Made by a program: the position numbers and the translations under genes | Shown: positions 1-64,000 of the stretch, one piece after another | Position numbering within the stretch: position 1 is the stretch's first letter | Layout: each line of letters opens with the position of its first letter | Notes under the pieces: generated by a model | What the model saw: only the letters and a program-made list of their open reading frames with translations | The model's database searches: none | Told to the model about the DNA's origin: nothing | NCBI GenBank assembly: GCA_964551945.1 | Contig: CAZKFH010000004.1 | Coordinates: 30,435-94,434 of the forward strand | Origin: an uncultured Actinomycetes bacterium | Lineage (GTDB): Bacteria > Actinomycetota > UBA4738 > CALAEC01 | Direction: 5' to 3' | DNA length: 64,000 nucleotides

Positions 1-1188
1 CATGTCGTAGACCTCCTCGCGCCGCGCCGACTCCACGTCAATGTCGATGTCGGGGAGGTCCTCGCGCAAGGGGTTCATGAACCGCTCGAACAGCAGGCCG
101 TGGTGGACGGGGTCGACCTCCGAGATGCCGGTCAGGTAGCAGACGAGCGACCCCGCCGCGGAACCGCGTGCGGCCACCCGGATACCCATCCTGCGGATCT
201 CGTCGGTGATGTCGCCGACCGTCAGGAAGAACGCCGAGTACTCCATCTTCCTGATCTCGTCGAGCTCGAAGTCGAGCCGGTCGAGCACCGCGCGCGTGCT
301 CCCCATCCTGCGGCGGTTCAGCCCGCTGTGACATCGCTCGGCGAGCAGCGACGTGGCGCTTCGGCCGGGCGGGGTCGGGAAGTCGGGGAAGTGCGCGCCG
401 CCGAGGGCGAGGTCGAACGTGCACGACTCGGCGATCCGCACCGCGTTGTCGCAGAGGTCGAGACGCTCGGCGAACACCGCGCGCATCTCGGCCGCCGGCT
501 TCAGATAGCCCTCGGCGTTGCGGCGGCTCACGTGGTGCTCGGCGACCGGCGTGATCTCCCGCATGCACTCCACCGCGTCGGCGAGGAACGCATCGTCCCG
601 CACCAGATGGCGCACCGCGTTCGTGGCAACCGCGGGCAGGTCGGCCTCCTCCGCGAGCCGCAGCATCCTCCGCACTTCGCCCGCACTCCCCGGCTCGAGC
701 AGGTCGCGCACCTCGACGAAGCACCATGGCGCGAACGCTTCTTGCCAGGGCCGCGCCAGCTCTCGCGACGCGCCGGGGCGACCGATCCGCGCCGCGGCAC
801 CCGGAGGGGATTCGCCTCCCAGCAGGCACACCAGTCCCCCGGCTCGCTCCATCACCTCGCGCGGCGAGAGCCACGGATCACCCCGCTCCCCGCGGGCATG
901 CGCCGAGCTGATCAGGCGGCAGAGGTTCGCGTACCCCGCTGCGTCTCGCGCGAGCAGGATCACGCGGCCCGCACGATCGGAGCCGAGCGTGAGCTGCGCG
1001 CCGAGGATCGGCCTCACCCCGACCCGCGTGCAGGCGTCGGTGAACCGGACCGCGCCGAGCAGCGTGTCGCGATCGGTCATCGCCACCGCGGACATGCCGA
1101 GCTCCGCGGCCCGCTGGGCGAGCTCCTCGGGCGAGAACGCGCCGTCCTTCAGGGAGAAGTAGGACCGGCAATGCAGATGCGTGAACAC
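1..1188 (-). CDS. dnaE2: Error-prone DNA polymerase, Pol III alpha family (DnaE2/ImuC-like); partial, 3' end runs off the window
   Basis: Reverse-strand frame (not in the ORF track because it is truncated at the edge) reads VFTHLHCRSYFSLKDGAFSPEELAQRAAELGMSAVAMTDRDTLLGAVRF... (PHP-domain N-terminus) and ...DLPDIDIDVESARREEVYD at the window edge (Pol III alpha palm motif). GTG start at 1188..1186 preceded by AGGAGGGG Shine-Dalgarno. LexA box immediately upstream. Confidence 0.8.
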   Translation of the reverse strand, partial: MFTHLHCRSYFSLKDGAFSPEELAQRAAELGMSAVAMTDRDTLLGAVRFTDACTRVGVRPILGAQLTLGSDRAGRVILLARDAAGYANLCRLISSAHARGERGDPWLSPREVMERAGGLVCLLGGESPPGAAARIGRPGASRELARPWQEAFAPWCFVEVRDLLEPGSAGEVRRMLRLAEEADLPAVATNAVRHLVRDDAFLADAVECMREITPVAEHHVSRRNAEGYLKPAAEMRAVFAERLDLCDNAVRIAESCTFDLALGGAHFPDFPTPPGRSATSLLAERCHSGLNRRRMGSTRAVLDRLDFELDEIRKMEYSAFFLTVGDITDEIRRMGIRVAARGSAAGSLVCYLTGISEVDPVHHGLLFERFMNPLREDLPDIDIDVESARREEVYDM

Positions 1189-1199
1189 GGCCCCTCCTC

Positions 1200-1215
1200 T
1201 CGAACATATGTTCGA
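1200..1215. promoter_or_regulatory. LexA (SOS) operator, Gram-positive/actinobacterial Cheo-box type TCGAAC-N4-GTTCGA, upstream of dnaE2
   Basis: Perfect 16-bp palindrome TCGAACATATGTTCGA 12 nt upstream of the dnaE2 GTG start. dnaE2 is a canonical LexA-regulon member in actinobacteria. Confidence 0.7.
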
Positions 1216-1268
1216 TGCCCTGGGGACAGGCTACGCCCGGGGGGTGACACCGCGCAAGGGAGGGTGGC

Positions 1269-1919
1269 TCAGGTGCCGGTGAGGCAGCCGGTCAGCTCAG
1301 GGCCGAGGCCGGGGAAGCTGAAGACCTTCTCCTCGGTCTCCGGGTCGCGGCCGGTCACGAAGTCGTACGGGATGCCCGCCCACTTCCCGGGCAGCTCGGG
1401 GTACCGCACCCGCTTCTCGTCCTCGCCCTCGTACTGGAAGCCGATCCAGTCCGGGGATGTGAACCCCTCACTGTCGTAGGGCGCGACCGCCACGACCGCC
1501 GAGCCGAACGCCCGCTCCTCGATCAGCCACCGACCTCGGAACGAGCGCTGCCCCTGGAGCCCCGCCTTCACGTACCAGCGGTCGACCCGCAGCAGGTAGC
1601 CCTTCGTGGACGGCGGGGACTCCGGCCCCTCGAAGTACCGGATCTCCTCCACGTCGAACTCGCCGTCCACCTTCATCGTGCGGCGGATGACGTGGAACGG
1701 AAGCTCGCGCTGCTCCGGCTCCGTCGGATCGATCCAGCCGCTCACGCAGGCCTCCGTGGCGGTCGGTGCCTCCCCGCCCTCGTCCATGGGCGACGCCTCG
1801 GCGGACGGGGATTGACGTGTCGGCGACGTCTGCGCGTCGGGCTCAGGCGCATCCCCGTTGCACGCCGAGAGGGCGACGAGCAACAGACACGCTGCGACGG
1901 TGGCGGAGGAGGTCATCAT
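1269..1919 (-). CDS. Hypothetical secreted lipoprotein
   Basis: 216-aa ORF; N-terminal signal peptide with lipobox (LVALSAC); acidic, Pro-rich mature N-terminus; no recognised catalytic motif. Confidence 0.5.
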   Translation of the reverse strand: MMTSSATVAACLLLVALSACNGDAPEPDAQTSPTRQSPSAEASPMDEGGEAPTATEACVSGWIDPTEPEQRELPFHVIRRTMKVDGEFDVEEIRYFEGPESPPSTKGYLLRVDRWYVKAGLQGQRSFRGRWLIEERAFGSAVVAVAPYDSEGFTSPDWIGFQYEGEDEKRVRYPELPGKWAGIPYDFVTGRDPETEEKVFSFPGLGPELTGCLTGT

Positions 1920-1962
1920 GCGTAAACGAATCGGGTCAGTATATTGAGCACCTCGACCGCTG

Positions 1963-3393
1963 ATGTATCACCCATCCAGGATCACTCGCCGTGAGTTCAT
2001 GTCACGCTCGGCCGCTGCGGCCGCGGGCGTGTTCCTGAGCGCGTGCACCGGGACGAAGCTCTCGACGACCCCAACGCCCCGTCCGACCTTCGGCATCGAT
2101 CCCACCACGCTCGATACGCAGTGGCCGATCAAGCGGGTCGTCTACCTGATGCTGGAGAACCGGAGCTTCGACAACCTGTTCGGGCGGTTCCCCGGCGCGA
2201 ACGGCATCCCGGGTCCTGACGGGACCGGGCAGGGCATCCGCTGGGGAAACGAGGTAGACATGGTCCCCTGCCCCGAGTGGCTGCCGGGCGATATGCCCCA
2301 CGATCTGACCGCCTGGCTCGACTCCTACAACGGCGGCGCCATGGATGGCTTCGCGCAAGGCGAGTACGGCCCGTACTACGCGTACTCCTCGTTCCCCGAG
2401 CACGAGATCCCCACCTGGTTCCACTGGGCGAAGAACAACGTGCTCTGCGACAACTTCTTCGCGTCGGCGGCCGGTCCCTCGTACGCGAACCATCTGTGGT
2501 GGATCGCGGGTGACGGCGGCGGCGTCATCGACAATCCCGAGAACATCCAGGTGCAGCGGGTGCCCGACCCGAGTGGGAGCGAGGATCCGCTGATCTTCAA
2601 GTCATGGGGCTGCGATGCCTACGGCGACAACGTTTTCGTCCTGGTTAAGGACGAGGTCGGGAACGTGTCCAAGCACACCACCTGCTTCCGACTGCCCACC
2701 GTGGGCGAGCAGCTATCGGAGAAGGACATCGACTGGGCCTCGTACTCCGGCAACCCGTACCAGGCCGGCTACATCTGGCAGGGGTACTCGGCGATCGACC
2801 AGGTCTTCCACGACAAGGACATGTGGGACGAGCACATCTGGCCGGTCGACGATCTCTTCCGCGACATCGAGGCGGGAGCCCTCCCGTCCGTCACCTGGGC
2901 GACGCCACGGTTCCAGCTCTCCGACCACCCACCCTTCTCGACGAAGCACGCGATGAACTGGGTGACCGACATCGTCAACAAGATCATGGAAGGCCCGATG
3001 TGGGAGCACACCGCGATCTTCATCACGTGGGACGAGTGGGGTGGCCTCTACGACCACGTCACGCCGCCGAAGCTCGATGCGTGGGACGTGGGCTTCCGCG
3101 TGCCGATGCTCGTGATCTCGCCGTATGCGAGGAAGGGCTACATCGATGACGCCGTCGGAGAGTTCAGCTCCCCCCTGCGGTTCATCTCCGACAACTGGGG
3201 GCTCCCCCACCTGACGAAGAGGATCGAGCAGTCACACAACTTCGAGCACGTCTTCGACTTCTCCAAGAAGCCGCGGCCCCCCGACCCTCGACCGAAGGTC
3301 AAGGCGACGAACGCGTACCACGATTTCCCCGAGGAGTTCCCCGAGTGGCCGCCCGAGCTGGAGCCCGAGCCGCCGAAGATCCGCTTCCCCTAG
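1963..3393 (+). CDS. Phospholipase C / acid-phosphatase family phosphoesterase (PF04185-like), Tat-exported lipoprotein
   Basis: 476 aa; twin-arginine motif (TRREFM) plus lipobox (FLSAC); hallmark ENRSFDNLFG motif of the non-haemolytic PLC/AcpA phosphoesterase family. Confidence 0.8.
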   Translation: MYHPSRITRREFMSRSAAAAAGVFLSACTGTKLSTTPTPRPTFGIDPTTLDTQWPIKRVVYLMLENRSFDNLFGRFPGANGIPGPDGTGQGIRWGNEVDMVPCPEWLPGDMPHDLTAWLDSYNGGAMDGFAQGEYGPYYAYSSFPEHEIPTWFHWAKNNVLCDNFFASAAGPSYANHLWWIAGDGGGVIDNPENIQVQRVPDPSGSEDPLIFKSWGCDAYGDNVFVLVKDEVGNVSKHTTCFRLPTVGEQLSEKDIDWASYSGNPYQAGYIWQGYSAIDQVFHDKDMWDEHIWPVDDLFRDIEAGALPSVTWATPRFQLSDHPPFSTKHAMNWVTDIVNKIMEGPMWEHTAIFITWDEWGGLYDHVTPPKLDAWDVGFRVPMLVISPYARKGYIDDAVGEFSSPLRFISDNWGLPHLTKRIEQSHNFEHVFDFSKKPRPPDPRPKVKATNAYHDFPEEFPEWPPELEPEPPKIRFP

Positions 3394-4754
3394 ACCGCCA
3401 GCTCCTCCGCGCTGCGCTTGATGATCTCGAGCGCTTCGTCGATACGGTCTCGATGCGTGCGGTGGCTGACGATGCAGGCCCGGATCGCGAACCGCCCCTC
3501 GATCATCGTGCTCGACAGGAACACCCGTCTCGACGCGTTGATCCTCTCGAGCAAACGGCGAGTGGGATCGTCGGCGTCGCCCGACCCGGAGTTGTAGCGG
3601 AACGCCACGACCGTGAGGTCCGGCTCACCGAGGAGCTCGATGTTCGGAGTCTCGAGCAGCCCTTCGTACAGCACCCGGGTGAGGTCGAGCTTCTCGTCCA
3701 GGGCCGTCCGGAACGCGTCGAGCCCGTGCAGCTTGAGCGGGAGCCAGATCCGGAGCCCTCGGAAGTCCCGCGACAGCTCCGGCGAGTAGTCGGAGAAGTT
3801 CGGGATCTCGTCCTCGGCGGCCAGGTCCTGGAGATAGGAGGCCTGCACCTGATGGGCGTGTCGGAGCAGGACGCGGTCGCGCACGAGCAGGCATCCCGTG
3901 CCGTACGGCAGGAACATCGCCTTGTGCGGGTCGAGCGTGATGGAGTCCGCGCGTTCGATCCCGCGGAACGCGACGCGTCCGCGCTCCGTGAGCTGGAAGA
4001 ACCCACCGTAGGCGGCGTCCACGTGGAGCCAGAGCTGCTCCCGCTCCGCAACGTTCGCGAGCTCGTCGATCGGGTCCACGGCTCCGGTGTTCGTCGTGCC
4101 CGCGTTCGCGATCACGCAGAAGGGCTGGTACCCATCGGCCCGGTCTCGCGCGAGCGCGTCTCCCAGTACGGCCGGGCGGATGCGGAGCCGCTCATCCGTC
4201 GGAAGGGCCCGAACGTTCCCGGGAGGGAACCCGGCGAGCATCGCCGCCTTCGCGACCGATGCGTGCGTCTGGTCGCTCGCGTAGATCGTGCCGCGGAGGA
4301 AGTCCTCGGGGAGCTTGGCCCGACGAGCCGTGACGAGTGCCGAGAAGTTCGCCATCGACCCGCCCGACGTCAGGATGCCGCCGGACTCCGGAGGGAGACC
4401 GAACATGCCGCCGATCCACTCGATCACGGTCGCCTCGATCTGCACGAATGCCGGCGCGGGGCTCCAGAGGTTGACGAACCGGTTCACGCAGGTGGCCACG
4501 AAGTCCGCCAGCGCGGCCGAGAAGAGGCCGCCACCGGGGATGTACGCGAGGTACCCGGGACCCGCGGTCTCGAAGCCGTACGTGGCGGCCTCCCGGACGG
4601 TGGCGAGCAGGCCCTCGAAGTCCGTCTCCCCGCGTTCGGGGACCGGCTCACGGAGGGTGCGCGCGAACGGCAGCGCGTTGTCGACGTTCGAGGCGGGCGC
4701 GTCCGGCAGGCCCTCGAGGAACTCGATGAGATAGGAGAGGACCGCCTCCCCCAT
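3390..4754 (-). CDS. PLP-dependent group II amino-acid decarboxylase (aromatic-L-amino-acid / diaminobutyrate / aspartate decarboxylase family)
   Basis: 3' part of the listed 651-aa ORF; true start ATG (MGEAVLSY...) at 4754. Contains the DPHKAMFLPYGTGCLLV PLP-lysine region and the ...SGGSMANFSAL... motif typical of group II decarboxylases. 4-nt overlap with the upstream PLC stop region. Confidence 0.8.
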   Translation of the reverse strand: MGEAVLSYLIEFLEGLPDAPASNVDNALPFARTLREPVPERGETDFEGLLATVREAATYGFETAGPGYLAYIPGGGLFSAALADFVATCVNRFVNLWSPAPAFVQIEATVIEWIGGMFGLPPESGGILTSGGSMANFSALVTARRAKLPEDFLRGTIYASDQTHASVAKAAMLAGFPPGNVRALPTDERLRIRPAVLGDALARDRADGYQPFCVIANAGTTNTGAVDPIDELANVAEREQLWLHVDAAYGGFFQLTERGRVAFRGIERADSITLDPHKAMFLPYGTGCLLVRDRVLLRHAHQVQASYLQDLAAEDEIPNFSDYSPELSRDFRGLRIWLPLKLHGLDAFRTALDEKLDLTRVLYEGLLETPNIELLGEPDLTVVAFRYNSGSGDADDPTRRLLERINASRRVFLSSTMIEGRFAIRACIVSHRTHRDRIDEALEIIKRSAEELAV

Positions 4755-4839
4755 CGCTCGCTTCTCAGTGGCCGTGGGCTCGAGGGCGAACCCGTCGGTC
4801 GAGGGAGGCGTCACGGACGGCGATTCTAGCGGCGGCCGG

Positions 4840-6138
4840 CTAGCCGAAGCGGCCCGGAGAGCCGGCCCACGAGACCCCGGTTGGAACCTCCGCGAGCTCG
4901 TGGAGCTTCTCGAGGTGCGGCAGCGCGAGCTCCACGTCTCCCGCAGTCGGCTGCGCGGTCGCCAGAGCGGTCGCCCAACGCTCCGTCGCCCAGCGGACCG
5001 GGTCCCGCAGCAGTGACAGGGTCGCCTCGATCGCGTTCCGGTACGCATGGGCGGTGAGCTGGTCCGCCTGCAGTCGCTGCGACGCCTCTCGAGCGCGCGC
5101 CCCGATCCGCTCCCGCGCCGACGGATCGGCCCGCAGACGGCTGAGCGCATCCGCGAGCTCGAGGGCATCCGGTTCCCCCGCCGGGATGCGAACGACCGTA
5201 TCCTCGGGCGCGTCGAGGTACGAGCCCACCGCCTGAACGACCGTGGGCTTGCCGGCAGCCATCGCCCGCACCAGCGTGCCACTGACCTCGCCTCGGTGCG
5301 GATGGCGGAGGTTGACGACCACATCCACGGCATGCAGCCACGCATAGAAGTCGCGCTCCGAGGCGTCCCCCAGGACGGTCACTCGGTCCTGGACGCGGCT
5401 GTCCGCGACGAGCGCATCGATGTCGTAGCCGGGGATGCGTCTGCCCACGATCGCGACTCGGACGTCGCCCTCCAGATGAGAGACGGCGTCGAGCACCGCG
5501 TCGATCCCCTTCGAGCTGCCAATGTCCCCGAGTACGCCGATCACGAACGCATCGCCGAGTCCCTCGCTGATCTCTCGCGCTCGCTTGGGGGCGCGGCGCG
5601 CCGAGCGGGGTGGCGCGATGACCGGGTGCGGCACGACGTGGACCGGAGTCCGGGAGCCGATCGCCTCCATGTACTCGGCTCCGAAGGCCGAGTGCACCAT
5701 CACGCCGCGCGATCTGCGGACAAGGTGCGCGCACCAGGGCGTCTCGAGTGGCCCCTGGATCTCCGGCCGGGTCTCGTAGAGGCGAAGCCGGGCGGGCTCT
5801 GCTTCGGCGACCGCTCGCATGCCCAGGGGGTCTCCCGTATCGCGGAACCACCTCACCAGGTCGTCGATCGCCAGGTCGTGGAGCATCAACAGGCCGGGGT
5901 GGCGGATCGCGAGGCGGTAGATCTCGCCGTGGAACTCCGCGTTGTTGCCCACGTGATACACGGCCAGGTCCGCGGACGCGACCGTCTCGTCGACCCGGGG
6001 GTCGAGCGGCCACAGCACATCGATCCGGTGGCGCTTGTGGAATCCGATCTCCTTCAGCGACGCGAGGACCTGTTCGGAGTACGTCGCGATGCCCGAGCGC
6101 GCGGGCGGCATCGGTGAGAGGTAGGCGATGCGCGCCAT
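4840..6138 (-). CDS. Glycosyltransferase family 4 (GT-B, retaining)
   Basis: Start MARIAYLSPMPPARSGIATYS (GT4 N-terminal Gly-rich loop); C-terminal half has the GT4 EX7E-like region (...RGEVSGTLVRAMAAGKPTVV...). Same strand and operon as the decarboxylase. Confidence 0.75.
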   Translation of the reverse strand: MARIAYLSPMPPARSGIATYSEQVLASLKEIGFHKRHRIDVLWPLDPRVDETVASADLAVYHVGNNAEFHGEIYRLAIRHPGLLMLHDLAIDDLVRWFRDTGDPLGMRAVAEAEPARLRLYETRPEIQGPLETPWCAHLVRRSRGVMVHSAFGAEYMEAIGSRTPVHVVPHPVIAPPRSARRAPKRAREISEGLGDAFVIGVLGDIGSSKGIDAVLDAVSHLEGDVRVAIVGRRIPGYDIDALVADSRVQDRVTVLGDASERDFYAWLHAVDVVVNLRHPHRGEVSGTLVRAMAAGKPTVVQAVGSYLDAPEDTVVRIPAGEPDALELADALSRLRADPSARERIGARAREASQRLQADQLTAHAYRNAIEATLSLLRDPVRWATERWATALATAQPTAGDVELALPHLEKLHELAEVPTGVSWAGSPGRFG

Positions 6139-6145
6139 CAGCCCA

Positions 6146-7195
6146 TCAGCCCAGGAGTCGCGCGACGACCTCGGGCCACGGCGGCACGACCTCGCGCAGC
6201 AGCTTGTGCCCCGCTTCGCCCATCGCGCGCGCGACATCGGGATCGTTGGCGAGCGCGTCGATCGAGCCGGCGATCTCGCGAGGCTTCGGCGCCGCGACGA
6301 TGCCGTTCTCCCCGTCGCGGACGAGCTCGAGCGGACCGCCGCTGTCGGTGAGCGTGATCACGGGCTTGTGCGCCGCCATCGCCTCGAGCGTCACGTAGCC
6401 GTAGTCCTCGTCGAACGGTCCGTAGTAGACACCGAGCGCGTTCCGGTAGAGCTCGATCAGCCGCTCGTCAGTGACACCGCCCTCGAGCGTCACACGGTCG
6501 CTCAACCCCCGTTGGTCGATCAGCCTGCGGAGCTTCGGCTCGTCGGAGCCCGAGCCGACGAGCACCAAACGCACGCCGCCGTGCACGTGCCGCATGGACT
6601 CCGCGACCAGCGCCTGTCGCTTGAGCGGCTCGAGGCGGCTCGGGAACAGCACGTAGTCGCCGGTCTCGCCGGGCTCTGTCTCCAGCAACTTCTCGGTAAG
6701 GGGCGAGCGGTGGTAGAGCGCCTCGGCCGACATCCCGAGACTCTCGCGCAGACGGTCCCGCACGTTGACGGAGTTCGTGAAGATGCGCCGCGCCTCGGCG
6801 AGCCCCGCCCGGTCGGCCTTCCAGATGAGCTCGCGGACCCGCTCACCCTCGGGATACATCGCGAGGTCGCCGAAGACCGGGTGGCTCCAGAGCTCGTACG
6901 CCGCGCGGTGCTGATGGATCAGCCACACGACCTTCCGAGGATGGCGAACGAGGTACGCGGGGAACTTCAGCGCGATGACCATGTCGATCGGCATGCCGTT
7001 CGCCTCGGTCAGATCGAGGCTGCGCCAGAGCGCCATCTGATGGACGAGCTCCGGCGGCGGATACCACTTGAATGGGATCGGCAGGATGTCCACGTCGTGA
7101 CCTGCCTCGCGCAGCGCGCCGGCGAGCCCTTCCGTGTGGAACTCGCCGCCCCCGCGCGAGAACGGGGTCTGCGGGTGGCAGATGGCGATCCTCAT
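6146..7195 (-). CDS. Glycosyltransferase family 4
   Basis: 349 aa starting MRIAICHPQTPFSRGGGEFHTEGLAGALREAGHDV (PimA/MshA-like N-terminus); C-terminal ...EDYGYVTLEAMAAHKPVI... GT4 motif. 7-nt gap to the next GT4. Confidence 0.75.
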   Translation of the reverse strand: MRIAICHPQTPFSRGGGEFHTEGLAGALREAGHDVDILPIPFKWYPPPELVHQMALWRSLDLTEANGMPIDMVIALKFPAYLVRHPRKVVWLIHQHRAAYELWSHPVFGDLAMYPEGERVRELIWKADRAGLAEARRIFTNSVNVRDRLRESLGMSAEALYHRSPLTEKLLETEPGETGDYVLFPSRLEPLKRQALVAESMRHVHGGVRLVLVGSGSDEPKLRRLIDQRGLSDRVTLEGGVTDERLIELYRNALGVYYGPFDEDYGYVTLEAMAAHKPVITLTDSGGPLELVRDGENGIVAAPKPREIAGSIDALANDPDVARAMGEAGHKLLREVVPPWPEVVARLLG

Positions 7196-7632
7196 AGGGT
7201 CCGCTCGCGCTCCGACTGCAGCTCCCGGAGGCGGCGCGACATGAGCGCGATCTCCTCCTCCTGGCGGCGAAGATCGTCCTCCGCGCGCGCGAGGCGGTCG
7301 GCGAGGCCCACCCCGATCGACGCGAGCTCCGCCGTGATCCGATCGTACCTGCGGCTGATCGGCCGCAGCATGCGGAACAGCGCGATCTTCAGCCGCCGCT
7401 TGATGCCCGAGCCGCCGGTGAGCAAGGGATCTCCCCACGGGGCGGCCTGTCCCCACTGCCGGTGGAGCGTCTCCGCGATCTCCTCGAGCCGCGCGCGCAG
7501 CTCCGCGGTCGGCGTGAGGGAGGCGGACTCGTCGCCCTGCACCCAGTACAGCTCGCGCTCCAGCGCCTCCTTGGGCTCCTCGCGCTTCTCGTCGCTCACG
7601 TTGCGATGATAGGTCGCCCGAGCCCCGGACAT
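7192..7632 (-). CDS. Hypothetical coiled-coil protein (start uncertain)
   Basis: 146-aa ORF rich in R/E/L heptads (RLRELQSERERTL); ATGA overlap with the downstream GT4 start indicates translational coupling. Real start may be internal, since only 8 nt separate it from the divergent gene. Confidence 0.4.
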   Translation of the reverse strand: MSGARATYHRNVSDEKREEPKEALERELYWVQGDESASLTPTAELRARLEEIAETLHRQWGQAAPWGDPLLTGGSGIKRRLKIALFRMLRPISRRYDRITAELASIGVGLADRLARAEDDLRRQEEEIALMSRRLRELQSERERTL

Positions 7633-7640
7633 GCTGGAAT

Positions 7641-9356
7641 TTGTTGATACGGTTCCGCCGTATGTCCTTCCGAAAATCCCTGCGAGGCCTCGTCGTGCTC
7701 ATGCTGCTGGCTTCGGCTTGCAACGGTGACGATGGTCCCCCGGTCGAGACGCCCACCTCGGCGGCACCCACGACCACGGGCGGCACCACCGCGCCTCCCG
7801 AGGGGTTCGCGGAGGAGGTCGCGTGCGGCCTCCCGCCCCAGTGGCTTGCGCGCATCTGGCGCGGGTACCACCCGGAGCGCAGCGCGGACATCCAGATCCT
7901 GCCGAAGGTCCCGAACTTCATCGGCGCGGCACTGCCTCACGTCGGGCCGTGGGACTTCACCTCGGACGTCCCGATGTTCTGGTACGGCCCCGGCTACATC
8001 AAGCCGATCGGGCCGGTGCAGGAGCCCGTGACGTCGGCCGACATCACCGCGACGTTCGACCATCTGCTCGATTCGTCGTTCGAGCCCGTCGACGGGGAGC
8101 CGATGCTGGACGCGCTCGTCCCCGCCGAGGAGCGTCCGGAACCGCCCCGGCTCATCCTCGAGATGATCTGGGACGGAGCGGGTCGCAACGTGCTGACGCA
8201 GTGGCCCGACGCCTGGCCGAACCTCGCGGAGCTGCGTCCGCAGGGCGCGTGGTACGAGCACGCGACCGTCGGCTCCTCGCCGACCTCGTCCGCGCAGATC
8301 CACGCGACGATCGGGACCGGCGCCTTCCCGCGGAACCACGGCGTCGTCGGGCACAGCATCCGTATCGACGGAGAGATCGTCTCGCCGTGGAAGGACGGAG
8401 CGCGCGAGCTGCTCGTCGAGACGTTCGCCGATCACTTCGACCTCGAGCACGACAACGAGCCGATCGTCGGCGAGTCGGGCACCGTGCCGATCCAGCTGGG
8501 AATGATGAGCCGCGGCGCCCTCGCCGAGGGCGGCGACAAGGACATCGCGGTGCTCCGCACGCCGGGGAACGCCGAGACGCTCGGCGCGGAGGGCGTGGCC
8601 TGGAACCTCCCCGAGGGGTTCGACCAGTGGTACCGGTACGTGCCGTACGCGAACGACCTGCCAGAGCTCCCCACGTACTTCGACGACGTCGAGCTCGACG
8701 CGGGAGACGGCAAGCGCGACGGATTGTGGCACGGGCGAGCGTTCGAACAGTCGGACGAGCTTCTCGACGGGTTCCACACGCCGGCGCGCGTCCCGTATCA
8801 GACGCGGCTGGTCGAGGAGATGATCACGCGCGAGGGGTTCGGTGCGGACGAGACGACCGACCTCTTCTACATCAACTACAAGCTGATCGACGCGCTCGGG
8901 CACCTGTTCGGTATCCAGGACCCGGCGATCGGTGACGCGGTGCGCGCCCAGGACGACTCGCTGTCGCGGCTGATCGCGTTCCTCAACGAGCAGGTCGGCG
9001 AGAACCGCTGGGTGCTCCTGGTCACCGCCGACCACGGGTCGCTGGAGTCCACGCAGACGAGCGGGGCGTTCAATATCTCCGGCGAGGCGGTCAGCTCGGC
9101 GATCCAGGCGCGCTTCGACGAGGACGGGGACGAGGTCCCGGTGATCGAGCAGGTCAAGCAGACGGAGATCTTCATGAATATCTCGGAACTCGAGGAGCAG
9201 GGCCACACGCTGGAGGATGTGTCACGGTTCATCATGGATCTTCGGCAGCAGGATGTGCCGTTCCCCGGCTTCGAGGTGCCGTCACCGAACGAGAAGGTCT
9301 TCCAGGCCGCGTTCCCGGCCGAGGCACTCGAGTCGCTGCCGTGCCTCCAGGCCTAG
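7641..9356 (+). CDS. Type I phosphodiesterase / nucleotide pyrophosphatase-like (alkaline phosphatase superfamily) lipoprotein, paralog 1
   Basis: Signal peptide plus lipobox (LLASAC; alternative ATG start at 7662). Motifs LILEMIWDGAGRNVL (metal-binding Asp), GSSPTSSAQIHATIGTGAFPRNHG (NPP-type Thr nucleophile block, compare PT.T.PNH...TG..P..HGI) and C-terminal TADHGS. Confidence 0.75.
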   Translation: MLIRFRRMSFRKSLRGLVVLMLLASACNGDDGPPVETPTSAAPTTTGGTTAPPEGFAEEVACGLPPQWLARIWRGYHPERSADIQILPKVPNFIGAALPHVGPWDFTSDVPMFWYGPGYIKPIGPVQEPVTSADITATFDHLLDSSFEPVDGEPMLDALVPAEERPEPPRLILEMIWDGAGRNVLTQWPDAWPNLAELRPQGAWYEHATVGSSPTSSAQIHATIGTGAFPRNHGVVGHSIRIDGEIVSPWKDGARELLVETFADHFDLEHDNEPIVGESGTVPIQLGMMSRGALAEGGDKDIAVLRTPGNAETLGAEGVAWNLPEGFDQWYRYVPYANDLPELPTYFDDVELDAGDGKRDGLWHGRAFEQSDELLDGFHTPARVPYQTRLVEEMITREGFGADETTDLFYINYKLIDALGHLFGIQDPAIGDAVRAQDDSLSRLIAFLNEQVGENRWVLLVTADHGSLESTQTSGAFNISGEAVSSAIQARFDEDGDEVPVIEQVKQTEIFMNISELEEQGHTLEDVSRFIMDLRQQDVPFPGFEVPSPNEKVFQAAFPAEALESLPCLQA

Positions 9357-9598
9357 TCCCAGATCCGCTCCAGGTGCCACCGGCCGGAGCGCCGGTCCTG
9401 ATAGATGTCGCAGACCGCGCCGCCCCGCGCCTCCACCCGCCAGTACTCGCGGTCACGGCCGTCCTCCCACCACCGGCCCTCGATCCGCCAGCGGCCGATC
9501 ACGTCCGCGACCTGGTACTGCCGGGAACGCCAGCGGAACGCGGCGGGCATGCCGGCGTCACGCTCGACCTTGACCTCCTCGTCGTACCGGATCCCCAC
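9353..9598 (-). CDS. Small Trp/Arg-rich hypothetical protein, predicted SOS-inducible
   Basis: 3' part of listed ORF 9353..9859; candidate starts GTG 9598 (81 aa) or ATG 9550 (65 aa: MPAAFRWRSRQYQVADVIGRWRIEGRWWEDGRDREYWRVEARGG...). LexA box 10 nt upstream of the GTG. Convergent 4-nt overlap with paralog 1. Confidence 0.45.
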   Translation of the reverse strand: MGIRYDEEVKVERDAGMPAAFRWRSRQYQVADVIGRWRIEGRWWEDGRDREYWRVEARGGAVCDIYQDRRSGRWHLERIWD

Positions 9599-9608
9599 CT
9601 TCGCCCCC

Positions 9609-9624
9609 TCGAACGTATGTTCGA
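9609..9624. promoter_or_regulatory. LexA (SOS) operator TCGAAC-N4-GTTCGA
   Basis: Perfect palindrome TCGAACGTATGTTCGA in the 380-bp gap between two phosphodiesterase paralogs, immediately upstream of the minus-strand small ORF. Confidence 0.65.
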
Positions 9625-9737
9625 CCGGACCTGTGAAGGTACTCCGGAGCCATTTGGGTGTCAAGCCGAGCCTGACGGCCCAACCGCGCCTCGATAGACT
9701 TCCGCGTTCCCATGACCCTTGACCCCACGAGCATTTC

Positions 9738-11387
9738 TTGACCGTTCGAGCGGGCGCGCTCCTCCTGCTGCTGGCGATGGCGGCAGCGTGCACGGAAGAC
9801 GCACCGACGCCGCGGTCGTCACCCTCGCCGACGGCCTCGGCGACCGCGTCCCCCTCCATCGATCCGTCCGAGCCGCCCAGCCGCTACGCGCGCATCGCCT
9901 GCAGCCTGCCGCGCGAGCAGATCCTGCGCGTGTACAACGGCACCAACCCCGATCGCTCCGGCGAGCTGCAGTTCGTTCCCCAGGAGCCGAACTACGTCGG
10001 GAACTTCGCGTCACACTCGGGACCGTGGGATTACCTCCAGGACGTCCCCCTGTTCCTCTACGGGCCCGGCCACGTTCCCGCGACCGGGGAAGTTCCCCGC
10101 AAGGCGACCGTCGCGGATCTCGCTCCGACGTACGCCGAGATGATCGACTTCGAGTTCGACGCTCCCGACGGCCAACCGCTGACGGAGGCGATCGGTCCCG
10201 CAGCGGATCCCCCGAAGCTGATCCTGACGGTCGTCTGGGACGGCGCCGGGATCAACGTGCTGGAGCAGTACCCGCGCGCGTGGCCGGTCGTGAAGGCCCT
10301 GATCCCCAACGGCGCCTGGTACGAGAACGCGACTGTGGGCTCCTCACCCTCGGTGACGCCGGCGATCCACTCGACGATCGGCACCGGCGCGTTCCCCCGC
10401 ACGCACGGGATCGTCGATCTGCGCTTCCGGATCGAGGGCGCCGTGGACCCCTCGGCGTTCCAACGAGCCACGCTGATGGTCGGTCCGAGCCTCGGTGACG
10501 TCTACGACGCCGCGCTCGACAATCAGCCCGTGATCGGGATGGTCGGCGCCGAGGGAACGCTCGGCATGATCGGGCACGGCTCGCTGTGGGAGAACGGTGA
10601 CTTCGACATCGCGGCGGCGTCGCGCGCCGGCGAGTGGGGGCTCGCCGGTAACAACAACGAGTTCTACGAGTTCCCGGCGTACGTCCACGACCTTCCCGGC
10701 TACGACAAGGTACCGGCTGAAGCCGATCGCGACGACGGCACAGTTGACGGCACGTGGTTCGGCGCCGAGCTCGACACGCCGGACAGCTACACATACACCG
10801 AGGCGTACAACCGCTACCAGACCGGAGTGATCGAGGAGGTCATCGAGCGGGAGGAGTTCGGCCGGGACGAGATCACCGACCTCCTGTACGTCAACTACAA
10901 GCAGATCGACAAGGTCGGGCACAAGTTCTCGTTCCCGTCGCAGGCCATGGAGAAGGCGGTGAAGGGAAGCGACAACGCGTTCGAGGCCCTGGTCGAGGTC
11001 CTAGACCGCCAGGTCGGCGAGGGTGAGTGGGTCATGGCGCTCACGGCCGACCACGGCTCCACCCCCTTGCCCGAGACGACCGGGGCGGTCATCATCGATA
11101 ACTTCGAGCTTGCCAGGGACCTCCTTGCCGAGTTCGATGGGGACGACGACGACCGGCCCGTGATCCAGAGCCCGCGCGTGACCCAGACCTGGGTCGACCT
11201 GGAGGAGCTCGAGGAGCACGGCCACACGTTGGAGGACATGGCGGACTACCTGATGGCGTACACGCGGGCCGACAACGCGGTCGACCCCTCGAGCGTTCCG
11301 GCCGACGCTGCAGATGATCGGCTGTTCGCCGCGTCGTTCCCGAGCGCGGAGCTCGACACGCTCCCCTGCCTGGAGCCGGCCTCATGA
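9738..11387 (+). CDS. Type I phosphodiesterase / nucleotide pyrophosphatase-like lipoprotein, paralog 2
   Basis: TTG start; signal peptide with lipobox (LAMAAAC). Motifs LILTVVWDGAGINVL, GSSPSVTPAIHSTIGTGAFPRTHG, LTADHGS. Colinear similarity to paralog 1 over the full length. Confidence 0.75.
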   Translation: MTVRAGALLLLLAMAAACTEDAPTPRSSPSPTASATASPSIDPSEPPSRYARIACSLPREQILRVYNGTNPDRSGELQFVPQEPNYVGNFASHSGPWDYLQDVPLFLYGPGHVPATGEVPRKATVADLAPTYAEMIDFEFDAPDGQPLTEAIGPAADPPKLILTVVWDGAGINVLEQYPRAWPVVKALIPNGAWYENATVGSSPSVTPAIHSTIGTGAFPRTHGIVDLRFRIEGAVDPSAFQRATLMVGPSLGDVYDAALDNQPVIGMVGAEGTLGMIGHGSLWENGDFDIAAASRAGEWGLAGNNNEFYEFPAYVHDLPGYDKVPAEADRDDGTVDGTWFGAELDTPDSYTYTEAYNRYQTGVIEEVIEREEFGRDEITDLLYVNYKQIDKVGHKFSFPSQAMEKAVKGSDNAFEALVEVLDRQVGEGEWVMALTADHGSTPLPETTGAVIIDNFELARDLLAEFDGDDDDRPVIQSPRVTQTWVDLEELEEHGHTLEDMADYLMAYTRADNAVDPSSVPADAADDRLFAASFPSAELDTLPCLEPAS

Positions 11388-14300
11388 CGAAGACCGGCCG
11401 CTCCTGGGCAGCGGTCGCGACCGTCACCGCGATCGTGGCGGTGATGGGGTGGCAGTTCTTCACCGACGCGTCTCGCGCGGTGCCGGCGTTCGACACCGCG
11501 TACTACGAGTGGCGCGTCGAGTACCTCTTGGCCGAGGAGCCCGGCGCGCTGATCGACCTGCGAGGGGCGGACGGCGCGCTCGCCAGCGGGTACCGCGTCG
11601 CTGAGCCGGTGCTGGGAGCGCTCCTGCGAACGGTCGGCGGGGTCGACGACTCCGTTCCGTCGGTCGTGCTCTCGATCCTGTTCCGCGTGCTGTGCGCGCT
11701 GGGGATGGCTGCGTTCGCGTGGCGGCACCGGAGGAACTGGCTCCTCTTCTACCTCACCCTGCTGACGATCCCGGCGCTGTTCCTGCTGCAGCGGTTCTTC
11801 GGCTACATGGACAACTTCATGACGGGGGCTCTGCTCGCGGGAGCGCTCGTGCTGCTCGACCGGATGCGGGAGTCCTGGGGGGCACGGATCGCCGTCACCT
11901 TGTTCTTCTTCCTCTCGGGGCTGAGCCATCCGACAACCCTCGTGATCCTGTTGCTGTCTCTCGGTGCCGTCGCGGTGTACCGGTTCGTACGGGAGCGGTC
12001 GCTCCTCAAGGCCCTGCAGTCGGAGGGCCTCGTCATCGCGACCGGCACGGTCTCGGTGATCATGACCGCGGCGTTCTGGTTGGGAGGCCTGTGGGGTCCG
12101 ACGTCCTCGTTCAGCGACGCGGCCGTCCCACCCCCGGCCGACGTCGACTATTTCGTCAACCGAAGCCTCGGCGTGATGAAGAACCTCCAGCCCTTCGACC
12201 CGGCCACCGCCCCGGACTGGATGGTGCTGCTTGGCGTCGCCGCGCTCGGCGCCCTGATGCTCGCGGGGCTGGTGCACCTTGTTCGGCGCATCGGCAAGGA
12301 CCGCGAGTACTTCGCGGAGATCACAGTCGGCTGGACGCTCCCGCTCCTGGGGATGCTCGGGTTCCTGGTCGGCTTCGCGTACCCGTACTTCCGCTTCTTC
12401 AACGCGACGCTCGCTCCTCTGTCGCTCGCGGCGCTCGGGCTGGCGCTGTTCATCGCGGGCGCACGGAAGATCGGCGGGCAGCGGCTCGCGGTGCTGGCGC
12501 TCGTGGCCGTCGTGGCCCTCCTCGGAGGCTGGTGGTACCGCGGCCTGTCGGCGTGGAACGAGACGGGGACGTGGCTCACGCCCGAGATCCGAACGACCAC
12601 CTCCGCGCTGAACGGCTACCTCGAAGCCGACCCCGACGTTCGGGCACTCATGGTGGTCGACGCCCAGGGCGAGTCGCAGGTCTCCTATGGCGCCTACAAG
12701 GAGTACCTGAACGCGACGTACGCGGGGATCGACGGAGAGAACATCGACCGCGTCACGTTCTTCTTCGGCCGCATCGAGGACCTCGAGGCCGGTCAGGCCA
12801 CGGAACTCCCCGGCAACGACGTCTACAACACGATCGCCACTGAGACCGCGAAGGAGGCACTCGCGGTCCTCGAGGAGGACAACGTCGTCGTGTTCCTGCC
12901 AGCCGAGATGAACACCCCCTCCTCAAACGAGGAATACCTGGGTGAATGCACCGAGGTCATCTTTCGGACCGGGACGTTCTTGAGCGACACCCAACCGTGT
13001 TCAGAGGTCGGGAACAGCGGTCTCTACGCGGTCCCCGGCTTGTCGTCATCTGAGATCGACGAAGCTTCCTTCCGAAGCGCTTTTGAAGCCGGCGCGACGG
13101 CCGCCTCGCAGGCGACCACCTTCGCAACCAATCCACCGGGGCCCTTCGAGAACATCGGTTCGACGCTGCTGGCAACGCTGAGGCTCGCGCTCCTCTTCCT
13201 GCTTCCCGGATGGCTCTTCTACCGGAGGTTCGAGCGGCGCTCGTTCCCCGAGGCACTCGCGCTCGTGCCGTTGTTCTCGATCGCGGCGGTGACCACGATC
13301 GGGGTCTTCGCGATGGCGATCGTCCGCTCGCCGTTCAGCCCGACCATCGGATGGGCATCGTGGGGCATCGCCGTGCTCATCGCGGCATTCTGGAGGCTCC
13401 CCGCAGGCATCCGCCGCCGTCGCGATGCGCTCTTCGCCGGTCCCGCCCGGCTGATCGACTCCACCGCCCTGCTCTTCAAGAAGCGCGACTTCACGGCATT
13501 GATGGGCGCGCAGTGGCTCGCACAGGCCGCGGACGGGCTCGTCGCGGCATCGATCGCGAAGCTCATCACGTTCGGTGGGCAGAGCGGCTTGGACGTCGAG
13601 GCCGCGGGCTCGCCGCGCGACGCGCTGGTGATCGTGCTGCTCACCTTCCTGCCCTACACCCTCTTCAGCCCGTTCCTCGGAGTCGCGATCGACCGCGGCG
13701 ACCGACGGAAGCTGCTGATCTGGGCGAACGCCGTGCGGACCGTGATCCTCGCCGCGATCGTGGTGCTCGGTCTCTCCACGATCGGCGACGCCGCGCTCTA
13801 CGTCTCGCTGCTCCTGGTTCTGGCCGGCACCCGTCTGTTGCTGGCGATCAAGAGCGCCGCGCTCCCGACGATCCTCGGCGGCCGTGACCTCCTGCAGGGC
13901 AACTCGATCTCCCAGGCCGGGAGCGCCCTGTTCCAGCTCTTCGGCGCGGGAGTCGGGCTCGTCGCGTCCGGGCTCCTGAACACGCGCGTGATCCTGATCG
14001 GCGGCGTGCTTCTCTACGCGGGAGCCACCGCTTCCTCGATCGCCGTTCGCAATCTCGCCGGCGACACGGGCAAGGACTCGCTCTCGGGCGAGCTTCGGCG
14101 GGTGTTCGGCAACATGATCGACGGCTTCAAGGAGGTGCGCCGCCGCGCGGCCGCCGGGATCGGCCTGCTCTCTTTCCTTACGGTGCGAAGCATGCTGACG
14201 ATGGTCGTCCTCGCGACCGGCTTCGCGTCCCGCGAGCTGATCGAGGCAGAGGGCCTCACCTCAACCGCGATTCCCGGTCTCGCCGGAGTGCTCGGGGCCG

Positions 14301-14731
14301 GCCTCGGATTCGTCATCGCGCACAACGTTCGTGAGCGCGTCGCGGCGGCTCGGATCGTCAGTGGTGCCCTGATCGTCGGTGCGATCGGCATGCTCGCGTT
14401 CGGCGGGATCGTGTCGATCCTTGGGATCTCGCTGATGGCATTCTCGGTGGGTCTCGCGTTCTTCCTCGGCAAGGTCGGGGTCGACACGATGATGCAGGAG
14501 GCCCTCGACGACCGGTTCCGAGGACGCGGCTTCAGCCTTCAGGACATCGCGTACAACATCTCCTGGCTGCTGCCGGCGTTCGTGCTGTACCTCTTCGTGG
14601 GTGAGAACTTCGACCGTGTACGGATCCTGCTCGTGATCGCGGGCGTCGTGTTCCTGGCGGTGGCGCTGCTGATCGGGTTCGCCGCGCGGCGCCTGCCCGT
14701 TACGGGAAAGGAACCGACGCGGGCGACGTGA
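11384..14731 (+). CDS. Large fusion membrane protein: N-terminal ~650-aa polytopic domain with a big extracytoplasmic loop (GT-C-like glycosyl/lipid transferase architecture, low confidence) fused to a C-terminal 12-TM MFS-type transporter domain
   Basis: 1115 aa; ATGA overlap with paralog 2 stop (translational coupling). N-domain has many hydrophobic helices, a first-loop DTAYYEWRVEY acidic motif and a ~250-aa soluble segment (residues ~400-650). C-domain (from ~FKKRDFTALMGAQWLAQAADGLVAAS...) has MFS-like paired 6+6 TM organisation with basic interhelix loops. Confidence 0.65.
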   Translation: MTKTGRSWAAVATVTAIVAVMGWQFFTDASRAVPAFDTAYYEWRVEYLLAEEPGALIDLRGADGALASGYRVAEPVLGALLRTVGGVDDSVPSVVLSILFRVLCALGMAAFAWRHRRNWLLFYLTLLTIPALFLLQRFFGYMDNFMTGALLAGALVLLDRMRESWGARIAVTLFFFLSGLSHPTTLVILLLSLGAVAVYRFVRERSLLKALQSEGLVIATGTVSVIMTAAFWLGGLWGPTSSFSDAAVPPPADVDYFVNRSLGVMKNLQPFDPATAPDWMVLLGVAALGALMLAGLVHLVRRIGKDREYFAEITVGWTLPLLGMLGFLVGFAYPYFRFFNATLAPLSLAALGLALFIAGARKIGGQRLAVLALVAVVALLGGWWYRGLSAWNETGTWLTPEIRTTTSALNGYLEADPDVRALMVVDAQGESQVSYGAYKEYLNATYAGIDGENIDRVTFFFGRIEDLEAGQATELPGNDVYNTIATETAKEALAVLEEDNVVVFLPAEMNTPSSNEEYLGECTEVIFRTGTFLSDTQPCSEVGNSGLYAVPGLSSSEIDEASFRSAFEAGATAASQATTFATNPPGPFENIGSTLLATLRLALLFLLPGWLFYRRFERRSFPEALALVPLFSIAAVTTIGVFAMAIVRSPFSPTIGWASWGIAVLIAAFWRLPAGIRRRRDALFAGPARLIDSTALLFKKRDFTALMGAQWLAQAADGLVAASIAKLITFGGQSGLDVEAAGSPRDALVIVLLTFLPYTLFSPFLGVAIDRGDRRKLLIWANAVRTVILAAIVVLGLSTIGDAALYVSLLLVLAGTRLLLAIKSAALPTILGGRDLLQGNSISQAGSALFQLFGAGVGLVASGLLNTRVILIGGVLLYAGATASSIAVRNLAGDTGKDSLSGELRRVFGNMIDGFKEVRRRAAAGIGLLSFLTVRSMLTMVVLATGFASRELIEAEGLTSTAIPGLAGVLGAGLGFVIAHNVRERVAAARIVSGALIVGAIGMLAFGGIVSILGISLMAFSVGLAFFLGKVGVDTMMQEALDDRFRGRGFSLQDIAYNISWLLPAFVLYLFVGENFDRVRILLVIAGVVFLAVALLIGFAARRLPVTGKEPTRAT

Positions 14732-16475
14732 GGTCGCCCTCCGGGTACTCGCCCGGACCCGCTGCACCCACTTGCGCGTCTGTCAGCGCGCCCAGGTAGT
14801 CGCCGGGAAACGCGCCGGCGAAGACCAGCCGATCGAGCTCCTCATCGGAGATCTTCGAGCGATCCGCGTCCTTCGGCAGACCGTCGCCGTAGCGGTATTC
14901 GCCCACGAACCGCGCGACGTCCTCGAGCGTGATGCCAGCGACGTCCATGGCCCCCCGATCGAGGAACAGGCCCGACGGGGTCACCTTCTGCACGATCTCG
15001 CGACCGAAGTACGCGTCGACGTCCTGGCCGAGCACGTCGGGGTGGATGCGAAGGCCGCCGGTGGTCTCCGGGAGCGGCGTCTGGCCGTGATCCGCGGTGT
15101 AGGCAAGCACCCACTCCCCCTTGCCGACCTCCCGGTCGAGCGTGTCGACGATCTCTCCGAGCAGCTGATCTTGCGCGCGCAATACCTCCTCCTCCTCGGG
15201 CGCGACCATGTTCCAGAGGTGACCGCCGAAGTCGGTCGGCTTCAGCTCGACGAACAGCAGGTCCGTGACGTCATCGTCGCCGAACGGCTCGCGGCGCATC
15301 ATCTCGAGCAGCGCCTGTCCCTGATGGATGACGAACGCCGGGGTCGCGGGGATGACCTTCGGGTCCTGCAGGTCGTACTCGTTCCACATCCCGTCGAGCT
15401 TGCCGTCCTCGGCGTCCTGCTCGTCGAGCCGCGCGCGCAGATCGTCCTCGCCGGGGAGGTAGTCGGGAACCTCGTACAGCTCCTCGTTCGCGAAGAACTC
15501 GCCGACCCCCTCGTCGGGGTTCCATAGAACCGCGACGTCGCGATCAGCGCCGGTCGGCTGAGCACCGTGACTCATCATCCCCAGGTGCCAGGACTCGTAG
15601 CCGATCATCCCCACCCAGGCCTCGTTGTTCGTGTCGAGATCCCACTGATCGGCCAACGTCGTATCGAGCAGCAGCTGAGGGTCGGCATCGTGCTCGAAGA
15701 AGAGATCGCCGACACTTCCGTCCGGGAGCCGACCGGTGATCTCCGCCATACCGTGACTGCTCGGGTACCGCCCGGTCCCCATGTTCGCGTGGATCGCTGA
15801 GGTGACTGCCGGCGCCGAGCCGATCGTGGCGTTCGTGAACACCGTCCCCTCATCCATCAGCCTGCGTAGCTCGGGCCACGCATCAGGCCAGCGTTCGAGC
15901 AGATTCCAGCCTCCCCCGTCGTACGCGACGAGGACGACGGCTCGCGGCCGCGTGGTGAGCGGCGCGGGCTGAGGCTCGGGAGGGGCAGGTGGGAGTGCCT
16001 CTCGAAGAGGCAGTCCTGCGGGGTCGAAGTAGTGAAGCGGGTGCCCGAACCGGGTCGTCTTCCCCAGCAGCCAGCCGAAGGACGGCGCCAGGTCAGTCAC
16101 ATCAACAGAGCGATCCGAGGGTGGCCCCGGCGTGATGTGCCCAGGCCCGTAGAGGACGATCGGGACGCGCTGGTGATAGCTCCATGGCGTCGGGTGAGTG
16201 GTGCTCGGGTCGGCGTCATCGGTGCCGAGACCTACGCCGCTCCAGCGGACCACCACGTTGTACGGCTCCGGCACGAACGCGATATCGGTCGAGGTCGCCG
16301 GGTAGTACCCCCGCCGCAGGGCCGTGAGGACGTCCCCGCCGACCGCCTCGGCCATCTGGTCGAGTGTGCGGGACTCTTGGGGCGGCCCCGGGACGGGACG
16401 AGGCTCTTCCTCCGTGCAGCCCGCAGCGAGGAGGAGAACCGTCAGGACGAGGGCCGCACGGGGCGCGGGAAGCAT
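14700..16475 (-). CDS. Type I phosphodiesterase / nucleotide pyrophosphatase-like lipoprotein, paralog 3
   Basis: 3' part of listed 811-aa ORF; start ATG 16475 (MLPAPRAALVLTVLLLAAGC lipobox). Motifs VVLVAYDGGGWNLL, GSAPAVTSAIHANMGTGRYPSSHG, YTADHGQ. 32-nt convergent overlap with the fusion gene. Confidence 0.75.
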   Translation of the reverse strand: MLPAPRAALVLTVLLLAAGCTEEEPRPVPGPPQESRTLDQMAEAVGGDVLTALRRGYYPATSTDIAFVPEPYNVVVRWSGVGLGTDDADPSTTHPTPWSYHQRVPIVLYGPGHITPGPPSDRSVDVTDLAPSFGWLLGKTTRFGHPLHYFDPAGLPLREALPPAPPEPQPAPLTTRPRAVVLVAYDGGGWNLLERWPDAWPELRRLMDEGTVFTNATIGSAPAVTSAIHANMGTGRYPSSHGMAEITGRLPDGSVGDLFFEHDADPQLLLDTTLADQWDLDTNNEAWVGMIGYESWHLGMMSHGAQPTGADRDVAVLWNPDEGVGEFFANEELYEVPDYLPGEDDLRARLDEQDAEDGKLDGMWNEYDLQDPKVIPATPAFVIHQGQALLEMMRREPFGDDDVTDLLFVELKPTDFGGHLWNMVAPEEEEVLRAQDQLLGEIVDTLDREVGKGEWVLAYTADHGQTPLPETTGGLRIHPDVLGQDVDAYFGREIVQKVTPSGLFLDRGAMDVAGITLEDVARFVGEYRYGDGLPKDADRSKISDEELDRLVFAGAFPGDYLGALTDAQVGAAGPGEYPEGDLTSPASVPFP

Positions 16476-16526
16476 GGAGCGGGATGATACCCGTCGTTGT
16501 GGAGCCGCTCGCGCGACAATGGCCGC

Positions 16527-17804
16527 ATGCTCTCCCGAAGACGGCTGCTCGTCGCCGTGGGTATCGCTGCCCTGATCACCCTCCCGGCCGGTGTGCTCGC
16601 CGGCCTTTGCGTCGGCAATGCCTGCCGCCGCGAGGAGCGAGCGACGGGACGCGTCCCCTTCTGCTCGCTTCCGCAGGACCTCCGCTCCCTGATCGCGGCC
16701 GGCTTTCGTGACGGACGCTCCCCGCACGTCATGACGGTGACGAGCCGGGAGGCGAATGCCGAGCCGGCCGAGATGCCGGTCGCGTTCGCCGGAACCGGCG
16801 TGACGCCGGGGGCCGAGGTTCCGGCCGGCACGACCCTCGACGCGGTGGCACCGACGCTGGCCGAGATCATCGGGCTCCGCCGGCCCCACCCCGGGGTGCG
16901 CTCGGGCGAACCGGTGAGCGGGGTCGCATCCGGCGAGGCTCCGCGACTCGTCGTGCTCGTCGCGTGGAAGGGAGTGACGAGCCGGCTGCTCGAGAGAAGT
17001 CCTCAGCTGTGGCCCGTTCTCCGGGGGCTGTTCGAGGACGGTGCGGGCACGCTCGAGGCGACGCCGGGCTCCCTTCCGCTCGACCCCGCAGCCCTGCTGG
17101 CAACGGTCGGGACCGGTGGCCTTCCCCGCGATCACGGCATCACGGGCTCGCTGATCCGGAACGATCAGGGTGACGTCGTCGAGCCCTGGTCCGAGGGCGC
17201 GCCGTTCTCGGTGATCGCGACGGTCGCGGACGACCTCGACGAGCTGGGACAGCAGGCGCCGCGGGTCGGCCTGATCGGTACCGAGGAGACGGACCGGGGG
17301 CTAGCCGGAGGGAACTGGTACGTCGAGAACGACACCGACGACGTCGTGATCGAGCCAACCCTCGAGGGGCAGGCCATCGCCGCGGACACTCTATTGAACT
17401 CCGGGTACGGCGCCGACGCGACCACCGACCTGCTCGCGGTCGCGATGGAGGGGCCCATCCCCCGGCTCGACCAAACCTTGGGACGCCTCCTGGTTGCCGC
17501 TGAACGCACGAGCGGAGGATCGCTCGCGGTGGCCGTCTTGGGAGCTCCATCCGTCACGCGCCAAGGAGCGGCGGCGTTGACTCCGGCCGAGCTCGAGACG
17601 GAGCTCCAGAATCGCCTCGAAGCCGACGTGGTCGAGGCTATCGTGGGGAACGGTGTGTTCCTCGACCAGGAAGCGATGACGGTGAGCGGCCTGTCGGACG
17701 ACCGTGTCGTCGTGGCGCTCCGAGGTCTCGAGACCCCGACGGGCGAACGCGTGTTCCTCGACGTCTTTCCCTCCATCGCGGTGACGTTCGCGAGGTATTG
17801 CTGA
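16527..17804 (+). CDS. Degenerate (likely catalytically inactive) paralog of the phosphodiesterase-like family
   Basis: Signal-like N-terminus (MLSRRRLLVAVGIAALITLPAGVLAGLC). Colinear with the paralogs, but the metal-binding Asp is replaced (LVVLVAWKGVTSRLL), the nucleophile block is mutated (GSLPLDPAALLATVGTGGLPRDHG) and the C-terminal ADHG motif is absent. Divergently transcribed from paralog 3 across a 51-bp gap. Confidence 0.6.
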   Translation: MLSRRRLLVAVGIAALITLPAGVLAGLCVGNACRREERATGRVPFCSLPQDLRSLIAAGFRDGRSPHVMTVTSREANAEPAEMPVAFAGTGVTPGAEVPAGTTLDAVAPTLAEIIGLRRPHPGVRSGEPVSGVASGEAPRLVVLVAWKGVTSRLLERSPQLWPVLRGLFEDGAGTLEATPGSLPLDPAALLATVGTGGLPRDHGITGSLIRNDQGDVVEPWSEGAPFSVIATVADDLDELGQQAPRVGLIGTEETDRGLAGGNWYVENDTDDVVIEPTLEGQAIAADTLLNSGYGADATTDLLAVAMEGPIPRLDQTLGRLLVAAERTSGGSLAVAVLGAPSVTRQGAAALTPAELETELQNRLEADVVEAIVGNGVFLDQEAMTVSGLSDDRVVVALRGLETPTGERVFLDVFPSIAVTFARYC

Positions 17805-18814
17805 TGTCGGTCGCGAACGCAACACCGCAGCCGCAGACGGTCGCGAGCCGGAGAACGCTCGTCGCCGTCGGCGCGGGACTGCTCGTCACGGCGGTCGGGC
17901 TTCGCGCCCTCGACGCGCTCGGCGTGGCCTCGCTCAGGAACTTCCTGATCGTCTTCGCGTCGCTCCTCGTGGAGGCGCTCCCGTTCATCGTGCTCGGCGC
18001 GGCGGTCTCGGCGTTGATCGAGGTCTTCGTCCCCGCGAGCGTCTTCGCCAAGCTGGCCCGCCTGCCCCGCGCGCTGCAGCAGCCGGTCGCGGGACTCGGG
18101 GGCTTCGCGTTCCCGGTCTGCGAGTGCGGCTCCGTGCCGGTCGCGCGCCGACTGGTCGCGAAGGGCATGGCACCCGCGGCCGCGATCACGTTCATGCTGG
18201 CCGCGCCCATCCTCAACCCCGTCGTCCTGGCCGCGACCGCCATCGCGTACCGGGGTCGAGACATCCTGTGGCCGATGGTGCTCGGGCGTGCGGGACTCGG
18301 CTTCCTGGTGGCGATCGTCGCGGGTTGGGTGGTCGGGACGGGTCGAGGCCAGGACATCCTTCGAGGTGGGGCATCCCGTGGTGGACTTCACGACCACGGC
18401 GACGTGCCGGAGGCGCGCTGGGCCGAGTACTTCGGCCACCTCGCGAGTGACTTCACGCTCCTTGCCCGTTACCTCGTGATCGGCGCGGCGATCGCAGCCG
18501 CGCTGCAGACGTTCGTTCCCCAGCAGGTGCTTGGCTCTGTCGCCGAGACCCCGATCCTCAATGTCGCGGCGCTCATGGTCCTCGCGTCGCTCCTGTCCCT
18601 ATGCTCCGAGTCGGATGCGTTCGTCGCTGCCTCCTTCGTGCAGTTCGGGCCCTCGGCGCAGCTTGCCTTCCTCGTGGCCGGTCCGATGATCGACGCGAAG
18701 CTGGCCGTGCTCTACGGCGGAACGTTCCGCCGCGGCTTCGTGCTGACGATCACGGCCGCGGTCTTCTCGTTGACGCTCGCCGGTGCCCTGTGGTTCCAGG
18801 TGGCGTTCGGATGA
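17798..18814 (+). CDS. Permease, DUF318/ArsP-like family (CxC motif) - first component of a two-gene permease
   Basis: 338 aa, ~8 TM; conserved ...FAFPVCECGSVPVARRL... motif characteristic of the DUF318 predicted-permease family. Confidence 0.7.
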   Translation: MLMSVANATPQPQTVASRRTLVAVGAGLLVTAVGLRALDALGVASLRNFLIVFASLLVEALPFIVLGAAVSALIEVFVPASVFAKLARLPRALQQPVAGLGGFAFPVCECGSVPVARRLVAKGMAPAAAITFMLAAPILNPVVLAATAIAYRGRDILWPMVLGRAGLGFLVAIVAGWVVGTGRGQDILRGGASRGGLHDHGDVPEARWAEYFGHLASDFTLLARYLVIGAAIAAALQTFVPQQVLGSVAETPILNVAALMVLASLLSLCSESDAFVAASFVQFGPSAQLAFLVAGPMIDAKLAVLYGGTFRRGFVLTITAAVFSLTLAGALWFQVAFG

Positions 18815-19512
18815 GGCGCTGGAGCGGCTCCCGGCTCGCGCAGACCCTGGCGCTCGCGGCGTGGGGCGGCCTCTTTTGGTTCCTGCTCTTCGCCGACCGG
18901 ACCTCCCTCTATCTTTCCTCCCGGACGGCGTGGGTCGTGCCGGTCGGGGCGATCGGCCTCACCATCGCGGCGCTCGGTCGCCTCGCCACGGCACGCACGC
19001 CGAGCCCCGGTCCGCTGGGTCGAGGCACCGTCTGGGCCGTCGGATTCGTGCTGCTTCCCGTCGTCGCGATCCTGGTGCTACCCCCGGCGGCGCTCGGCTC
19101 GTATGCCGCATCCCGCCGCTCGCTTTCCTCTGGACTTGTCGCGAGCGCTCCTGCGCTCGAGGCCGGCGGCACCGTCACACTCGCCGCCGTTGCCGCTGCG
19201 GGCTGGTCGGAGGACGCGAGACGTTCGCTCGTGTCACGCGCGGGCAGCCGTGTGTCCTTCGAGGGCATCGTGACGAAGCGAGCCGGCCAGGCCGCGGACG
19301 AGTTCATGCTCACGAGGTTCATCGTCTCCTGCTGCGTCGCGGACGCGCTCAGCGTGCAGGTGCGCGTGGTCGGAGCGCCCCCTGGAGAGTTCGAGGAAGA
19401 CGACTGGGTGCGGGTCAGCGGCGCCTTCTACCCGGTGGGTCAGGAGGTCGTGGTCGATGCGTCCGAGATCCAGCCGATCCCCCAGCCGGACGATCCGTAC
19501 CTGAACGTCTAG
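18811..19512 (+). CDS. TIGR03943/DUF1980-family membrane protein (partner of DUF318 permeases)
   Basis: 3' part of listed ORF 18601..19512; ATG 18811 overlaps the upstream stop (ATGA). N-terminal 2-3 TM then a soluble domain with a CC pair (FIVSCCVADA); this family is canonically adjacent to DUF318. Confidence 0.6.
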   Translation: MRRWSGSRLAQTLALAAWGGLFWFLLFADRTSLYLSSRTAWVVPVGAIGLTIAALGRLATARTPSPGPLGRGTVWAVGFVLLPVVAILVLPPAALGSYAASRRSLSSGLVASAPALEAGGTVTLAAVAAAGWSEDARRSLVSRAGSRVSFEGIVTKRAGQAADEFMLTRFIVSCCVADALSVQVRVVGAPPGEFEEDDWVRVSGAFYPVGQEVVVDASEIQPIPQPDDPYLNV

Positions 19513-21233
19513 ACGGGCACGTCCGGCGGCGAGGTCAGGTCGGACTCGGGATACATCCCCGGGCCGAGCGCCTCGATCTCCGCGTTGCTGAGCGACTCGA
19601 GGAACGGACCGGGAAGCGCGGCGGCGAAGACGCGCTCGTTCAGCATCGCCGCCGGGATATCGTCGGCGTCGAAGCCAGTTGGGAGCCCCTCCACGTAGCG
19701 GTAGTCCCCGATCCAGCGCGCGATCTCCTCCAGCGTGAGCCCCTCCTCCTCCATCTCCTCAAGGTCCACGTACATGTCGGAGGGCTGGGCTGCCTCCACG
19801 ACACCGAATCGGTCGTCGACATCCTCTGCGAGCTCGTATCGGTCGATGCGCAGGCCGTCGTAGTTCTCCGCGACCGGCGTCTGACCGTGGTCGGCGGTCA
19901 CCGCGAGCACGTACCGTCCCTCCCCGATCCGCCGGTCGAGGGTCTCAACCAGCTCCCCCAGGATCCGGTCCTGCTCCTGCCAGACGGTCTCGAACTGCGT
20001 GCTCTCCATCCCCCAGAAATGGCCCGCGAGATCCCCGGTCTTGAACTCGAAGAACGCCATGTCGGTGATGTCGTCCAGGCCGATCGGCTCCCGTCGAGCC
20101 ATCCGCAGGATGACCTGTCCCGAGTACCACGCGAACGCCGGGTTCGCGGTGAACTGATACGTGTCGGCCTCCAGTGGGCTGTCGCCCCACCGGTCGTCGC
20201 GCGCGCCATCGGAAGCATCTAGCTCCGAGAGCCGAGACTCGAACCTCGATCGCTCGGGGAGGTAGTAAGGGAGCTCGTACGCCTCCGTGTTCGTCCAGAA
20301 CGTGGTCTCCTCCCGGTCCCACATCACGGCCGGATCGGCGTCTCCCCCGCCGGGCGCGCTGGCGCCGCGCCCCATCATCGCGAGGTGCCACGTCTCGTAG
20401 CCCGCGACGCCCACCCAGGCGCGGTTGCCGGTCGAGCGGTCCCACGCGTCGGCCAGGGTCTCGGCGTTCATCAGACGGAAGTCGGCGCGCTCGAAGCTGA
20501 TGTCGCCGATCGTCCCGTCGGGAAGGCGGCTCGCGTTCTCCGCGATCCCGTGGGTGCGGGGGAACGTGCCGGTTCCCAGAGTGGCGTGCACCGGCGCGGT
20601 CACGCTCGGTGCCGACCCGTTGGTGGCGTTCGTGAACGTCGTTCCGTCTGCCATGAGATCGGCCTGGGCGGGCCAGGCGTCGGGCCACTCCTCGAGGACG
20701 TTCCAGCCCCCGCCGTCGAAGACCGCGGTGACGATCGCCCGGGGAGGCTCGGGCCGCTGGGCCTTTGGAACGAGCGCCTCGCGCAGGACGCGACCGGCGG
20801 GAGCATCGAACTCAAAGTCCATCAGCTCCGCGAACGTGGGCGCCAGATCTGCCATGGTCACCGCGCGCTCCGCGACGATGTGCGAACGAATGTATCCGGG
20901 CCCGTAGAGAGTGATCGGCACGCGCTGGTGGTAGGACCAGGGCGTGGCGTGGGTCGTCCGGGGGTCCCGCACCCCGGCGCGCCCGCCCTCCCAGTTGCCC
21001 AGCACGTTCCACGGCTTGGGGATGAGCGCGATATCGCCCGATCGTCCCGGCACGTAGCCGCGCACGATGGACCGCATCACGTCGGTCCCGAGCGCCCGGG
21101 CCATCTGCATGAGCGTCGGTCCGAAACGCGGCTCACCGTCGTCCGAACATCCCGTGCTCACGAGCATGACGGCCGTCACGAGGGCTATCAGAAGGAAGTG
21201 GGCATGCTTCACACGCCGTCGGAGAGGGGTCAC
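19509..21233 (-). CDS. Type I phosphodiesterase / nucleotide pyrophosphatase-like lipoprotein, paralog 4
   Basis: GTG start 21233; signal peptide plus lipobox (LVSTGC). Motifs IVTAVFDGGGWNVL, GSAPSVTAPVHATLGTGTFPRTHG, VTADHGQ. Most similar to paralog 3. 4-nt convergent overlap with the TIGR03943 gene. Confidence 0.75.
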   Translation of the reverse strand: MTPLRRRVKHAHFLLIALVTAVMLVSTGCSDDGEPRFGPTLMQMARALGTDVMRSIVRGYVPGRSGDIALIPKPWNVLGNWEGGRAGVRDPRTTHATPWSYHQRVPITLYGPGYIRSHIVAERAVTMADLAPTFAELMDFEFDAPAGRVLREALVPKAQRPEPPRAIVTAVFDGGGWNVLEEWPDAWPAQADLMADGTTFTNATNGSAPSVTAPVHATLGTGTFPRTHGIAENASRLPDGTIGDISFERADFRLMNAETLADAWDRSTGNRAWVGVAGYETWHLAMMGRGASAPGGGDADPAVMWDREETTFWTNTEAYELPYYLPERSRFESRLSELDASDGARDDRWGDSPLEADTYQFTANPAFAWYSGQVILRMARREPIGLDDITDMAFFEFKTGDLAGHFWGMESTQFETVWQEQDRILGELVETLDRRIGEGRYVLAVTADHGQTPVAENYDGLRIDRYELAEDVDDRFGVVEAAQPSDMYVDLEEMEEEGLTLEEIARWIGDYRYVEGLPTGFDADDIPAAMLNERVFAAALPGPFLESLSNAEIEALGPGMYPESDLTSPPDVPV

Positions 21234-21280
21234 GGGATGGGTAGAATATGCGCTCCCGGCCCACTGGAGAGACGATCCCT

Positions 21281-22468
21281 ATGCGTGTTCTGATCCTTGG
21301 CGGCGACGGCTATCTCGGCTGGCCGACCGCCATGCACTTCTCGCAGCGGGGCCACGACGTCTGCGTCGTCGACAACTACCTCCGCAGGCGCGCGCACCAG
21401 GAGAACGGCACCGACTCGCTCACGCCGATCCCGGACGACCTCCAGGCCCGCGTGAGCGCATGGCGAGACGTCAGCGGCCGTGAGATCGATCTGGTCGAGG
21501 GCGATCTCTGCGACGCAGGCTTCGTCGACCAGCTCTTCCGAGCGTTCGAGCCCGAAGCGATCGTCCATTACGGCGAGATGCCGTCCGCGCCGTACTCGAT
21601 GGTGTCGCAGAGGCATGCGGTATTCACCCAGTACAACAACGTGATCGGAACCCTCAACGTGCTGTTCGCGATGCGAGACCTGGCTCCTGATTCCCACATG
21701 GTGAAGCTCGGCACGATGGGCGAGTACGGCACGCCGAATATCGATATCGAGGAGGGCTTCCTGGAGGTCGAGCACAAGGGCCGCAAGGACGTGCTTCCGT
21801 TCCCGAAGCAGCCGGGCTCCTTCTATCACGCGTCCAAGGTGCATGACTCCGTCAACATCCACCTGGCCTGCAAGATCTGGGGGCTTCGAGCCACCGACCT
21901 GAACCAGGGCATCGTCTACGGGATCCAGACCGAGGAGACGAAGCTCGATCCGCGCCTGCTCACCCGCTTCGACTACGACGAGATCTTCGGAACCACACTG
22001 AATCGCTTCTGTCTCCAGTCCGTGATCGGTCACCCACTGACGGTGTACGGCACCGGCGGACAGACCCGCGGCTTCCTCAACATCGTCGACACCCTGCGGT
22101 GCGTCGAGCTCGCCGCGTCTAACCCGCCGCCCGGCGGCGAGTACCGGGTGTTCAACCAGTTCACGGAGAGCTTCACGGTGCTGGAACTCGCCGAGCTCGT
22201 CGCGAAGTCGGCCAAGGAGATTGGCGTTACCGCAACGATCGAGCACGTCGAGAACCCTCGCATCGAAGCGGAGGCTCACTACTACCGAGCGACCAACACG
22301 CGTCTCATGGATCTCGGCCTGCAGCCCCACTACTTGTCGGAGACGCTGATCGAATCGATGTTCGACATCATCGGTCGGTACCGCGATCGCGTCGACGAGA
22401 AGCACATCATGCCGCGCACGCGCTGGCGCCCTCGCGAGTCGACGCCCGCCGACGCCTCACACCTCTAA
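21281..22468 (+). CDS. sqdB: UDP-sulfoquinovose synthase
   Basis: Near-colinear identity blocks with plant/cyanobacterial SQD1/SqdB: LILGGDGYLGW, VDN..RR, LTPI, HYGE..SAPYSM, TQYNNVIGTLNVLFA, HMVKLGTMGEYGTPNIDIEEGF, YHASKVHDS, ATDLNQG.VYG, RFDYDEIFGT.LNRFC, GHPLTVYG.GGQTRG, PRIEAE.HYY, HYLS. ATG 21281 with GGAGAG upstream. Confidence 0.85.
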   Translation: MRVLILGGDGYLGWPTAMHFSQRGHDVCVVDNYLRRRAHQENGTDSLTPIPDDLQARVSAWRDVSGREIDLVEGDLCDAGFVDQLFRAFEPEAIVHYGEMPSAPYSMVSQRHAVFTQYNNVIGTLNVLFAMRDLAPDSHMVKLGTMGEYGTPNIDIEEGFLEVEHKGRKDVLPFPKQPGSFYHASKVHDSVNIHLACKIWGLRATDLNQGIVYGIQTEETKLDPRLLTRFDYDEIFGTTLNRFCLQSVIGHPLTVYGTGGQTRGFLNIVDTLRCVELAASNPPPGGEYRVFNQFTESFTVLELAELVAKSAKEIGVTATIEHVENPRIEAEAHYYRATNTRLMDLGLQPHYLSETLIESMFDIIGRYRDRVDEKHIMPRTRWRPRESTPADASHL

Positions 22469-23524
22469 GTGCAGGAACTGGTCGCACTCAGGATCGTCGG
22501 CGGCCTTTTCGCCGCGATCCTCCTCCTCTCCGCAATCTTTCGATATCGCGGGCGGCGGATCACCCGCCTCAACCTGCTGATCTCCTGCACGCTTGCCGTC
22601 GCCGGCCTCTTGCTCGCAGCGTTCCCCGGGTTCTTCGACCCGCTGTTCGACCTGTTCAACTTCCGCCGCGGTGGGGGGCGCCGCCTCCTGGCAGTGCTCG
22701 TCTTTGGCAACATCGTGCTGCTCCTGCTCCTGCTCCGGAACCAGACCGAGACTGACGTGGTGCGCCGCGATTTCCAGCTGTTGATGGAGTGGATGGGCGT
22801 GAATTCCCTCGAGAAGGAGGACCTGGACGGGCTCCCGGCCGGAGGGCGTGTCGTCGTTGTTCTTCCGGCGCACAACGAGGCGTCGAACGTCGGGGCGGTG
22901 CTGAACCAGATGCCGGAGAAGGTTGACGGCCATCCGGTGGTCTCCCTGGTGGTCGACGACGCGTCGGAGGACGAGACCGCCGACGTCGCGAGGAAGGCCG
23001 GAGCCCTCGTCGCCCGCCTGCCGATCCGTCGCGGTGGTGGACAGGCGGTTCGCGTCGGATACGAGCTCGCGCTCAAGCTCGACGCCGAGGTGGTGGCGTC
23101 TCTCGACGCCGATGGGCAGCACGATCCGAGCGAGCTGAAGCTCCTGGTCGAGCCGATCCTCCGTGGCGAGTTCGACATGGTGCAGGGCTCGCGCGTGCTC
23201 GGGCGCTACGAGAAGGAGAGCCACATCCGCCATCTCGGCGTGCTGGTCCTGTCACGACTGGTCTCGCTCATGACCGGGACGCGGGTCACCGACGTCTCCA
23301 ACGGCTACAGGGCGCTTCGCAAGGAGACCCTCCAACGTCTGATCCTGCAGCAGGATCAGTTCTGGACGAGCGAGATCATCATCGAGGCTCTCCGTCAGCG
23401 CGCGAGGATCAAGGAGGTCCCGATCAGCGTCCGCGCTCGCGCGAGCGGCGTGACGAAGAAGCCGAAACCGTTCAAGTACGGCTGGAGCTTCCTCAAGGTG
23501 ATCGTCAAGACCTGGCTCCGCTGA
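22469..23524 (+). CDS. Membrane-anchored family-2 glycosyltransferase (DPM1/Ppm1-like polyprenyl-phosphate sugar synthase type)
   Basis: GTG start immediately after the sqdB stop. N-terminal 2-3 TM helices, then a GT2 catalytic domain (VVVLPAHNEASNVGAVL..., DADGQHDP DxD region, VSNGYRALRK). Architecture resembles polyprenyl-P-mannose/glucose synthases. Confidence 0.7.
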   Translation: MQELVALRIVGGLFAAILLLSAIFRYRGRRITRLNLLISCTLAVAGLLLAAFPGFFDPLFDLFNFRRGGGRRLLAVLVFGNIVLLLLLLRNQTETDVVRRDFQLLMEWMGVNSLEKEDLDGLPAGGRVVVVLPAHNEASNVGAVLNQMPEKVDGHPVVSLVVDDASEDETADVARKAGALVARLPIRRGGGQAVRVGYELALKLDAEVVASLDADGQHDPSELKLLVEPILRGEFDMVQGSRVLGRYEKESHIRHLGVLVLSRLVSLMTGTRVTDVSNGYRALRKETLQRLILQQDQFWTSEIIIEALRQRARIKEVPISVRARASGVTKKPKPFKYGWSFLKVIVKTWLR

Positions 23525-23545
23525 CGCGCCGCTAGACTCTGGTCG

Positions 23546-23734
23546 ATGGCTCGTAAATCTCGGCTCAATCCGGGAGGTTTCGCCTCCGGAGGCGTCCCGC
23601 CGAACGCGCAAGGCGGCTGGAACCACAGAGATGCGCCGCTCAACCATCGTGGGACGACGATCTGGATCGCCGTGATCGGCCTGCTCGTCGTTGTCGGCAT
23701 CGCCCTCTTCGCCTACGGCTTCGCGACCGACTGA
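23546..23734 (+). CDS. Possible small membrane protein (very uncertain)
   Basis: 62-aa ORF with a single C-terminal hydrophobic helix (TTIWIAVIGLLVVVGIALFAYGF); no clear Shine-Dalgarno; lies in the 250-bp gap between the GT2 and thiE. Confidence 0.2.
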   Translation: MARKSRLNPGGFASGGVPPNAQGGWNHRDAPLNHRGTTIWIAVIGLLVVVGIALFAYGFATD

Positions 23735-23773
23735 CCGCCGGCAGGGCCTCCCGCCCGGGTCTCGCACAAATGA

Positions 23774-24430
23774 TCAGATCCGTTCATTTCTGCGAGTGAG
23801 GCTGCGAACCAGGGCCGCAACTGCAGATCTCGGATCGGATGCTTCGGTGACGGCGCGGACGACCACGATCCGCCTCACCCCCGCCTCTTGGATCTGCTGC
23901 AGGTTGCCTTCGTTGATGCCGCCGATCGCGAACCAGGGCCTCGTCTCGCCGCTCTTCGCTGCGTAACGCACGTACTCGAGACCCGCGGCCGGTCGGCCGG
24001 GCTTCGTCGGCGTCTCCCAGACGGGCCCCGCGCACAGGTAGTCGGCTTCGGGCACCGCCGCGTCCCACTGGTCTGGCGTGTGGGTGGAGAGGCCGAGGAT
24101 GGCATTCCCGCCGAGGATCGCGCGGGCCTCGTCGAGCGGCGCGTCCTCCTGGCCCAGGTGGACTCCGTCGGCATCGAGCGCCAAGGCGACCTCCGGGCGG
24201 TCGTTGAGGATGAACAAGGCGCCGTTGCGCGCGGCTGCTTCACGGAAGATCTCGCCCCACCGCAGGAGGTCGGCGACCTCCGCATCCTTCTCCCGGAGCT
24301 GGATGATGTCGACGCCGGCATCGAGGATCTCGGCGAGGAACTCCGCCAGGTCACCCTGTTGCTCTCGGGCGCCCGTAACGACGTACAGGCTCGAGCGGGC
24401 GAGACGCTCCCGCCGATCCGCCGGCTTCAT
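23774..24430 (-). CDS. thiE: Thiamine-phosphate synthase
   Basis: 218 aa; TMP-synthase motifs (LYVVTG, IIQLREKD, GADGVHLGQED, GLSTH, DYLCAGPVWETPTKPG, FAIGGI). Confidence 0.85.
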   Translation of the reverse strand: MKPADRRERLARSSLYVVTGAREQQGDLAEFLAEILDAGVDIIQLREKDAEVADLLRWGEIFREAAARNGALFILNDRPEVALALDADGVHLGQEDAPLDEARAILGGNAILGLSTHTPDQWDAAVPEADYLCAGPVWETPTKPGRPAAGLEYVRYAAKSGETRPWFAIGGINEGNLQQIQEAGVRRIVVVRAVTEASDPRSAVAALVRSLTRRNERI

Positions 24431-24627
24431 CCGCCGGCGACCGCGCGGACGAGCTCGATGCGATCTCCGTCCTCGAGGCTGACGTCGTCGTACCGAGCCC
24501 GCTGCAAGGGCTCGCCATTGCGCTCGACGATCACGAATCGAGGATCGAGCCCTCGATCGCGGATGAACTCGGCGATGGTTCTGGTGGCGGGGAGCTGGTA
24601 CGTCTCGCCGTTCGCGGTGACGTTCAC
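24427..24627 (-). CDS. thiS: Thiamine biosynthesis sulfur-carrier protein ThiS
   Basis: 66 aa (VNVTANGETYQL...DGDRIELVRAVAGG) ending in the diglycine typical of ThiS/MoaD; ATGA overlap with thiE. Confidence 0.75.
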   Translation of the reverse strand: MNVTANGETYQLPATRTIAEFIRDRGLDPRFVIVERNGEPLQRARYDDVSLEDGDRIELVRAVAGG

Positions 24628-24628
24628 G

Positions 24629-25846
24629 TCAGGAGGCGCGGAGCCCGCGCGCCACGCCGCTTGGAAGTGAGGGGTCTTCCCACACGGGCTCGTATCCGAG
24701 CGCCCGGAGCGACGCGGCAACCTCCGCGGGCAACCGCGTGTCCGCGACCTCGAACTGCTCCTCGGCCTCGCCTGGGTGCTCGTACCCGCCCGGCTCCGTG
24801 TGCGAGCCCGCGCTCGTGTGCGTGATGCCGATCCGGTGCAAGCCGTCGCGCAGCTCGGCGGGCTCGCGACTCGACAGGACCAGTCCCACATCCGGCAGCA
24901 AGAGCCGAAGCGCACAGATGTATTGGGCCAGATCGCGATCCTGAACCTCGATGCGCGGCTGGAACCCACTCGCGGAGGGACGGATGCGTGGTGCCGAGAC
25001 GGTCACCTGCGTTCGCCAGTACCGCTTCATCAGGAACCGAGCGTGCGCCGCCGTGACGATCGCCTCGGCCCGCCAGTCGTCGTACAGGCCGAGCAGTGCG
25101 CCCACACCCACACGACGTGCCCCGGCTCGTGCGGCGCGCTCCGGCCCGAGCAGCCGCCAGCGATAGTTGCGCTTGCGTCCCGCCAGATGCACCTCCGCGT
25201 ACCGCTGCGGGTCGTACGTCTCCTGGTAGATGACGACGCCCTCGCATCCCGCCGCGAGCAGGCGCCGGTAGTCGGCCTCGCCCCAGACCTGCACCTCGAT
25301 CGACAGGGAGGGAACGACCGCGGCGAGGGAACGAAGGTGCCGCTCGAGGAACTCGATGCCGGTCAGCCGCTCGTGCTCGCCGGTGAGCAGCAGGATCGAA
25401 CGGAACCCCTGCCCGGTCAGGTACCGTGCCTCCTCCAGAGCGTCGGCGTGCCCGAGCGTCTTGCGCGCGACCGGCAGGTTCTTCGCGAAGCCACAGTACC
25501 CGCACGTCGTCAGGCACTCGTTCGACAGATACAGCGGCGCGTACATGTGCATCGTTCGCCCGAATCGCGCAAGGGTCAGGCTGCGCGATGCCGATGCGAG
25601 ATCCTCGAGCCGCTCCCCCGCCATCGGGGAGAGCAGCGCCGCATAGTCCTCCAGCGTTCGGTCGAGCGGGCTCGTCGCGAGCGCCCGATCGACTCGCAAG
25701 GGATCGGCCGAAGATGAGACTTCGAGCAACGCGTCGAGCGGCAACCGGGCGAGCTCCCACGCGAACGTCGACGCCGGCCAGGGGGCCTCGAACCCATCGC
25801 GCTCGTCGATGGGAGCGGCCAGATCTTGGAGCGACTCGATCCTCAC
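24629..25846 (-). CDS. thiH: 2-iminoacetate synthase (tyrosine lyase) ThiH, radical SAM
   Basis: 3' part of listed ORF 24629..26071. CxxxCxxC cluster ([13 protein letters not shown]), ThiH/HydG/BioB-like body; GTG start 25846 overlaps the thiG stop (GTGA). Confidence 0.75.
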
Positions 25847-26673
25847 GGCTCGGTTACCCCCGGGTCCGCCTGCGAGGTGACGAGCTTGTCGAGGAACCCC
25901 GTTAACGGGCTTGACGCCTCGGCGGATGACCGCTCGAGTGGCTGCCCGGCCAGGAACGCCCCTCGTCCGGCCTCGACGCCGAGGCGGAACGCATCCGCCA
26001 TCCCCACAGGATCGCTCGCCACGGCGATCGCGGTATTGACGAGCACCGCGTCGCAGCCCATCTCCAGGCACTCGGCCGCGTGCGAGGGGGCGCCGAGGCC
26101 GGCATCCACGACCACCGGAACGTTCGCTTGCTCGAGGATGATCTGCACCGCGTCGCGTGTGCGCAGGCCCTTGTTCGAGCCGATCCAGGAACCGAGGGGC
26201 ATGACCGTCGCACAGCCCGCCTCCTCCAAGCGCTTCGCAAGGACCGGGTCGGCGCCGATGTACGGCAGGACGGTGAACCCGTCGGCGACAAGGAGCTCGG
26301 CCGCCTTCAGCGTCTCGATCGGGTCCGGCAGGAGGTAGCGCGGCTCCGGCGTGACCTCGAGCTTGACCCAGTCGGGCATCCCCGCGGCGCGTGCAAGACG
26401 GGCGAGCCGCACGGCCTCCCCCGCGTCCATCGCACCGGAGGTGTTCGGAAGGAGGAGATACCGCTCCGGGTCGATGAACTCGAGGATGTCCGGTCCCCCA
26501 GTGGCGTCGAGATCCACGCGGCGCAGCGCGACCGTGACCATCTCCGTCCCCGACGCCGCCAGCGCGTCGCGCATGACTTCATGGGAACCGAACTTGCCGG
26601 TCCCGAGGATCAGCCGGGACGAGAACGTCCGTCCGCCGATCTCGAGGGGGTCGGTGCCTGTCTGGGTGATCAT
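25843..26673 (-). CDS. thiG: Thiazole synthase
   Basis: 276 aa with ThiG signature regions ([49 protein letters not shown]). Confidence 0.9.
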
Positions 26674-26676
26674 GTT

Positions 26677-26765
26677 CCCTCCGCCCGCATTACCGGGGTC
26701 AGGTTCGCGGGTCGCCGGCGCTCCATCCGGCCTCTCAGCCCGGTTGCCCGAGCTCCCCGTCCGAA
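26677..26765 (-). promoter_or_regulatory. TPP (THI-box) riboswitch in the 5' leader of thiG-thiH-thiS-thiE
   Basis: Minus-strand RNA reads GGGGAGCUCGGGCAACCGGGCUGAGAGGCCGGAUGGAGCGCCGGCGACCCGCGAACCUGACCCCGGUAAUGCGGGCGGAGGGAAC followed by the thiG AUG. It contains the invariant CUGAGA, ACCUGA, GGUAAU-GC and GGGAA elements of the TPP aptamer. Confidence 0.8.
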
Positions 26766-26773
26766 GACTCAGT

Positions 26774-27526
26774 CTATCGCCGGGGGATCGATTCCATCGA
26801 TCGAGCCACCCGCCGCTCCCGCCGGAACCTCTTCCAGTCGCTCTTCTTCGTCGAGAAGAGGATGTCGGTCAGGATCTGCACGACGCCGATCGCGAGGATC
26901 GCCCACAACGACCACGAGGGGAACAGGTCGTACCCCGCCGCCCGATGCGGCAGGTAAACGGCAACGAAGACCGCGAAGGGCGCGATCTTCGAGACGATCG
27001 CTCCGCTCGCATGCATCCAGGCTCGGGCGCCCGGCGTGGTTCGCAGGTAGCTCGCGTAGTCGATCTTCAGCCCCGGGGTGAGCAGGGGTTTCTTCAGGAA
27101 GTACGCGGTGAACCTGATCCCGACCATCCTGCCCACAACCCAGTGAGCGAGGTCGTGCGCGGTGACCGAGAGGCCTCCGGCAGCCGCCACCGCTATGAGA
27201 CCGGGCAGGAGCTGCTCGCCGGCACCAGACGCATCACGCCCAAGCCCGATCGCCACAAAAAGCAGCGCCTTTAGGATCGCCGACCCGAGCAACAGGATGG
27301 AGTTCCCCAGCCAGACGGGGAACAGGGGGCGGACGCGGGCCCGGAGGGCCTTCTGGTCGATCCGGCCCACCACGTCGGCCCAGTGCTCGGCCAGGCGAGG
27401 CTCGAGCTTCACCTGGCGGACCAGCCGCCAGAACCCCAGGGCAGAAAGGTCCGTGTTCCCCTTGTCGATCTCGGCCTCGATGCGGGAGAAGGCTGCCTGG
27501 TACTCCTCCTCGGGCTGTGAGCTCAC
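26774..27526 (-). CDS. Hypothetical integral membrane protein
   Basis: 250 aa; soluble N-terminal ~70 aa then 5-6 hydrophobic helices; no recognised motif. Confidence 0.5.
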
Positions 27527-27603
27527 CCGGATATTCTCGCCGGTTCCGTGTTCCTATGGAGGACCGCACCTAGAATGGATTTCGGGCCCAGTTCCCCCCA
27601 AAG

Positions 27604-29430
27604 ATGATCGAAACGAGTATCGACGGTCGCTACCAGATCATCGCCCGGATCGCCGCAGGCGGTATGGGCGAGGTCTTCCGCGCGCACGACCCCGTGCTGG
27701 ATCGCGAGGTCGCGCTGAAGATGCTGCACACCTCCCTCGCCGACGACCCTTCGTTCATCGATCGGTTCCGTCGAGAGGCCCGCTCGGCGGCCACGCTCAG
27801 CCACCCCAACATCGTGGGCGTGCACGACTGGGGCGAGACCCAGGGGACCTACTTCATGGTCATGGAGTTCGTGCGCGGGGTGAACCTGCGCGCGATCCTG
27901 ATGCGCCACGGCGCCCTGCAGCCGGGGAACGCGGTCCAGGTCGTCTCCGATGTGCTCAGCGCGCTGGAGCACGCGCACGCGCAGGGCATCGTCCACCGAG
28001 ACATCAAGCCCGAGAACATCATGGTTCGCGCGTCCGACGGCGCCATCAAGGTCGCCGACTTCGGCCTCGCGCGGGCGTTCGCCGACTCCCGCGTCAGCCA
28101 GGCACCGGGGACCGTGACCGGGACCGTTCAGTACCTGGCCCCCGAGCAGATCGAGGGCATGCCCGCCGACCCGCGGACCGACCTGTATGCGACGGGCATC
28201 GTGCTTTACGAGCTCCTCACCGGCGAGGTGCCGTTCACCGGCGAGACGTCGATGGCGATCGCGTGGCGTCATCTCCGAGAGCGCGTGGGTCCGCCGTCAC
28301 GCTCGAACCCGATCGTTCCCGTCTCGCTCGATCGCGTCGTGTTGAACGCGACCGAGCGGGACCGAGACCGCCGGACGAAGGAAGCGGGGTCGATGCGAGC
28401 CGATCTCGCCCGCGCGGATGCCGAGCTCCCCCCCGCCCCCCCGATGTCCGAGCTGGCCTCGGGCGTCACTCCCGCGGACGAGGTGCCGGCGGACCGGCTC
28501 GCCACCGTCACGATCCCGCGCACGCTCTCGCCGAAGGAGCGGAGGCGCCAGCGCTTCGCGAAGGCGTTCCGGTGGATCTCGCTCCTGACGGTGCTTGCGG
28601 TCGTGGGCTGGGCCGTGTGGACCTTCGTGATCCCCCACCCGACCACCGTTCCCGACCTCGTCGGCGATCCCCTTGCCCGCGCGGAGCTCGAGGCGGGTGA
28701 GGCGGACCTGGAGCTGGTGCGCCGGCAGGAGTTCAACTCCGACGTCCCGAGCGGCCAGGTGATCAGCCAGAGTCTGCAGCCCGGGAGCGAGGCGGAGAAG
28801 GGCGACAACCTGACCGTGGTCCTCTCCCTCGGCCCCGAGCTCGCGGCAGTGCCTTCCGTGAGCGGCCTGATGCTCGATGAGGCGACCAAGAGGATCGAGA
28901 ATGCTCGGTTCCAGGTGAGGGTGGAGCGTCAGTATCACGACGCGATCGCGGAGGATCACGTCATCTCGCAGAGCCCCGACGGCGCGAGCGACCTCGAGGT
29001 CGGCAAGACGGTCCGGCTGACGGTGAGCAAGGGACCCGAGCCGTTCCCGGTGCCGAACCTCGCGGGCCAGACCGAGCAGCAGGCCAAGGACGCCCTCATT
29101 GGCCTGGGGCTGAGGGTCGTCGGCGTCGTCCGCGATTACTCGACCGTGCCCCTGGGTGAGGTCATCAGAACCGAACCGGCCGCGGGAGCGAGCGTCGAGC
29201 CGAAAACATCAGTCACGATCCACGTCTCGAAGGGGCCCCGAACGTTCGCCATGCCGAGCCTGATTGGTAAACCCAGCGCAGAGGCCATCGCCCAGCTCGA
29301 GGCACTGGATCTGGTCGTCGACGCGCAGCAGGTGCCTGGCTCCGATGGAGACGCCGTCGTGGGACAGGACCCCAAGGCGGGCGAGACCGTCCAGCAAGGC
29401 GAGACGGTCGAGATCTACATCGGCGGCTGA
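27604..29430 (+). CDS. pknB: Ser/Thr protein kinase with C-terminal PASTA repeats (PknB-like)
   Basis: Hanks kinase motifs (GGMGEVF, VALKM, HRDIKPENIM, DFGLA, APE), one TM segment, then 3-4 PASTA repeats. Confidence 0.85.
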   Translation: MIETSIDGRYQIIARIAAGGMGEVFRAHDPVLDREVALKMLHTSLADDPSFIDRFRREARSAATLSHPNIVGVHDWGETQGTYFMVMEFVRGVNLRAILMRHGALQPGNAVQVVSDVLSALEHAHAQGIVHRDIKPENIMVRASDGAIKVADFGLARAFADSRVSQAPGTVTGTVQYLAPEQIEGMPADPRTDLYATGIVLYELLTGEVPFTGETSMAIAWRHLRERVGPPSRSNPIVPVSLDRVVLNATERDRDRRTKEAGSMRADLARADAELPPAPPMSELASGVTPADEVPADRLATVTIPRTLSPKERRRQRFAKAFRWISLLTVLAVVGWAVWTFVIPHPTTVPDLVGDPLARAELEAGEADLELVRRQEFNSDVPSGQVISQSLQPGSEAEKGDNLTVVLSLGPELAAVPSVSGLMLDEATKRIENARFQVRVERQYHDAIAEDHVISQSPDGASDLEVGKTVRLTVSKGPEPFPVPNLAGQTEQQAKDALIGLGLRVVGVVRDYSTVPLGEVIRTEPAAGASVEPKTSVTIHVSKGPRTFAMPSLIGKPSAEAIAQLEALDLVVDAQQVPGSDGDAVVGQDPKAGETVQQGETVEIYIGG

Positions 29431-29936
29431 TGGCCCAGTCGCGGGGCGGCGGGGGCCAAAAGGACGAGTCGAAGGACGAGCAGCTCGACCGCGAGCTGAT
29501 CGAGCTCCTCAACGAGCTTCGGGTCGCGCTCCCCGGCGTGCAGGTACTGTTCGCATTCCTGCTGACGGTGCCCTTCAGCCAGGGCTTCACCACCCTGACG
29601 GAGTTCCAGCGGAACGCCTATTTCACGACGTTCATATGCGCTGCGTTCGCGCCGGTATTCCTGATCGCACCGACCGCGTACCATCGCCTGCGGTTCCGCG
29701 ACAAGGACAAGGAGCGGCTGATCACCACCGCCACGAAGCTATCGATCACCGGCACGATCTTCCTTGCACTGGCCATCACCGGCACGGTCTTCGTGATCAC
29801 CCACGTGCTGTTCAACAGCGGCGCGGCGGCGCTGACGGCGGGGATCCTGTTCGGAGCGCTGGCGTGGTTCTGGTACGGCCTCCCGCTCACGCGAAAGATG
29901 CGGGACGAGCGGTCCGGACGAAGCTCGAAGCGCTAA
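29430..29936 (+). CDS. Conserved hypothetical membrane protein (DUF6328-like)
   Basis: 168 aa; charged N-terminus then 3 TM helices; ATGA overlap with the kinase gene. Confidence 0.45.
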   Translation: MAQSRGGGGQKDESKDEQLDRELIELLNELRVALPGVQVLFAFLLTVPFSQGFTTLTEFQRNAYFTTFICAAFAPVFLIAPTAYHRLRFRDKDKERLITTATKLSITGTIFLALAITGTVFVITHVLFNSGAAALTAGILFGALAWFWYGLPLTRKMRDERSGRSSKR

Positions 29937-30958
29937 GCGGCAGCGATCCGCTTCCAGGCCGCGATCGCTTGGTCGATGTCCGCGGTCGAGACGTCCTTGT
30001 GGGTCAGCATCCGCACCTTGCCTGCGACGAGCGTCGCCAGAATGCCCTCGGCATGGAGCCGCTCGACCATCTCGACCGCCGACAGGCCGAGCGGTGACGG
30101 ATCCGCGAAGACGATGTTCGTCTCGATCTGCGAGGGATCGAGGGCGCCCGGGACGGCTTCCGCCACTCCCTCCGCCAGCCGCCGCGCGTTCGCGTGGTCC
30201 TCGTGCAGACGGCCGGGTCCCTCATCGAGCGCTACGTGCGCGGCGGCGGCGATCACGCCGGCCTGACGCCAGCCACCCGTGAGCTGCACACGCACGCGCC
30301 TCGCCTCCTCGATGAAATCGGCGGGCCCGCACAGGATCGAACCGATCGGTGCGCCGAGACCCTTCGAGAAGCAGAACATCATCGCGTCGACCTCGGACGC
30401 GTACTCGCTCACATCGACTCCCGAGGCGGCGCACGCGTTGAAGATTCGGGCCCCATCCATGTACAGGGGCAGACCGGCATCCGCGGCAACCTTGTGGATC
30501 TCGCGCAGGGTCTCGAGCGGAAGCACGGTCCCGCCTCCGACCTGGTGCGTGTTCTCGACCGCGACCAGGTCCACGACCCGCAGGCCCAGCGCGTCCGGCT
30601 CGATCGCCTCCTCAACCTGGTCGGCAGTCACGCGGCCGCGGTCACCGACGATCGGACGGTAGGTGACGCCGGAGAGCGTCGCCGCGCTGATCTTCTCGAC
30701 GGTGATGACGTGGGCCGTCGCTTCCGCGACCACCTCGTGCCCCTGATGGCAGAGCACGCGGAGCGCCGTCTGGTTCGCCATGGTGCCGGTCACTGTGTAC
30801 AGGGCCGCTCCCTTGCCCGTCAGCTCCGCGACCCGCTCCTGGAGGCTGTTGACGGTCGGGTCGTCGCCGAAGATGTCGTCGCCGACCTCCGCGTCGGCCA
30901 TCGCCTTGCGCATTGCGGGGCTGGGCCTGGTGACGGTGTCCGAGCGAAGATCGATCAC
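29933..30958 (-). CDS. ltaE: Low-specificity L-threonine aldolase
   Basis: 341 aa beginning [11 protein letters not shown]; PLP fold-type I with [13 protein letters not shown] lysine region typical of threonine aldolases. Confidence 0.8.
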
Positions 30959-30980
30959 GAGGCGAGTGTAGCGGTCGACG

Positions 30981-33773
30981 CTAGGGGCGTTCGCCGGGCA
31001 GGAGCGGGATGTCCTCGGTCCACTCGACGCCGGGGTAGACCGGCACGAAGTCGGAGTCCGCTCCCAATGCGCGCATCCGCCGCGCCGCTGCCCGAGGAGC
31101 GTCGTCGGTCAGGTTCGACCACAGCACCGACTGGGCTATCAGCACCCACTCGCGCTCCGCGTCCTGCCGCGAGAACGGGTTCGTCGCGAAGCCGAGGTAG
31201 CGGCTATCGACGGTCGTCATCCCGTGCACGATCACCGGGGCGTTGTTCGCCGCAGCCCCCCTGTCCCTCCACAGACCCGCGACGAACCCGGGCGAAGGCC
31301 CGTGCGGAGGGGGACCGACCATGTTGTCGTGGTAACGCCCGTCGATCACGGAACCCTCCGGAGTCGCGGTGAAGTACGTAACGTTCTGCGGCAGATAGAG
31401 GAAGTCGGACATCGGGTAGCCGCCGGTCACGGGGCTGCCGGCACCGCCGACGTTGTTCCACACGGCGATGCCTCCGTACGCGGTCTGACTCCCCTGGGTG
31501 AAGCTCCCTCCCACAAGACCGCCGCCGGTCAGGAAGGCGAAGTTGGCCGCATTCTGACTCGTGGCGATGTAGCCGCCGCCGCGCTGGAAGAACGCGCGCA
31601 ACCGATCCTGGGCGGTGCTGTTCGTCGGCCAGGCCTGGCCGGTGTTGTAGATGACGTCATAGCTCAGGAGCGGGTCCGTCGGCGCGTTCTGGAGCGACTG
31701 ATCCCCGGTCGAGACCGAGACGAACCCGACGTCCGGACCGAAGATCGCCCTCAGGGACTCCGACGTATCGGTCCGTCCGGGGGTCGCGCTGTTGACGAGG
31801 ATGGCGACCTTCGGGGCCTCCTTGAGAGCCGTGGTCCGCGGCTTCTTGCGGACGTGCCTCGAGATCCTCAACCCCGCCTGGGCCGATGCTCTCTTCAGGA
31901 CCTTCACCGTCTTCCGGTTGCCACGGAAGATGACGGTGCCCGCCGGCATGATCTTCTTCTTCTTCCTGAAGCTCTCCTCGGCGATCCTCGCTTTGACTCC
32001 CTTCCGAAGCGCGTCCAGGATCGCGCGGAACTCGGAGACGCCGCGGAGGGTGACCGCGTACCACGCACGCCGTGCGCCCGGCTGGCGCCGGCGCAGCTTG
32101 CTCCCCTTGAGCCGGTTCGTCGCATCGATCTGGCTCGTCTTGGGCCTGAACGTCCCGTCGCCGCGAGGGATCTCGACGACGTCGGCGCCCCAGAGGAGGC
32201 CGTGGCTCCAGGCTGCGGGCGGAGCGTAGAGCTGGGTGATCCTGGTCGAGATGTCCTGGCCCGCGCTCAGCGCGGTCAGCGCGAGCCCGCGCAGAGCCTG
32301 ATCCATCCAGACGACGTAAGAGCTCTTGGAGAACGTCCTGCCCTGCCACTTCAGCTTCCGGGTCATGCTCGTGACCTCGATGCCGTTGTCCAGGAGCCAC
32401 TGGGCCATGCGATTGGCTTCGGCATCGCTGCGCTGCCCGCCTCCCTGCGGGATGACGTATGCGGTGGGGTACTCGATCATCCAGTTGTGCTGGTCCTCCG
32501 TGAACCCCCGTGACGCGATCTCACTGTCCGTACAGCAGTTCGTGCGCGCCTCATCCTCGACGCCGCGGCGGAACGTCTCGAGCTGCGCGTTCATCATGTC
32601 GCTCTTGTTCGCCAGCCAGAAGTCCGCCGAGGAGTAGAAGCCGACATACTGCGCGATCTTGCTCCCGAGGCGGCCCGCGCACGTCATGCACATCTCGAGC
32701 GTGGAGCTGTCCACGCCGTAGAACGCCATGAACGTCTGGGTGTAGAACGGCCCCCAGTCGTCCCATCCCTCCGCGGTGGAGGGGTCTCCCGGCGGAGTGC
32801 CGGTCTCGCCCCACTGGTTCACGGGTCGCGTGATCCCCATTCCGACATCGAGGTACGCCTGCTCGTTCGCGTCGAGACGTCGCTGGTTCCAGTAGAGGAA
32901 CGTGTCGTACTCGAGCCCCGGGTTGTGCGGCTTCGTTGTCCCGTCGACGAGGGTCGGCTCGACGTAGCCGTGCATGTCGAGCCCGGCTGTGGCGAGCCAC
33001 TCCAGCTGGAACCTCGCTGAGACCCGGACCTCCGCCTGTGACTGCACGAGCCAGTCGCGGTTCATGTCGAAGCCGTTCCCGTTCGCGCGCGTGCCGGCAA
33101 GCCGACCGTCCGGATTCTCCATGGGGACCACGATGAGGAACGCGTTGTCGAGGAATCGGTCGACGAGAGCGTCCTGGCCGCGCGGGAGCGTGACGAGGTC
33201 GCGGATCACCTGCATGATCGCGTCGGTCCCCTCCTCCTCGTTCCCGTGGATGTTGGCCTGGATGAAGATGGGCATCTTCACGTCGTCGCCGAACGATGCG
33301 AGAAGCGTCTGGGCCCTCGCGGGATCGGTGAGCTCGATCTCGCGGATCTGCTGCCAGCGCTCGTAGTCGCGCCGCTGCTCGGCCGTCTCGAGGGCGTTCA
33401 CGATCACCCCATAGACGTCAAGGCCTCCGGCCGACTTTCCGAGCACGAAGTGGTCCATGCGATCCGGCACGCCGGCGGCCACGGCCTCCGCCTCGAACTT
33501 CTCGAGAGTGCAGCCAACCGCTTCCTGGGGGATCAGTGCCAGCGGCGCGGTCTGCTGGGTCGCGATGCTCGTACCGGCGGCCGGCGGAGCGCACCACGCC
33601 TCGCCGTAGGTCGGCCCGAGACCGGGGGAGATCGGCTCACCGTTCCAGGGCGCTGCGAGGAGTGGGTTCGGGATCTGCGCGGGGGCCGGCGATGCCAGGA
33701 GAGACGCTGCGATCGACAGCGACACCGCGATCCCCACGAATGCCTTGGTCGGGGTACCGAGTACGGGCTTCAA
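30981..33773 (-). CDS. Secreted M14-family zinc carboxypeptidase with a large C-terminal extension
   Basis: 3' part of listed 983-aa ORF; TTG start 33773 inside an in-frame AGGAGG. Signal peptide (AFVGIAVSLSIAASLLASPAPA); M14 zinc-binding motifs (IQANIHGNEEEGTDA, PMENPDG, NGNGFDMNRDW). Confidence 0.7.
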   Translation of the reverse strand: MKPVLGTPTKAFVGIAVSLSIAASLLASPAPAQIPNPLLAAPWNGEPISPGLGPTYGEAWCAPPAAGTSIATQQTAPLALIPQEAVGCTLEKFEAEAVAAGVPDRMDHFVLGKSAGGLDVYGVIVNALETAEQRRDYERWQQIREIELTDPARAQTLLASFGDDVKMPIFIQANIHGNEEEGTDAIMQVIRDLVTLPRGQDALVDRFLDNAFLIVVPMENPDGRLAGTRANGNGFDMNRDWLVQSQAEVRVSARFQLEWLATAGLDMHGYVEPTLVDGTTKPHNPGLEYDTFLYWNQRRLDANEQAYLDVGMGITRPVNQWGETGTPPGDPSTAEGWDDWGPFYTQTFMAFYGVDSSTLEMCMTCAGRLGSKIAQYVGFYSSADFWLANKSDMMNAQLETFRRGVEDEARTNCCTDSEIASRGFTEDQHNWMIEYPTAYVIPQGGGQRSDAEANRMAQWLLDNGIEVTSMTRKLKWQGRTFSKSSYVVWMDQALRGLALTALSAGQDISTRITQLYAPPAAWSHGLLWGADVVEIPRGDGTFRPKTSQIDATNRLKGSKLRRRQPGARRAWYAVTLRGVSEFRAILDALRKGVKARIAEESFRKKKKIMPAGTVIFRGNRKTVKVLKRASAQAGLRISRHVRKKPRTTALKEAPKVAILVNSATPGRTDTSESLRAIFGPDVGFVSVSTGDQSLQNAPTDPLLSYDVIYNTGQAWPTNSTAQDRLRAFFQRGGGYIATSQNAANFAFLTGGGLVGGSFTQGSQTAYGGIAVWNNVGGAGSPVTGGYPMSDFLYLPQNVTYFTATPEGSVIDGRYHDNMVGPPPHGPSPGFVAGLWRDRGAAANNAPVIVHGMTTVDSRYLGFATNPFSRQDAEREWVLIAQSVLWSNLTDDAPRAAARRMRALGADSDFVPVYPGVEWTEDIPLLPGERP

Positions 33774-33834
33774 GGAGTTCTGCCTCCTGCGTGGACCCTC
33801 GGGCAGGGCCTCACAAAAAGTATAGCGACGCTCG

Positions 33835-35121
33835 CTATCCGGCGAGGTACGCGTAGCGGTCGCGGAACTGGTCGGGGGTGATCCCGGCGGCCTCGGCGAT
33901 CGGCGCGAGCTTTTCGGGATCCCGCAGATCATCCGGATCCAGACGGATCATGTACTCGCGAGCCGTCCGGTACGACATGCTGCTCGTGTCGACCTCCCGC
34001 GTGCGGACACGACCGGTTTCGGGATCCGAGAACGCCCCGAACGGCAGGGGCTCGAGGTGTCCCTCCTGGATCGTGATCATCGCGCCGGGCTCATCGGACT
34101 TCGTCTCGAACAGCCCGCGGAGGTAGTCCACGGCTCCGTAGCCGAGGTCCCGCGTGTACTCGATGTCGAACGGGATCGGTGGTGCGCACCGGAGCTCGTA
34201 GCCGATGCTTTTGCCCTCGATCGTCACCTTCTGGCCGCGTGACTTGAAGCGATCTTTCACCAGCTTGGCCAGGACGCGGTGCAGCTCGAGCTCCGCGAGA
34301 CGGATGTGCCCGTGCTCGTCGCGTTCGACGTCCGGCATCGCCTTCGCCAGGTCGTCCTGCGTGAGACGAAGCGCGATCCCTTCCGACAGGATCGCGACAC
34401 CGAACGGCCTACCGTGCGCGATGCGCTTGAGCATCGAGGTCTCCAGGATGTCCACGAGGTGATCGAGGCGAACGGGCCGGTCGTGCGGGAACTCCTCGCC
34501 GATGATCGTGACGGTGGCCCCCGCGGCCTTGCCGATCCCCAGCGCGAGATGTCCCGCCTCGCGCCCCATCGCCACGACGAAATACCACCGGTGGGTCGTG
34601 ATCGCGTCGGTCATCAGGTTGATGACGAGCCCCACCCCGACGTGACGCGCCGTCTGAAAGCCGAACGTGGGCATACCTCCGGGCAGGGGAAGGTCGTTGT
34701 CGATCGTCTTGGGGACGTGGGCGACGCGGATCGCCCCGCGTGCAGCCTTCGCCACCTGTGACGCGGAGAACGCCGTGTCGTCGCCACCGATCGTCACCAG
34801 CGCCTGAACACCAAGATCCGTCAGGGCTTTCACCGTGTTCGTCATGCGCCAGTCGGGATCGGCAGCATCATCATCTCGGACGGTGGGGTTGGCGCGAGAC
34901 GTCCGGATGATCGAGCCACCCTGGACGTGGATCCGGGATACGTCCGTGATCGCGAGCGGCTCGACGCGATCGGTGGCGCCCTTGATGAGGTGCTCGAACC
35001 CATCGAGGATCCCGAGCACCTCCCAGCCAGAGTTGACGGCCTCGATCGTGGCCGCCGAGATGACCGAGTTCATACCCGGGGCCGGTCCGCCCCCGCACAG
35101 GATCGCGATCCGTCGCCCCAC
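33835..35121 (-). CDS. pfkA: 6-phosphofructokinase (PPi- or ATP-dependent, group III Pfk)
   Basis: 428 aa; PFK motifs (ILCGGGPAPGMN, GGDDT, VPKTIDNDL, MGR.AG). Confidence 0.85.
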   Translation of the reverse strand: MGRRIAILCGGGPAPGMNSVISAATIEAVNSGWEVLGILDGFEHLIKGATDRVEPLAITDVSRIHVQGGSIIRTSRANPTVRDDDAADPDWRMTNTVKALTDLGVQALVTIGGDDTAFSASQVAKAARGAIRVAHVPKTIDNDLPLPGGMPTFGFQTARHVGVGLVINLMTDAITTHRWYFVVAMGREAGHLALGIGKAAGATVTIIGEEFPHDRPVRLDHLVDILETSMLKRIAHGRPFGVAILSEGIALRLTQDDLAKAMPDVERDEHGHIRLAELELHRVLAKLVKDRFKSRGQKVTIEGKSIGYELRCAPPIPFDIEYTRDLGYGAVDYLRGLFETKSDEPGAMITIQEGHLEPLPFGAFSDPETGRVRTREVDTSSMSYRTAREYMIRLDPDDLRDPEKLAPIAEAAGITPDQFRDRYAYLAG

Positions 35122-35213
35122 GCGGCCATTCTAGGTTGCCCCCCCAAAGTCCAGAAATAGGCGCTCAAGACCGATAGAAAGGGGCGACCCCCCGTTCCCG
35201 AGAAAGGCGGAGC

Positions 35214-36239
35214 GTGCGCTCGAGACTGATCGTGGTTGTTGTGCTGCTGCTGGTCGCGGCGCCCGCCGGCGCCCAGATGTCCTCGGACGACCTCGATCAG
35301 GCTCAAGAGGACCGCTCCTGGGCACAGGCGGAGATCCAGGCCATCTCCCAGGACTTCGACGCGCTCGCCAGTCGGTACGCGAAAGTCCAGGCGGAAGCCG
35401 ATCTCGCCGCCGCTCGGCTGGTCGACGCCCTGCTGACGGAGAGCGAGCTCCAGGCCGCGGCGGTCCAGGCCAGGGCGCTGCTCGACGGTCGCGCCAACGC
35501 CATCTACCGAGCCGGCCCCGCCGCCTTCATGGACGTGCTGCTGGGCTCCTCGAGCCCCGGCGACATGCTCGCCAGGCAGGAGATGATCGAGCGGGCGCTG
35601 GATCAAGGCATCGACGAAGCTATCGCGGCCGTGGACGCGCGGAGAGAGGCCGGCGATCTGATCCGCGAGATGGAAGAGGCTCGTACTGAGCTGGTCCGGC
35701 ACCAAACACGGTTGTCGGAGATCCGGTACGTGATGGAGATCCGCCTCGCGGAGGCGGAGTCCACGCTCGAGACCGCGGACCGTCGGATCGCTGAGCTCGA
35801 ACGCCAGCGCCGAGAGCTGAGCGACGCGGTCGCGCTCGAGGATCATTACCTCAGTCTGATCGAGGTCGACGGCGAGCTCGCCGAGCTGCTCGAGATGCTC
35901 GGCCCTACCGGTGGCCAGGGGTGCGAGATCCCACCGGCGCTCGAGACGACCGGTCAGGTCTTCGCCGGGGAGTCGTCCTTCTACGGCGAGGAGTTCGCGG
36001 GCAACCCGACCGCGATCGGCCACATCTTCAATCCGGCCCTGTTCACGGCGGCCCACCGCACGCTGCCACTCCCCTCGTTCCTTCATGTTCGCTACGGCGA
36101 CCGCTGTGCGACGGTGCTCGTCAACGACCGCGGCCCCTACGTGGATGGCCGGATCCTCGACCTGTCCGAGGGGGCAGCGATGTACCTCGGCCTGCCGGGC
36201 GTCGGCGACGTTCGCTGCGAGATCCTGAAGCCCGCGTAG
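35214..36239 (+). CDS. Secreted coiled-coil protein with C-terminal RlpA-like double-psi beta-barrel domain
   Basis: GTG start after AAAGGCGGAG; signal peptide; long coiled coil; C-terminal GESSFYGEEFAGNPTAIGHIFNP...HRTLPLPS...V.NDRGPYVDGRILDLS (DPBB/RlpA signature). Confidence 0.7.
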   Translation: MRSRLIVVVVLLLVAAPAGAQMSSDDLDQAQEDRSWAQAEIQAISQDFDALASRYAKVQAEADLAAARLVDALLTESELQAAAVQARALLDGRANAIYRAGPAAFMDVLLGSSSPGDMLARQEMIERALDQGIDEAIAAVDARREAGDLIREMEEARTELVRHQTRLSEIRYVMEIRLAEAESTLETADRRIAELERQRRELSDAVALEDHYLSLIEVDGELAELLEMLGPTGGQGCEIPPALETTGQVFAGESSFYGEEFAGNPTAIGHIFNPALFTAAHRTLPLPSFLHVRYGDRCATVLVNDRGPYVDGRILDLSEGAAMYLGLPGVGDVRCEILKPA

Positions 36240-36271
36240 CGCCACGGCGTTCCGGTCGGTAGCCTCGTCAC

Positions 36272-37759
36272 ATGGCGATCCTGTCGATCGACGCGGGCAC
36301 GACCGGCATCAAGGTCCTGCTCGTGGATCGGCGGGGTGAGGTTCTCGGCAATGGCTACCGAGAGTTCCCGCAGCATTTCCCCCAGCCAGGATGGGTCGAG
36401 CACGACCCCGAGGACTGGTGGAGGGCCACGCTCGACGCTGCGACCACCGCCCTCGGTGCTGCGGGGCTGGAGCCACAGGACGTGTCCGCGGTGGGGATCA
36501 CGAACCAACGCGAGACCACCGTGATCTGGGATCGAGAGACGCTCCGGCCGGTTCATCGCGCGATCGTCTGGCAGGATCGGCGGACGGCACCGCTGTGCGA
36601 GACGCTGAAAGAGGAGGGCTGGGAGGAGCGGATCGGCGAACGGACCGGACTGGTGATCGATCCCTACTTCTCCGGGACGAAGATCGCCTGGCTGCTGGAC
36701 AACGTGGAGGGGCTCCGTGCCGACGCCGAAGCGGGATCGATCGCCTTCGGGACCGTGGACTCCTACCTGGTCGCTCGGCTCACGGCCGGGAAGGTGCATT
36801 CGACCGACCATACGAACGCATCCCGGACACTGCTCTTCGACATCCACAAGCTCGATTGGGATCAGGAACTCATGCTGCGGCTGGGCGTGCCGCCGGCGCT
36901 GCTTCCCGACGTACGGCCGTCGAGCGGCGACTTCGGCACGACCGACCCAGAGGCGTTCCTGGGGATCCGCGCCCCCATCGCCGGGATCGCCGGGGACCAA
37001 CAGGCAGCGCTCGTCGGGCAGGCCTGCTTCGAGCCCGGTGACGCGAAGAACACGTACGGCACCGGGTCGTTCGTCTTATTGAACACGGGGACCGAAGCCG
37101 CTGCGGCCCCCGGGCTGTTGACCACGATCGCGTACTCAGACGCCGAAGGCGTCCGGTACGCGCTGGAGGGGGCGATCTTCGTCACGGGCGCCGCGATCCA
37201 GTGGCTCCGCGACGGACTGGGCATCATCGAGCAGGCCGGGGAGGCCGGGCCGCTCGCGGAGTCGGTGCCCGACACGGGTGGCGTCTACTTTGTGCCGGCG
37301 CTGACCGGCCTCGGCGCTCCGTGGTGGGACCCGTATGCGCGAGGGACCATCGTGGGGATCACGCGCGGAACGACCCGCGCACACCTGGTTCGTGCGGCAG
37401 TAGAGGCGATGGCGTTCCAGACGCGCGACGTCGTCGATGCGATGGTTCAGGCGGGCGGTGTGCCGCTCTCGGCTCTCAAGGTGGATGGGGGCGCCAGCGC
37501 CATGGACGCCATGCTGCAGCTCCAGGCCGATCTGCTGGGCGTGCCGGTCCAACGCCCCGTGATCCAGGAGACGACCGCGCTTGGCGCGGCGTTCCTCGCG
37601 GGCCTGCACACCGGTATCTGGAGCACGAAAGAGGAGGCGGCCTCCGCCTGGACCCTCGATCGAGAGTTCGTCCCCATCGACCAAGAAGGGGCCGCGGGTC
37701 GCTATGCCGACTGGCTCCGTGCGGTCGATCGGGCCCGAACATGGGACAGCGCCCGCTGA
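36272..37759 (+). CDS. glpK: Glycerol kinase
   Basis: 495 aa FGGY kinase; AIDAGTTGIK, NQRETTV.WD, GTGSFVLLNTG, and a C-terminal region typical of GlpK. Confidence 0.9.
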   Translation: MAILSIDAGTTGIKVLLVDRRGEVLGNGYREFPQHFPQPGWVEHDPEDWWRATLDAATTALGAAGLEPQDVSAVGITNQRETTVIWDRETLRPVHRAIVWQDRRTAPLCETLKEEGWEERIGERTGLVIDPYFSGTKIAWLLDNVEGLRADAEAGSIAFGTVDSYLVARLTAGKVHSTDHTNASRTLLFDIHKLDWDQELMLRLGVPPALLPDVRPSSGDFGTTDPEAFLGIRAPIAGIAGDQQAALVGQACFEPGDAKNTYGTGSFVLLNTGTEAAAAPGLLTTIAYSDAEGVRYALEGAIFVTGAAIQWLRDGLGIIEQAGEAGPLAESVPDTGGVYFVPALTGLGAPWWDPYARGTIVGITRGTTRAHLVRAAVEAMAFQTRDVVDAMVQAGGVPLSALKVDGGASAMDAMLQLQADLLGVPVQRPVIQETTALGAAFLAGLHTGIWSTKEEAASAWTLDREFVPIDQEGAAGRYADWLRAVDRARTWDSAR

Positions 37760-37860
37760 GGGGTCGCCCCCTGGGCATCTCGCGCTTTGTGCAGGTGCAC
37801 AAAGGGCACTCTCCAAGGAAGGGCGAATATCTCAGTGAACCCCAACACGGAGGGAGCAAT

Positions 37861-38577
37861 ATGCACAAGCGATCGGGTGTAGTTGCAACGGCAGTGATCC
37901 TCGTCCTGGCTTTCGCCGGCTCTGCCTCGGCGACGCACGGAGGAATCCATCCCACGTTCAAGGCGGAGAGGACCTATGTGCACTGTGTCGGGGCGAACAA
38001 GCTCCAGAACAACGACTTCCCCGCGCCATTCGACACCACCGCTCCTGCAGGCTCCTTCCAGGGAGGCGCGGGGTGTGGATTTGCGGACCCCGGTGCTCTC
38101 ATCAACACGGGCCCTGGTGGCGGCCAGGCCGACCTGGCGACACGAGGGACGTCGGTCGGCAACCTGAAGAACATGACCGTCGAGCTCTACATGCTGGGCA
38201 ACTACAACTACGGCCCCGTCTTCGGCAACGTCGACCTCGATGTGTGGCTTACGATCGACGGCGAGACGTACCTCGACCCCGCCACCGCGTGGGTGATTCC
38301 CCCGCTCGTAGAGACCAACGGCGGTGCGACCCAGAAGGTCGAGTTCACGATCACGAACCTCGGCAAGGTGACCACGTTCCCCGATGGGAACGTCGCGACC
38401 GAGGGCCTCGCCACGGAAGATGGCGACGGTGTCCAGGAGCGGGAGATCCTTCTCACGGTCGGGATGCACTACGGCGATGCCGCCGCCGTCTGGGCCTTCG
38501 ACGCCACCGAGGTGCCCACCGGCATCACGTTCAACGACCCGACGCCGGCCGGTACCAAGATCGCGGTCGAGGTCTGA
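37861..38577 (+). CDS. Secreted hypothetical protein
   Basis: 3' part of listed ORF 37201..38577; ATG 37861 after GGAGGGAGCAAT; cleavable signal peptide (AFAGSASA); Gly/Thr/Asn-rich beta-type composition. Confidence 0.55.
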   Translation: MHKRSGVVATAVILVLAFAGSASATHGGIHPTFKAERTYVHCVGANKLQNNDFPAPFDTTAPAGSFQGGAGCGFADPGALINTGPGGGQADLATRGTSVGNLKNMTVELYMLGNYNYGPVFGNVDLDVWLTIDGETYLDPATAWVIPPLVETNGGATQKVEFTITNLGKVTTFPDGNVATEGLATEDGDGVQEREILLTVGMHYGDAAAVWAFDATEVPTGITFNDPTPAGTKIAVEV

Positions 38578-38594
38578 GGAAACGAGTCAACGAT

Positions 38595-38618
38595 GAGCCC
38601 GCCCTTCGGGGCGGGCTC
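38595..38618. terminator. Bidirectional intrinsic-terminator-like hairpin between convergent genes
   Basis: Perfect 10-bp GC stem with tetraloop (GAGCCCGCCC TTCG GGGCGGGCTC) 18 nt after the + gene stop and 9 nt after the - gene stop; no U-tract, as is common in high-GC actinobacteria. Confidence 0.5.
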
Positions 38619-38626
38619 ATTCATGT

Positions 38627-39370
38627 TCAGCTTCGGGTGTGCTCCTGTGGCTGAGGACTTGATGCCGTCGTGGGAGCCACGACCGGCGGACGATCCTTTG
38701 CGGCGAGCTGCTTCTTCACCTTCGCCGCGTACTCGTCGACGTACTCCTGACCGGTGATCATCATGATCTCGTACATGATCTCGTCCGTGACGGAGCGAAG
38801 GACGAATCGGTCGGTCGGTCGGTCGTAGTAGCGATCAAACGACAGGGGCTTCCCGAACTCGACCCGAGGTTTGCCCTTGAGCCGGAGCATCTTCGCGTCG
38901 AGCGGCATGATGTCGGGGGTCCCGAAGATCCCGACGGGGATCACCGGCACCTGCGCCTCGAGCGCCATCCGCGCCACACCAGTCTTCCCCCTGTACAGCC
39001 GCTCGTCGGGGCTGCGCGTGCCCTCGGGGTAGATCCCGGCCACCCTGCCCTCACGAAGCGCCCTGATTCCGGCCAGGATCGCGGCCTCGCCGGCGGAGCC
39101 CCCCTCCCGGCGAACCGGGATGACATTCACGGCTTTGAAGAACCATGCGGTGCGCCAGGAGTCGAAGTAGTCCGCCTTCCCGAGGAACACGACGTCACGG
39201 GGGCACATCAGCGGCATGAACAAGCTGTCGACGAACGAGAGGTGGTTCGCGGCCAGGATGACACCGCCGGTTTCGGGGATGTTCTCGACGCCCTTCGCCC
39301 TCGGGCGGTAGATCCCGCGCAGGGGGGGTCCCAGGACGACGTGCTTCATCGTCTTGTAGAACGCTCCCAC
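38627..39370 (-). CDS. plsC: 1-acyl-sn-glycerol-3-phosphate acyltransferase
   Basis: 247 aa; HX4D motif (ANHLSFVDS), FLGKAD, IYPEGTRS, IPVGIFG blocks of lysophospholipid acyltransferases. Start may be the internal MKHVVLG. Confidence 0.8.
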   Translation of the reverse strand: MGAFYKTMKHVVLGPPLRGIYRPRAKGVENIPETGGVILAANHLSFVDSLFMPLMCPRDVVFLGKADYFDSWRTAWFFKAVNVIPVRREGGSAGEAAILAGIRALREGRVAGIYPEGTRSPDERLYRGKTGVARMALEAQVPVIPVGIFGTPDIMPLDAKMLRLKGKPRVEFGKPLSFDRYYDRPTDRFVLRSVTDEIMYEIMMITGQEYVDEYAAKVKKQLAAKDRPPVVAPTTASSPQPQEHTRS

Positions 39371-39452
39371 GCATTCACCTCCCAGGCGCTGTGCGGACGA
39401 CTCCTACCCTATTAGACTCCGGAAGACCCGAGCAAGGGTACGGAGGGTGGCA

Positions 39453-39578
39453 ATGATCGCAGCGCTCAGCGGCTTGGAATGGGGTTTCATCGCCCTGGTG
39501 GGCACGATGTCCGCCCTGGCCGGCCTCTTCGCGCTGTATGCGCTGATCCAGATATTCAGGAACCCCTCGCGCAGGTAA
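39453..39578 (+). CDS. Unlisted 41-aa hydrophobic small ORF (candidate small membrane protein)
   Basis: ATG 7 nt after GGAGGG; translation MIAALSGLEWGFIALVGTMSALAGLFALYALIQIFRNPSRR*; immediately upstream of the orphan response regulator. Below the 60-aa ORF-track cutoff. Confidence 0.3.
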   Translation: MIAALSGLEWGFIALVGTMSALAGLFALYALIQIFRNPSRR

Positions 39579-39608
39579 GACGGGGGCTGACGTCGAAAGA
39601 AGGTTTCC

Positions 39609-39977
39609 ATGGCCAACAAGAAGCGGGTCCTTCTGGTGGAAGACGACGAGTCCGTGCGCCGCATGGTGCGCGTCTCGCTCGAGATGAACGAATACGAAGT
39701 GATCGAGGCGAAGGACGGGCTCGAGGGACTGCTCCTGCTGGAGATGGAGAAGCCCGACGCGGTCGTCCTGGACCTGATGATGCCGGACGTGGGCGGTGAG
39801 CGGATGCTCGCTCAGCTCCGCAGCGCCCCCGAGACCAAGCGCACCCCCGTCGTCATCATCACCGGCAAGCCGGAGGTGGCCCCCGAGGTGATCGGGCTGG
39901 TCGGTCGCGAGAACTTCTTCCCCAAGCCGTTCGATCCCGACGCCGTGATCGGGCGGATCAACTCGATCCTCGAGTGA
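39609..39977 (+). CDS. Single-domain (CheY-like) response regulator
   Basis: 122 aa; receiver motifs (LLVEDDESV, VVLDLMMPDVGG with phospho-acceptor Asp, VVIITGK, KPFD). No output domain and no cognate histidine kinase in the window. Confidence 0.8.
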   Translation: MANKKRVLLVEDDESVRRMVRVSLEMNEYEVIEAKDGLEGLLLLEMEKPDAVVLDLMMPDVGGERMLAQLRSAPETKRTPVVIITGKPEVAPEVIGLVGRENFFPKPFDPDAVIGRINSILE

Positions 39978-40741
39978 CCGCCTCCGAGCGGGTCGTTCCC
40001 GGCGCGGAGCCCTTCTCGTTCGACGGCGGTCCAGCCGGCATCCTTCTCCTGCACGGCTTCACGGGGAACCCGTCAAGCATGCGGCCGCTGGGCGAGTGGC
40101 TCGCGGCTCGGGGTCATGCGGTCGAGGGCCCCCGCTACCCCGGTCACGGAACCCAGTGGCAGGATCTCGCCAGGCACCGCTGGCAGGAATGGGCCGCGGA
40201 GGCCGAGGGAGCCCTGGACCGGTTGGTACCGAAGACGAACGGCATCGTCGCGTGCGGGTTGTCGATGGGTGGCGCAATGGCACTGCATCTGGCCGCGAAG
40301 CGACCGGCTGTCATCAAGGCCGTCGTCGTCGTGAACGCCTTCCTGCGTGACCGACGCATCCCGCTCCTGCCGTACATCTGGCCCGTCGTGCCCACCCAGA
40401 AAGGCGTGGGCAACGACATCCGGAAGGAGGGCCAGACCGAGCTCCCATACGAGCGCGTCCCCGCGCGCGGGATCGCCGAGCTCGCGAAGTTCCTTCGCAC
40501 CGTCCGAAAGGAGCTGGCCTCGGTTCGTCAGCCCGTCGTGGTCCTCAACTCTCCCGACGACCACGTGGTGCCGAAGGGAACCGCGCAGTGGCTGATGGGT
40601 AAGCTCGGCTCACAGGAGAAGGAGCTCGTCGAGCTACCTAACTCGTACCACGTCGCGACCCTCGACCACGACGCCGAGCTGATCTTCGAGCGCACCCACG
40701 AGCTGGCCGAACGGGTGACCGCGGGCTCCGCTCCTCGCTGA
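39974..40741 (+). CDS. Alpha/beta-hydrolase (carboxylesterase / lysophospholipase-like)
   Basis: 255 aa; HGFTGNP oxyanion region, GLSMGG nucleophile elbow, C-terminal His region; GTGA overlap with the response regulator. Confidence 0.7.
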   Translation: MTASERVVPGAEPFSFDGGPAGILLLHGFTGNPSSMRPLGEWLAARGHAVEGPRYPGHGTQWQDLARHRWQEWAAEAEGALDRLVPKTNGIVACGLSMGGAMALHLAAKRPAVIKAVVVVNAFLRDRRIPLLPYIWPVVPTQKGVGNDIRKEGQTELPYERVPARGIAELAKFLRTVRKELASVRQPVVVLNSPDDHVVPKGTAQWLMGKLGSQEKELVELPNSYHVATLDHDAELIFERTHELAERVTAGSAPR

Positions 40742-40743
40742 CC

Positions 40744-41406
40744 TCAACCCAGCCGCAGGTCGGCGAGCACGGGCAGGTGATCTGATAGCTGCGCGTACCG
40801 TTTGTCGCCCGTCCAGACGCGTTCGACGCGGATGCCCTCCGACACGAACAGGTAGTCGATCCGGGCGCGCGACTCGCGAGCGGGAAATGTCGCGCCGTCG
40901 TCGAGCGGGGACGCCGCGTCCCAGTACCGGCTCGCGATCCAGGTGGCAGCGCCGCTACTCGGATCCTCGTTGAGGTCGCCGCCGACTATGGCCGGATCGC
41001 GTCCGGCGAGCAGATCGGTCAGGACCCTCGCGTGCGCGATGCGCTCCTTGCCGACCAGGCCGAGGTGCACGCTGACCACCCATACGCGCTGTCCCGTGCG
41101 ACCGAGCTGCGCCATGACCGCGCCTCGCCGGAGCCCTCTCCCTTTCCGTGGCAACACGGCGACCTGGCCGCGGACGACCCGCCACGGTGGTCGGACGACC
41201 ACGGCGTTCGGGATCCGCCACCGGAGCGTCGCCCCCGTCGAGCCCTCCATCCCAAGCCGGCGAGAGAAACGACGCAGGCGGAAGCCCAGGTACCCGGTCT
41301 CATTGAGGATGACGACGTCTGGTTCCTCGCCGCGCACGGCGTCCGCGATGGCCTTCGTGCCCGCGCGAAAGCCGTGCACGTTCCACGTCATCACCCGCAG
41401 CTGCAT
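40744..41406 (-). CDS. Endonuclease/exonuclease/phosphatase (EEP) family protein
   Basis: 220 aa; N-terminal MTWNVHG, GDLNE and C-terminal SDHLPV motifs of the EEP fold. Confidence 0.7.
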   Translation of the reverse strand: MQLRVMTWNVHGFRAGTKAIADAVRGEEPDVVILNETGYLGFRLRRFSRRLGMEGSTGATLRWRIPNAVVVRPPWRVVRGQVAVLPRKGRGLRRGAVMAQLGRTGQRVWVVSVHLGLVGKERIAHARVLTDLLAGRDPAIVGGDLNEDPSSGAATWIASRYWDAASPLDDGATFPARESRARIDYLFVSEGIRVERVWTGDKRYAQLSDHLPVLADLRLG

Positions 41407-41428
41407 CGCGCGAGCCTAGCTGAGGTCG

Positions 41429-42364
41429 CTACCGCTCGATGGCGGTGCCTGCGTCGCCCTCCAACGCCTTCGGTGCATCGTCTAGGGAGCAGACGATCGC
41501 CCGCTCGCCGCCGTGCTCCAGGAACTCGATCGCCGCCTCGACCTTCGGCCCCATCGACCCGGCCGGCAACGATCCATCCACGACCATGCGCTTGGCGTCC
41601 GTGACCGAGAGACGGTCGAGGAGACGCTGCTCGGGCGAGCCGTATGCCTCGTAGACACCCTCCACGTCCGTGCAGATCAGGAACGTCTGCGCCTCGACGT
41701 CGCGCGCGAGGATCGCTCCGGCAAGGTCCTTGTCGACGACCGCCTCCACGCCGACGAGACGCGGCCCCTCCTCGATAACCGGCACGCCACCCCCGCCGCC
41801 CGCGATCACGATCGCGCCCGACTCTGCCAGCTGGCGGATCACCGGCGCCTCCACGATCGAGTACGGCCGCGGCGAGGGCACCACGCGCCGCCACTTGCCC
41901 TCCGACTCCGCCGCGACCACCCAGCCGCGCTCCTCGGCGAGCCGCTTCGCCTGCGCTTCCTCGTAGTGCGGCCCGATCGGCTTCGTGGGGTTCTCGAATG
42001 CCGGGTCGTCGGGGCGAACGCGAGCGAACGTGATCACCGTCGCGACGGGGCGCTCCATGCCTCGCTCGTAGAACACGTCTCCGATCGTGACCTGCAGCAG
42101 GTAGCCGATCTGTCCCTGGCTCTCCGCGCCGCAGACGTCGAGCGGCATGGGATGAACCCACTCGCTCGCGGCCTCGTTCTGGAGCAGGATCCGACCGACC
42201 TGGGGTCCGTTCCCGTGCGTGACGACGATCTCCCAGCCGCGCTCCGCGACCGCGGCCACCCGCTCCGCAGCCCGGCGAGCATTGGCTCGCATGACGTCCG
42301 CCGAGTCCTCGTCACCTCGGCGCAGCAGCGCGTTGCCGCCGAGCGCGACGACAACGCGGGGCAT
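41429..42364 (-). CDS. arcC: Carbamate kinase
   Basis: 311 aa; VVALGGNAL, VTHGNGPQVG, GGGGVPV carbamate-kinase blocks. Confidence 0.85.
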   Translation of the reverse strand: MPRVVVALGGNALLRRGDEDSADVMRANARRAAERVAAVAERGWEIVVTHGNGPQVGRILLQNEAASEWVHPMPLDVCGAESQGQIGYLLQVTIGDVFYERGMERPVATVITFARVRPDDPAFENPTKPIGPHYEEAQAKRLAEERGWVVAAESEGKWRRVVPSPRPYSIVEAPVIRQLAESGAIVIAGGGGGVPVIEEGPRLVGVEAVVDKDLAGAILARDVEAQTFLICTDVEGVYEAYGSPEQRLLDRLSVTDAKRMVVDGSLPAGSMGPKVEAAIEFLEHGGERAIVCSLDDAPKALEGDAGTAIER

Positions 42365-42365
42365 C

Positions 42366-43679
42366 TCAGCCCCCGAGCCGCTCGCGCAGGATCTCGGCGA
42401 TCGTCGGTTGTCCCGGCTGCTCCTCGAGCTCGTACATCACGCGGACCGAGGGCTTGCGGATGTCGGCGATCTTCGCGAGATCGACCGGCGTCGCGATGAC
42501 GACGAGATCGACGGGGGCGGCGTCGATGGTCCGCTCAAGCTCGTCGATCTGCTCGGCCGAGTAGCCCATCGCGGGCAGGACCGGTCCCACGGGATATTTC
42601 TCGTACACGCCCTTCAGCGAACCGATCGCATAGGGGCGAGGATCGACGATGTCGGCAGCGCCGTTGTTCCGCGCGGCAACCACGCCCGCCCCGTAGGTCA
42701 TCTCGCCATGGCTGAGCGTCGGGCCATCCTCGATCACGAGCACGCGGGCGCCCTGAACCGCGGACGGGTCATCCACCGTGACGGGGCTGTTCGCTCGGAT
42801 GAGGGTTGCGGTCGGGTTCAGCTCCGCGGCCGCCGCCGCGACACTCTCGACATCCTCCGGCTCTGCGGTGTCGCACTTGTTGATCACGATCACGTCGGCG
42901 CGCCGGAAGTTCGCCTCGCCCGGGTGGTAGGTCGTCTCGTGGCCGGCACGGTGCGGGTCCGCGACCACGATGTGCACGTTTGGCCGGAAGAACGGGAGGT
43001 CGTTGTTGCCGCCGTCCCAGAGGACGACGTCGGCCTCCGCCTGCGCCGCCTTCAGGATCTCCTCGTAATCAACGCCCGCATACACGATGGTGCCGGCGGC
43101 CAGGTGCGCCTCGTACTCCTCGCGCTCCTCAACGGTCGCCTCCGCCTCCAGAAGGTCCTCGTACGAGGCGAAACGCTGCACGCGCTGCGCGACCAGATCG
43201 CCGTAGGGCATGGGGTGGCGCACGACAACGGTGGTGCGATCCTGATCCTTGAGGGCGCGGACCACCGCGCGCGTGGTTTGGCTCTTGCCCGCACCCGTCC
43301 TGACCGCACAGATGGCGACCACGGGCTTGGTCGACTCGATCATGGTGGCGTCGGGACCCAGCAGCGTGAAGTCCGGGCCGGCAGCGAGTACGAGCGATGC
43401 GCGGTGCATGACGGTCTCGTGGGAGACGTCGGAGTACGCGAAGACGACCTCGTCAACGTCCGTCTCGCGAAGGAGGCGTTGCAGGTCGCCCTCGGGATGG
43501 ATGGGGATGCCCTCCGGGTAGCGAGACCCGGCGAGCTCCGGCGGATAGCGCCTGCTCTCGATGCCGGGGATCTGCGTGGCGGTGAACGCGACGACGTTGA
43601 CCTCCGGATCGTCGCGATAGGTGACGTTGAAGTTGTGGAAGTCGCGCCCTGCAGCGCCCATGATCAGCACGTTCCTCAC
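42366..43679 (-). CDS. COG2403-like P-loop protein (cyclic 2,3-diphosphoglycerate synthetase family fold)
   Basis: 3' part of listed 815-aa ORF; GTG start 43679 5 nt after GAGGAGGA. Walker-A-like VAICAVRTGAGKSQTT; 2-nt gap to arcC (same operon). Confidence 0.55.
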   Translation of the reverse strand: MRNVLIMGAAGRDFHNFNVTYRDDPEVNVVAFTATQIPGIESRRYPPELAGSRYPEGIPIHPEGDLQRLLRETDVDEVVFAYSDVSHETVMHRASLVLAAGPDFTLLGPDATMIESTKPVVAICAVRTGAGKSQTTRAVVRALKDQDRTTVVVRHPMPYGDLVAQRVQRFASYEDLLEAEATVEEREEYEAHLAAGTIVYAGVDYEEILKAAQAEADVVLWDGGNNDLPFFRPNVHIVVADPHRAGHETTYHPGEANFRRADVIVINKCDTAEPEDVESVAAAAAELNPTATLIRANSPVTVDDPSAVQGARVLVIEDGPTLSHGEMTYGAGVVAARNNGAADIVDPRPYAIGSLKGVYEKYPVGPVLPAMGYSAEQIDELERTIDAAPVDLVVIATPVDLAKIADIRKPSVRVMYELEEQPGQPTIAEILRERLGG

Positions 43680-43750
43680 GTTTCCTCCTCGTCGTTGAGG
43701 CTCCGAGCGTGGGCCCGGAATCTCGAAGGATAGCGGGTGCGACCGTACGC

Positions 43751-44641
43751 TCAGGAGCGGAGGGCGGGGAGGACGCGCTCGGCGAGCAGCGCCCGGCGGT
43801 CGGCGGGGCCGGCCAGGACCATCACTGCCCACCCCGCCCCCGTCTCGGCGATCTCCCGCAGGAACGCCGTCAGCTCGTCGGTGGTGCCGACCCAGGCGTC
43901 GTCGTCGATGCCTCGCTCCTTTCGCTTCTGAAGCAGCTCCCGGGTTTCCTTCTCGTCGGAGCCGGCCAACGCGATCCCCGCCCACGTGGGTGTCACCGTC
44001 CGACCCTCCGAAGCATCGCGGAGCACCTCGACCTTCGCGGCGAAGCGGGCCGCATCGAGCCCCCAGCCGTTCCAGCCGTCGGCGATCCGGCCGGCCATGC
44101 GCACGACCGTGTCGGCCTGTGCTCCGATCCAGATAGGAGGCCCGCCCGGTCGGGGCGGCGGGAGCAGCGGACCCTCGAGCGGCGGCACGCGCGACCCTCC
44201 GGCGTACCGCTCGCCGTGGAACAAAGCCTTCAGCGCCCTTACCGTCTGCTCGAGGTGCTCGCGACGAGCCGGCTTGTCGAGCTCGGGGATGCCGTACGCG
44301 ATGTGCTCGGGTCGGTCGATCGGATCGCCGGTCCCGATGCCCAGCACGAAACGTCCCCCTGAAGCTGTGTCGAGCCACGCCGCCTGCTTCGCGAGGAGCC
44401 CCGGAGGCCGAAGCGAGGCACGAGTCACCATCGTGCCGATCTGGACGCGCTCCGTGACGGCGGCCACCGCCGCCAGGGTCGTGAACGCTTCCAGCGCGGC
44501 TCGGTCGCGAGGGGCGCCCGGCGGGAAGAAATGGTCGAACGCGAACACGCCGTCGAACCCCAACTCCTCCGCATCGCGAGCGGCAGCCAGGACCTTCGCC
44601 GGGTCCCCGGAGAACAGCGGCAGGATCAGCCCGATCTTCAC
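43751..44641 (-). CDS. LLM-class F420-dependent oxidoreductase (luciferase-like monooxygenase family)
   Basis: 296 aa TIM-barrel LLM protein (GFDGVFAFDH, LGIGTG); family typical of F420-utilising actinobacteria. Confidence 0.75.
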   Translation of the reverse strand: MKIGLILPLFSGDPAKVLAAARDAEELGFDGVFAFDHFFPPGAPRDRAALEAFTTLAAVAAVTERVQIGTMVTRASLRPPGLLAKQAAWLDTASGGRFVLGIGTGDPIDRPEHIAYGIPELDKPARREHLEQTVRALKALFHGERYAGGSRVPPLEGPLLPPPRPGGPPIWIGAQADTVVRMAGRIADGWNGWGLDAARFAAKVEVLRDASEGRTVTPTWAGIALAGSDEKETRELLQKRKERGIDDDAWVGTTDELTAFLREIAETGAGWAVMVLAGPADRRALLAERVLPALRS

Positions 44642-45570
44642 GTCGCCAGATCGAGCGCGAGGGCCGCCGCTCCCATCGCGCCGGCCTCCTTGCCGAGCTC
44701 GGCAACCACGATGGGCACCTCGGGCCGACGATCGAAAGCCTCGACGGTCTCTCGGAACGCTCGCCTCGCCGGGTCAAGCAGTAGCTCGCCCTCTTCGGCG
44801 ACCCCGCCCCCAACGACGACGATCTCGGGATCCAGCACGTTCACCAGACCCGCCAGCCCCTCGCCGAGGCGGCGCCCAACCTCGTCGAAGATGCCGCGGG
44901 CGGCTCTGTCTCCCTGTCGGGCCGCTTCAGCGGCGTGTCGCCCCTCGACGACTCCGCCCTCGGCAACGCGCGCGATCTCACCGGCAGGATCGCGCTCGGC
45001 CTCGTCCCTGGCCAGCCGGTCCAACGCCCGGCCGCTCGCGACCTGCTCCCAGCACCCACGGTTGCCGCACCCACACTCGGGGCCGTTCGGCTCCACGATG
45101 ATGTGGCCGATCTCGGCCGCGAACCCGTGCGCACCCCGGTACACCTGTCCGCCCGCCACGAGCGCACCCCCAATCCCGGTGCCGACGGTGACCAGAAGAA
45201 CGTGATCGTGCCCGCGGGCGGCACCGAACTGATGCTCGCCCCAGCCCGCAGCGTTCGCGTCGTTATCCACGACACATGGCAGTCCCGAGCGCTGCTGAAG
45301 CATGTCGCGGATCGGGACGTCTCGAAGGGGCAAGTTGGGCGCGAACCGCAAAGCGCCTGCCTCGAAGTCGACCATCCCCGCGGCGCCGATGCCGACCGCC
45401 GAGGTGTCCGCATCCGTGAGGCTCCCGACCAGACGAATGAGCTCCTCGAGGATCGCGGAGGCGTCCGTGGGAGTTGGCGTCTCGTCCCTCGCCAAGATCT
45501 CACCACGCTGGTCCATGCGGACCCCGGCGATCTTCGTCCCGCCCAGGTCGATGCCGACGACGACCGGCAC
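44638..45570 (-). CDS. ROK-family sugar kinase (glucokinase-like)
   Basis: 310 aa; GIDLGGTK, ROK Zn motif GHIIVEPNGPECGCGNRGCWE; ATGA overlap with the LLM gene. Confidence 0.8.
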   Translation of the reverse strand: MPVVVGIDLGGTKIAGVRMDQRGEILARDETPTPTDASAILEELIRLVGSLTDADTSAVGIGAAGMVDFEAGALRFAPNLPLRDVPIRDMLQQRSGLPCVVDNDANAAGWGEHQFGAARGHDHVLLVTVGTGIGGALVAGGQVYRGAHGFAAEIGHIIVEPNGPECGCGNRGCWEQVASGRALDRLARDEAERDPAGEIARVAEGGVVEGRHAAEAARQGDRAARGIFDEVGRRLGEGLAGLVNVLDPEIVVVGGGVAEEGELLLDPARRAFRETVEAFDRRPEVPIVVAELGKEAGAMGAAALALDLAT

Positions 45571-45587
45571 GGGCTAGACGCGCGTCG

Positions 45588-45848
45588 TCAATCGAGCTCG
45601 ATCTTCTCGATCTGGGAGGGCCGGCCGAGGTCGTCGGCGCGCGCGTTCATCACCGCGGTCAGCGCCAGCACGAACTCGCGCCCCGCGGCCACGAGATGCT
45701 CGATCGCCTCGGGCTTGGCACTGCCCGTCACGGTCAGGAACATGCCGACGGGACAGAACCCGACGGGGCACACGTGATCGGCCTTCGGTTCATCCGTTCG
45801 CGGTGCTTTCTTCTGGGCCATCTCTCCTCCGTCATCCGCGGCCGGCAC
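45588..45848 (-). CDS. Small Cys-containing hypothetical protein
   Basis: 86 aa with CPVGFCPVG motif; 17-nt overlap with the ArsA-like gene stop. Coding status uncertain (a competing 65-aa ORF lies in another frame). Confidence 0.3.
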   Translation of the reverse strand: MPAADDGGEMAQKKAPRTDEPKADHVCPVGFCPVGMFLTVTGSAKPEAIEHLVAAGREFVLALTAVMNARADDLGRPSQIEKIELD

Positions 45849-47034
45849 TCACGCGCTTGCCGGGCCGCTCCTTCTCGGCGAATCTGACCTCCAACCCGTC
45901 GTCCACGAACCGCGCCTGCTTCACCTCGAGGCGCTGAAGGGCTTGCGGCAGGATGAGGTTCCGCTTGTACGAGCCCACCCGGATGTAGAGCTCCTCCCCC
46001 TTGCGATGGATGTCGAGGTTCCCGCGCTCCGCGAACGGCAGATGCATCGAGAGCACGTAGAACGACCCTCGCTTCTTCACGACGATGGGGTTGTCCACGT
46101 ACATGATCGCCGTCCCGTCCTGGTCGCCGTAGACCTCCTCGCCCATGCGCTCGAGGAGCTCGAAGCCCACCATCTCCTGCTCGAAGAGCTTCGCGCGCAG
46201 GATGGGCACGGGCGCGAATGACTCCTCGATCGTCTCGAGGTGCTCGGCATGGATCTCCTTCCACTTCCGGAAGTACGAGTCCGTGACCTCGTCCGGGATG
46301 ATGCGGTTGGCGATGACCGCGTCCACGCGGTAGCCGAACAGGGAGAGGTAGGTGTACGTGCGCCGTGCCTCCGCGATCACCATCTTCTCGGGGTTGACCA
46401 CGAGGCGGACCGAGGCGTTCTTCTCGTCGGTCAGCAGTTTCCGGACGGACTCCAGGTTGCGGTGCAGGCGTCCGACGGCCGCGAAGATCCGGTCGTCCGG
46501 GATCGGCATCGACGTCATCTTCGTGAGCATCGGCCGGATCGTTTTCGTCACGCTGCGTTGGATCGGGAAGATCCGCTCGATGTACCAGTTCATGACCTCG
46601 GGCAGCGAGAGGAGCCGAAGCGTCTCCGCCGTCGGCGCGCAGTCCACGATCAGCACGTCGTACTTGCCGCTCGCGGCGTGGAGCCGCATGTCCGTGAGAC
46701 TGAAGATCTCGTCGAGCCCCGGGATGACCGACAGCTCCTCGGCCTCGACGCTGTCCACGCCCATCCAGTTGAGGAGCGAGACAACGTGCTCCTGGATGTC
46801 GCGGTAGTTCGCCTCCAACCTGGCCTGGGCGTCGATCTGCTCCGCCCAGAGGTTCGGTGTGATCTCGGTGGATTCGTCCGCGAGCGGCACCCCGAAGGAG
46901 TCGGCCAGCGAGTGCGCCGGATCGGTGCTGGTGACCAGGGTGCGGAGCCCCTTGCGGGCGGCCCGCAGGGCAGTGGCCGCGGCGACGGTCGTCTTGCCGA
47001 CACCCCCCTTCCCCGTGAACAGCATGATCCGCAC
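45832..47034 (-). CDS. ArsA/GET3-family anion-transporting-type ATPase
   Basis: 3' part of listed 642-aa ORF; start GTG 47034 or ATG 47025. Deviant Walker A FTGKGGVGKTT plus DTAPTGHT-like (DCAPTAETLRL) switch region. Confidence 0.7.
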   Translation of the reverse strand: MRIMLFTGKGGVGKTTVAAATALRAARKGLRTLVTSTDPAHSLADSFGVPLADESTEITPNLWAEQIDAQARLEANYRDIQEHVVSLLNWMGVDSVEAEELSVIPGLDEIFSLTDMRLHAASGKYDVLIVDCAPTAETLRLLSLPEVMNWYIERIFPIQRSVTKTIRPMLTKMTSMPIPDDRIFAAVGRLHRNLESVRKLLTDEKNASVRLVVNPEKMVIAEARRTYTYLSLFGYRVDAVIANRIIPDEVTDSYFRKWKEIHAEHLETIEESFAPVPILRAKLFEQEMVGFELLERMGEEVYGDQDGTAIMYVDNPIVVKKRGSFYVLSMHLPFAERGNLDIHRKGEELYIRVGSYKRNLILPQALQRLEVKQARFVDDGLEVRFAEKERPGKRVSAGRG

Positions 47035-47060
47035 AGCCCCATCGTACCGGCGACGAGCCT

Positions 47061-47501
47061 TCAGCCCAGCTCGACTCGCTTCTTCAGTCCCTCCAAGGCG
47101 GTCTTGATCGCCCGCTTGTCTGCCTGACGCTTGAGGAATCCCGGGACGGGCACCCCGAGCTCGACCGTGAGCCGGTAGGTGACCTCGGTGTCGCCGTTGA
47201 GCGGGTCCAGGACGTATTCGCCCTGCACATCCTTGACGGCTCCGCTGGCCTCGAGCGTCGTCCACTTCACGCCGCGGTCGTCGGGCTCGTATTCGTAGCG
47301 CAGTGTGTAGGAGGCAGTGAATCCCATCGCGGAGAACTCGAACCCCACCTCGACTGGTCGGTCCCCGTCCCCGCGCGTGCGGACCTCGGCGCTCTTGATC
47401 CCATCCACCCAATCCGGGTACGCGTCGAAGTCCGCAATGATCGCCATGATCTCCGAGGCGCTCGCGTCGATCTCCGTCGTGCCCTGCGTCTGCTCGGCCA
47501 T
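47061..47501 (-). CDS. SRPBCC (polyketide cyclase/dehydrase-like) domain protein
   Basis: 146 aa; helix-grip fold signature (ASEIMAIIADFDAYPDW). Confidence 0.65.
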   Translation of the reverse strand: MAEQTQGTTEIDASASEIMAIIADFDAYPDWVDGIKSAEVRTRGDGDRPVEVGFEFSAMGFTASYTLRYEYEPDDRGVKWTTLEASGAVKDVQGEYVLDPLNGDTEVTYRLTVELGVPVPGFLKRQADKRAIKTALEGLKKRVELG

Positions 47502-47522
47502 GTATGTGCTCCTCTCTCTGCG

Positions 47523-48290
47523 CTAACCGCCGGTATCGTGCACCCACGGACGTCCGGTCGCTCGGAAGTGGCCCACGTTGATGAGCTCGGTCCGTCCCAT
47601 CGTCATGCGGTTGACGAGCGGCTGGTGGACGTGACCGAAGTAGGACCGGCGCGGCCCGTGGCGCTGGATGTAGCCGATGAGACCCGTCGAGCCCGGCTCG
47701 AAACGCTTCCCGAGCACGTCGTAGACGAGCCACGGGATCCGCGGAGGCTGATGCGTGCACACGACGTCGACCGAGCCGAGGGCCTCCAGCTTCGCGTCGT
47801 AGACGTCCTCCTCCACCTCGCCCGCGGTGTGCAGCGGCGTCCGCATCCCGCCGCCGACGATGCCGATGCGCTCCCCGTCCAGCTCGAGGACCTCGCCGTC
47901 CACGAAGCGCACACCCGGGCGCTCGAACGATCGGAGGAGATCGGGGATATCGACGTTACCGAACGTCACGAACGACTGGTCGGGAAGAGCATCGAAGACC
48001 GCCGCGTATTCCTTGTTCGCCTTCTCCACGAACGCGGCCCGGACGTCGCCCTCATCGAGCTGTCTGCTCCGGATGACGGAGCGAGCTTCCTCGTACCGTC
48101 CGCGCGCCCGCAGGCCGGCGGCTTCCGCGACACTCTCCTTGCCGAAGATCTCCACAAGGATCCCGTCCATCGTGTGGTAGTCGAGGACGTTGATGAGGTC
48201 GCCGAGCACCAGGAGAGCGTCGCATCCCCGCCCAGCTTCCTCGAGGTGCCAGGTTGCCCCATGCAGGTCCGAGATGATGTGAAGGCGCAC
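47523..48290 (-). CDS. Calcineurin-like metallophosphoesterase
   Basis: 255 aa; LHIISDLHG, LVLGDL, GNVD, GHVH metal-ligand motifs. Confidence 0.7.
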   Translation of the reverse strand: MRLHIISDLHGATWHLEEAGRGCDALLVLGDLINVLDYHTMDGILVEIFGKESVAEAAGLRARGRYEEARSVIRSRQLDEGDVRAAFVEKANKEYAAVFDALPDQSFVTFGNVDIPDLLRSFERPGVRFVDGEVLELDGERIGIVGGGMRTPLHTAGEVEEDVYDAKLEALGSVDVVCTHQPPRIPWLVYDVLGKRFEPGSTGLIGYIQRHGPRRSYFGHVHQPLVNRMTMGRTELINVGHFRATGRPWVHDTGG

Positions 48291-48322
48291 AGACGTTCCA
48301 TAGCACGCCGAACGTCAGTCGC

Positions 48323-49075
48323 TCAACCGCGCGCTCCCATGGCACCGATCACGACCACCGCGAGCGACGCCAGCATCAGCCCGATCCCTCCATACATCAG
48401 CACTCGCGACGGCAGCAGCGGCGGCTCGCCGTTCGCCGCGCGACCCGCGTCGAGCGTGGACACGACGTAGATCGCCGCAGCGGCGCCAAGGGACAGGAGC
48501 ATCAACATGAGGTAGAGCCCGCCGGACCCGCGCGTGACGGCACCGAGGGAGACCAGACCCGTCAGCATGGCGAATGTGAACACGACACCGCGGGCGATCC
48601 CCTCGCCCCGGCGGCCGACGAGGAAGTGACCGACACCCGGGAAGAACAGCGAGAACATCGCCGCTCGACCGGGATCCACCTCGATCTTGTCTTCTGGCTC
48701 CTGCAGGACCTGACGGAACGGTGTCCCACACGCCGAGCAGATCGGGTTGTCGATCGGGTTCTCCGTGGCGCACGTGGGGCAGGCCCACACGATGCGGTCG
48801 CCACGGGAGAGGATCATCCGCTCCCCCAGCCCCTGCGCAGGCTTGGTGGGCGAGGCCGGCCGAGTCTCCCGCTCAGACAGCGGCTCTGCTACACGTCCGA
48901 CCCCCATCCCTCCGTCGGTCCCCTTGCTAGTCCGCTGGGGAGCCGAACTCGCTGTCGACTCGGCCGGCCCCACCTCCCCTTCTTCGCCCTGGTCGAGGCG
49001 GGTGAAGCATTGAGTGCACCATTCGGCGTCGGCGCCGACAAGTCCCCCGCAGTTCGGGCAGCGGAGAGCGCTCAC
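48323..49075 (-). CDS. Membrane protein with N-terminal double zinc ribbon
   Basis: CPNCGG...C.QC and CPTCATENP...CSACG ribbons followed by 3-4 TM helices. Confidence 0.5.
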   Translation of the reverse strand: MSALRCPNCGGLVGADAEWCTQCFTRLDQGEEGEVGPAESTASSAPQRTSKGTDGGMGVGRVAEPLSERETRPASPTKPAQGLGERMILSRGDRIVWACPTCATENPIDNPICSACGTPFRQVLQEPEDKIEVDPGRAAMFSLFFPGVGHFLVGRRGEGIARGVVFTFAMLTGLVSLGAVTRGSGGLYLMLMLLSLGAAAAIYVVSTLDAGRAANGEPPLLPSRVLMYGGIGLMLASLAVVVIGAMGARG

Positions 49076-49452
49076 GAGTTGCCCTCGAGGCGTCGCTTCA
49101 GCCCCACGAGCCCGCGACGTATGGCGCCTCGCATCGCGAGCAGGCGACGCGGCGCCCGACGGCGGTGGGCATCGATCTCGAGGAACGCGTTCACGATGGT
49201 TCCGTCATCGAAAGGCTCCAAGTACCACTCCAGTACCTCATCCCTCGATACGAGATGGAGGCCAACATGGTTACGGTGCCGATCCGCCGCCATACGTGCC
49301 GGACTTCGTCGCAGCGGGATCCCGATCCCCTCGGCACTCTCCTCCGTCCCCGGCCACCACGCTGGGTAGGAATGGAGGTCCGCGAGTACCTCGTATACCT
49401 GGGCCGGAGGCGCACCGACGAAACCTTGGTCGTGCGAGCGGATACGCGGCAT
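49072..49452 (-). CDS. SRPBCC-family protein
   Basis: 3' 126 aa of listed ORF 49072..49653 (MPRIRSHDQGFVGAPPAQVYEVLADLHSYPAWWPG...); ATG 49452. Confidence 0.55.
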   Translation of the reverse strand: MPRIRSHDQGFVGAPPAQVYEVLADLHSYPAWWPGTEESAEGIGIPLRRSPARMAADRHRNHVGLHLVSRDEVLEWYLEPFDDGTIVNAFLEIDAHRRRAPRRLLAMRGAIRRGLVGLKRRLEGNS

Positions 49453-49608
49453 CAGGTGACCCGCCGAAGCGCCGTCATCACGACGAGCGCGACCGTGCCG
49501 AGGATCAGCAGGGCAAGGATGACTTGTGCTGGAGAGACACGGCGCACGTCCAGCGATTCTCGCACGCTCGCACACTCCTCTCTCCTGTTTGGCGGATACC
49601 CTCGCCGG

Positions 49609-50178
49609 GTGTCGCTTCGAGACCGGGAGATCGGCGGACGGATCCTTCCGCATCTGCGCCCGGGCTGGGACGTGCTCGACCTCGGCTCCGGAACGGGCCG
49701 GCTGATGCGCTGGCTCATGTCCAGGGTGGACATCCGTCCGACGCTCACCGACGTCGTCGAGTTCGAGAACCGGGTTGGAGGGTTTCCATACGTCCGCATG
49801 GATGATCCCCTTTCAACCCCGTTCGAGGATCGCTCGTTCGACGCGGTCCTGATGCTGTTCGTCCTCCATCACGTCGCTCGATGGGAGGACCAGGAGGAGC
49901 TCCTCAGGGAAGCGGTCCGGATCGCACGCACTCGGGTGATCCTGATCGAGGACACACCACTGTCGGGAGTGGACCGCGTCTTCAACACGGCGTGGGACTG
50001 GGCCCTGAACCTGCGCCACGGCGTGCCGAAGCCGTTCTCTTTCCGAACCGTCGAGGGATGGCGCCAGGTCTTCCCCCGGGTGGGCCTCACCGAGACGGCG
50101 GCGGAGACGTACCGCCCTCTGTGGCCGACGCTCGGGACGTATCGTCACACCCTCTTCGTCCTCGACCGCTCCGGCTGA
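49609..50178 (+). CDS. Class I SAM-dependent methyltransferase
   Basis: 3' part of listed ORF 49165..50178; GTG 49609; motif I VLDLGSGTG, post-I acidic residue, motif II FDAVLM. Confidence 0.6.
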   Translation: MSLRDREIGGRILPHLRPGWDVLDLGSGTGRLMRWLMSRVDIRPTLTDVVEFENRVGGFPYVRMDDPLSTPFEDRSFDAVLMLFVLHHVARWEDQEELLREAVRIARTRVILIEDTPLSGVDRVFNTAWDWALNLRHGVPKPFSFRTVEGWRQVFPRVGLTETAAETYRPLWPTLGTYRHTLFVLDRSG

Positions 50179-50200
50179 CGGAATCACCCTGTTCGGGTGC

Positions 50201-51208
50201 TTGTTAGCCTGGATGATGGCCGTCGACTGGTACGAGGATCCCGCCGCCTTCGCGGCGCAAGACTGGACAGCGCTCGCTCTTGCCGATCCCGACGGCACCG
50301 CCTTCCACACGCCTGCCTTCCTGAAGCTCTACTGGGAGGAGTTCGGCTCGTCTGGCCTGCAGATCGCGGTCGTCAAGCGCGACGACGGCGAGCCGGTGGC
50401 GGCAGCGACCTTCGAGCTCAAGGATCGGCTGCTGACGTGGCTCGGCGGATTCGACGTCACCGACTACATGGGGCCGGTGGGCGGGCCCGAGCACCGCGGC
50501 TGGTCGGCGATCGAGCTGATGCGCGCCGTGGCGAGCCGAGATGACTGGTCGAAAGCGGACCTGGCGGGCATGCCAACACACGGAAAGTGGCTGGCGCCCC
50601 TCGCGGATGCGGCCGAGGAGACAGGCATGGCCGTGAGGGTGGAGCCGGTCGACGTCGCGCCGTTCATCCAGCTCCCCGACTCCTTTGACCTGTACCTCTC
50701 GAAGCTCGACGCGAAGCTGCGGCACGAGATCCGCCGGAAGGACCGCCGGCTGCGCCAGGCCCACCCTGACGTTCGGCTCGTCGACTCGACCCCCGAGACG
50801 ATCGCGCGAGACCTCGACCGGTTCATGGAGATGCACCGATCGAGCCGTGGCGAGAAGGGCCGGTTCATGGTGCCGGGGATGGAACTGTTCTTCCGCCGGA
50901 TCGGCTCGACGTTCATCGCCGACGGCACGTTTCGCCTCTCGTTCCTCGAGACGGAAGGCGTGAAGATCGCCGCGGCCGCGGGGTTCCGCTGGCGCGACCG
51001 CTTCCTCTTGTACAACTCGGCCTACGACCACGCGTACGCCCACGACGGCCCCGGGATGGTGCTCATCGCCGAGCTGATCAGATCCACGATCGAGGAGGGC
51101 TACCGTGGGTTCGACATGCTGAAGGGCGACCTGGCCTACAAGTACCGCTTCGGCGCACACGCACGAGGACTGGCACGGCTGCGCGCGCGCCCGCGGGGTG
51201 GCGAATGA
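50201..51208 (+). CDS. GNAT-fold protein of the FemAB/CelD-like (Acetyltransf_6) type
   Basis: 335 aa; two-lobed GNAT-like organisation with C-terminal ...GYRGFDMLKGD.AYKYRFGA... typical of PF13480. Confidence 0.55.
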   Translation: MLAWMMAVDWYEDPAAFAAQDWTALALADPDGTAFHTPAFLKLYWEEFGSSGLQIAVVKRDDGEPVAAATFELKDRLLTWLGGFDVTDYMGPVGGPEHRGWSAIELMRAVASRDDWSKADLAGMPTHGKWLAPLADAAEETGMAVRVEPVDVAPFIQLPDSFDLYLSKLDAKLRHEIRRKDRRLRQAHPDVRLVDSTPETIARDLDRFMEMHRSSRGEKGRFMVPGMELFFRRIGSTFIADGTFRLSFLETEGVKIAAAAGFRWRDRFLLYNSAYDHAYAHDGPGMVLIAELIRSTIEEGYRGFDMLKGDLAYKYRFGAHARGLARLRARPRGGE

Positions 51209-52062
51209 GCGGGATGGCGGACGAGATCACCGCCCTCGAGCAGGGCACCGCATTCGTCAACCTGTCCTCGTGGTGGAAGGTCGGCGTCGAGGGCACGGAT
51301 GCCGGTGGGTGGCTGAACGACCTCCTGTCCGCGGAGCTCTCCGAGATCGCGAGTGGGGAAAGCCGTGGGTCACTGCTGCTCACCCCGACCGGGAGGATCC
51401 GCGCCGTGGTGACCGTGACCCTGTTCGAGGACGGCTACCTCCTGGTCCAGGATCCGGCGCAGCCCTCGCGGATCGACCGCCTCCTCGACCCCTACGTCCT
51501 GTCGTCCGACGTCACCCTGCGAGACCGGACCGAGGAGCTCGGCCTGTTCGCCTTCCCCAACCACGCGGCGCCGCCGGTCGCGGGTGCGGCCTCGTATGCC
51601 CCCTCCGCGTTGGGACCGGGCACCGATGTGCTCACCCGTCCTGGTGCCGCTCCCTCGGACCTCGTCGAGGCGGGCCCCGAGTCCGTGGAGCAGTGGCGGA
51701 TCGGCGGCGGGATCGCGAGGTTCGCGGTCGACCTCCGAACCGACTCCCTGCCGCACGAGGCGGATGTCGGAGAGATGATCGCCTACGGAAAGGGTTGCTT
51801 CCTCGGGCAAGAAGCGGTTGCTCGGGTGCGGAACCTCGGCCATCCGCCGTTCGTGCTCCTTGCAGCGGACGCGGCTGCACCCGTAACGGTCGGCGAGGCC
51901 ATCGTGGCCGATGGGCGGGAAGCCGGGACCGTGACGAGCGCCGGCGGTGACGACTCGCGCACCGCGCTGATCGCTCGTGTCAGATGGGCGTTGAAGGACT
52001 CGCCCCTGAAGACCTCTGCGGGGGTCGGGCTGGTGACTCGAGGACCGGCGTCAGCCGCGTGA
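51205..52062 (+). CDS. ygfZ: Folate-binding YgfZ/GcvT-like protein
   Basis: 285 aa; conserved KGCFLGQE motif of the YgfZ family; ATGA overlap with the upstream gene. Confidence 0.7.
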   Translation: MSGMADEITALEQGTAFVNLSSWWKVGVEGTDAGGWLNDLLSAELSEIASGESRGSLLLTPTGRIRAVVTVTLFEDGYLLVQDPAQPSRIDRLLDPYVLSSDVTLRDRTEELGLFAFPNHAAPPVAGAASYAPSALGPGTDVLTRPGAAPSDLVEAGPESVEQWRIGGGIARFAVDLRTDSLPHEADVGEMIAYGKGCFLGQEAVARVRNLGHPPFVLLAADAAAPVTVGEAIVADGREAGTVTSAGGDDSRTALIARVRWALKDSPLKTSAGVGLVTRGPASAA

Positions 52063-53154
52063 GCGACGTCGCGGTCTGCTCGCCGACGACTTGCGGACGG
52101 GGCGCCTCGTGGTGCGCTTTCGGCTCGCCTTCTTGACCGTCTTGGCCCTGCCTCTCCTTGGAGCCGCACGCTTGGCCCTCGGCGTCGTGGTCTCGCCGTC
52201 CGCGTCCCGTCCCGGGTCTGGTCGCCAACCGAGGTTGGTAGCGAGGGAGTTTAGTGGGGTCACCTGCCGGGTCTGCACGTCGAAGCTCCAGTTCGCCGTC
52301 TGACGCCGCCCCCGGTGATCGAACACGAGACGCACCCGCCACTCGCGGCCGTTGGGACGGAACGCCGTGAACCCGTCCTCCATCACATCTTCCGGCGAGC
52401 GGATGCCGCGCGCTCGCAGGTTCTCCAGGAGGGCCTCGCCGATCGTGACCCCGGACATCCCCAGCCGAGCGCGCTCTTGGCGACGCGTCAACATCTGCCG
52501 CACGATGCCCCGCCGCTCTTCCTGGATCGGCTCGGCGAGATAGCGGACCCAGTCGAGGGGGGTCCCGGCGGTGTTCGCGACCGAACGGATGCCCCGGCCC
52601 GAGCGGATGAGCGCCTGGATCTCCGCGGGCGACAGCTTGGATCGAGCCGGGATCTCCGGCTTCTCGGTCCTCGGACGGATCCGCTCGATGTTCGCGACGG
52701 TCGCTTCCGAAAGCTCGACCTCCGGCTCGGTCAGGCCCACGGAGGGATGGCCTTGCTGCTGCGTCCCGATGCCGGGGAGCCGCTGTGGCTCGGCCTCCTG
52801 ACCGGGAGGGATCGGGATGTCGATCTGGTCGGACGCGACGACGCCGATCTGCGCGGGAGCGCCGAGGTCAGCAGCATCCGGCTCGCCCGCGTCCGGGTCC
52901 GGCGCGGGAGCCAGCAAACGCGCGGGCGGCTCCTCGGTGGGCACCGAAGCCAGGACCGGTGCCGACGGCGTGGCCAGCTTCCGCTTCGCGTCACGAGTCT
53001 GCTGGAACTCGTCGATCAGCTTGAGGAGCTTGGCGCTGATCGGCACCTCCAGGCTACCGAACTTCGCGCCCTTCTTCTGCGCGAAGACGAGGCGCTTGCC
53101 GTCCTTGCTCGTGCCGACGAGATGGAGTCTCTTCACGGGCACGTATCCTGCCAC
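52051..53154 (-). CDS. sepH: SepH-like septation protein (DUF3071)
   Basis: 367 aa; N-terminal ...VKRLHLVGTSKDGKRLVFAQKKGAKFGSLEVPIS..., low-complexity middle, conserved C-terminal block, Arg/Lys-rich tail. Resembles actinobacterial SepH architecture; low-moderate confidence. Confidence 0.5.
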   Translation of the reverse strand: MAGYVPVKRLHLVGTSKDGKRLVFAQKKGAKFGSLEVPISAKLLKLIDEFQQTRDAKRKLATPSAPVLASVPTEEPPARLLAPAPDPDAGEPDAADLGAPAQIGVVASDQIDIPIPPGQEAEPQRLPGIGTQQQGHPSVGLTEPEVELSEATVANIERIRPRTEKPEIPARSKLSPAEIQALIRSGRGIRSVANTAGTPLDWVRYLAEPIQEERRGIVRQMLTRRQERARLGMSGVTIGEALLENLRARGIRSPEDVMEDGFTAFRPNGREWRVRLVFDHRGRRQTANWSFDVQTRQVTPLNSLATNLGWRPDPGRDADGETTTPRAKRAAPRRGRAKTVKKASRKRTTRRPVRKSSASRPRRRSRG

Positions 53155-53204
53155 GCGAACAGCTCGGCCATCATCGGTTCGGGCGTTTTCATCGGCCCCC
53201 GACG

Positions 53205-54365
53205 TTACAGGACGCCTGCCGCTCGAAGGGCCAAGACCTCCTCGGGGCCGAGCCCCAGGTCCTCGAGTACCTCATCGGTGTGCTGTCCGAGCCCCGGGGC
53301 GGAACGCAGCGTCCCGGCCTCGTGGCCCGAGACCTTGATCGCGGGCCCCGGACCCACGCGGGAGCCTCCCACCATGGCGACCAGCTCCCGGTGGATGGCG
53401 TGCGGGTCGGTAAGCGCCTCCGAGATGTCGTTCACGGGACCGACGCACGTGTCGAGATCGGCGAGCTCCTCAACCCATTCGTCGCGCGAGCGCGACGAGA
53501 ACGCCTCCGTCAGGCGCGTCGCGATCTCCTCCTGACGCGAGGGATCCAGGTGCAGCTCGATCAGCTCCGGGACCCCGAGCCGCTCGCACAGCGCGCGCCA
53601 GAACTGCGGCTCGAGGGCACCGACCGTCAGGAACTTGTGATCCCCGGCCGGGTACACGCGGTAGCAGGCCAGGCCACCGGACAGGGGCATCCGCCCGCGC
53701 TCGGGAACGGCTCCGGTCGCGAGGAACCAGGAGGAGAGCACCGCTCCCCACGACGTCACCACATCGAACATCGAGACGTCCACGAGCCGGCCTCGACCCG
53801 TCGCGGTGGCTTCGCGCAGCGCCGCGAGGATCCCGACCGCCGCCGCCATGGCCCCGCCGAAGTCGCCGACCTGTACAGAGGGCAGGATCGGCGGACCCTG
53901 CGCATCGCCGGTTGCATGCAGGACGCCCGCGTAGCCGGTGTAGTTGATGTCGTGGCCCGCACGGTCGCGGTAGGGGCCGTCCTGGCCGTAGCCCGTGAGG
54001 GCGCAATAGACGAGGCGGGGGTTCGCCTCCGCCAGCGCCTCGTACCCGACGCCGAGTCGCTCCATCACGCCGGGCCGGAAGGATTCGACGACTACGTCGG
54101 CGTTGCCGGCGAGCCGCTTCAGGATCGACACCCCTTCGGCCTCCTTCAGGTTGAGCGTCACGGACCGTTTTCCGCGGTTCAGCGCTCGATGCGCTGCGCC
54201 TTCGCCGTCAACGAGGGGAACGACCCAGCGGATGTAGTCGCCGCGGCCCGGCTCCTCGATCTTGACCACGTCGGCGCCGAGATCCACGAGAAGGAGCGTG
54301 CAGTAGTTGCCCGGGAGCAGTCTCGTGAGGTCGAGGACCCGAACGCCCTCGAGCGGTCCGCTCAC
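53205..54365 (-). CDS. CoA-transferase family III (CaiB/BaiF) protein
   Basis: 3' part of listed 531-aa ORF; GTG 54365 after GGAGGGGGA. LEGVRVLDLTRLLPG, catalytic-Asp region ...GDFGGAM..., SGHEAGTL C-terminus. Confidence 0.8.
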   Translation of the reverse strand: MSGPLEGVRVLDLTRLLPGNYCTLLLVDLGADVVKIEEPGRGDYIRWVVPLVDGEGAAHRALNRGKRSVTLNLKEAEGVSILKRLAGNADVVVESFRPGVMERLGVGYEALAEANPRLVYCALTGYGQDGPYRDRAGHDINYTGYAGVLHATGDAQGPPILPSVQVGDFGGAMAAAVGILAALREATATGRGRLVDVSMFDVVTSWGAVLSSWFLATGAVPERGRMPLSGGLACYRVYPAGDHKFLTVGALEPQFWRALCERLGVPELIELHLDPSRQEEIATRLTEAFSSRSRDEWVEELADLDTCVGPVNDISEALTDPHAIHRELVAMVGGSRVGPGPAIKVSGHEAGTLRSAPGLGQHTDEVLEDLGLGPEEVLALRAAGVL

Positions 54366-54616
54366 TCCCCCTCCAACGGGATCTCCTCGATCCGGTCCGA
54401 GGAGCCACACCAGCGACACGTCACGCGCTCGCGCTCCGCGTCCAGGACCTCCTCCTCCTCGATGCGGAGCTCTCCCGCCACCGTGTAGTGGTGATACGCG
54501 CGGGTGCGCCTGGATTCGATGACGTCGAAACGAGTCAGGTTGCCGCAGCTCGCACAGCGGAGCCGGGTGGTGGGGTCCATCCGCGAATTCTGCCACAGAC
54601 AGTTGTTCTCGAACAT
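54362..54616 (-). CDS. Small zinc-ribbon protein, predicted SOS-regulated
   Basis: Listed 54362..54640; start probably ATG 54616 (inside the LexA box) or 54580 (MDPTTRLRCASCGN...). Two CxxC pairs (CASCGN ... CRWCGS). Confidence 0.45.
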   Translation of the reverse strand: MFENNCLWQNSRMDPTTRLRCASCGNLTRFDVIESRRTRAYHHYTVAGELRIEEEEVLDAERERVTCRWCGSSDRIEEIPLEGE

Positions 54617-54624
54617 GTGTTCGA
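54609..54624. promoter_or_regulatory. LexA (SOS) operator TCGAAC-N4-GTTCGA in a divergent promoter region
   Basis: Perfect palindrome TCGAACATGTGTTCGA between the minus-strand Zn-ribbon ORF and the plus-strand DnaQ-GIY-YIG nuclease (start 54652). Confidence 0.65.
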
Positions 54625-54651
54625 GTATCCTCCCCGACACCGCCAGGGTTC

Positions 54652-56325
54652 GTGTCAGCGGTGGTGCCTACCGTGGAGACCATGGCGACTTCGGCGACGC
54701 AGGGGACATTCGACGACCTGGGTATCCCCCTATCCGAGGTCGAGTTTGTCTGCGTCGACCTGGAGACCACGGGCGGGTCGCCACGCGATTCGCGCATCAC
54801 CGAGGTCGGCGCGGTGCGCTACGTCGGCGGCCGACGCACGGGCGAGTTCCAGACGCTGGTCGATCCCGGCCTCCCGATCCCCCGGTTCATCACGTACCTC
54901 ACCGGCATCGACGACGCGATGGTGCGGACGGCACCGCCCATCGAGTCGGTGATCCCCTCGCTCGTCGAGTTCATGCGCGGTGCCGTGTTCGTTGCGCATA
55001 ACGCATCCTTCGACCACCGGTTCCTGAACCACGAGCTCGAGCGGCTCGGGTATGAACCGATCCCGAGCCCGGTGGTCTGCACGGCGCGGCTCGCGCGTCG
55101 CGTCCTCGGGGCCGACGACGTGCCTAACCTGAAGCTGGCAACGCTGGCGCAGTTCTTCCACACCCCGTCGCAGCCCTGTCACCGGGCTCTCGCGGACGCG
55201 GAGGCGTGCGCGGACGTTCTGCACGGGTTGCTCGACCTCGGCGGGCGCCTCGGGATCATCACGCTTCCGGATCTGCACGAGGCGGTGCGCGCCAGAGGGT
55301 CACCGCACTACGCGAAGATCCGTCTCGCCGACGATCTGCCGAACGCACCCGGCGTATACGTTTTCCGCCGAGCCGCCACCGAAAGCGGTCCGGGCGAGAT
55401 CCTCTACGTGGGCAAGTCGAAGGACATCCGCAGCCGTGTTCGCTCGTACTTCTACGGCGACACCCGGAAGAAGATCGCAAGCCTCCTCGCGGAGACGGGG
55501 AGCGTCGAGGCACACCCATGTCGCGGCGAGGTCGAGGCGCTCGTTCTGGAGGCACGCCTCATCCGTCGCCAAGCGCCCCGGTACAACCGTCGCGGCAAGG
55601 GCTGGCGGCGGTACGTCTACCTCAAGCTCGACCTGGACGAGGCATGGCCGCGCCTGAAGGTCGTCCGCACCACACGCGGGCGAGGCGCCTATCTGGGGCC
55701 CTTCAACAGCAGGCGGACCGCCGCACTGGCCAAGGAGGCGCTGGAGGAGGTCTTCCCGATCCGGCGCTGCACCCGCTCGATGGGCAAAGCGACCAGGTTC
55801 GCGCCGTGCGCGCTGGCCGATCTCGGTCGGTGCATCGCGCCCTGTGACGACCGCTCCACCCCGGAGCGCTACGAGGGGCTCGTCCGGTCCCTCCAGCAAG
55901 CCCTCTCTTCACCGGGCGGGCTCCTCGCAGCGCTCGAGGTTCGGATGGACCGGCTGGCGACCGAGGAGCGGTTCGAGGAAGCCGCGGACGCTCGCGACCG
56001 GCTGCAGGCCCTCGTCGGCGTGCTCGCCCGAGCCCGGCAGGAGCGGTGGCTGCTCGGAGCGGGCCGCTTCGAGATCGAGGCGGACGGCGCGCGGCTCGCG
56101 TTCCGCTCCGGCGCGCTGGAGCGCAAGGGGGACGAGGCCGGCTACGAGATCCCGATCCCGATCGAGGTCTGGGACGAGGTCCGCGCCGTGGTCGGATGGC
56201 TGCGCGGAGCCCGAGTGCGAGTGCTGGCCGCCGACGCGCCCCCGTCCGAGCCGGTTGACGGCGGTGCGGCCCTCGCTCGTCTCCGCCGGCGCTTCGATCT
56301 CCAACGAGAGGGAGCGGGACGTTGA
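54652..56325 (+). CDS. DnaQ-like 3'-5' exonuclease fused to a GIY-YIG (UvrC/Cho-like) nuclease domain; Rv2191-type SOS nuclease
   Basis: N-terminal DEDDh motifs (FVCVDLETTG, FVAHNASFDHRFL, HRALADAEA); C-terminal GIY-YIG (PGVYVFRR, ILYVGKSKDIRSRVRSYF, E...EARLIRR.APRYN). LexA box upstream. Confidence 0.75.
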   Translation: MSAVVPTVETMATSATQGTFDDLGIPLSEVEFVCVDLETTGGSPRDSRITEVGAVRYVGGRRTGEFQTLVDPGLPIPRFITYLTGIDDAMVRTAPPIESVIPSLVEFMRGAVFVAHNASFDHRFLNHELERLGYEPIPSPVVCTARLARRVLGADDVPNLKLATLAQFFHTPSQPCHRALADAEACADVLHGLLDLGGRLGIITLPDLHEAVRARGSPHYAKIRLADDLPNAPGVYVFRRAATESGPGEILYVGKSKDIRSRVRSYFYGDTRKKIASLLAETGSVEAHPCRGEVEALVLEARLIRRQAPRYNRRGKGWRRYVYLKLDLDEAWPRLKVVRTTRGRGAYLGPFNSRRTAALAKEALEEVFPIRRCTRSMGKATRFAPCALADLGRCIAPCDDRSTPERYEGLVRSLQQALSSPGGLLAALEVRMDRLATEERFEEAADARDRLQALVGVLARARQERWLLGAGRFEIEADGARLAFRSGALERKGDEAGYEIPIPIEVWDEVRAVVGWLRGARVRVLAADAPPSEPVDGGAALARLRRRFDLQREGAGR

Positions 56326-56341
56326 ACGTACAATCCTGGTC

Positions 56342-57514
56342 ATGGAGCGAGCGGTGATCGTCGAGGGTGCCCGGACGCCGATCGCCACGTTCATCGGATC
56401 GTTCGCCGATGTCACTGCAGTAGACCTCGGCGTTCACGCCACCGTCGAGGCGCTGCGCCGGTCCGGCGTGGCGCCGGAGGAGGTACAGCTCGGCGTCTTC
56501 GGTCACGCGCGCCAGGCGGGGAACGGCCCGAACACCGCGCGACAGGTCACCTACAACTCGCGCATCCCGGAAGAGGTGCCGGCCTTCACCGTCAACATGG
56601 CGTGCGGCTCGGGCATCAAGGCCATCGAGGTCGCGGCGCAGCAAGTGATGCTCGGCGAGGCCGAGCTGGTGGTCGCCGGCGGGTACGAGAACATGACGCG
56701 CACCCCGGCGATCCTCGACCGCATGCGGACGGGCTATCGGATGGGCAACGCTCCGGTCTACGACGGTATGTATCGAGATGGGCTCCTCGACCCTCTCTGC
56801 GGGCTCCTCATGGGCGAGACGGCCGAGAACCTGGCCCGGAAGTACGAGATCTCGCGCGAGGAGCAGGACGAGTTCGCGCTCCGCAGCCAGCAGAAAGCCG
56901 ACGAAAGCGTAGGGCGTCTCGAGAAGGAGATCGTCACCGTCATGGTGGACGATGGCAAGGGCCGCGACATCCCCGTGTACCGGGACGAGCATCCCAGGGA
57001 TACCACGATGGAGTCACTGGCGAAGCTTCGGCCGGTGTTCTCGAAGGACGGCACGGTGACACCGGGGAACGCGTGCGGCGTGACGGACGGAGCGGCGGCC
57101 GTGATCGTGACGAGCGAGGCCCGAGCGAAAGCCGACGGACGTGAGCCACTGGTGCGCATCCTCTCCGCGGCGTCCGCGGGAGTGGATCCGGCCTACATGG
57201 GCATCGGCGTCGTGCCCGCGGTGCAGAAGGTGCTCGACAAGACCGGGCTATCGATGAGCGACTTCGACGTCGTGGAGATCAACGAGGCGTTCGCGGCACA
57301 GGTCCTGGCCGTCGACCGGGAGCTGAAGCTCGACCACGACCGACTCAACCCGAACGGCGGTGCCATCGCGCTCGGCCACCCCATCGGGATGACCGGCGCC
57401 AGGATCGTGTTGAGCGCCGCCTACGAGCTCAGGGAGACGGGCGGCTCGCTCGCCCTCGCGGCGCTATGCATCTCCGGGGGCCAGGGCATGGCGATGGTCC
57501 TCGAGCGCGCCTGA
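56342..57514 (+). CDS. Acetyl-CoA C-acetyltransferase (thiolase II)
   Basis: 3' part of listed ORF 55844..57514; ATG 56342. Thiolase active-site blocks (VNMACGSG with Cys nucleophile, NPNGGAIALGHP, C-terminal CISGGQGMAMVLE). Confidence 0.9.
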   Translation: MERAVIVEGARTPIATFIGSFADVTAVDLGVHATVEALRRSGVAPEEVQLGVFGHARQAGNGPNTARQVTYNSRIPEEVPAFTVNMACGSGIKAIEVAAQQVMLGEAELVVAGGYENMTRTPAILDRMRTGYRMGNAPVYDGMYRDGLLDPLCGLLMGETAENLARKYEISREEQDEFALRSQQKADESVGRLEKEIVTVMVDDGKGRDIPVYRDEHPRDTTMESLAKLRPVFSKDGTVTPGNACGVTDGAAAVIVTSEARAKADGREPLVRILSAASAGVDPAYMGIGVVPAVQKVLDKTGLSMSDFDVVEINEAFAAQVLAVDRELKLDHDRLNPNGGAIALGHPIGMTGARIVLSAAYELRETGGSLALAALCISGGQGMAMVLERA

Positions 57515-57716
57515 GGGCTACAGCACCGCCCAGAGCACCAGCGCGACGACCACCGCAAGCGCCCCGAGGAATAGCAGCAGGTCCGCGGTCTTGACTCGGC
57601 CGGGTCGGTACGCGTTGAAGCCCATCGAGCTCAGGCTACCAGGGGTGCTGGTCCTGCCAGGTAAGGATCCTTTCCATGCTGGTACGGATCCCTACCACCC
57701 TCGTCGAAGATTCCTC

Positions 57717-58808
57717 TTACAGCGGGGGCCGTGCTGGGTCTCGGACTCGCTTGACCGCGAAGAAGGGCCTGAGTCGACGAGGATGCTCGAAAGCCAAGCC
57801 GTCGACATGCCGGCGACTCATCACGACAACCTCTCCCTGAACCAGCCTGCGAGGCACGATGTCGATGTCCACCTGGACGTCGAAGCCCTTATCGAACAGC
57901 AGACGGCGGCCTTCCTCTGTTGGGCGAGACCCGTAGGGATAGACCAACATGTCGGTGGGGCCCATGAGATCCCCCGTGAGGGCTTTCCACCGTGAGGTAT
58001 CGCGGGCGATCGTTTCCAATGAAGCGCCGCCGAGGTCGATATGACCGAACGTGTGGCTGGCCAGGGTCCAGCCCGTCTCTCGCAGCCGCCTGGCCAGTGC
58101 GCCAACACGGGCTCGGGCAGCTGGGCTGTTGAGGTTGTGCTCGCCGAACAGGCCCTCATAGCCGGTGAGCGCCAGGACGCCTTTGGCCCCGCCCGCTGAG
58201 AACTCCGGATGCTTCTCAACGAACGCATCAACAAGAGGAACCAGGTCATCGGTCGTGAGGTGTCTGTGACCCGCGCCATCCACATACTCGGCGAGCACCC
58301 GTCCGGCCGGATCGAGAACCAGCCGTGACGCGAGTCCCCGTCCGGCGAAGTACGCATAGTAGCTGGGGTCGTCCTCGTAGAGCACAAGCGGCTTTCGGCC
58401 GGGGGGTACTCGCACACGCCCGGCCGCCACACGGCGCGCATCGACGAGGGTCCAACCGTTCCGCCACAGCTGGTCCAGGATCGCTTGAAACTCACGAGCG
58501 GTGACGAAGAAGTCCTCAAACCCCTCGCCGAGGAGATCGTTCCCGAACGCCAGCTTCGGCCGCAGGACCAGGGGGTGGAAGAACACCTGCTCGACCGGGC
58601 CCCGCCACGGCACGAGGCGCATGCCCTGGCTCCCGACCGAGCGTCCCGGACGTGTGTCGGCCGACCCGGCACCACCGAGATCAGAACCAACGCGCGGACG
58701 CGGCGATGAGCCGGTCCTCTGAGCGCTGACGAGAAGCGCCAGAAGCAGAACGCTCGAGATCAAGAGACCCAGCGGCAGCGGACCCGGGGTCAGCCTGCGC
58801 TCGGTCAA
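57717..58808 (-). CDS. Secreted polysaccharide-deacetylase (NodB-like) family protein
   Basis: 363 aa; signal/TM N-terminus; LYEDDPS (motif 1 Asp pair) and LASHTFGH (His motif) resembling NodB domains; moderate confidence. Confidence 0.5.
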   Translation of the reverse strand: MTERRLTPGPLPLGLLISSVLLLALLVSAQRTGSSPRPRVGSDLGGAGSADTRPGRSVGSQGMRLVPWRGPVEQVFFHPLVLRPKLAFGNDLLGEGFEDFFVTAREFQAILDQLWRNGWTLVDARRVAAGRVRVPPGRKPLVLYEDDPSYYAYFAGRGLASRLVLDPAGRVLAEYVDGAGHRHLTTDDLVPLVDAFVEKHPEFSAGGAKGVLALTGYEGLFGEHNLNSPAARARVGALARRLRETGWTLASHTFGHIDLGGASLETIARDTSRWKALTGDLMGPTDMLVYPYGSRPTEEGRRLLFDKGFDVQVDIDIVPRRLVQGEVVVMSRRHVDGLAFEHPRRLRPFFAVKRVRDPARPPL

Positions 58809-58815
58809 TCAGGGT

Positions 58816-59715
58816 TCACTCGTCGGCGAGGACCATCTGCCCGAACGTCTTCGCGTTACGAACCGCCTGGTCCCGGTAGCAGTTGTTGAACAGCGCGTGT
58901 GTTTCCTTGACCTGCTCGGTGAGGTCGCGGATCTTCGGCACCCACTCCTGCAGCTCGGCCTCCGAGTAGTCGTATCGGAACCGCTCCGTCGGGCCGACGT
59001 TTTTCTTGTGCCACGTCTCCTCGCGGCGGCCGTGGAAACGGATGAGACCGTACCGGTCCGACGTCGCGGCCGCGATCGGAGGAACGCTCGAGGCGAAGCC
59101 CTGCGGCATGTCCACGCTCACGAACGGGATCCGCTCCGCGGTCAAGAAGTCGATCGTCTTCCTCGAGTACTCCTCGTTCTTGAACCATGCGCCCTGGCGG
59201 AACTCCACCGCGATGTCGTAGTCCGGCAGCCGCTCGCGCGCCCGGAGGATCTCCTCGCGGTTCGCCCGGCTCGGCATGAACCATTGGGGGTACTGGAACA
59301 TGATCAGCCCGAGCTTCCCCGAGGAGTGCAGGGGCATCAGGGCACTCCGGAACATCTCCCACACCTTCTCGACTGCATCGGGGGGAACGTCCTTCGCGGA
59401 CACGCGGGGTCCACTGTCGGCCGGTAGGGACTCGCGGACGTCCTTCGGGAGCCCTCGGAGCGGTGCCGGGTGCCCCGTCATCAAGGAGAAAGCCTTGACG
59501 TCGAAGGTGAAGTCCTTCGGGGTTCGCTCGACCCACAGGATCGCGTTCCGCTCGCTCGGCAGGCCGTAGTAGGTGGAGTCGACCTCGACGACCGGGAACT
59601 GGGAAGCGTAGAACTTCAGGCGCTCCTCAGGAGTGCTCGCTTCCGGCGGGTACCAACCGGACTCCAGGAGCGTCTTATCGGTCCAGGAGGCGGTACCGAC
59701 GCGAAACTCACCCAC
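58816..59715 (-). CDS. DUF72 (UPF0759) family protein
   Basis: 3' part of listed ORF 58816..59976; GTG 59715 (VGEFRVGTASWTD...), canonical DUF72 N-terminus (G.SGW) and TIM-barrel-like body. Confidence 0.7.
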   Translation of the reverse strand: MGEFRVGTASWTDKTLLESGWYPPEASTPEERLKFYASQFPVVEVDSTYYGLPSERNAILWVERTPKDFTFDVKAFSLMTGHPAPLRGLPKDVRESLPADSGPRVSAKDVPPDAVEKVWEMFRSALMPLHSSGKLGLIMFQYPQWFMPSRANREEILRARERLPDYDIAVEFRQGAWFKNEEYSRKTIDFLTAERIPFVSVDMPQGFASSVPPIAAATSDRYGLIRFHGRREETWHKKNVGPTERFRYDYSEAELQEWVPKIRDLTEQVKETHALFNNCYRDQAVRNAKTFGQMVLADE

Positions 59716-59716
59716 G

Positions 59717-60004
59717 TCAGACGCGGACGCGGTGCTTGTGCATGGCGCGTAGCGCTTCGCGCAGGGGCGCGACGACGCTCTCCGTGTCCAGTGCCAGCCC
59801 CAGACCCTCGAGGCCCCCGACCAGCTCGAGCGCGTCCTGGAAACGGTTCCCCGACTCCTCGGCTTCCACCAGCCCCTTGACGAGCATCGAGGTGTAGTCG
59901 CGGTTGAACGCTTTGCCGCACCAGGGACAGTGGCCCCCGGCATCGACGATCTGCTGCACGAGAACCTCTCGCCCACAGTGCAGGCACGTCCCCTTGATCT
60001 TCAC
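59717..60004 (-). CDS. Small zinc-ribbon protein
   Basis: 3' 95 aa of listed ORF 59717..60256; GTG 60004 after GGAAGGAGACCGC; CLHCG...CPWCG ribbon. Confidence 0.5.
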   Translation of the reverse strand: MKIKGTCLHCGREVLVQQIVDAGGHCPWCGKAFNRDYTSMLVKGLVEAEESGNRFQDALELVGGLEGLGLALDTESVVAPLREALRAMHKHRVRV

Positions 60005-60393
60005 GCGGTCTCCTTCCGTGGGCGGTTCGTCACCTCGAGCACCTTGTCGGCCAGCAGGAACGGATCCACCGGCTTCGTCACCCAAGCATCGGCGCCCGAC
60101 CATCGCGCGAGCCAATCGTCCTGCGCCCTGGCGAGAACCAGGATCACGCCTGCCGGATGTGGCTGCGCGGCGCCCTTCAGGTCCTTGGCAACCGCGAACG
60201 CGCCGGCACCCGAGGTGATCTCGTCCGCGACCACCAGGTCGGGAAGCTCTCGCCACGCGATCTTGAGGCCGTCGACCCCGTTGGTTGCCTGGAACGTGCG
60301 CCAGGGCTCGCCGCTCCGCCGCTCCGCGGTCCGGATGGCGACGCGGAGCTGCTCTCGCAGGTCCGGGTCCGCCGAGATCACCAGGGCGTTCAC
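60001..60393 (-). CDS. Receiver-domain (response-regulator-like) protein, atypical
   Basis: 130 aa; acidic pocket (ISADPD), phospho-acceptor-position Asp (LVVADE), Lys (VTKPVDP), but the conserved Thr/Ser position reads Ala. ATGA overlap with the downstream Zn-ribbon gene. Confidence 0.55.
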   Translation of the reverse strand: MNALVISADPDLREQLRVAIRTAERRSGEPWRTFQATNGVDGLKIAWRELPDLVVADEITSGAGAFAVAKDLKGAAQPHPAGVILVLARAQDDWLARWSGADAWVTKPVDPFLLADKVLEVTNRPRKETA

Positions 60394-60397
60394 GAGG

Positions 60398-60805
60398 TCA
60401 TTCTACCGGCGAGCTCGACCACCCCAGCCACTCGACAACCTGGATGGCGACGATCACGTCTTCTTCGGGAGGGTCCTTCCGGTACTGCTCGTACTTCTCG
60501 GCAAGAAGGCGAATGCCGAGGTGCCGATCTTCCTCGCCCTCCAGGACCCGAGCCTCACCTCGCAGCCGGACCCACCAAGCTCGCGTCCAGTCCTCCTCGT
60601 AGTGATCGATGAGGACCGTCACGCGAGGATCTCGTCTGATGTTCTCGAGCCGCTTCAGTCGCGTAGTGGTCTTGGGCTTCTGGTCGACACCGGAGTACAG
60701 ACGGTCACCGTCGAGAGCGAAGCAGAAGGGAACCACGTTGGGACGGCCGTCGGGGTCGATCGTGGCGAGCCGGCCGACACGAGCCTCGCCCACGAGGCGA
60801 CGCAT
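60398..60805 (-). CDS. PPOX-class (pyridoxamine-5'-phosphate-oxidase-like, probably F420/FMN-binding) protein
   Basis: 3' 135 aa of listed ORF 60398..60949 (MRRLVGEARVGRLATIDPDGRPNVVPFCFALDGDRLY...); split-barrel family signature. Confidence 0.65.
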   Translation of the reverse strand: MRRLVGEARVGRLATIDPDGRPNVVPFCFALDGDRLYSGVDQKPKTTTRLKRLENIRRDPRVTVLIDHYEEDWTRAWWVRLRGEARVLEGEEDRHLGIRLLAEKYEQYRKDPPEEDVIVAIQVVEWLGWSSSPVE

Positions 60806-60848
60806 GGACTCTGCGCTCAGCCGCACGAGTTGGAAGGGTGGGGCGGGG

Positions 60849-61028
60849 TCAGTCGTACCGCGGCTTCGCGGACGGGCCTCGCCAGGGGAACCCGATCGTG
60901 TGCTGCCAACAGTTGGGACCGGGGTTGTAGCTTGAGAGCTTCGTTCCACATACGGAACAGGAGGTCTCGCCCTTCTCGGTTACTTCTTCTTCTACTTCCT
61001 GGGGAACCTCTCGCGCTTCCTTCGCCAT
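60849..61028 (-). CDS. Small hypothetical protein with CxxC...C motif
   Basis: Likely start MAKEAREV... (ATG 61028 after GGGAGA); acidic N-terminus, CSVCGTKLSSYNPGPNC. Coding status uncertain. Confidence 0.3.
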   Translation of the reverse strand: MAKEAREVPQEVEEEVTEKGETSCSVCGTKLSSYNPGPNCWQHTIGFPWRGPSAKPRYD

Positions 61029-61110
61029 CTCATCTCCCGTCAGCGGTCGAAAGGGAGCAGAAGCATAGCGATTTTCCATAACGCGAGCAATCCCGCGCCC
61101 GAAACGCCGT

Positions 61111-62178
61111 TTATGAGACGGTCCAGGTCTCCCCGGAGTTCAGCAGCTTCGTGAGGTCGCCCTCCCCCAGCTGCTCGGTGGCCTGCTGGAGCTGCCGCTC
61201 CATCTCGTCCCCGTACACGGGACGACTGACGTCTCGGAAGATGCCGATCGGAGTCGGGCCGGTCGGCTGGTGCGCGAGCTGGGCGAGCGAGAAGGCCAGG
61301 GCAGGGTTCTCACGATGGGCATCGTGCACGAGCAGGGCATCCTCTCCCGCCGCCTCGACATCCACGATCTCGAGGCTGCCGTCTGACTTCTGCACCACCC
61401 CTCGCTCGTCGTGTTCGCCGAAGCGGATCGGCTGGCCGTGCTCGAGACGGATCTGGTTCTTCCCCGCACCATGCTGCTTGTCCCGAACGGCGGCGAACGC
61501 TCCGTCGTTGAACACGTTGCAGTTCTGGTAGATCTCGATGAAGGCGGTCCCCTTGTGCGCCGCAGCGGCGCGCAGGACGCTCGTGAAGTGCTGCCGGTCG
61601 TTGTCGATCGTTCGGGCAACGAACGCGCCCTCCGCCCCGATCGCGAGCGCGACGGGGTTGAACGGGTGATCGAGTGAGCCGAACGGCGTCGACTTGGTGA
61701 TCTTCCCCTCCTCCGACGTCGGCGAGTACTGGCCCTTCGTCAGCCCATAGATCTGGTTGTTGAACAGCAGGATCTTGATGTTCACGTTGCGGCGCAGCGT
61801 GTGGATCAGGTGGTTGCCACCGATCGAGAGCGCATCGCCGTCGCCGGTAGCAACCCAGACCGACAGATCGGGTCGCGCCGTGGCGATCCCGGTCGCGATC
61901 GCGGGCGCGCGACCGTGGATGCCGTGCACCCCGTACGAGTCCACGTAGTACGTGAACCGTCCGGCGCAGCCGATGCCCGCCACCCACACCATGTTGTGCG
62001 GCGCGACTCCGAGCTCGGGGAGGAATCCCTGGATCGTCGAGAGGATCGCGTAGTCGCCACATCCCGGACACCAGCGCGGTTCCTGGTCGCTGATGAAGTC
62101 TTTCTTCGTGAGCTCGAGAGGGATTGCCTGCTTGCCGTTGCCCTGCCCGTTCCCCCCGTGGCCATTGCCCTCGGTCAT
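61111..62178 (-). CDS. korB: 2-oxoacid:ferredoxin oxidoreductase, beta (TPP-binding) subunit
   Basis: 355 aa; WCPGCGD Cys motif and TPP-binding GDGD...N region typical of KorB/OorB. Confidence 0.85.
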   Translation of the reverse strand: MTEGNGHGGNGQGNGKQAIPLELTKKDFISDQEPRWCPGCGDYAILSTIQGFLPELGVAPHNMVWVAGIGCAGRFTYYVDSYGVHGIHGRAPAIATGIATARPDLSVWVATGDGDALSIGGNHLIHTLRRNVNIKILLFNNQIYGLTKGQYSPTSEEGKITKSTPFGSLDHPFNPVALAIGAEGAFVARTIDNDRQHFTSVLRAAAAHKGTAFIEIYQNCNVFNDGAFAAVRDKQHGAGKNQIRLEHGQPIRFGEHDERGVVQKSDGSLEIVDVEAAGEDALLVHDAHRENPALAFSLAQLAHQPTGPTPIGIFRDVSRPVYGDEMERQLQQATEQLGEGDLTKLLNSGETWTVS

Positions 62179-64000
62179 GTCGCGAACCTCCGGATGATTT
62201 CCTCTTCAAGCTCTTCCGCGAAGATCGGATGGCCCTGCACCTTGCTGTACACCTCGGCGGGCACCAGGTACTGCGCGCGGATGAGCGCGGTGAGCTGCCC
62301 GGTGTTCGTCTCGGGTACCAGGATCCGCTTGTACGAGCGCAGCACCTCACCCGTGTTCGTCGGGAACGGATTCATGTGGTACAGGTGCGCACGGGCGATC
62401 TTCTTGCCGCGCTCACGTGCTCGCTCGACGGCCACGCGGATCGCGCCGTACGTGGAACCCCAGCCAAGCACGAGCATCTCGGCATCCCCATCGGGATCGT
62501 CGACCTCGAGCTGCGGGATGTCGTCTGCGATCTTCAGGACCTTCGACGCGCGAAGGTCCGTCGCCCACTGATGGTTCTGCGCGTCGTACGAGATGTTCCC
62601 CGTCGAGTCGGCCTCCTTCTCGAGCCCGCCGATCCGGTGCTCGAGCCCCTCGGTGCCAGGGACCGCCCACGGCCGCGCGAGGTTCTCGTCACGCAGGTAC
62701 GGCCAGTACTCGTCGCCCATGTTGGCCGCGGTCGTGAATGCCGGGTCAATCTTTGGCAGGGACTCCACGTCCGGGAGCTTCCACGGCTCCGAGGAGTTCG
62801 CCAGAAACGTGTCGGTCAGAAGGATCACCGGTGTGCGGTACTTCACCGCGATCCGGCACGCCTCGATCGCGGCGTCGAAGCAATTCGCACACGTGTACGC
62901 GGCGATGATCGGCATCGGCGACTCACCGTGGCGCCCGTACATCGCCAGCATGAGGTCGGCGGCCTCGGTCTTCGTCGGCATCCCCGTTGAGGGTCCCGCG
63001 CGCTGTACGTCGACGATCACCATCGGGAGCTCGAGGATCACCGCAAGTCCGAGCGTCTCGGCCTTGAGGTCGAGCCCCGGTCCGCTCGTTCCCGTGACGC
63101 CCAGATGCCCGGAGAAGGCCGCGCCAAGCGCCATGTTCGCGGCGGCGATCTCGTCCTCCGACTGGAACGTCCGCACGCCGAAGTTCTTGTAGCGAGACAG
63201 AATGTGCAGCAGCTCCGAGGCGGGCGTGATCGGGTACGACGCGTAGAACATCGGAAGCCCGCTCCGCACACTCGCCGCCAGCAGGCCGAGCGCCGTGGCG
63301 TGCGCCCCGCTGACGTTGCGGTACGTGCCGGGCTCCGCGGGCGCAGGCTTGACCTCGTAGTGGACCGCGATGATCTCCGTGGTCTCACCGAAGTTGTAGC
63401 CGGCATGGAACGCGGCGAGGTTCGCGTCCCTGATCGATTCCTTCGTCGCGAACTTCTTCGCGATCCAACGCTCGGTGACGTCCAGGGGGCGCCCGTACAT
63501 CCATGAGACGAGTCCGAGCGCGAAAAAGTTCTTGGAGCGCTCGGCCTCCTTCTTCGTCAGCTTGCCCACGCCCTCGAGCGCACGAATCGTCAGCGTCGTC
63601 ATCGGGACCTTGTAGAGCTGGTACTCGTCGAGGGACCCGTCCTCGAGCGGGTTCGAGTCGTAGCCGGCCTTCTCGAGGTTGCGGTCGATGAACGCGTCCT
63701 CGTTCGCGAGGACGATCCCGCCCTTCTGCACGTCGCCGAGGTTCGTCTTCATTGCCGCGGGATTCATCGCGACCAGCACGTTCGGCTGATCGCCGGGCGT
63801 GAGAATCTCGTCGGAGGAGAAGTGGATCTGGAACGCGGAGACCCCGTGCAGCGTTCCCGCCGGCGCGCGGATCTCGGCCGGGAAATCCGGCAGGGTGGCC
63901 AGGTCGTTGCCGACGACGGCAGTGGCGTTCGAGAACCGGTCGCCGGTCAGCTGCATCCCATCGCCGGAGTCCCCGGCGAACCGGATGACGACGCGCTTGC
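62175..64000 (-). CDS. korA: 2-oxoacid:ferredoxin oxidoreductase, alpha subunit (partial; 5' end beyond window)
   Basis: Frame continues past 64000 (...VVIRFAGDSGDGMQLTG... KorA N-terminus). ATGA-type overlap with korB. Confidence 0.85.
   Translation of the reverse strand, partial: KRVVIRFAGDSGDGMQLTGDRFSNATAVVGNDLATLPDFPAEIRAPAGTLHGVSAFQIHFSSDEILTPGDQPNVLVAMNPAAMKTNLGDVQKGGIVLANEDAFIDRNLEKAGYDSNPLEDGSLDEYQLYKVPMTTLTIRALEGVGKLTKKEAERSKNFFALGLVSWMYGRPLDVTERWIAKKFATKESIRDANLAAFHAGYNFGETTEIIAVHYEVKPAPAEPGTYRNVSGAHATALGLLAASVRSGLPMFYASYPITPASELLHILSRYKNFGVRTFQSEDEIAAANMALGAAFSGHLGVTGTSGPGLDLKAETLGLAVILELPMVIVDVQRAGPSTGMPTKTEAADLMLAMYGRHGESPMPIIAAYTCANCFDAAIEACRIAVKYRTPVILLTDTFLANSSEPWKLPDVESLPKIDPAFTTAANMGDEYWPYLRDENLARPWAVPGTEGLEHRIGGLEKEADSTGNISYDAQNHQWATDLRASKVLKIADDIPQLEVDDPDGDAEMLVLGWGSTYGAIRVAVERARERGKKIARAHLYHMNPFPTNTGEVLRSYKRILVPETNTGQLTALIRAQYLVPAEVYSKVQGHPIFAEELEEEIIRRFAT

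Follow-up and report, generated by a model that had tools for sequence, protein, structure and literature searches.

Phosphoesterase genes lie beside GT4-type glycosyltransferase genes in the proteobacterial PlcP-Agt systems of Sinorhizobium, SAR11, Phaeobacter and P. aeruginosa (PA3219/PA3218). There, head-group removal is followed by sugar transfer, and a PLC adjoining a glycosyltransferase can mark lipid remodelling (PMC4796936, PMC8528852). PlcP itself is an Mn-dependent, intracellular metallophosphoesterase (PMC8528852). The locus described here shares the juxtaposition of genes, yet its phosphoesterase is a predicted Tat lipoprotein of family PF04185 whose gene converges on the glycosyltransferase operon instead of belonging to it. 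Its promoters yielded no Pho box, and none of the models tested identifies its GT4s as Agt-like; their orthologues lie in glycan-export clusters.

Family PF04185 includes AcpA of Francisella and Burkholderia, PlcH/PlcN, mycobacterial Plc and plant NPC. Tat export is known for PlcH/PlcN and mycobacterial PlcA-D, and the Pi-starvation response involves the plant enzymes NPC4/NPC5 as well as PlcH/PlcN of Pseudomonas. The mycobacterial and corynebacterial PIM-LM-LAM pathway employs the cytoplasmic GT4s PimA/PimB', a flippase, GT-C mannosyltransferases and the polyprenyl-P-mannose synthase Ppm1. Also compared were the ABC-transporter-dependent wall-glycopolymer clusters of Actinomycetota (Wzm/Wzt, LCP, Rml and ManC), exemplified in mycobacteria by the Lcp1-RmlD-WbbL-ManB locus and the galactan export locus, and the E. 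coli O8/O9a polymannan system.

Organization of the locus

The window, i.e., the whole 64-kb stretch of DNA analysed, comes from an uncultured actinobacterium and has a GC content of 68%; GC3 is 0.86–0.90 for the PF04185, decarboxylase, GT4-A and GT4-B genes. Its relevant features are as follows.

1269–1919, minus strand: lipo216, a 216-aa lipoprotein (its translation shows a signal peptide and the lipobox LSAC)
1937–1946, plus strand: -10-like element CAGTATATTG, conserved in orthologous loci
1963–3393, plus strand: PF04185 Tat lipoprotein phosphoesterase, predicted, 476 aa (Pfam PF04185, 216.7 bits)
3390–4814, minus strand: group-II PLP decarboxylase, AADC-like, 474 aa, GTG start (Pfam PF00282, 229.4 bits)
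4840–6135, minus strand: GT4-A, retaining GT-B glycosyltransferase, 431 aa (PF13692 and PF00534)
6146–7195, minus strand: GT4-B glycosyltransferase, 349 aa (PF00534, 100.3 bits; PF13692; PF13439)
7192–7599, minus strand: small coiled-coil protein, 135 aa, GTG at 7599 (motifs kept across relatives)
7641–9356 and 9738–11387, plus strand: PF01663 (PafA-like) lipoprotein paralogues (84.9 and 100.3 bits)
9353–9598, minus strand: DUF6504 gene between the two PF01663 genes (53.1 bits)
11384–14731, plus strand: GT-C-MFS fusion membrane protein, 1115 aa (MFS_1 at residues 730–1063; predicted GT-C fold)
21248–22468: sqdB-like gene (NCBIfam UDP-sulfoquinovose synthase model, 483 bits)

The minus-strand genes from 7599 to 3390, in the order small coiled-coil ORF, GT4-B, GT4-A and decarboxylase, are one operon, as their tight spacing supports: the small ORF overlaps the GT4-B start by ATGA, the following gaps are 10 nt (GT4-B/GT4-A) and 25 nt (GT4-A/decarboxylase), and the last junction is a 4-nt overlap in one relative. 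Families and spacing agree with the minus-strand operon of two GT4s and a group-II decarboxylase proposed in the first-pass annotation. The 135-aa ORF at the 5' end is a fourth gene beyond that proposal. The PF04185 gene is convergent with this operon.

The small ORF has no Pfam match; its product contains a basic amphipathic segment and a C-terminal coiled coil, and the motifs LERELYW and LRPISRRYDR are kept in four relatives (L001, L003, L007 and L008). A conserved TATCAT (reverse complement of 7606–7611) lies 6 nt before its GTG codon, and the transcript is probably leaderless.

Five secreted lipoprotein paralogues of PF01663, a family of the alkaline-phosphatase superfamily, occur in the wider neighbourhood. 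Together with the PF04185 protein they resemble a phosphate-scavenging set, a likeness that also fits a lipid-remodelling model. In the 1115-aa protein, a glycosyltransferase-like domain of GT-C fold is fused N-terminally to an MFS transporter; for residues 1–700 (AF2 pLDDT 85), the top Foldseek matches are STT3, AglB, PglB, AftA, DPY19 and ArnT. A sqdB-like gene, noted earlier at a distance of 14 kb, is indeed present, and its product matches the model over its full length, below the cut-off of 575. The SQDG implication drawn from it is not supported: instead of an SQDG synthase, the next gene encodes a GT2 resembling polyprenyl-phosphate-hexose synthases.

The phosphoesterase and the decarboxylase

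The PF04185 match covers residues 56–415, and the translation contains ENRSFDNLFG, a Tat motif (TRREFM) and a lipobox (LSAC). Profile assignment and sequence motifs bear out the earlier description of a Tat-exported lipoprotein of the PLC/AcpA family, and TRREF and LSAC are kept in the window-type orthologues. The designation "PlcP-like phospholipase C", on the other hand, named the wrong family: no PF00149 (metallophosphoesterase) match was found in the Pfam search, and the protein belongs to the AcpA/PlcH family. Its best PDB match is Francisella AcpA (2d1g); in the alignment, E70, N71 and the GPSYAN Ser correspond to E43, N44 and S175 of AcpA. The protein keeps the metal-binding E-N pair (in ENRSFD) and the position of the nucleophile seen in other family members; the Ser nucleophile and the single-domain size of about 480 aa are AcpA-like, and the predicted Tat export recalls PlcH/PlcN and PlcA-D. 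In contrast to the characterized enzymes, it falls below both curated NCBIfam cut-offs (acid_phos_Burk, the best, 162.9 bits against 362.75; PC_PLC, 125.6 against 580.25) and has none of the DUF756 domains that bacterial PC-PLCs carry at the C terminus. All PF04185 homologues compared are predicted lipoproteins with the AcpA-type Ser. The enzyme is predicted to be an extracytoplasmic, lipid-anchored, AcpA-like phosphoesterase.

The 43-nt divergent region between lipo216 and the PF04185 gene holds CAGTATATTG, conserved as (C/A)AGTAT A(T/G)TG about 20–30 nt before the start codon in eight orthologous loci (among them L001, L003, L006, L007 and L009–L011); L014, L015 and L078 have a divergent TAGGATA-type element in its place. 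We infer that it is a putative -10-like promoter element. Regarding the phosphate regulation suspected earlier, no canonical PHO box and no motif common to both promoters was found at the locus, and the 64 kb contain no pst/pho genes. Lipo216 has no Pfam or NCBIfam match, but a homologue adjoins PF04185 in 11 of 12 window-type loci; in the remaining one (L013) the contig ends before that position.

The decarboxylase is a group-II, AADC-like enzyme. Its best PDB matches (210–224 bits, only about 40% identity) are the Trp decarboxylase of Ruminococcus gnavus (4obu) and DOPA decarboxylase (7xin). The motifs SDQTHASV, HVDAAYGG and DPHK are present, and the protein keeps the catalytic Lys (in DPHK), the PLP-binding Asp and His, and the catalytic-loop Tyr. 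At the subfamily level, it is below all NCBIfam equivalog cut-offs, the best being RhbB DABA decarboxylase (213 bits against 900). Although the gene is probably co-transcribed with its upstream neighbours, the former view of it as an integral part of the module could not be upheld. Among the loci examined, it stands at the operon end only in the window, L001 and L003; it is missing from 9 of 12 window-type loci (L006, L007, L009–L015 and L078 are without it), its orthologues (52–82% identity) occur in unrelated contexts, and close homologues are solitary in all 23 other loci carrying them. By these sequence comparisons, it is a recent lineage-specific insertion between GT4-A and PF04185. It is no ancestral component of the module, and its most likely role is the separate production of a biogenic amine. 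We know of no AADC otherwise found in an operon with glycosyltransferases.

The glycosyltransferases and their genomic context

The AF2 model of GT4-A (pLDDT 89) has a C-terminal four-helix extension, and its Foldseek matches are generic to the GT4 fold (HepE, MshA, SPS, BshA and PimA; TM ~0.6, 13–20% identity). For GT4-B, the PDB search gave WbaZ-1 mannosyltransferase, TarM and MshA, all as weak matches. GT4 enzymes acting on diacylglycerol or phosphatidylinositol share this fold, and neither sequence nor fold comparison gives a donor or acceptor specificity for either protein. Both are far below every NCBIfam glycolipid-synthase cut-off (at most 21.9 bits on the MGlcDAG-synthase model, cut-off 400), and none of the three proteins, small ORF included, matched a characterized member above any cut-off.

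Relatives of GT4-A were identified by tblastn in at least 80 species-level MAGs of uncultured Actinomycetota (221 matches, best 80 kept), and context was drawn from about 90 related genomes. Loci were divided into window-type (12 fetched) and distant ones. Among the matches listed, GT4-B immediately precedes GT4-A wherever the sequence of a related locus extends that far, and the trio of small ORF, GT4-B and GT4-A is kept in 12/12 window-type loci and in all 72 distant loci whose sequence covers it; the small ORF precedes GT4-B in nearly all loci with sequence there (best 80 of 221 matches).

In the distant loci, again among the matches listed, Wzm follows GT4-A within 3.5 kb in 62 of 63 and an LCP gene is present in 38 of 56; rhamnose genes and a ManC-like gene usually accompany Wzm/Wzt and the LCP ligase. 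For example, L008 and L037 show the order LCP, RmlA-like, GT4, RmlC, RmlD, PF04185, small ORF, GT4-B, GT4-A and Wzm, followed by Wzt(+Wzt_C), GT2, ManC-like and SpoIID/LGFP. RmlD and LCP exceed their NCBIfam cut-offs, and Wzm/Wzt best match galactan and teichoic-acid exporters. The trio orthologues occupy the position directly upstream of Wzm and Wzt, beside LCP, RmlC/D and ManC-like genes, in wall-glycopolymer clusters; with the model scores, this leaves the reading of the GT4s as Agt-like glycolipid synthases unsupported. Serial GT4s with a coiled-coil accessory protein may parallel the E. coli WbdA-C/WbdD arrangement. The distant synteny could, however, stem not from function but from one gene order kept throughout a single large clade.

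The first-pass pairing of the PF04185 gene with the GT4s proved non-random. In all 12 window-type loci the PF04185 gene and the trio are transcribed towards each other, and in 21 of 56 distant loci (among the matches listed) the gene sits no more than 6 kb upstream of the trio and reads in the same direction; since two orientations occur, the linkage survives rearrangement. This adjacency exceeds chance, and PF04185 recurs as a partner of the trio over evolution.

Possible functions of the module

With moderate confidence, we favour an envelope-glycan module that builds on a lipid-linked precursor and is accompanied by an exo-phosphoesterase. The trio would act at the cytoplasmic face, glycosylating the lipid-linked precursor from which a cell-envelope glycoconjugate, either a wall glycopolymer or a lipoglycan, is made. 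The PF04185 protein would probably cleave a phosphoester at the outer face of the membrane; the candidate substrates we infer are phospholipid head-groups, phosphorylated glycans or carriers, or scavenged organophosphates.

Lipid remodelling, in which PF04185 acts as a Pi-starvation PLC releasing diacylglycerol, GT4-B/GT4-A convert it into P-free glycolipids and the PF01663 lipoproteins free head-group Pi, is unlikely. It draws on true PLCs within PF04185 (PDB matches 8k3g, 8yk5 and 9gye; plant NPC4 8hav), the Pi-starvation roles of NPC4/NPC5 and PlcH/PlcN, the conserved PF04185-GT4 linkage, the five PF01663 paralogues and sqdB-like gene close by, and the PlcP-Agt precedent (PMC4796936, PMC8528852). 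Comparative evidence does not favour it: the phosphoesterase is outside the PlcP family, AcpA-like in its Ser, 476-aa length, lack of DUF756 and sub-threshold PC-PLC score, and it is extracytoplasmic, unlike the GT4s, which are cytoplasmic proteins; these GT4s score poorly as MGlcDAG synthases and have orthologues in Wzm/Wzt-LCP clusters; and neither Pho elements nor an SQDG synthase partner was found.

Rather improbable, too, is an absence of functional coupling, with PF04185, trio and decarboxylase reflecting inherited gene order in a compact genome and PF04185/PF01663 serving as ordinary phosphate scavengers. Window-type loci share the synteny of the whole region, including lipo216, dnaE2, imuB, DUF3040 and MerR, the convergent PF04185 gene has its own promoter-like element, and the slot beside it takes unrelated insertions across loci. 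Yet PF04185 lies upstream of the trio in the 21 co-directional distant loci without other window-type synteny, and its recurrence is far above expectation for a family with few copies per genome. Very improbable is a cytoplasmic small-molecule glycoside or compatible solute made by all four operon genes, the decarboxylase amine being the aglycone for both GT4s: GT4-A has MshA, BshA, sucrose-phosphate synthase, GlgM and TreT as structural neighbours and the decarboxylase is probably co-transcribed, but these matches are fold-generic, most trio-keeping loci lack the decarboxylase, and exporter and ligase genes are linked to the trio in distant relatives.

Under the envelope-glycan reading, the precursor would in most relatives be exported by the adjacent Wzm/Wzt ABC transporter and attached by the LCP ligase. 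Unlike those clusters, the 64-kb window contains no Wzm, Wzt, LCP or ManC homologue and no other exporter, ligase or nucleotide-sugar genes of such clusters; therefore, its export route is a conjecture. The window-type island of two cytoplasmic GT4s, a GT-C-fold/transporter fusion and a Ppm1/AglJ-like GT2 resembles the PIM-LM-LAM pathway, although the GT2 gene adjoins the sqdB-like gene rather than mannose genes, PimA/PimB' matches are very weak (E ~3e-4 to 6e-4) and no inositol or PI-synthase genes were seen. The GT-C-MFS protein accompanies the trio only in loci without Wzm/Wzt, and the PF01663 pair with DUF6504 is conserved in window-type loci only. In the window's clade, where exporter genes are not adjacent, the GT-C-MFS fusion and several PF01663 lipoproteins stand instead, which suggests a different route of translocation and finishing.

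The minus-strand operon and the convergent phosphoesterase gene

Genes in the window, which has a GC content of 68%, were chosen by third-position GC and then typed. Those that surround the two glycosyltransferases are the following.

1–1230, minus strand: dnaE2-like error-prone polymerase, a flank of the locus
1963–3393, plus strand: PF04185 phosphoesterase, 476 aa
3390–4814, minus strand: group-II PLP decarboxylase
4840–6135, minus strand: glycosyltransferase GT4-A, with PF00534 and PF13692
6146–7195, minus strand: glycosyltransferase GT4-B, with PF00534 and PF13692
7192–7599, minus strand: small protein of 135 aa, conserved in relatives

The first-pass annotation had described a phosphoesterase of the PLC/AcpA family beside a minus-strand operon of two GT4 enzymes and a PLP decarboxylase. 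Both the families and the gene order were confirmed, with gaps of 10 nt between GT4-B and GT4-A and 25 nt between GT4-A and the decarboxylase. The operon includes one more gene than was described, the small ORF at 7192–7599, which shares an ATGA overlap with the GT4-B start; its product has no Pfam or NCBIfam match. This ORF has a conserved −10-type element, TATCAT, 6 nt ahead of its GTG (window 7599–7611, minus strand), and the position of the element suggests that the first gene, and with it the operon transcript, may be leaderless. The sqdB-like gene of the window likewise has a TAGAAT one base ahead of its ATG. A scan for E. coli-type promoters and terminators, which is uninformative at 68% GC, found nothing.

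GT4-A and GT4-B belong to the GT4 family (GT-B fold, retaining) by their Glycos_transf_1 domain, the fold being taken from the model of GT4-A. The top Foldseek matches of this AF2 model (pLDDT 89) are all GT4 enzymes of a generic kind, and neither the model nor these neighbors gave a clue to the acceptor. When solved structures were searched with the GT4-A sequence and profile, only generic matches to the C-terminal domain were returned. Both enzymes score far below every NCBIfam model, and none of the four proteins of the first-pass annotation has an NCBIfam equivalog. Likeness to glycolipid synthases was judged through these models rather than through the Agt sequence itself: GT4-B reaches 21.9 bits against a cut-off of 400 for the MGlcDAG synthase (NF049988), and GT4-A has no match.

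The PF04185 assignment is firm, with a full-length domain at 216.7 bits (cut-off 23). The translation carries the metal-site motif ENRSFDNLFG, and in the AcpA alignment its E70, N71, and GPSYAN Ser correspond to E43, N44, and S175, so that the position of the Ser nucleophile also agrees with family membership; a Ser occupies it in all 40 PF04185 homologues collected from related loci. In MYHPSRITRREFMSRSAAAAAGVFLSAC, a twin-arginine motif (TRREFM) is followed by a lipobox Cys (LSAC), and TRREF and L(S/G/A)(A/S)C are conserved among the orthologues in loci with the window's gene order. The protein is thus a predicted Tat-exported lipoprotein. Its best solved relative is Francisella AcpA (PDB 2d1g, 100 bits), with which it agrees in size and in the Ser nucleophile, and several phospholipases C match more weakly. 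It remains below the cut-off of the AcpA-type acid phosphatase model TIGR03397 (acid_phos_Burk; 162.9 bits, cut-off 362.75) and of the phosphocholine-specific PLC model TIGR03396 (PC_PLC; 125.6 bits, cut-off 580.25). Members of TIGR03396 have about 700 aa, C-terminal DUF756 repeats, and a Thr nucleophile, whereas the window protein is a single-domain protein of 476 aa that lacks DUF756 and has Ser at the nucleophile position. A full-text literature search on PF04185 returned nothing on wall clusters of Actinomycetota.

The description of this protein as PlcP-like did not hold. PlcP is a Mn-dependent metallophosphoesterase (ref. 32 of PMC8528852) of the calcineurin-like superfamily (PF00149), whereas PF04185 is the only Pfam match of the window protein, with no PF00149 match at E ≤ 0.01; it therefore lies outside the PlcP family. 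The only PF00149 metallophosphoesterase of the window, and thus its actual member of the PlcP superfamily, is a 263-aa protein at 47061–48314 (minus strand) with a weak match of 25.8 bits. Its gene adjoins a SRPBCC/polyketide-cyclase-like gene and has no adjacent glycosyltransferase.

Gene context in related genomes

GT4-A has a clearly defined family of orthologues among uncultured Actinomycetota. Scanning one genome per species gave 221 relatives, and the best 80 of these 221 loci were fetched and annotated by tblastn with the proteins of the window and of one distant cluster. Wherever sequence was available in these best 80 of 221 loci, the small ORF, GT4-B, and GT4-A (hereafter, the trio) co-occur, and they do so in two contexts.

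Window-type loci (L001, L003, L006, L007, L009–L015, and L078; GT4-A identity 52–93%) have the window's gene order. PF01663 lipoproteins and a membrane protein of roughly 1100 aa lie upstream of the trio; the convergent PF04185 gene, a 216-aa lipoprotein, and dnaE2 follow downstream. Next after the dnaE2-like gene, relatives encode an MFS protein and then an ImuB-like Y-family polymerase, DUF3040, and a MerR regulator; this mutasome cassette constantly flanks the window-type locus and lies downstream in L001, L003, and L007.

The distant context comprises 72 loci (GT4-A identity 45–52%). Wzm is encoded within 3.5 kb after GT4-A in 62 of 63 distant loci, 38 of 56 have an LCP ligase gene, and 21 of 56 have a PF04185 homologue less than 6 kb upstream in the same orientation. 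Two distant clusters typed with Pfam and NCBIfam share the order LCP, RmlA-like, GT4, RmlC, RmlD, PF04185, small ORF, GT4-B, GT4-A, Wzm, Wzt (with Wzt_C), GT2, ManC-like, and SpoIID/LGFP, which by its predicted content is of the ABC-transporter-dependent wall-glycopolymer type. One distant genome (L067, 4956–11185) has two tandem copies of the whole trio upstream of Wzm/Wzt. In L008 (11365–13566), as well as in L036, L038, and L057, three consecutive proteins of about 245 aa, with no Pfam or NCBIfam match, are encoded between GT4-A and Wzm.

The exporter, ligase, and nucleotide-sugar genes that surround the trio orthologues in such clusters are absent from the window: no homologue of Wzm, Wzt, LCP, or ManC was found within its 64 kb. 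The tie to the wall-glycopolymer type therefore comes from the orthologues of the trio rather than from the genes around it in the window. Since PF04185 lies near the trio in both the window-type and the distant arrangements, their linkage is old and has survived rearrangement, whereas that of the decarboxylase is recent.

The decarboxylase matches PF00282 with 229.4 bits, above the cut-off. Alignment of its DPHK, HVDAAYGG, and SDQTHASV motifs to 4obu and 7xin, the aromatic amino-acid decarboxylases that are its nearest solved structures, shows that it retains the Lys of catalysis, the Asp and His that bind PLP, and the Tyr of the loop. Subfamily typing between DABA and Tyr/Asp decarboxylases, as proposed in the first-pass annotation, left it below all equivalog cut-offs and nearest to the aromatic type. 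DABA decarboxylase (RhbB) was rejected at 213.3 bits against 900, and so was an Asp or Tyr (MfnA) decarboxylase identity; the scores for PanP, MfnA, and GAD were 135.3, 114.9, and 32.4 bits against cut-offs of 606, 299, and 380, respectively.

No contig record matched the window's decarboxylase exactly; thus, its context was taken from relatives. Homologues at 86% (L001) and 79% (L003) identity stand in the window's gene order, from the PF01663 genes to dnaE2, and those at 68–71% identity are solitary, in unrelated contexts. A metagenome scan added 23 further loci (42–82% identity), and in none of the 23 does GT4-A, GT4-B, or PF04185 lie near the decarboxylase; of the two at 82% identity, one is preceded by a HAD hydrolase gene and the other is followed by a MiaE_2 gene. 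Judged from these contexts, the decarboxylase–GT4 linkage is confined to the immediate clade of the window. The decarboxylase had been proposed as part of the module, yet it is missing from 9 of the 12 window-type loci. The interval between GT4-A and PF04185 (window 3390–4840) is a variable insertion slot: the decarboxylase fills it in the window and in L001 and L003, a 481-aa protein occupies it in L009, and in eight other loci it is empty. The L009 gene (11290–12735) was rejected as a diverged decarboxylase, being unrelated and on the other strand.

These comparisons bear on how the locus should be read. Enzymes of the PF04185 family act in phosphate-sparing lipid remodelling in plants and could fill the same role here, as the first-pass annotation supposed. 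The PlcP–Agt pair offers a precedent with the same PLC/glycosyltransferase neighbor logic (PMC4796936), and the teichoic-to-teichuronic acid switch of Bacillus is an analogue at the level of the wall (PMC4415409, PMC6232261). Yet the glycosyltransferases fall below the MGlcDAG cut-off and their orthologues adjoin Wzm, the phosphoesterase is not a PlcP, and the decarboxylase is absent from most window-type loci; lipid remodelling is unlikely, and the evidence does not justify the label "PlcP-like … lipid-remodelling module". It is more doubtful still that the neighbors share synteny with no functional coupling. A cytoplasmic small-molecule glycoside pathway is very improbable.

Putative envelope and phosphate genes of the island

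The remainder of the window-type island (about 1.3–23.5 kb) comprises the following genes.

7641–9356, 9738–11387, 14700–16475 (minus strand), 16527–17804, and 19509–21233 (minus strand): PF01663 PafA-like lipoproteins, five paralogues within 14 kb
9353–9598, minus strand: DUF6504 gene, 81 aa, between two PF01663 genes of opposite strand
11384–14731, plus strand: 1115-aa membrane protein, a GT-C–MFS fusion
21248–23524, plus strand: sqdB-like gene (21248–22468), then GT2

The 1115-aa protein has a C-terminal MFS part, and its N-terminal 700 aa or so, which include conserved Asp residues (D28, D37), adopt a GT-C fold in the AF2 model (pLDDT 85), with STT3, AglB, PglB, AftA, DPY19, and ArnT as top Foldseek matches. 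The fusion accompanies the trio only in loci without Wzm/Wzt. Stand-alone versions of about 680 aa also exist, and so does a version with a DUF6504 domain (P0335). The DUF6504 gene itself is clearly more conserved than its neighbors across window-type loci (82–98% vs. 61–84% identity).

The nearby sqdB had been taken as a sign of sulfolipid synthesis. A sqdB-like gene is indeed present, matching NF041015 over its full length (483.1 bits, cut-off 575), but the gene immediately after it encodes neither SqdX nor SqdD; its product is a GT2 that has an N-terminal DUF2304 membrane region and most resembles AglJ and polyprenyl-phosphate hexose synthases. The pair may thus provide a polyprenyl-phosphate-sulfoquinovose donor with which the envelope is glycosylated, more likely than SQDG. 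Together, the GT-C–MFS fusion, the sqdB-like gene, and the AglJ-like GT2 point to extracytoplasmic glycosylation from polyprenyl-phosphate sugars, not to sulfolipid synthesis.

The five PF01663 paralogues, of which the copy at 16527–17804 matches weakly and is possibly degenerate, give the island a putative phosphate-scavenging flavor. The PHO box core of S. coelicolor is GTTCACC, in 11-nt direct repeats (PMC4415409). PHO-box-like repeats, a search for which the first-pass annotation had proposed, were sought with Streptomyces and C. glutamicum consensus sequences, which may differ from the PhoP motif of the host lineage: GTTCACn5GTTCAC had 28 matches in the window against 40.9 expected, none of them in island promoters, and the Corynebacterium-type box had none in the window. 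Across the island's five short divergent promoter regions, no shared k-mer exceeded shuffled controls, and no pst, phoU, or phoR gene lies within the 64 kb. The search for phosphate regulation is thus negative, and, given the possible difference in PhoP motif, not decisive.

Proposed envelope pathway and its implications

The data show an envelope-glycan cluster in an uncharacterized variant form, in which the association with PF04185 is deep and the insertion of the decarboxylase shallow. The trio would extend a lipid-linked envelope glycan at the cytoplasmic face. In most relatives, this glycan would leave via Wzm/Wzt and be attached by LCP; in the window's clade, the GT-C–MFS protein is the likely downstream partner. 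PF04185 would be a membrane-anchored phosphoesterase at the outer face, acting on a phosphoester tied to envelope chemistry or in phosphate recovery, and the decarboxylase a recent passenger, probably co-transcribed. To this reading as a whole, i.e., an envelope-glycan trio with PF04185 as partner and the decarboxylase as passenger, we give about an even chance.

A wider reading, in which the whole island is an undescribed envelope pathway of uncultured Actinomycetota that makes a phosphorus-free wall polymer with sulfoquinovose and is coupled to the recovery of phosphate, is a long shot. Here, the trio would build the lipid-linked glycan, and the GT-C–MFS fusion would translocate and finish it in place of Wzm/Wzt. 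The SqdB-like enzyme and the polyprenyl-phosphate-sugar synthase would supply an anionic, phosphorus-free sugar, the secreted PF04185 and PF01663 enzymes would reclaim phosphate from phospholipids or from wall polymers rich in it, and, in the clade to which the window belongs, the decarboxylase would contribute an amine as a further decoration. The Bacillus teichoic-to-teichuronic acid switch would be the wall-level analogue of such a sulfur-for-phosphorus switch.

On its own, the finding on the trio and PF04185 opens no long-standing question; it is a caution against over-reading a PLC next to a glycosyltransferase as lipid remodelling. If the comparative reading holds, the small protein of 7192–7599, a coiled-coil protein, and the two divergent GT4s would form a widespread, uncharacterized three-gene glycan-assembly module, with relatives in at least 80 species-level MAGs of uncultured Actinomycetota (221 matches). 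The PF04185 exo-phosphoesterase would be its recurrent partner, and Wzm/Wzt or the GT-C–MFS fusion would provide two alternative downstream routes in the cell envelopes of never-cultured soil actinobacteria.

What the first reader, a model, noticed from the sequence alone, without database searches (positions are those of the whole stretch)
7641..21233. Five-member paralogous family of NPP/alkaline-phosphatase-superfamily lipoproteins clustered within 14 kb
Four full-length paralogs (7641-9356 +, 9738-11387 +, 14700-16475 -, 19509-21233 -) share a colinear layout: lipobox signal peptide, a W/Y-DGxG metal-binding block, a GS(S/A)P.VT..(I/V)H(A/S)..GTG..P..HG nucleophile block of the type-I phosphodiesterase / nucleotide-pyrophosphatase (PF01663-like) type, and a C-terminal (T/Y)ADHG. 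They fall into two pairs (P1/P2 and P3/P4) and are interleaved with a giant membrane fusion protein, a DUF318/TIGR03943 permease and an SOS-box ORF. Such dense, strand-alternating paralog expansion of secreted di-metal phosphodiesterases is not a standard operon type known to me. It suggests either phosphate scavenging from diverse phosphodiester substrates or an envelope-polymer (phosphodiester-linked glycan/teichoic-like) processing system.
Basis: partly seen in the sequence, partly recalled or inferred. Interest (0 to 1): 0.8.

Follow-up and report, generated by a model that had tools for sequence, protein, structure and literature searches.

The report
Circularly permuted PafA-like phosphatase lipoprotein cluster
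Five related genes for alkaline-phosphatase-type enzymes, four intact and membrane-tethered and one catalytically dead, sit in a cell-envelope gene cluster conserved across uncultured Actinomycetota, and all carry the enzyme fold in a rearranged (circularly permuted) order that I found no published report of in this superfamily.

Summary
P1 (7641-9356 +), P2 (9738-11387 +), P3 (14700-16475 -) and P4 (19509-21233 -) are paralogs: 32-49% identity, and PF01663 at 78-100 bits against a cut-off of 23. All four have a lipobox and a complete two-metal site with a Thr or Ser nucleophile. The fifth member is 16497-17804 (+).

1. The family is a circular permutant of the PafA/PhoK alkaline phosphatases. 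The block carrying the last metal-binding His, which is C-terminal in PafA, lies at the N-terminus here.
2. The fifth member is a conserved pseudoenzyme. It has lost every metal ligand and the nucleophile, and it is almost always the first gene of an operon with a Cys-rich ArsP_1/TIGR03943 permease pair.
3. This is an old locus, syntenic in dozens of Actinomycetota MAGs. An active paralog sits directly upstream of a GT-C-fold glycosyltransferase, here fused to an MFS transporter. The flanking genes are an SQD1 orthologue (UDP-sulfoquinovose synthase), a polyprenyl-phosphate GT2, two GT4s and a PLC/acid-phosphatase-type enzyme.

Extracytoplasmic two-metal phosphoryl transfer is well supported. 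The substrate is not known. My preferred reading is phosphate release tied to envelope remodelling. I rate it a new variant of a known kind, interest about 0.6.

The parts
7641..9356 (+). P1: active permuted PafA-like phosphoesterase lipoprotein. Probable start is ATG 7662. The nucleophile is Ser instead of Thr.
   Evidence: PF01663 at 84.9 bits. 39% identical to P2. All metal ligands are present and the nucleophile column holds Ser. Lipobox LLASAC, followed by a Thr/Pro-rich linker. Residues 75-160 align to residues 445-529 of a conventional-order PafA-like protein.
9353..9624 (-). Small DUF6504 ORF (9353-9601) with a perfect LexA/SOS box (9609-9624) upstream. It sits between P1 and P2 and I do not consider it part of the phosphatase system.
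   Evidence: PF20114 at 53.6 bits. TCGAACGTATGTTCGA matches with 0 mismatches.
9738..11387 (+). P2: active permuted PafA-like phosphoesterase lipoprotein. Its stop codon overlaps the start of the GT-C-MFS gene (ATGA).
   Evidence: PF01663 at 100.3 bits. Ligands and Thr nucleophile are present. Lipobox AMAAAC. In related loci an active paralog lies directly upstream of the GT-C gene on the same strand in 29 of 35 cases.
11384..14731 (+). Fusion protein of 1115 aa: an N-terminal GT-C-fold glycosyltransferase (about residues 1-700) and a C-terminal MFS transporter (about residues 703-1100).
14700..16475 (-). P3: active permuted PafA-like phosphoesterase lipoprotein.
   Evidence: PF01663 at 77.6 bits. 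49% identical to P4. Ligands and Thr nucleophile are present. Lipobox LLAAGC. Orthologues occur in most related loci.
16497..17804 (+). P5: catalytically dead paralog (pseudoenzyme), probable start 16527. It has an N-terminal TM helix followed by a conserved C-x-G-x-x-C motif, and it is the first gene of a P5-ArsP_1-TIGR03943 operon.
   Evidence: tblastn against P1-P4 gives E 1e-13 to 2e-19. In the window copy and its 27 orthologues (one of them the window's own contig in another assembly), D173 is usually replaced by Lys, T212 usually by Pro, D401/H405 are deleted and D448/H449 are replaced, usually by Thr-Gly. C28, C33, C46 and the C-terminal Cys are invariant in 45 sequences. P5 lies directly upstream of ArsP_1 in 27 of 29 cases.
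17798..18814 (+). ArsP_1 (DUF318) permease with CEC and CSES motifs.
   Evidence: PF03773 at 179.9 bits. The weak best NCBIfam hit is the SO_0444 Cu/Zn efflux family, 58.5 bits against a cut-off of 300. Sequence.
18811..19512 (+). TIGR03943 / DUF1980 putative permease subunit with an SCC motif.
   Evidence: TIGR03943 at 108.3 bits against a cut-off of 88.8. DUF1980_C. Sequence.
19509..21233 (-). P4: active permuted PafA-like phosphoesterase lipoprotein. It is the only window paralog that keeps the Asn equivalent to PafA N100.
21248..22468 (+). UDP-sulfoquinovose synthase (SQD1/SqdB orthologue), probable start 21281. It is divergent from P4.
   Evidence: phmmer against Arabidopsis SQD1 (1i24) gives E 2.8e-160 over the full length. 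NF041015 at 483 bits. It is kept next to the P4-type gene at 71-81% identity in about 20 loci.
22469..23524 (+). DUF2304 membrane domain fused to a GT2 polyprenyl-phosphate glycosyltransferase.
   Evidence: PF00535 plus PF10066. The best NCBIfam hits are AglJ, PpgS and dolichyl-phosphate hexose transferase. The best solved relatives are Dol-P-Man synthase 5mlz and ArnC.
4840..7609 (-). Two GT4 glycosyltransferases, 4840-6237 and 6146-7609. The second is divergent from P1.
   Evidence: Glycos_transf_1 and Glyco_trans_1_4. GT4b is syntenic in L012, L023 and L025.
1963..3393 (+). PF04185 phosphoesterase (phospholipase C / acid phosphatase type) at the left edge of the cluster.
   Evidence: PF04185 at 216.7 bits. 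TIGR03397 acid phosphatase at 162.9 bits and TIGR03396 PC-PLC at 125.6 bits, both below their cut-offs. Syntenic in L012, L023 and L025.

Best explanation
P1-P4 are membrane-tethered extracytoplasmic phosphoesterases. They are lipoproteins and use two metal ions.

Fold (shown): they belong to a small clade, found only in uncultured Actinomycetota, that is a natural circular permutant of the PafA/PhoK branch of the alkaline-phosphatase superfamily. The segment that is C-terminal in PafA (a strand-helix unit carrying the last Zn-binding His, H95 in P4) has moved in front of the first strand, the one bearing the DGxG Asp.

Chemistry (inferred): it should be the superfamily's usual one. A Thr (Ser in P1) alkoxide, activated by the metal site, attacks the phosphorus to form a covalent phospho-enzyme, which is then resolved by water.

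Context (shown): the genes are fixed parts of a conserved envelope locus of about 22 kb.
- One active copy is translationally coupled to a GT-C glycosyltransferase fused to an MFS transporter.
- One copy is divergent from an SQD1 / polyprenyl-phosphate-GT2 pair, a likely route to polyprenyl-P-sulfoquinovose.
- The dead copy P5 heads an operon with a Cys-rich ArsP_1/TIGR03943 permease pair.

Function (inferred, not shown): the four enzymes hydrolyse phosphoester head groups or linkages of envelope lipids or polymers, or of exogenous organophosphates, at the outer face of the membrane. They would act alongside the PLC-type phosphoesterase, while a phosphorus-free sulfonated glycoconjugate is built. 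This would be a phosphorus-economy and envelope-remodelling module. P5 would serve as a non-catalytic partner of the permease, as a binding or scaffold subunit.
For: Identity and active site:
- PF01663 at 78-100 bits.
- H95, D173, T/S212, D401, H405, D448 and H449 are 100% conserved in 120 active sequences.

Fold:
- AF2 model with pLDDT 92.

Permutation:
- The family profile matches PafA at E 1.7e-37 in three pieces: family 163-235 to PafA 16-90, family 357-512 to PafA 250-414, and family 53-155 to PafA 440-533 (independent E 3.6e-7). PhoK gives the same pattern.
- All four paralogs show it against a conventional-order homologue. Cutting and rejoining the sequence in silico makes the alignment colinear.

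Export: lipoboxes, and C29 is conserved.

Context:
- Synteny across L002-L054.
- An active paralog lies directly upstream of the GT-C gene in 29 of 35 cases, and P5 directly upstream of ArsP_1 in 27 of 29.
- GT-C fold.
- GT-C and MFS are separate genes in some MAGs and fused in others.
- SQD1 orthology at E 2.8e-160.
- The GT2 belongs to the polyprenyl-P class.
- PF04185 phosphoesterase.

Literature: SQD1/SQD2 sulfolipid synthesis is used as a marker of phospholipid substitution under P limitation (PMC13086504).
Against: - No substrate or activity was tested.
- There are no pst/pho genes anywhere in the window, and no motif is shared among the promoter regions. Phosphate regulation is therefore unsupported.
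- PafA's K162/R164 dyad, which confers monoester preference (bioRxiv 10.1101/2020.11.24.383182), is not recognisably conserved, and the N100 equivalent survives only in P4. Neither monoesterase nor diesterase activity can be asserted.
- Tight coupling to a GT-C/MFS would fit a biosynthetic role as well as a degradative one.
- SQD1 was found in only 13 of 47 loci of at least 12 kb, so it is not a universal partner.
- The permuted topology rests on sequence and profile alignments and on the AF2 secondary structure. I could not inspect coordinates to confirm that H95 sits at the metal site.
Confidence: 0.5

Rival explanations
1. Biosynthetic phosphotransferases. P1-P4 would not be hydrolases. They would transfer a phospho-alcohol (for example glycerol-phosphate or phosphoethanolamine) from a membrane lipid to a glycolipid or glycan acceptor on the outer face. 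In this reading they are analogues of LtaS/LtaP or of the PF01663-type GPI ethanolamine-phosphate transferases. Together with the GT4s (anchor synthesis), the MFS (flippase, as LtaA) and the GT2 plus GT-C (decoration), they would assemble a lipoteichoic-acid-like polymer.
For: - The gene set mirrors the logic of the LTA pathway. An MFS flippase LtaA sits in an operon with the glycolipid glycosyltransferase; extracytoplasmic enzymes of the alkaline-phosphatase superfamily come in multiple paralogs (four LtaS-type enzymes in B. subtilis, primase plus synthase in Listeria); and Actinobacteria that make polyglycerolphosphate LTA lack LtaS homologues (all from PMC3089915).
- An active paralog is translationally coupled to the GT-C in 29 of 35 cases.
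- The GT-C/MFS fusion.
- The old, stable orthogroups fit distinct dedicated steps.
- LTA glycosylation by a GT2, a small flippase and a GT-C (CsbB/GtcA/YfhO), and the PF01663 domains of PIG-N/O/G, are from my own knowledge. I did not test them here.
Against: - The nearest characterised relatives are hydrolases.
- The family was found only in uncultured MAGs, not in the Actinobacteria known to make LTA.
Confidence: 0.2
2. Purely nutritional phosphatases. P1-P4 would be ordinary PafA/PhoK-like scavenging enzymes with different substrate ranges, and their position among envelope genes would have no functional meaning.
For: - The closest solved and curated relatives are the alkaline phosphatases PafA, PhoK and PhoY.
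- The catalytic site is complete.
- They are exported as lipoproteins.
- A PF04185 phosphoesterase lies nearby.
- Deeper family members (L055-L074) occur alone, without the partner genes.
Against: - Synteny with the GT-C, MFS, ArsP_1/TIGR03943 and P5 persists down to about 38-40% identity. It includes overlapping stop and start codons and same-strand adjacency in 29 of 35 and 27 of 29 cases. That is hard to explain without functional coupling.
- No pst/pho genes are nearby.
- A conserved dead paralog is not expected for simple scavenging.
Confidence: 0.17
3. The lipoproteins would be acceptor substrates (glycoproteins) of the adjacent GT-C, as in actinobacterial Pmt-type lipoprotein glycosylation. 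Adjacency would then reflect an enzyme-substrate pairing rather than a shared pathway.
For: - The GT-C fold includes protein O-mannosyltransferases and oligosaccharyltransferases (AglB, STT3B, PglB and Pmt hits).
- P1 and P2 carry Thr/Ser/Pro-rich linkers after the lipobox.
- A polyprenyl-P sugar synthase is present.
Against: - P3 and P4 lack such linkers.
- This does not explain the conserved catalytic sites, the MFS fusion or the P5-permease operon.
- It is compatible with, rather than an alternative to, an enzymatic role.
Confidence: 0.07

Closest known systems
PafA (phosphate-irrepressible alkaline phosphatase of Flavobacteriia; PDB 5TJ3/5TOO; NCBIfam NF042991)
   Same: - Same two-metal ligand set and Thr nucleophile in the same local motifs (PxVT...H, D...H, DH, H).
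- Shares the large auxiliary insertions that NPPs lack, judged from aligned lengths of 352 against about 274.
   Different: - Circularly permuted: PafA 440-533 corresponds to family 53-155.
- About 19% identity. NF042991 scores 84-103 bits against a cut-off of 650.
- The K162/R164 dyad is not recognisably conserved, and N100 is kept only in P4.
- Family-specific invariant residues: R236, K398 and a D-x-x-DG-x-x-D-x-x-W loop.
- Lipoprotein anchoring and a conserved envelope gene context.
PhoK / SPAP (Sphingomonas alkaline phosphatase; PDB 3Q3Q, 5XWI)
   Different: Conventional domain order, 17% identity, and a soluble periplasmic enzyme.
Bacterial and eukaryotic NPPs (Xanthomonas NPP, ENPP1-7; Pfam PF01663)
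   Same: This is the Pfam family that all four active paralogs hit. They share the two-metal Thr-nucleophile core.
LtaS/LtaP lipoteichoic-acid synthases and EptA/MCR-1 phosphoethanolamine transferases (functional analogy only)
   Same: They are extracytoplasmic, membrane-associated enzymes of the alkaline-phosphatase superfamily with a Thr nucleophile. They occur as multiple paralogs and work with an MFS flippase and glycolipid glycosyltransferases (PMC3089915).

Membership tests
Pfam PF01663 (type I phosphodiesterase / nucleotide pyrophosphatase) | HMM score above the gathering threshold (23 bits) | tested here: met
   P1 84.9, P2 100.3, P3 77.6 and P4 100.5 bits. P5 scores only 19.8 bits and is therefore not a formal member.
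Pfam PF01663 (type I phosphodiesterase / nucleotide pyrophosphatase) | Complete two-metal ligand set (Asp, Asp/His, Asp/His, His) plus a Thr/Ser nucleophile | tested here: met
   H95, D173, T212 (Ser in P1), D401, H405, D448 and H449 are present in P1-P4 and 100% conserved in 120 active homologues. All are lost in P5 and its orthologues.
Pfam PF01663 (type I phosphodiesterase / nucleotide pyrophosphatase) | Canonical N-to-C order of the core, with the last His ligand C-terminal to the DH motif | tested here: not met
   The block bearing the last His is N-terminal (family 53-155 corresponds to PafA 440-533 and PhoK 457-545). Independent E-values are 3.6e-7 and 4e-4 for the profile and 1e-13 to 9e-7 for the single paralogs.
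PafA-type alkaline phosphatase (NCBIfam NF042991 equivalog) | Curated whole-protein cut-off (650 bits) | tested here: not met
   84-103 bits.
PafA-type alkaline phosphatase (NCBIfam NF042991 equivalog) | Fold including the auxiliary domains | tested here: met
   [not shown]
PafA-type alkaline phosphatase (NCBIfam NF042991 equivalog) | Monoester-specifying K162/R164 dyad and N100 | tested here: inconclusive
   The region aligns with low confidence. A motif-anchored alignment puts E/W (P3, P4) or V/I and A/G (P1, P2) at the dyad positions. The N100 equivalent is Asn in P4 only, with Ile, Leu and His in P3, P2 and P1. The role of the dyad is taken from bioRxiv 10.1101/2020.11.24.383182. A structural superposition is needed.
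Sulfatase (Pfam PF00884) | C/S-x-P-x-R formylglycine motif, with PF00884 as the best-scoring family | tested here: not met
   PF00884 scores 21.6, no reported hit, 40.9 and 24.5 bits for P1, P2, P3 and P4, always below PF01663. The nucleophile block reads GS(A/S)P.(V/S)(T/S), with no CxPxR.
LtaS / EptA-type phosphotransferases | Catalytic domain fused to an N-terminal multi-TM domain, with a sulfatase-branch fold | tested here: not met
   [not shown]
Bacterial lipoproteins | Lipobox [LIVMFWSTAG]2-[LIVMFYSTAGCQ]-[AGS]-C after a hydrophobic signal region | tested here: met
   P1 LLASAC, P2 AMAAAC, P3 LLAAGC and P4 LVSTGC. C29 is at least 90% conserved. P5 does not fit: it has a TM helix followed by LCVGxxC. 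Lipidation itself is not testable here.
GT-C glycosyltransferases (N-terminal half of 11384-14731) | GT-C membrane fold with conserved acidic residues near the first extracytoplasmic loop | tested here: met
   [not shown]
UDP-sulfoquinovose synthase SQD1/SqdB (21248-22468) | Full-length orthology to SQD1 | tested here: met
   phmmer against 1i24 gives E 2.8e-160 and 537 bits over residues 12-394. NF041015 scores 483 bits, below the strict equivalog cut-off of 575; the next family scores 53 bits.

The most novel reading that the evidence does not exclude
The locus would encode a previously undescribed assembly line on the outer face of the membrane in uncultured Actinomycetota. Circularly permuted PafA-like enzymes would act as dedicated phosphotransferases or phosphodiesterases on a lipid-anchored glycopolymer: an LtaS-independent, teichoic-acid-like pathway, or its replacement by a sulfoquinovose-decorated polymer made through polyprenyl-P-sulfoquinovose and a GT-C. 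The conserved dead paralog P5, with its four invariant cysteines, would be a non-catalytic subunit of the Cys-rich ArsP_1/TIGR03943 transporter, for example delivering metal to the active paralogs or binding their product.
Probability: 0.2. Interest if true: 0.85.

Novelty: new variant of a known kind. Interest (0 to 1): 0.6.

Why it matters
1. PafA is a model enzyme for quantitative enzymology, so a natural circular permutant of the well-studied two-metal alkaline-phosphatase/NPP core is useful. It is a ready-made test of how chain connectivity affects folding and the placement of a metal ligand. I found no report of such a permutation in this superfamily.

2. The conserved pairing of a dead alkaline-phosphatase-fold protein with an uncharacterised ArsP_1/TIGR03943 permease gives a handle on a widespread transporter pair of unknown function.

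3. The locus links phosphoesterases, a GT-C-MFS fusion and an SQD1 orthologue in a poorly known soil actinobacterial lineage. This bears on two open questions: how Gram-positive bacteria that lack LtaS build or replace anionic envelope polymers, and how they economise phosphorus.

None of this is shown biochemically. The value lies in well-defined, testable candidates.

Tried and rejected
- Rfam scan of the whole window: no riboswitch or other RNA family.
- Search for a regulatory motif shared by the five promoter regions: no 7-mer is shared by three or more regions, so there is no evidence for a Pho box. The PhoP/RegX3 consensus of this lineage is unknown, so this is not a real test.
- Sulfatase assignment: rejected (and no FGly motif).
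- Recent local gene amplification: rejected. The paralogs are 32-49% identical and each has orthologues in other genomes.
- Foldseek against the AlphaFold database, to find cultured carriers of the permuted fold: the library was not available.
- The look-up of encoding contigs returned only a 5.6-kb copy of the locus. The cluster look-up gave no accession or organism name.
- MFS domain against PDB sequences: no hit, so LtaA or LplT similarity could not be tested. There is only a weak NCBIfam hit to the LplT-containing PRK08633, 27.9 bits.
- Literature on TIGR03943/DUF1980/DUF318 gave only a hint: the B. anthracis ArsP_1 permease BAS1632 is bound by Zur (PMC6336718).
- I could not access model coordinates, so I measured neither the distance of H95 to the metal site nor the proposed disulfide between the termini.

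Full report
**Observation.**
- They are clear paralogs. tblastn and blastp among them give E 1e-68 to 1e-175. Identities are P1/P2 39%, P3/P4 49% and 32-37% across the pairs.
- Each hits Pfam PF01663 at 78-100 bits against a gathering score of 23. PF00884, PF01676 and PglZ hits are weaker.
- NCBIfam's best model is the alkaline phosphatase PafA, far below its cut-off.
- Each protein starts with a signal peptide ending in a lipobox: LLASAC, AMAAAC, LLAAGC, LVSTGC. The lipobox Cys is at least 90% conserved in homologues.

tblastn also finds the fifth member implied by the title, at 16497-17804 (+).
- a 1115-aa membrane fusion protein
- an ArsP_1/DUF318 permease plus a TIGR03943 protein
- a small minus-strand DUF6504 ORF behind a perfect LexA box

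**Circular permutation.** Searching P4 against PDB sequences gave PafA as the best hit, but in three pieces whose order is rotated:

| P4 residues | PafA residues |
|---|---|
| 163-234 | 17-90 |
| 383-452 | 276-345 |
| 52-149 | 440-528 |

- A profile of 55 family members reproduces this at E 1.7e-37. The independent E-values of the pieces are 7.8e-5, 1.3e-20 and 3.6e-7. PhoK gives the same pattern.
- All four window paralogs show the same rotation against P0384, a conventional-order PafA-like protein from the representative search. The independent E-value for the rotated piece is 1e-13 to 9e-7. Cutting each sequence before the DGxG strand and moving the N-terminal block to the end makes the alignment colinear.
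- The rotated block carries the invariant His (H95 in P4) that corresponds to PafA's last Zn ligand. Together with D173, T212, D401, H405, D448 and H449 it completes the two-metal site. All seven positions are 100% conserved in 120 active sequences taken from related loci.
- I had no access to coordinates, so the position of H95 in space is inferred, not measured.
- P1, P2 and the P5 family carry one Cys near the new N-terminus (AC(G/S)LP or PFCSLP) and one at the extreme C-terminus. This would fit a disulfide joining the new termini. That is an inference.
- A full-text search found no paper describing circular permutation in this superfamily.

**Family size and distribution.**
- The word-indexed search found more than 1,100 homologues. 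Almost all are from metagenomes, and the named ones are 'alkaline phosphatase family protein [Actinomycetota bacterium]'.
- An exhaustive phmmer search of 1.84 billion representatives gave 144 clusters at E ≤ 1e-30. Most align colinearly with P4 from about residue 50, so they share the permuted order. Conventional PafA-like proteins appear at about E 1e-30 as multi-piece hits.
- In the GTDB species set, 317 stretches encode relatives. Of the 73 loci kept, all but two are titled Actinomycetota, actinobacterium or Actinomycetes MAGs. The exceptions are one titled Candidatus Velamenicoccus archaeovorus and one titled 'Bacterium HR12'.

**The fifth member is a conserved pseudoenzyme.** P5 and 27 orthologues (one of them, L001, is the window's own contig in another assembly) lack every catalytic residue:

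| Position in P4 | In P5 and its orthologues |
|---|---|
| D173 | Lys in nearly all (92%) |
| T212 | Pro in most (92%), Ser in two |
| H216 | usually Leu |
| D401/H405 segment | deleted |
| D448/H449 | replaced, usually by Thr-Gly |

- P5 is not a lipoprotein. It has an N-terminal TM helix followed by an invariant C-x-G-x-x-C, plus two further invariant Cys.
- The listed top 120 of its 832 database relatives are 341-481 aa long, mostly about 425-480 aa, and are mostly annotated 'hypothetical'.

**Context.** tblastn of the window's genes against 74 fetched loci shows a conserved order:

GT2 – SQD1 >< P4 >< TIGR03943 – ArsP_1 – P5 >< P3 >< MFS/GT-C – P2

- This order is conserved at 50-87% identity in about 20 MAGs.
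- In more distant MAGs a second ArsP_1/TIGR03943 pair lies directly upstream of an active P3-type gene. That gene is followed by an MFS, another paralog and the GT-C.
- An active paralog lies directly upstream of the GT-C on the same strand in 29 of 35 cases. In the window the P2 stop codon overlaps the GT-C start codon.
- P5 lies directly upstream of ArsP_1 in 27 of 29 cases.
- A neighbour-joining tree separates P3-type, P4-type, P1/P2-type, 'upstream-of-GT-C' and P5 clades. The copies are therefore old orthogroups, not a recent expansion.

**The partner genes.**
- The N-terminal 700 residues of the membrane protein have no Pfam match and only 123 homologues. Some are fused to an MFS and some stand alone.
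- The gene divergent from P4, first seen only as an 'epimerase', is an SQD1 orthologue. It gives E 2.8e-160 end to end against the Arabidopsis enzyme.
- The next gene is a DUF2304-GT2 fusion. It is closest to AglJ, PpgS, dolichyl-phosphate hexose transferases, Dol-P-Man synthase and ArnC.
- To the left lie two GT4s, a PLP-dependent decarboxylase and a PF04185 PLC/acid-phosphatase-type enzyme.
- Beyond the cluster are housekeeping genes: dnaE, thiE/thiG, PknB-PASTA, pfk and others. There are no pst/pho genes.

**Mechanism and function.**

*Well supported:* P1-P4 are exported, lipid-anchored enzymes with a two-metal site and a Thr/Ser nucleophile, built on a PafA/PhoK-like but permuted fold.

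*Not settled:* the substrate.
- The fold shares PafA's large auxiliary insertions (352 aligned residues, against about 274 for the NPPs).
- The K162/R164 dyad, which gives PafA its monoester preference, is not recognisably conserved. The N100 equivalent survives only in P4.
- Family-specific invariant residues may replace them: R236, K398 and a D-x-x-DG-x-x-D-x-x-W loop.

*Reading of the context:* tight, old coupling to a GT-C/MFS and to polyprenyl-phosphate sugar synthesis argues that the enzymes act on envelope lipids or polymers rather than only on environmental organophosphate. An SQD1 orthologue and a PLC-type phosphoesterase fit a phosphorus-economy theme, because sulfolipid synthesis is a recognised phospholipid-substitution strategy (PMC13086504).

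I therefore favour hydrolytic release of phosphate from envelope or extracellular phosphoesters as part of an envelope-remodelling locus (confidence about 0.5).

The rivals are:
- a biosynthetic, LtaS-like transferase role (about 0.2; the analogy comes from PMC3089915)
- plain scavenging with no link to the neighbours (about 0.17)
- the lipoproteins as glycosylation substrates of the GT-C (about 0.07)

P5 is most simply a non-catalytic partner of the Cys-rich permease pair. The only literature hint for that pair is a Zur-bound ArsP_1 homologue in B. anthracis (PMC6336718), together with a weak NCBIfam match to a Cu/Zn efflux family.

**Verdict.** The finding is a new variant of a known kind: a circularly permuted PafA/PhoK-like clade, with a conserved pseudoenzyme member, embedded in a conserved but uncharacterised envelope locus. 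Interest 0.6.

Noticed in passing
window 21248-23524 (+): There is an SQD1 (UDP-sulfoquinovose synthase) orthologue, E 2.8e-160 against the plant enzyme. It is immediately followed by a DUF2304-GT2 of the polyprenyl-phosphate glycosyltransferase class, and a GT-C gene lies in the same locus. Together these suggest a polyprenyl-P-sulfoquinovose route to a sulfonated envelope glycoconjugate in an actinobacterium. As far as I know, this is unlike the usual SqdB/SqdX diacylglycerol pathway.
   Followed up: partly
window 9353-9624 (-): A perfect actinobacterial LexA box (TCGAACGTATGTTCGA, 9609-9624) sits upstream of an 82-aa DUF6504 ORF wedged between P1 and P2. The ORF is absent from most syntenic loci, where the P1 position is variable.
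   Followed up: partly
window 1200-1215 and 54609-54624: Two more perfect LexA boxes. One is at the start of the dnaE-like gene (1-1230, minus strand; PHP plus DNA_pol3_alpha domains). The other is just upstream of an RNase_T/UVR-domain gene (54652-56325). With up to 2 mismatches the window has 17 matches, against 4.8 expected by chance.
   Followed up: no
window 11384-14731 (+); L053 11648-12943 and 14558-16624: The GT-C and MFS halves are one fused gene in the window's lineage. In more distant MAGs they are separate genes in the same operon, usually with a phosphatase paralog between them. This gene-fusion pattern suggests that the two act together.
   Followed up: partly
window 16527-17804 (+); P1 and P2 termini: The P5 family has four invariant cysteines: C-x-G-x-x-C just after the TM helix, PFCSLP, and the very last residue. 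P1 and P2 share the N-terminal AC(G/S)LP Cys and a C-terminal LPC Cys. This may be a disulfide stapling the new termini created by the permutation.
   Followed up: partly
window 19509-21233 (-): The public annotation of P4 (P0001, 533 aa) starts at Met42 and so omits the signal peptide and lipobox. The longer ORF, with the conserved Cys29, is supported by homologues.
   Followed up: yes
window 3390-5345 (-): A 651-aa PLP-dependent decarboxylase whose weak best match is diaminobutyrate decarboxylase. It has an unannotated N-terminal extension of about 230 aa, and its longest ORF overlaps the GT4 gene at 4840-6237. Its start codon and its role in the cluster are unclear, and it was not found in the syntenic loci.
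   Followed up: no
L053 18319-21215: In a distant syntenic locus the cluster continues with a Wzx-like Polysacc_synt flippase and a sulfotransferase (PF13469). This is another hint of a sulfated or sulfonated envelope glycan theme.
   Followed up: no

Follow-up and report, generated by a model that had tools for sequence, protein, structure and literature searches.

In the three-component scheme described for extracytoplasmic glycosylation, the flippase step is assigned to unproven proteins of the GtrA/SMR or MATE type, candidates that were put forward mostly from gene context and without direct assays (PMC11127046). Proteins with a DUF2304 domain, such as GacJ and Rv3632, bind and stimulate the synthases that feed GT-C enzymes (10.1101/180810). 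The flippases of polyprenyl-monophosphate sugars, among them Und-P-Glc, decaprenyl-P-arabinose, and Dol-P-Man, are still poorly defined. Precedents for the movement of amphipathic lipids by MFS proteins are provided by LtaA, LplT, Rv1410/MHAS2168, and EfpA. LtaA is an MFS lipid transporter that flips the lipoteichoic-acid anchor, LplT-Aas joins an MFS flippase to the enzyme that processes the flipped lipid, and Rv1410 is encoded in an operon with the lipoprotein LprG. The locus described here was found in an uncultured Actinomycetes bacterium, in a window of 64,000 nucleotides that represents the whole stretch of DNA analyzed. Like the GtrA/GtrB/Gtr*, CsbB/GtcA/YfhO, GacI-GacJ/GacK/GacL, and PpgS-Rv3632/Rv3779 systems and the MATE-dependent pentofuranose system (GT136), it brings together in one cluster an outward-facing GT-C and a GT2 polyprenyl-phosphate-sugar synthase that has a DUF2304 partner domain. 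Unlike in these systems, the place of the GtrA/SMR, MATE, or Wzx protein is taken by an MFS as the candidate flippase, which is joined covalently to the GT-C; the GT-C lies outside the described sequence families, the candidate sugar is sulfoquinovose, and the module is set among five AP-superfamily probable lipoproteins. The reading favored here, to which we assign a probability of about 0.5, is that the GT-C transferase and the MFS flippase of a three-component extracytoplasmic glycosylation system are joined in a single chain. The probable purpose of this arrangement is that one protein both flips a lipid-linked sugar through the membrane and uses it on the outer side.

The fusion gene (11384 to 14731, + strand) encodes a GT-C domain, a linker helix, and an MFS domain, and its translation from an ATG start was uninterrupted to 1,115 aa. 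As the original prediction had it, the start codon overlaps the stop codon of the gene upstream (9738 to 11387), the ATG and TGA sharing the sequence ATGA. A GGAG was present ~9 nt 5' of the ATG, and the GC3 value of 0.90 was usual for real genes of this window (68% GC). The full-length protein was modeled with a pLDDT of 79 and a pTM of 0.74. The identical fused frame recurred in 77 clusters of the database, and of the 20 GTDB species-representative loci found, at least 10 carried it. Because the frame recurs in this way across clusters and species, the frameshift, assembly, or two-gene artifact that had been raised as a possible origin was excluded, and the gene is real and conserved in uncultured Actinomycetota. 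The prediction that no homolog of this architecture has been characterized also held for Pfam, NCBIfam, PDB sequences, and the literature searched. That literature, with most subscription journals outside its scope, contained nothing on point regarding GT-C-MFS fusions, DUF6541, or polyprenyl-linked sulfoquinovose. The PADLOC defense models gave no match.

Fused proteins accounted for 77 of the 146 near-full-length relatives. In the unfused relatives, the orthologous MFS was encoded separately in the same cluster wherever the flank sufficed; hence both halves, as had been proposed for checking, were found as separate genes in related genomes, and the separate MFS of locus L003 was 51% identical to the C-terminal domain of the fusion. 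Fused members, reaching down to 27 to 33% identity, formed at least three to four distinct blocks in a rough tree. This tree was a UPGMA clustering and not a proper phylogeny, so that fusion and fission events can be counted from it only approximately. Among 1.84 billion, the GT-C family had 432 representatives, and all named sources were uncultured Actinomycetota MAGs. The MFS subfamily was just as narrow, with 87 matches, all named ones from Actinomycetota, and a sharp fall in E value from 6e-42 to 5e-15. Judged from gene organization and distribution, the recurrent fusion, the separate MFS in the same cluster, and the equally narrow subfamilies indicate that the two halves are functionally linked.

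The GT-C domain (aa 1 to 690; 11384 to 13453, + strand, as for all features within the fusion) was composed of 11 TM helices, an outer soluble domain, and 3 further TM helices. The 14 TM helices predicted agree with the more than 10 hydrophobic helices originally described, and the soluble segment, first put at ~250 aa, was closer to 200 aa (aa 394 to 590; 12563 to 13153), with an alpha/beta secondary structure in the model. This outer domain contained 33 Asp and Glu versus 9 Lys and Arg residues, and its Cys522 and Cys539 were present in at least 90% of sequences. By structure comparison, the modeled domain had a GT-C fold, with a multi-TM core of GT-C architecture. No Pfam or NCBIfam family matched aa 1 to 690 at an E value of <0.01, and no STT3/GT66, PMT/GT39, PMT_2/ArnT GT83, YfhO, Emb/Aft, or DUF6541 profile scored above threshold; DUF6541 reached 7.4 bits here and at most an E value of 8e-5 in 4 of 27 relatives, below its cutoff of 29. 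Searching PDB sequences with the domain profile gave nothing useful. Membership in the YfhO, PMT, STT3, or ArnT families by sequence was thus rejected for lack of matches. Of the two architectures first suggested, the GT-C fold was borne out, and the YfhO-like alternative was unsupported because PF09586, like the other GT-C Pfam families, gave no match. The possibility, also considered at the outset, that the domain is an MFS or other transporter repeat in extended or duplicated form was rejected on a Foldseek probability of ≤0.12 and a TM of ~0.1 for transporters. Compared with AglB/STT3/PglB, ArnT, AftA, and ALG12, the domain showed 9 to 13% sequence identity and no profile match, and it differed in the three extra TM helices after the soluble domain, which return the chain to the cytoplasm, and in the fused MFS.

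Alignments of the homologs revealed three conserved motifs in outer loops. In the first outer loop, after TM1, the motif D28...D37-T-A-Y-Y-E-W-R (11465 to 11524; alignments A1 and A2) contains the candidate catalytic Asp. The acidic sequence DTAYYEWRVEY, singled out in the original prediction, occupies aa 37 to 47 (11492 to 11524), and its D37, Y41, W43, and R44 were invariant in both alignments (36 and 37 homologs). Together with these four, D28, R31, and P34 were invariant in A1, and the same set minus R31 was invariant in A2; the equivalent of D37 was at least 90% conserved in relatives at 16 to 40% identity to the reference sequence and close to invariant in those at 20 to 35%. The second motif, G-Y-M-D143-N144-F (11801 to 11818), was located by the alignments and predicted topology in the TM3-TM4 outer loop, with G140, D143, and N144 invariant in A1 and A2, and is presumably comparable to the second DxD-type motif of oligosaccharyltransferases. 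The outer-face placement of both motifs was derived from helix order and the positive-inside rule. The most conserved peptide, Y-P-Y-F-R-F-F-N-A-T in the TM9-TM10 outer loop (12380 to 12409), had Y333, P334, Y335, R337, F338, N340, and T342 invariant in both alignments and served as the pattern for the locus search. From the modeled fold and these conserved residues, we infer sugar-transfer chemistry, the domain being a putative membrane enzyme of an undescribed GT-C family.

The best structural matches of the GT-C domain were the oligosaccharyltransferases AglB and STT3B, and PMT and DPY19 were also among the matches. In addition, the upstream genes PDE2 and PDE1, the latter at 7662 to 9356 (+ strand), encode probable lipoproteins with long Ser/Thr/Pro-rich linkers after the signal-peptide Cys. 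These observations would fit a dedicated protein glycosyltransferase that attaches O- or N-glycans to these linkers, much as Pmt modifies actinobacterial lipoproteins, with the MFS supplying the lipid-linked donor. A conserved WW-x-R-G sequence (WWYRG here, aa 383 to 387) directly before the outer domain could be counted for this, as it stands at the site of the WWDxG motif of oligosaccharyltransferases. However, the Asp of WWDxG was absent, the third position being variable among the aligned homologs and not Asp; neither STT3 nor PMT was matched in Pfam; and ALG12, AftA, and ArnT scored nearly as well as the oligosaccharyltransferases, so that the fold match is not specific. Dedicated protein glycosylation was therefore considered very improbable.

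The MFS domain (aa 701 to 1101; 13484 to 14686) was matched by Pfam MFS_1 across aa 730 to 1063 (E value, 4e-13; 49.5 bits against a cutoff of 33.4) and modeled with 12 helices, with a Foldseek TMt of ~0.75 to VMAT, NorA, EfpA, and MHAS2168, as expected of the complete 12-TM permease that had been predicted. Motif A (G-x-x-x-D-R-x-x-R-R/K, between TM2 and TM3) was present as GVAIDRGDRRKLL at aa 766 to 778 (13679 to 13717), with G766, D770, R771, and R774 invariant. The conserved, membrane-embedded residues D717, R817, K823, K1030, and D1034 suggest that the domain is proton coupled. All curated models scored below cutoff, the best being TIGR00900 of the DHA3/EntS type (80 of 320 bits), followed by LplT (28 of 1,221) and Mef(A) (21.5 of 675), and PDB sequence searches with either the single sequence or a profile gave nothing useful. 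The domain resembles LtaA, LplT, Rv1410/MHAS2168, and EfpA as a 12-TM MFS with motif A but has no close sequence relationship to them, and its fusion partner is a GT-C, whereas that of LplT-Aas is an acyltransferase.

The most informative neighbors, absent from the original prediction, were two genes 6.5 to 9 kb downstream. The first (21248 to 22468, + strand) is a clear SQD1/SqdB orthologue by sequence comparison and would encode a UDP-sulfoquinovose synthase. It matched NF041015 over its full length (E value, 6e-145; 483 bits, below the strict equivalog cutoff of 575) and Arabidopsis SQD1 (PDB 1i24) with 537 bits, aa 12 to 394 aligning to 12 to 393. The second (22469 to 23524, + strand) encodes a GT2 polyprenyl-phosphate-sugar synthase with an N-terminal, GacJ/Rv3632-like DUF2304 membrane domain. 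Pfam GT2 covered aa 130 to 290, and DUF2304 covered aa 7 to 106 at an E value of 1.4e-4 (22.6 bits, just under the cutoff of 25.5). Its best NCBIfam matches were AglJ, PpgS, and Dol-P-hexose transferase, and its best PDB matches were the Dol-P-Man synthase 5mlz and ArnC. This gene was within the cluster in 7/7 fused loci with enough flank as well as in L029 and the distant L030 (47% identity; PF10066 recorded there without a weak mark), and it was conserved in L005, L006, L009, L013, L014, L017, L019, L029, and L030. It was the only polyprenyl-P-sugar synthase and the fusion the only GT-C in the window cluster, with no further GT-C paralogues detected in the window by tblastn. A clear SQD1 orthologue is shared with SQD1/SqdB-dependent SQDG synthesis and with archaeal Agl3-dependent sulfoquinovose N-glycans. 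In SQDG systems, however, the transferase is SqdX/SQD2 or SqdD, whereas here SQD1 abuts a GT2 of the polyprenyl-P-sugar type, which implies that delivery to an extracytoplasmic acceptor takes a lipid-carrier route. No description of such a route for sulfoquinovose was found in the literature searched, and the cluster sugar may be sulfoquinovose.

Among the cluster ORFs scanned, no GtrA, SMR, MATE, or Wzx flippase was found; orf146 had been considered as a GtrA-like candidate and was rejected because it is a charged soluble protein. The MFS thus holds the place of the flippase in a cluster that has no gene of these types. A different cargo would be the acceptor. Two GT4-type (Pfam Glycos_transf_1) glycosyltransferases, GT4a (4840 to 6138) and GT4b (6149 to 7195; both - strand), and a PF04185 phosphoesterase of the phospholipase C/acid phosphatase family (1963 to 3393, + strand) were syntenic with the fusion in most loci. 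The GT4 pair could assemble a diacylglycerol-based glycolipid, with the PF04185 enzyme possibly releasing the diacylglycerol; the MFS would flip this glycolipid, in the manner of LtaA, and the GT-C would extend or decorate it outside, as in the PimA/PimB-then-PimE order of mycobacteria. MFS lipid transporters are known in Gram-positive bacteria and Actinobacteria, MHAS2168/Rv1410 and EfpA being among the Foldseek matches, and a weak similarity to the LplT part of PRK08633 (E value, 5e-7) points in the same direction. On the other hand, the MFS had no specific sequence similarity to LtaA, the donor would still require a flippase, and the GT4 genes were absent from the flanks of L026, L028, and L030, while GT2-DUF2304, MFS, and GT-C persisted in L030. 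Acceptor flipping by the MFS was hence judged unlikely.

The gene coupled to the fusion, PDE2 (9738 to 11387, + strand), belongs to PF01663 of the AP superfamily. It had been described as a secreted phosphodiesterase; the signal peptide and conserved linkage were upheld, and its identity was revised, the closest relatives being PafA/PhoK alkaline phosphatases and the signal peptide ending in Cys, which makes it a probable lipoprotein. In most loci with contigs long enough on that side, a gene of this type lay immediately 5' of the GT-C gene, consistent with the proposed coupling; exceptions were L007 and L024, with an unrelated 692-aa ORF in between, and L008, which had no PDE2-type gene. Visual inspection of the 139 bp preceding PDE2 revealed no PHO box. 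PDE1 is a paralogous PF01663 protein, as is the probable lipoprotein PDE3, encoded convergently (14700 to 16475, - strand) with a 32-nt 3' overlap with the fusion gene and adjoining the separate MFS gene in unfused genomes. PDE4w (16497 to 17804, + strand; Pfam E value of 7e-4, below cutoff) is a divergent, apparently catalytically degenerate paralogue with VAWKG in place of the WDG metal-ligand motif, retained in the cluster even in L030 (43% identity). PDE5 (19509 to 21233, - strand) is the fifth paralogue. An ArsP_1 permease (17798 to 18814) and a TIGR03943/DUF1980 subunit (18811 to 19512; both + strand) formed a pair that was conserved along with the cluster, with two copies in L030.

Five PafA/PhoK-like paralogues, a phospholipase C/acid phosphatase gene, and the translational coupling of an AP-superfamily gene to the GT-C gene could also be expected of phosphate scavenging. 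In such a scheme, the lipoproteins would cleave external or wall organophosphates, the MFS would import the product or export a cofactor, and the GT-C-like domain would be a noncatalytic scaffold or substrate-binding module. Noncatalytic GT-C folds exist, PIG-U being among the structure-comparison matches, and some sources name the relatives "sugar phosphate permease". However, the MFS fitted DHA3/EntS-like models and not those of organophosphate:Pi antiporters, the acidic and aromatic outer-face residues of the GT-C were invariant, as in active enzymes, and the scheme would offer no explanation for the conserved GT2-DUF2304 synthase and SQD1. Phosphate scavenging as the primary role was considered quite improbable.

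Under the favored reading of a fused transferase and flippase, GT2-DUF2304 would load a sugar from its UDP-sugar onto polyprenyl phosphate at the cytoplasmic face. UDP-sulfoquinovose would be the leading candidate donor in this genome, as the SQD1 orthologue lies directly upstream of this gene. The MFS domain would then carry the anionic polyprenyl-phosphate-sugar to the outer leaflet or, less likely, move a lipid acceptor or recycle polyprenyl phosphate. The GT-C domain, through its invariant outer-face acidic and aromatic residues, would pass the sugar on to an acceptor in the envelope; candidates are a glycopolymer of the wall, a GT4-made glycolipid, and the lipoproteins of the cluster with their Ser/Thr/Pro-rich linkers. 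That same envelope substrate might also be processed by the cotranslated PafA/PhoK-like lipoproteins, or these might scavenge phosphate from it. SQDG is associated with phosphate-sparing metabolism, and the whole cluster with its phospholipase C/acid phosphatase gene could plausibly serve envelope remodeling under phosphate scarcity, with phosphate-based anionic groups giving way to sulfonate. In its most specific form, the proposal would make the MFS a dedicated polyprenyl-phosphate-sulfoquinovose flippase with direct hand-off to the GT-C, which would sulfoquinovosylate a wall polymer, glycolipid, or lipoprotein outside, the lineage thereby swapping phosphate- for sulfonate-based surface charge when phosphate is scarce. 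This extended version is speculative and rather unlikely as a whole; if true, extracytoplasmic sulfoquinovosylation that depends on a lipid carrier and an MFS-type flippase for a polyprenyl-monophosphate sugar would each be the first of their kind.

The recurrent natural fusion of a GT-C with a dedicated MFS serves as a Rosetta-stone pointer to a new type of flippase, and its N-terminal domain defines an unannotated GT-C family. As a single polypeptide, it could be purified and donor hand-off followed by cryo-EM and proteoliposome assays. For the organism, SQD1 next to a polyprenyl-P-sugar synthase suggests a route for sulfoquinovose to the bacterial cell surface, which would be relevant both to the phosphate-sparing chemistry of the envelope and to sulfoquinovose cycling in the environment.

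The ORF at 11384-14731 (+) was confirmed to begin with ATG and to encode 1,115 aa free of internal stops, and its GC3 of 0.90 resembles that of other real genes in this 68% GC window. The predicted translational-coupling overlap was likewise found, with ATGA comprising the start codon of the fusion gene and the TGA of the ORF at 9738-11387; GGAG lies ~9 nt upstream of the ATG. At the other end, the gene shares 32 nt (14700-14731) with the 3' end of the convergent phosphodiesterase-like gene PDE3 (-), an overlap that recurs in the related loci L005 and L006. The sole Pfam match in the protein was MFS_1 (aa 730-1063, 49.5 bits; cutoff, 33.4), and the NCBIfam matches were to MFS subfamily models alone, all sub-threshold (TIGR00900 at 80 bits, the LplT part of PRK08633, and Mef(A)).

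Residues 1-690 gave no Pfam or NCBIfam match at E<0.01, also when queried separately. This region was aligned with 35 unfused homologues, and the resulting AlphaFold2 model (pLDDT 85.9, pTM 0.89) opened with TM1 (aa 7-27) and a long first loop that bears short helices. Another ten TM helices lead into a soluble alpha/beta domain (aa 394-590), and a final three TM helices close the region, in agreement with the >10 hydrophobic helices originally predicted. In a Foldseek search with the model, GT-C families filled the top 11 positions with a probability of 1.0, supporting the suspected GT-C-like fold, and a transporter fold was rejected, as transporters matched only at TM ~0.1. Since all of the short Arg/Lys-rich loops share one side, the N terminus is placed inside, the first loop and soluble domain outside, and the C terminus inside. 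The invariant residues (D28, D37, Y41, W43, R44, R71, D143, N144, H182-T184, Y333-P-Y-x-R-F-x-N340, and W391/W397) are all at the outer face, and Cys522 and Cys539 of the soluble domain, kept in at least 90% of sequences, fit an outer location. The D37 equivalent is nearly invariant in relatives at only 16-40% identity to the reference sequence; therefore, no feature of the family is better conserved than the acidic first-loop motif singled out in the original prediction (DTAYYEWRVEY, aa 37-47). By sequence, the N-domain falls outside every named GT-C family, the sole echo of a known family being a weak, below-cutoff match to DUF6541 (best E 8e-5) in 4 of the 27 distant relatives. Overall, these features make the N-domain a GT-C-fold enzyme whose active site looks intact, outside every described sequence family.

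A full-length model, based on an alignment of 37 fused proteins (pLDDT 79, pTM 0.74), has 12 TM helices between aa 701 and 1101, preceded by a linker helix (aa 674-698). Against solved MFS transporters, including VMAT1/2, NorA, EfpA, and MHAS2168, the C-domain gave target TM-scores of ~0.75 in Foldseek. Conserved features include MFS motif A (GVAIDRGDRRKLL, aa 766-778), the counterpart of this motif in the C-half (DDRFRGRG, aa 1042-1049), and the membrane-embedded residues D717, R817, K823, K1030, and D1034. The C-terminal domain is a complete MFS, as the predicted 12-TM permease had implied; by sequence, it falls outside the named MFS subfamilies tested.

A query with the N-domain matched 123 proteins in two length classes, ~1,100 aa with MFS_1 and ~680 aa without, and all taxonomically labelled ones were from Actinomycetota metagenome-assembled genomes (one labelled Propionibacteriaceae). 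Among 1.84 billion cluster representatives, a profile search returned only 432 matches at E<1e-3, again in both length classes, and the GTDB species set contained 20 loci only, each from a MAG whose title reads uncultured Actinomycetota or actinobacterium. An orthologous MFS is attached in 77/146 near-full-length family members, and a frameshift or two-gene artefact was rejected on this count. Fused forms occupy at least three to four separate blocks of a rough distance tree, some members being just 27-33% identical. Unfused versions of both halves were sought in related genomes and found; there, the MFS orthologue is a separate gene within the same cluster, on the opposite strand adjoining PDE3 (L003/L004, L007/L024, L026, and L028), separated by one small gene (L023), or ~10 kb away (L029, the same contig as L001/L018). 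The L003 MFS is 51% identical to the window C-domain across 421 aa. An MFS-domain query gave only 87 proteins at E<=1e-10, of the same lineage, with a steep drop from E 6e-42 to 5e-15. Given this shared lineage and the occurrence of the halves either fused or in the same cluster, the GT-C and MFS therefore form a dedicated, co-distributed pair. The fusion is real, recurrent, and informative, and no report of a GT-C/MFS fusion was found in the searchable literature, which is incomplete.

Genomes with the unfused arrangement hold extra 600-680 aa proteins without a Pfam match (L029 6223-9935; L003 10047-11996; L007 11997-14039; L008 64-1881 and 7945-9852). These form their own family at ~28-43% identity between loci, with none in the window; two faintly resemble the GT-C family (L029_604 versus L030_672, E 6e-10), and by sequence they may be further GT-C paralogues. 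In L001/L029, with ~10 kb between GT-C and MFS, the neighbours of the GT-C gene encode a putative pyruvyl-transferase-like protein (493 aa, faint PS_pyruv_trans match), another GT2 (403 aa), and a sulfotransferase-like protein (271 aa, weak Sulfotransfer_3 match), the first and last being putative further enzymes adding phosphate-free anionic groups.

Mapping of the window proteins onto 28 related loci revealed a conserved cluster of, in listed order, a PF04185 phosphoesterase (PLC/acid phosphatase family), a PLP decarboxylase (some loci), two GT4-type transferases (4840-7195, -), the small soluble orf146, PDE1 (7662-9356, +), DUF6504 (opposite strand), PDE2 (9738-11387, +), the GT-C/MFS gene, PDE3 (14700-16475, opposite strand), the degenerate paralogue PDE4w, an ArsP_1 permease with a TIGR03943 subunit, PDE5 (19509-21233, opposite strand), an "epimerase," and GT2-DUF2304. 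The distant cluster L030 (MFS 40% and GT-C 31% identical) keeps the PDE genes, MFS, GT-C, ArsP/TIGR03943, and GT2-DUF2304, with a Wzy_C protein added; thus, the conserved core consists of PDE, MFS, GT-C, GT2-DUF2304, and the permease pair. The PDE proteins belong to PF01663 and are nearest to PafA/PhoK alkaline phosphatases. By eye, the metal-ligand and nucleophile motifs of PDE1, PDE2, and PDE3 look intact. Each of these three proteins has a signal peptide with Cys at its end, and in the first two a linker rich in Ser, Thr, and Pro comes next. Such linkers in co-encoded lipoproteins are what a dedicated protein glycosyltransferase acting on them might use, and oligosaccharyltransferases were the top structural matches of the N-domain, which has WW-x-R-G at the position of their WWDxG; however, the fold match is unspecific and the Asp of that motif is missing, making this reading very improbable.

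PDE4w (16497-17804, +) is PF01663-like with a signal-anchor-like N terminus, and its metal-ligand motifs are apparently lost (VAWKG in place of WDG, no clear DHG). It is kept across the cluster family, even in L030 (43% identity), and may be a pseudo-enzyme subunit. The ArsP_1 permease and TIGR03943/DUF1980 subunit (17798-19512, +) are always in the cluster and are duplicated in L030 (3403-8215); they weakly resemble Cu/Zn efflux transporters (SO_0444 family), and one possible role is to supply the secreted AP-superfamily enzymes with metal. The group II PLP-dependent decarboxylase (3390-4760, -) is also in L005 and absent from L006 and L009; its best model was diaminobutyrate decarboxylase, with a score far below cutoff. 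The perfect palindrome TCGAACGTATGTTCGA (9606-9623) precedes the probable GTG start codon of the DUF6504 gene (9353-9598, -; PF20114, E 1e-13) by ~10-25 nt, within the 139-bp divergent region common to DUF6504 and the PDE2-GT-C/MFS operon, and fits the actinobacterial LexA SOS box (TCGAAC-N4-GTTCGA). In L003, DUF6504 adjoins a DNA_alkylation protein and a DnaE2-like polymerase; yet its synteny with the PDE/GT-C cluster holds in almost every locus.

The cluster "epimerase" (21248-22468, +) is a UDP-sulfoquinovose synthase, matching Arabidopsis SQD1 (PDB 1i24) over its full length at 537 bits and NF041015 at E 6e-145. The GT2-DUF2304 gene (22469-23524, +) begins one base past its stop; DUF2304 forms the N-terminal membrane domain (22.6 bits, just below the Pfam cutoff of 25.5), and the GT2 is closest to AglJ, PpgS, Dol-P-hexose transferases, Dol-P-Man synthase, and ArnC, all polyprenyl-phosphate glycosyltransferases. 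The pair (21248-23524, +) is kept in at least 8 related loci, its second gene being of this type and not an SqdX- or SqdD-type sulfolipid synthase. This suggests lipid-carrier-linked sulfoquinovose; no report of polyprenyl-linked sulfoquinovose was found in the searchable literature, which is incomplete. SQD1 was not found in the L030 flank, and the choice of sugar seems to be set by it in some of the clusters, this window included.

The working of the fusion protein most resembles that of a three-component glycosylation system. The DUF2304 proteins GacJ and Rv3632 complex with and stimulate GT2 polyprenyl-P-sugar synthases, whose products are consumed outside the membrane by the GT-C enzymes GacL and Rv3779, and natural GacI-GacJ fusions are known (10.1101/180810). 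Such systems need a flippase, with GtrA/SMR-type or MATE candidates for which direct proof is lacking (PMC11127046). No GtrA, SMR, MATE, or Wzx gene was found in the cluster, and orf146 was rejected as its flippase, being a soluble protein. The fusion is the only GT-C and GT2-DUF2304 the only carrier-sugar synthase in the cluster, and in the absence of a known flippase gene a three-step scheme is therefore proposed. Beyond the established folds, conserved outer-face residues, topology, fusion/fission pattern, and gene linkage, GT2-DUF2304 would load a sugar onto polyprenyl phosphate, the foremost candidate in this genome being sulfoquinovose; the MFS domain would flip the product; and the fused GT-C would transfer the sugar to an envelope acceptor. 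Alternatively, the MFS could flip a glycolipid acceptor made by the GT4 enzymes, which we consider unlikely. In contrast to known three-component systems, an MFS holds the flippase position in the proposed scheme and is fused to the GT-C, the GT-C is from an unannotated family, and the sugar is possibly different.

The three-step model does not call for the constant pairing with AP-superfamily lipoproteins, which is the main feature that it leaves unexplained. A phosphate-scavenging complex, with the GT-C-like domain as a non-catalytic scaffold, is a distinctly unlikely alternative. GacH and LtaS-type enzymes act as phosphotransferases in other systems. Under the three-step model, the lipoproteins may act on the same polymer, either as phosphotransferases or as hydrolases scavenging its phosphate. 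Together with the PLC/acid phosphatase gene and SQD1, the gene content makes a role of the cluster in phosphate-sparing remodelling plausible.
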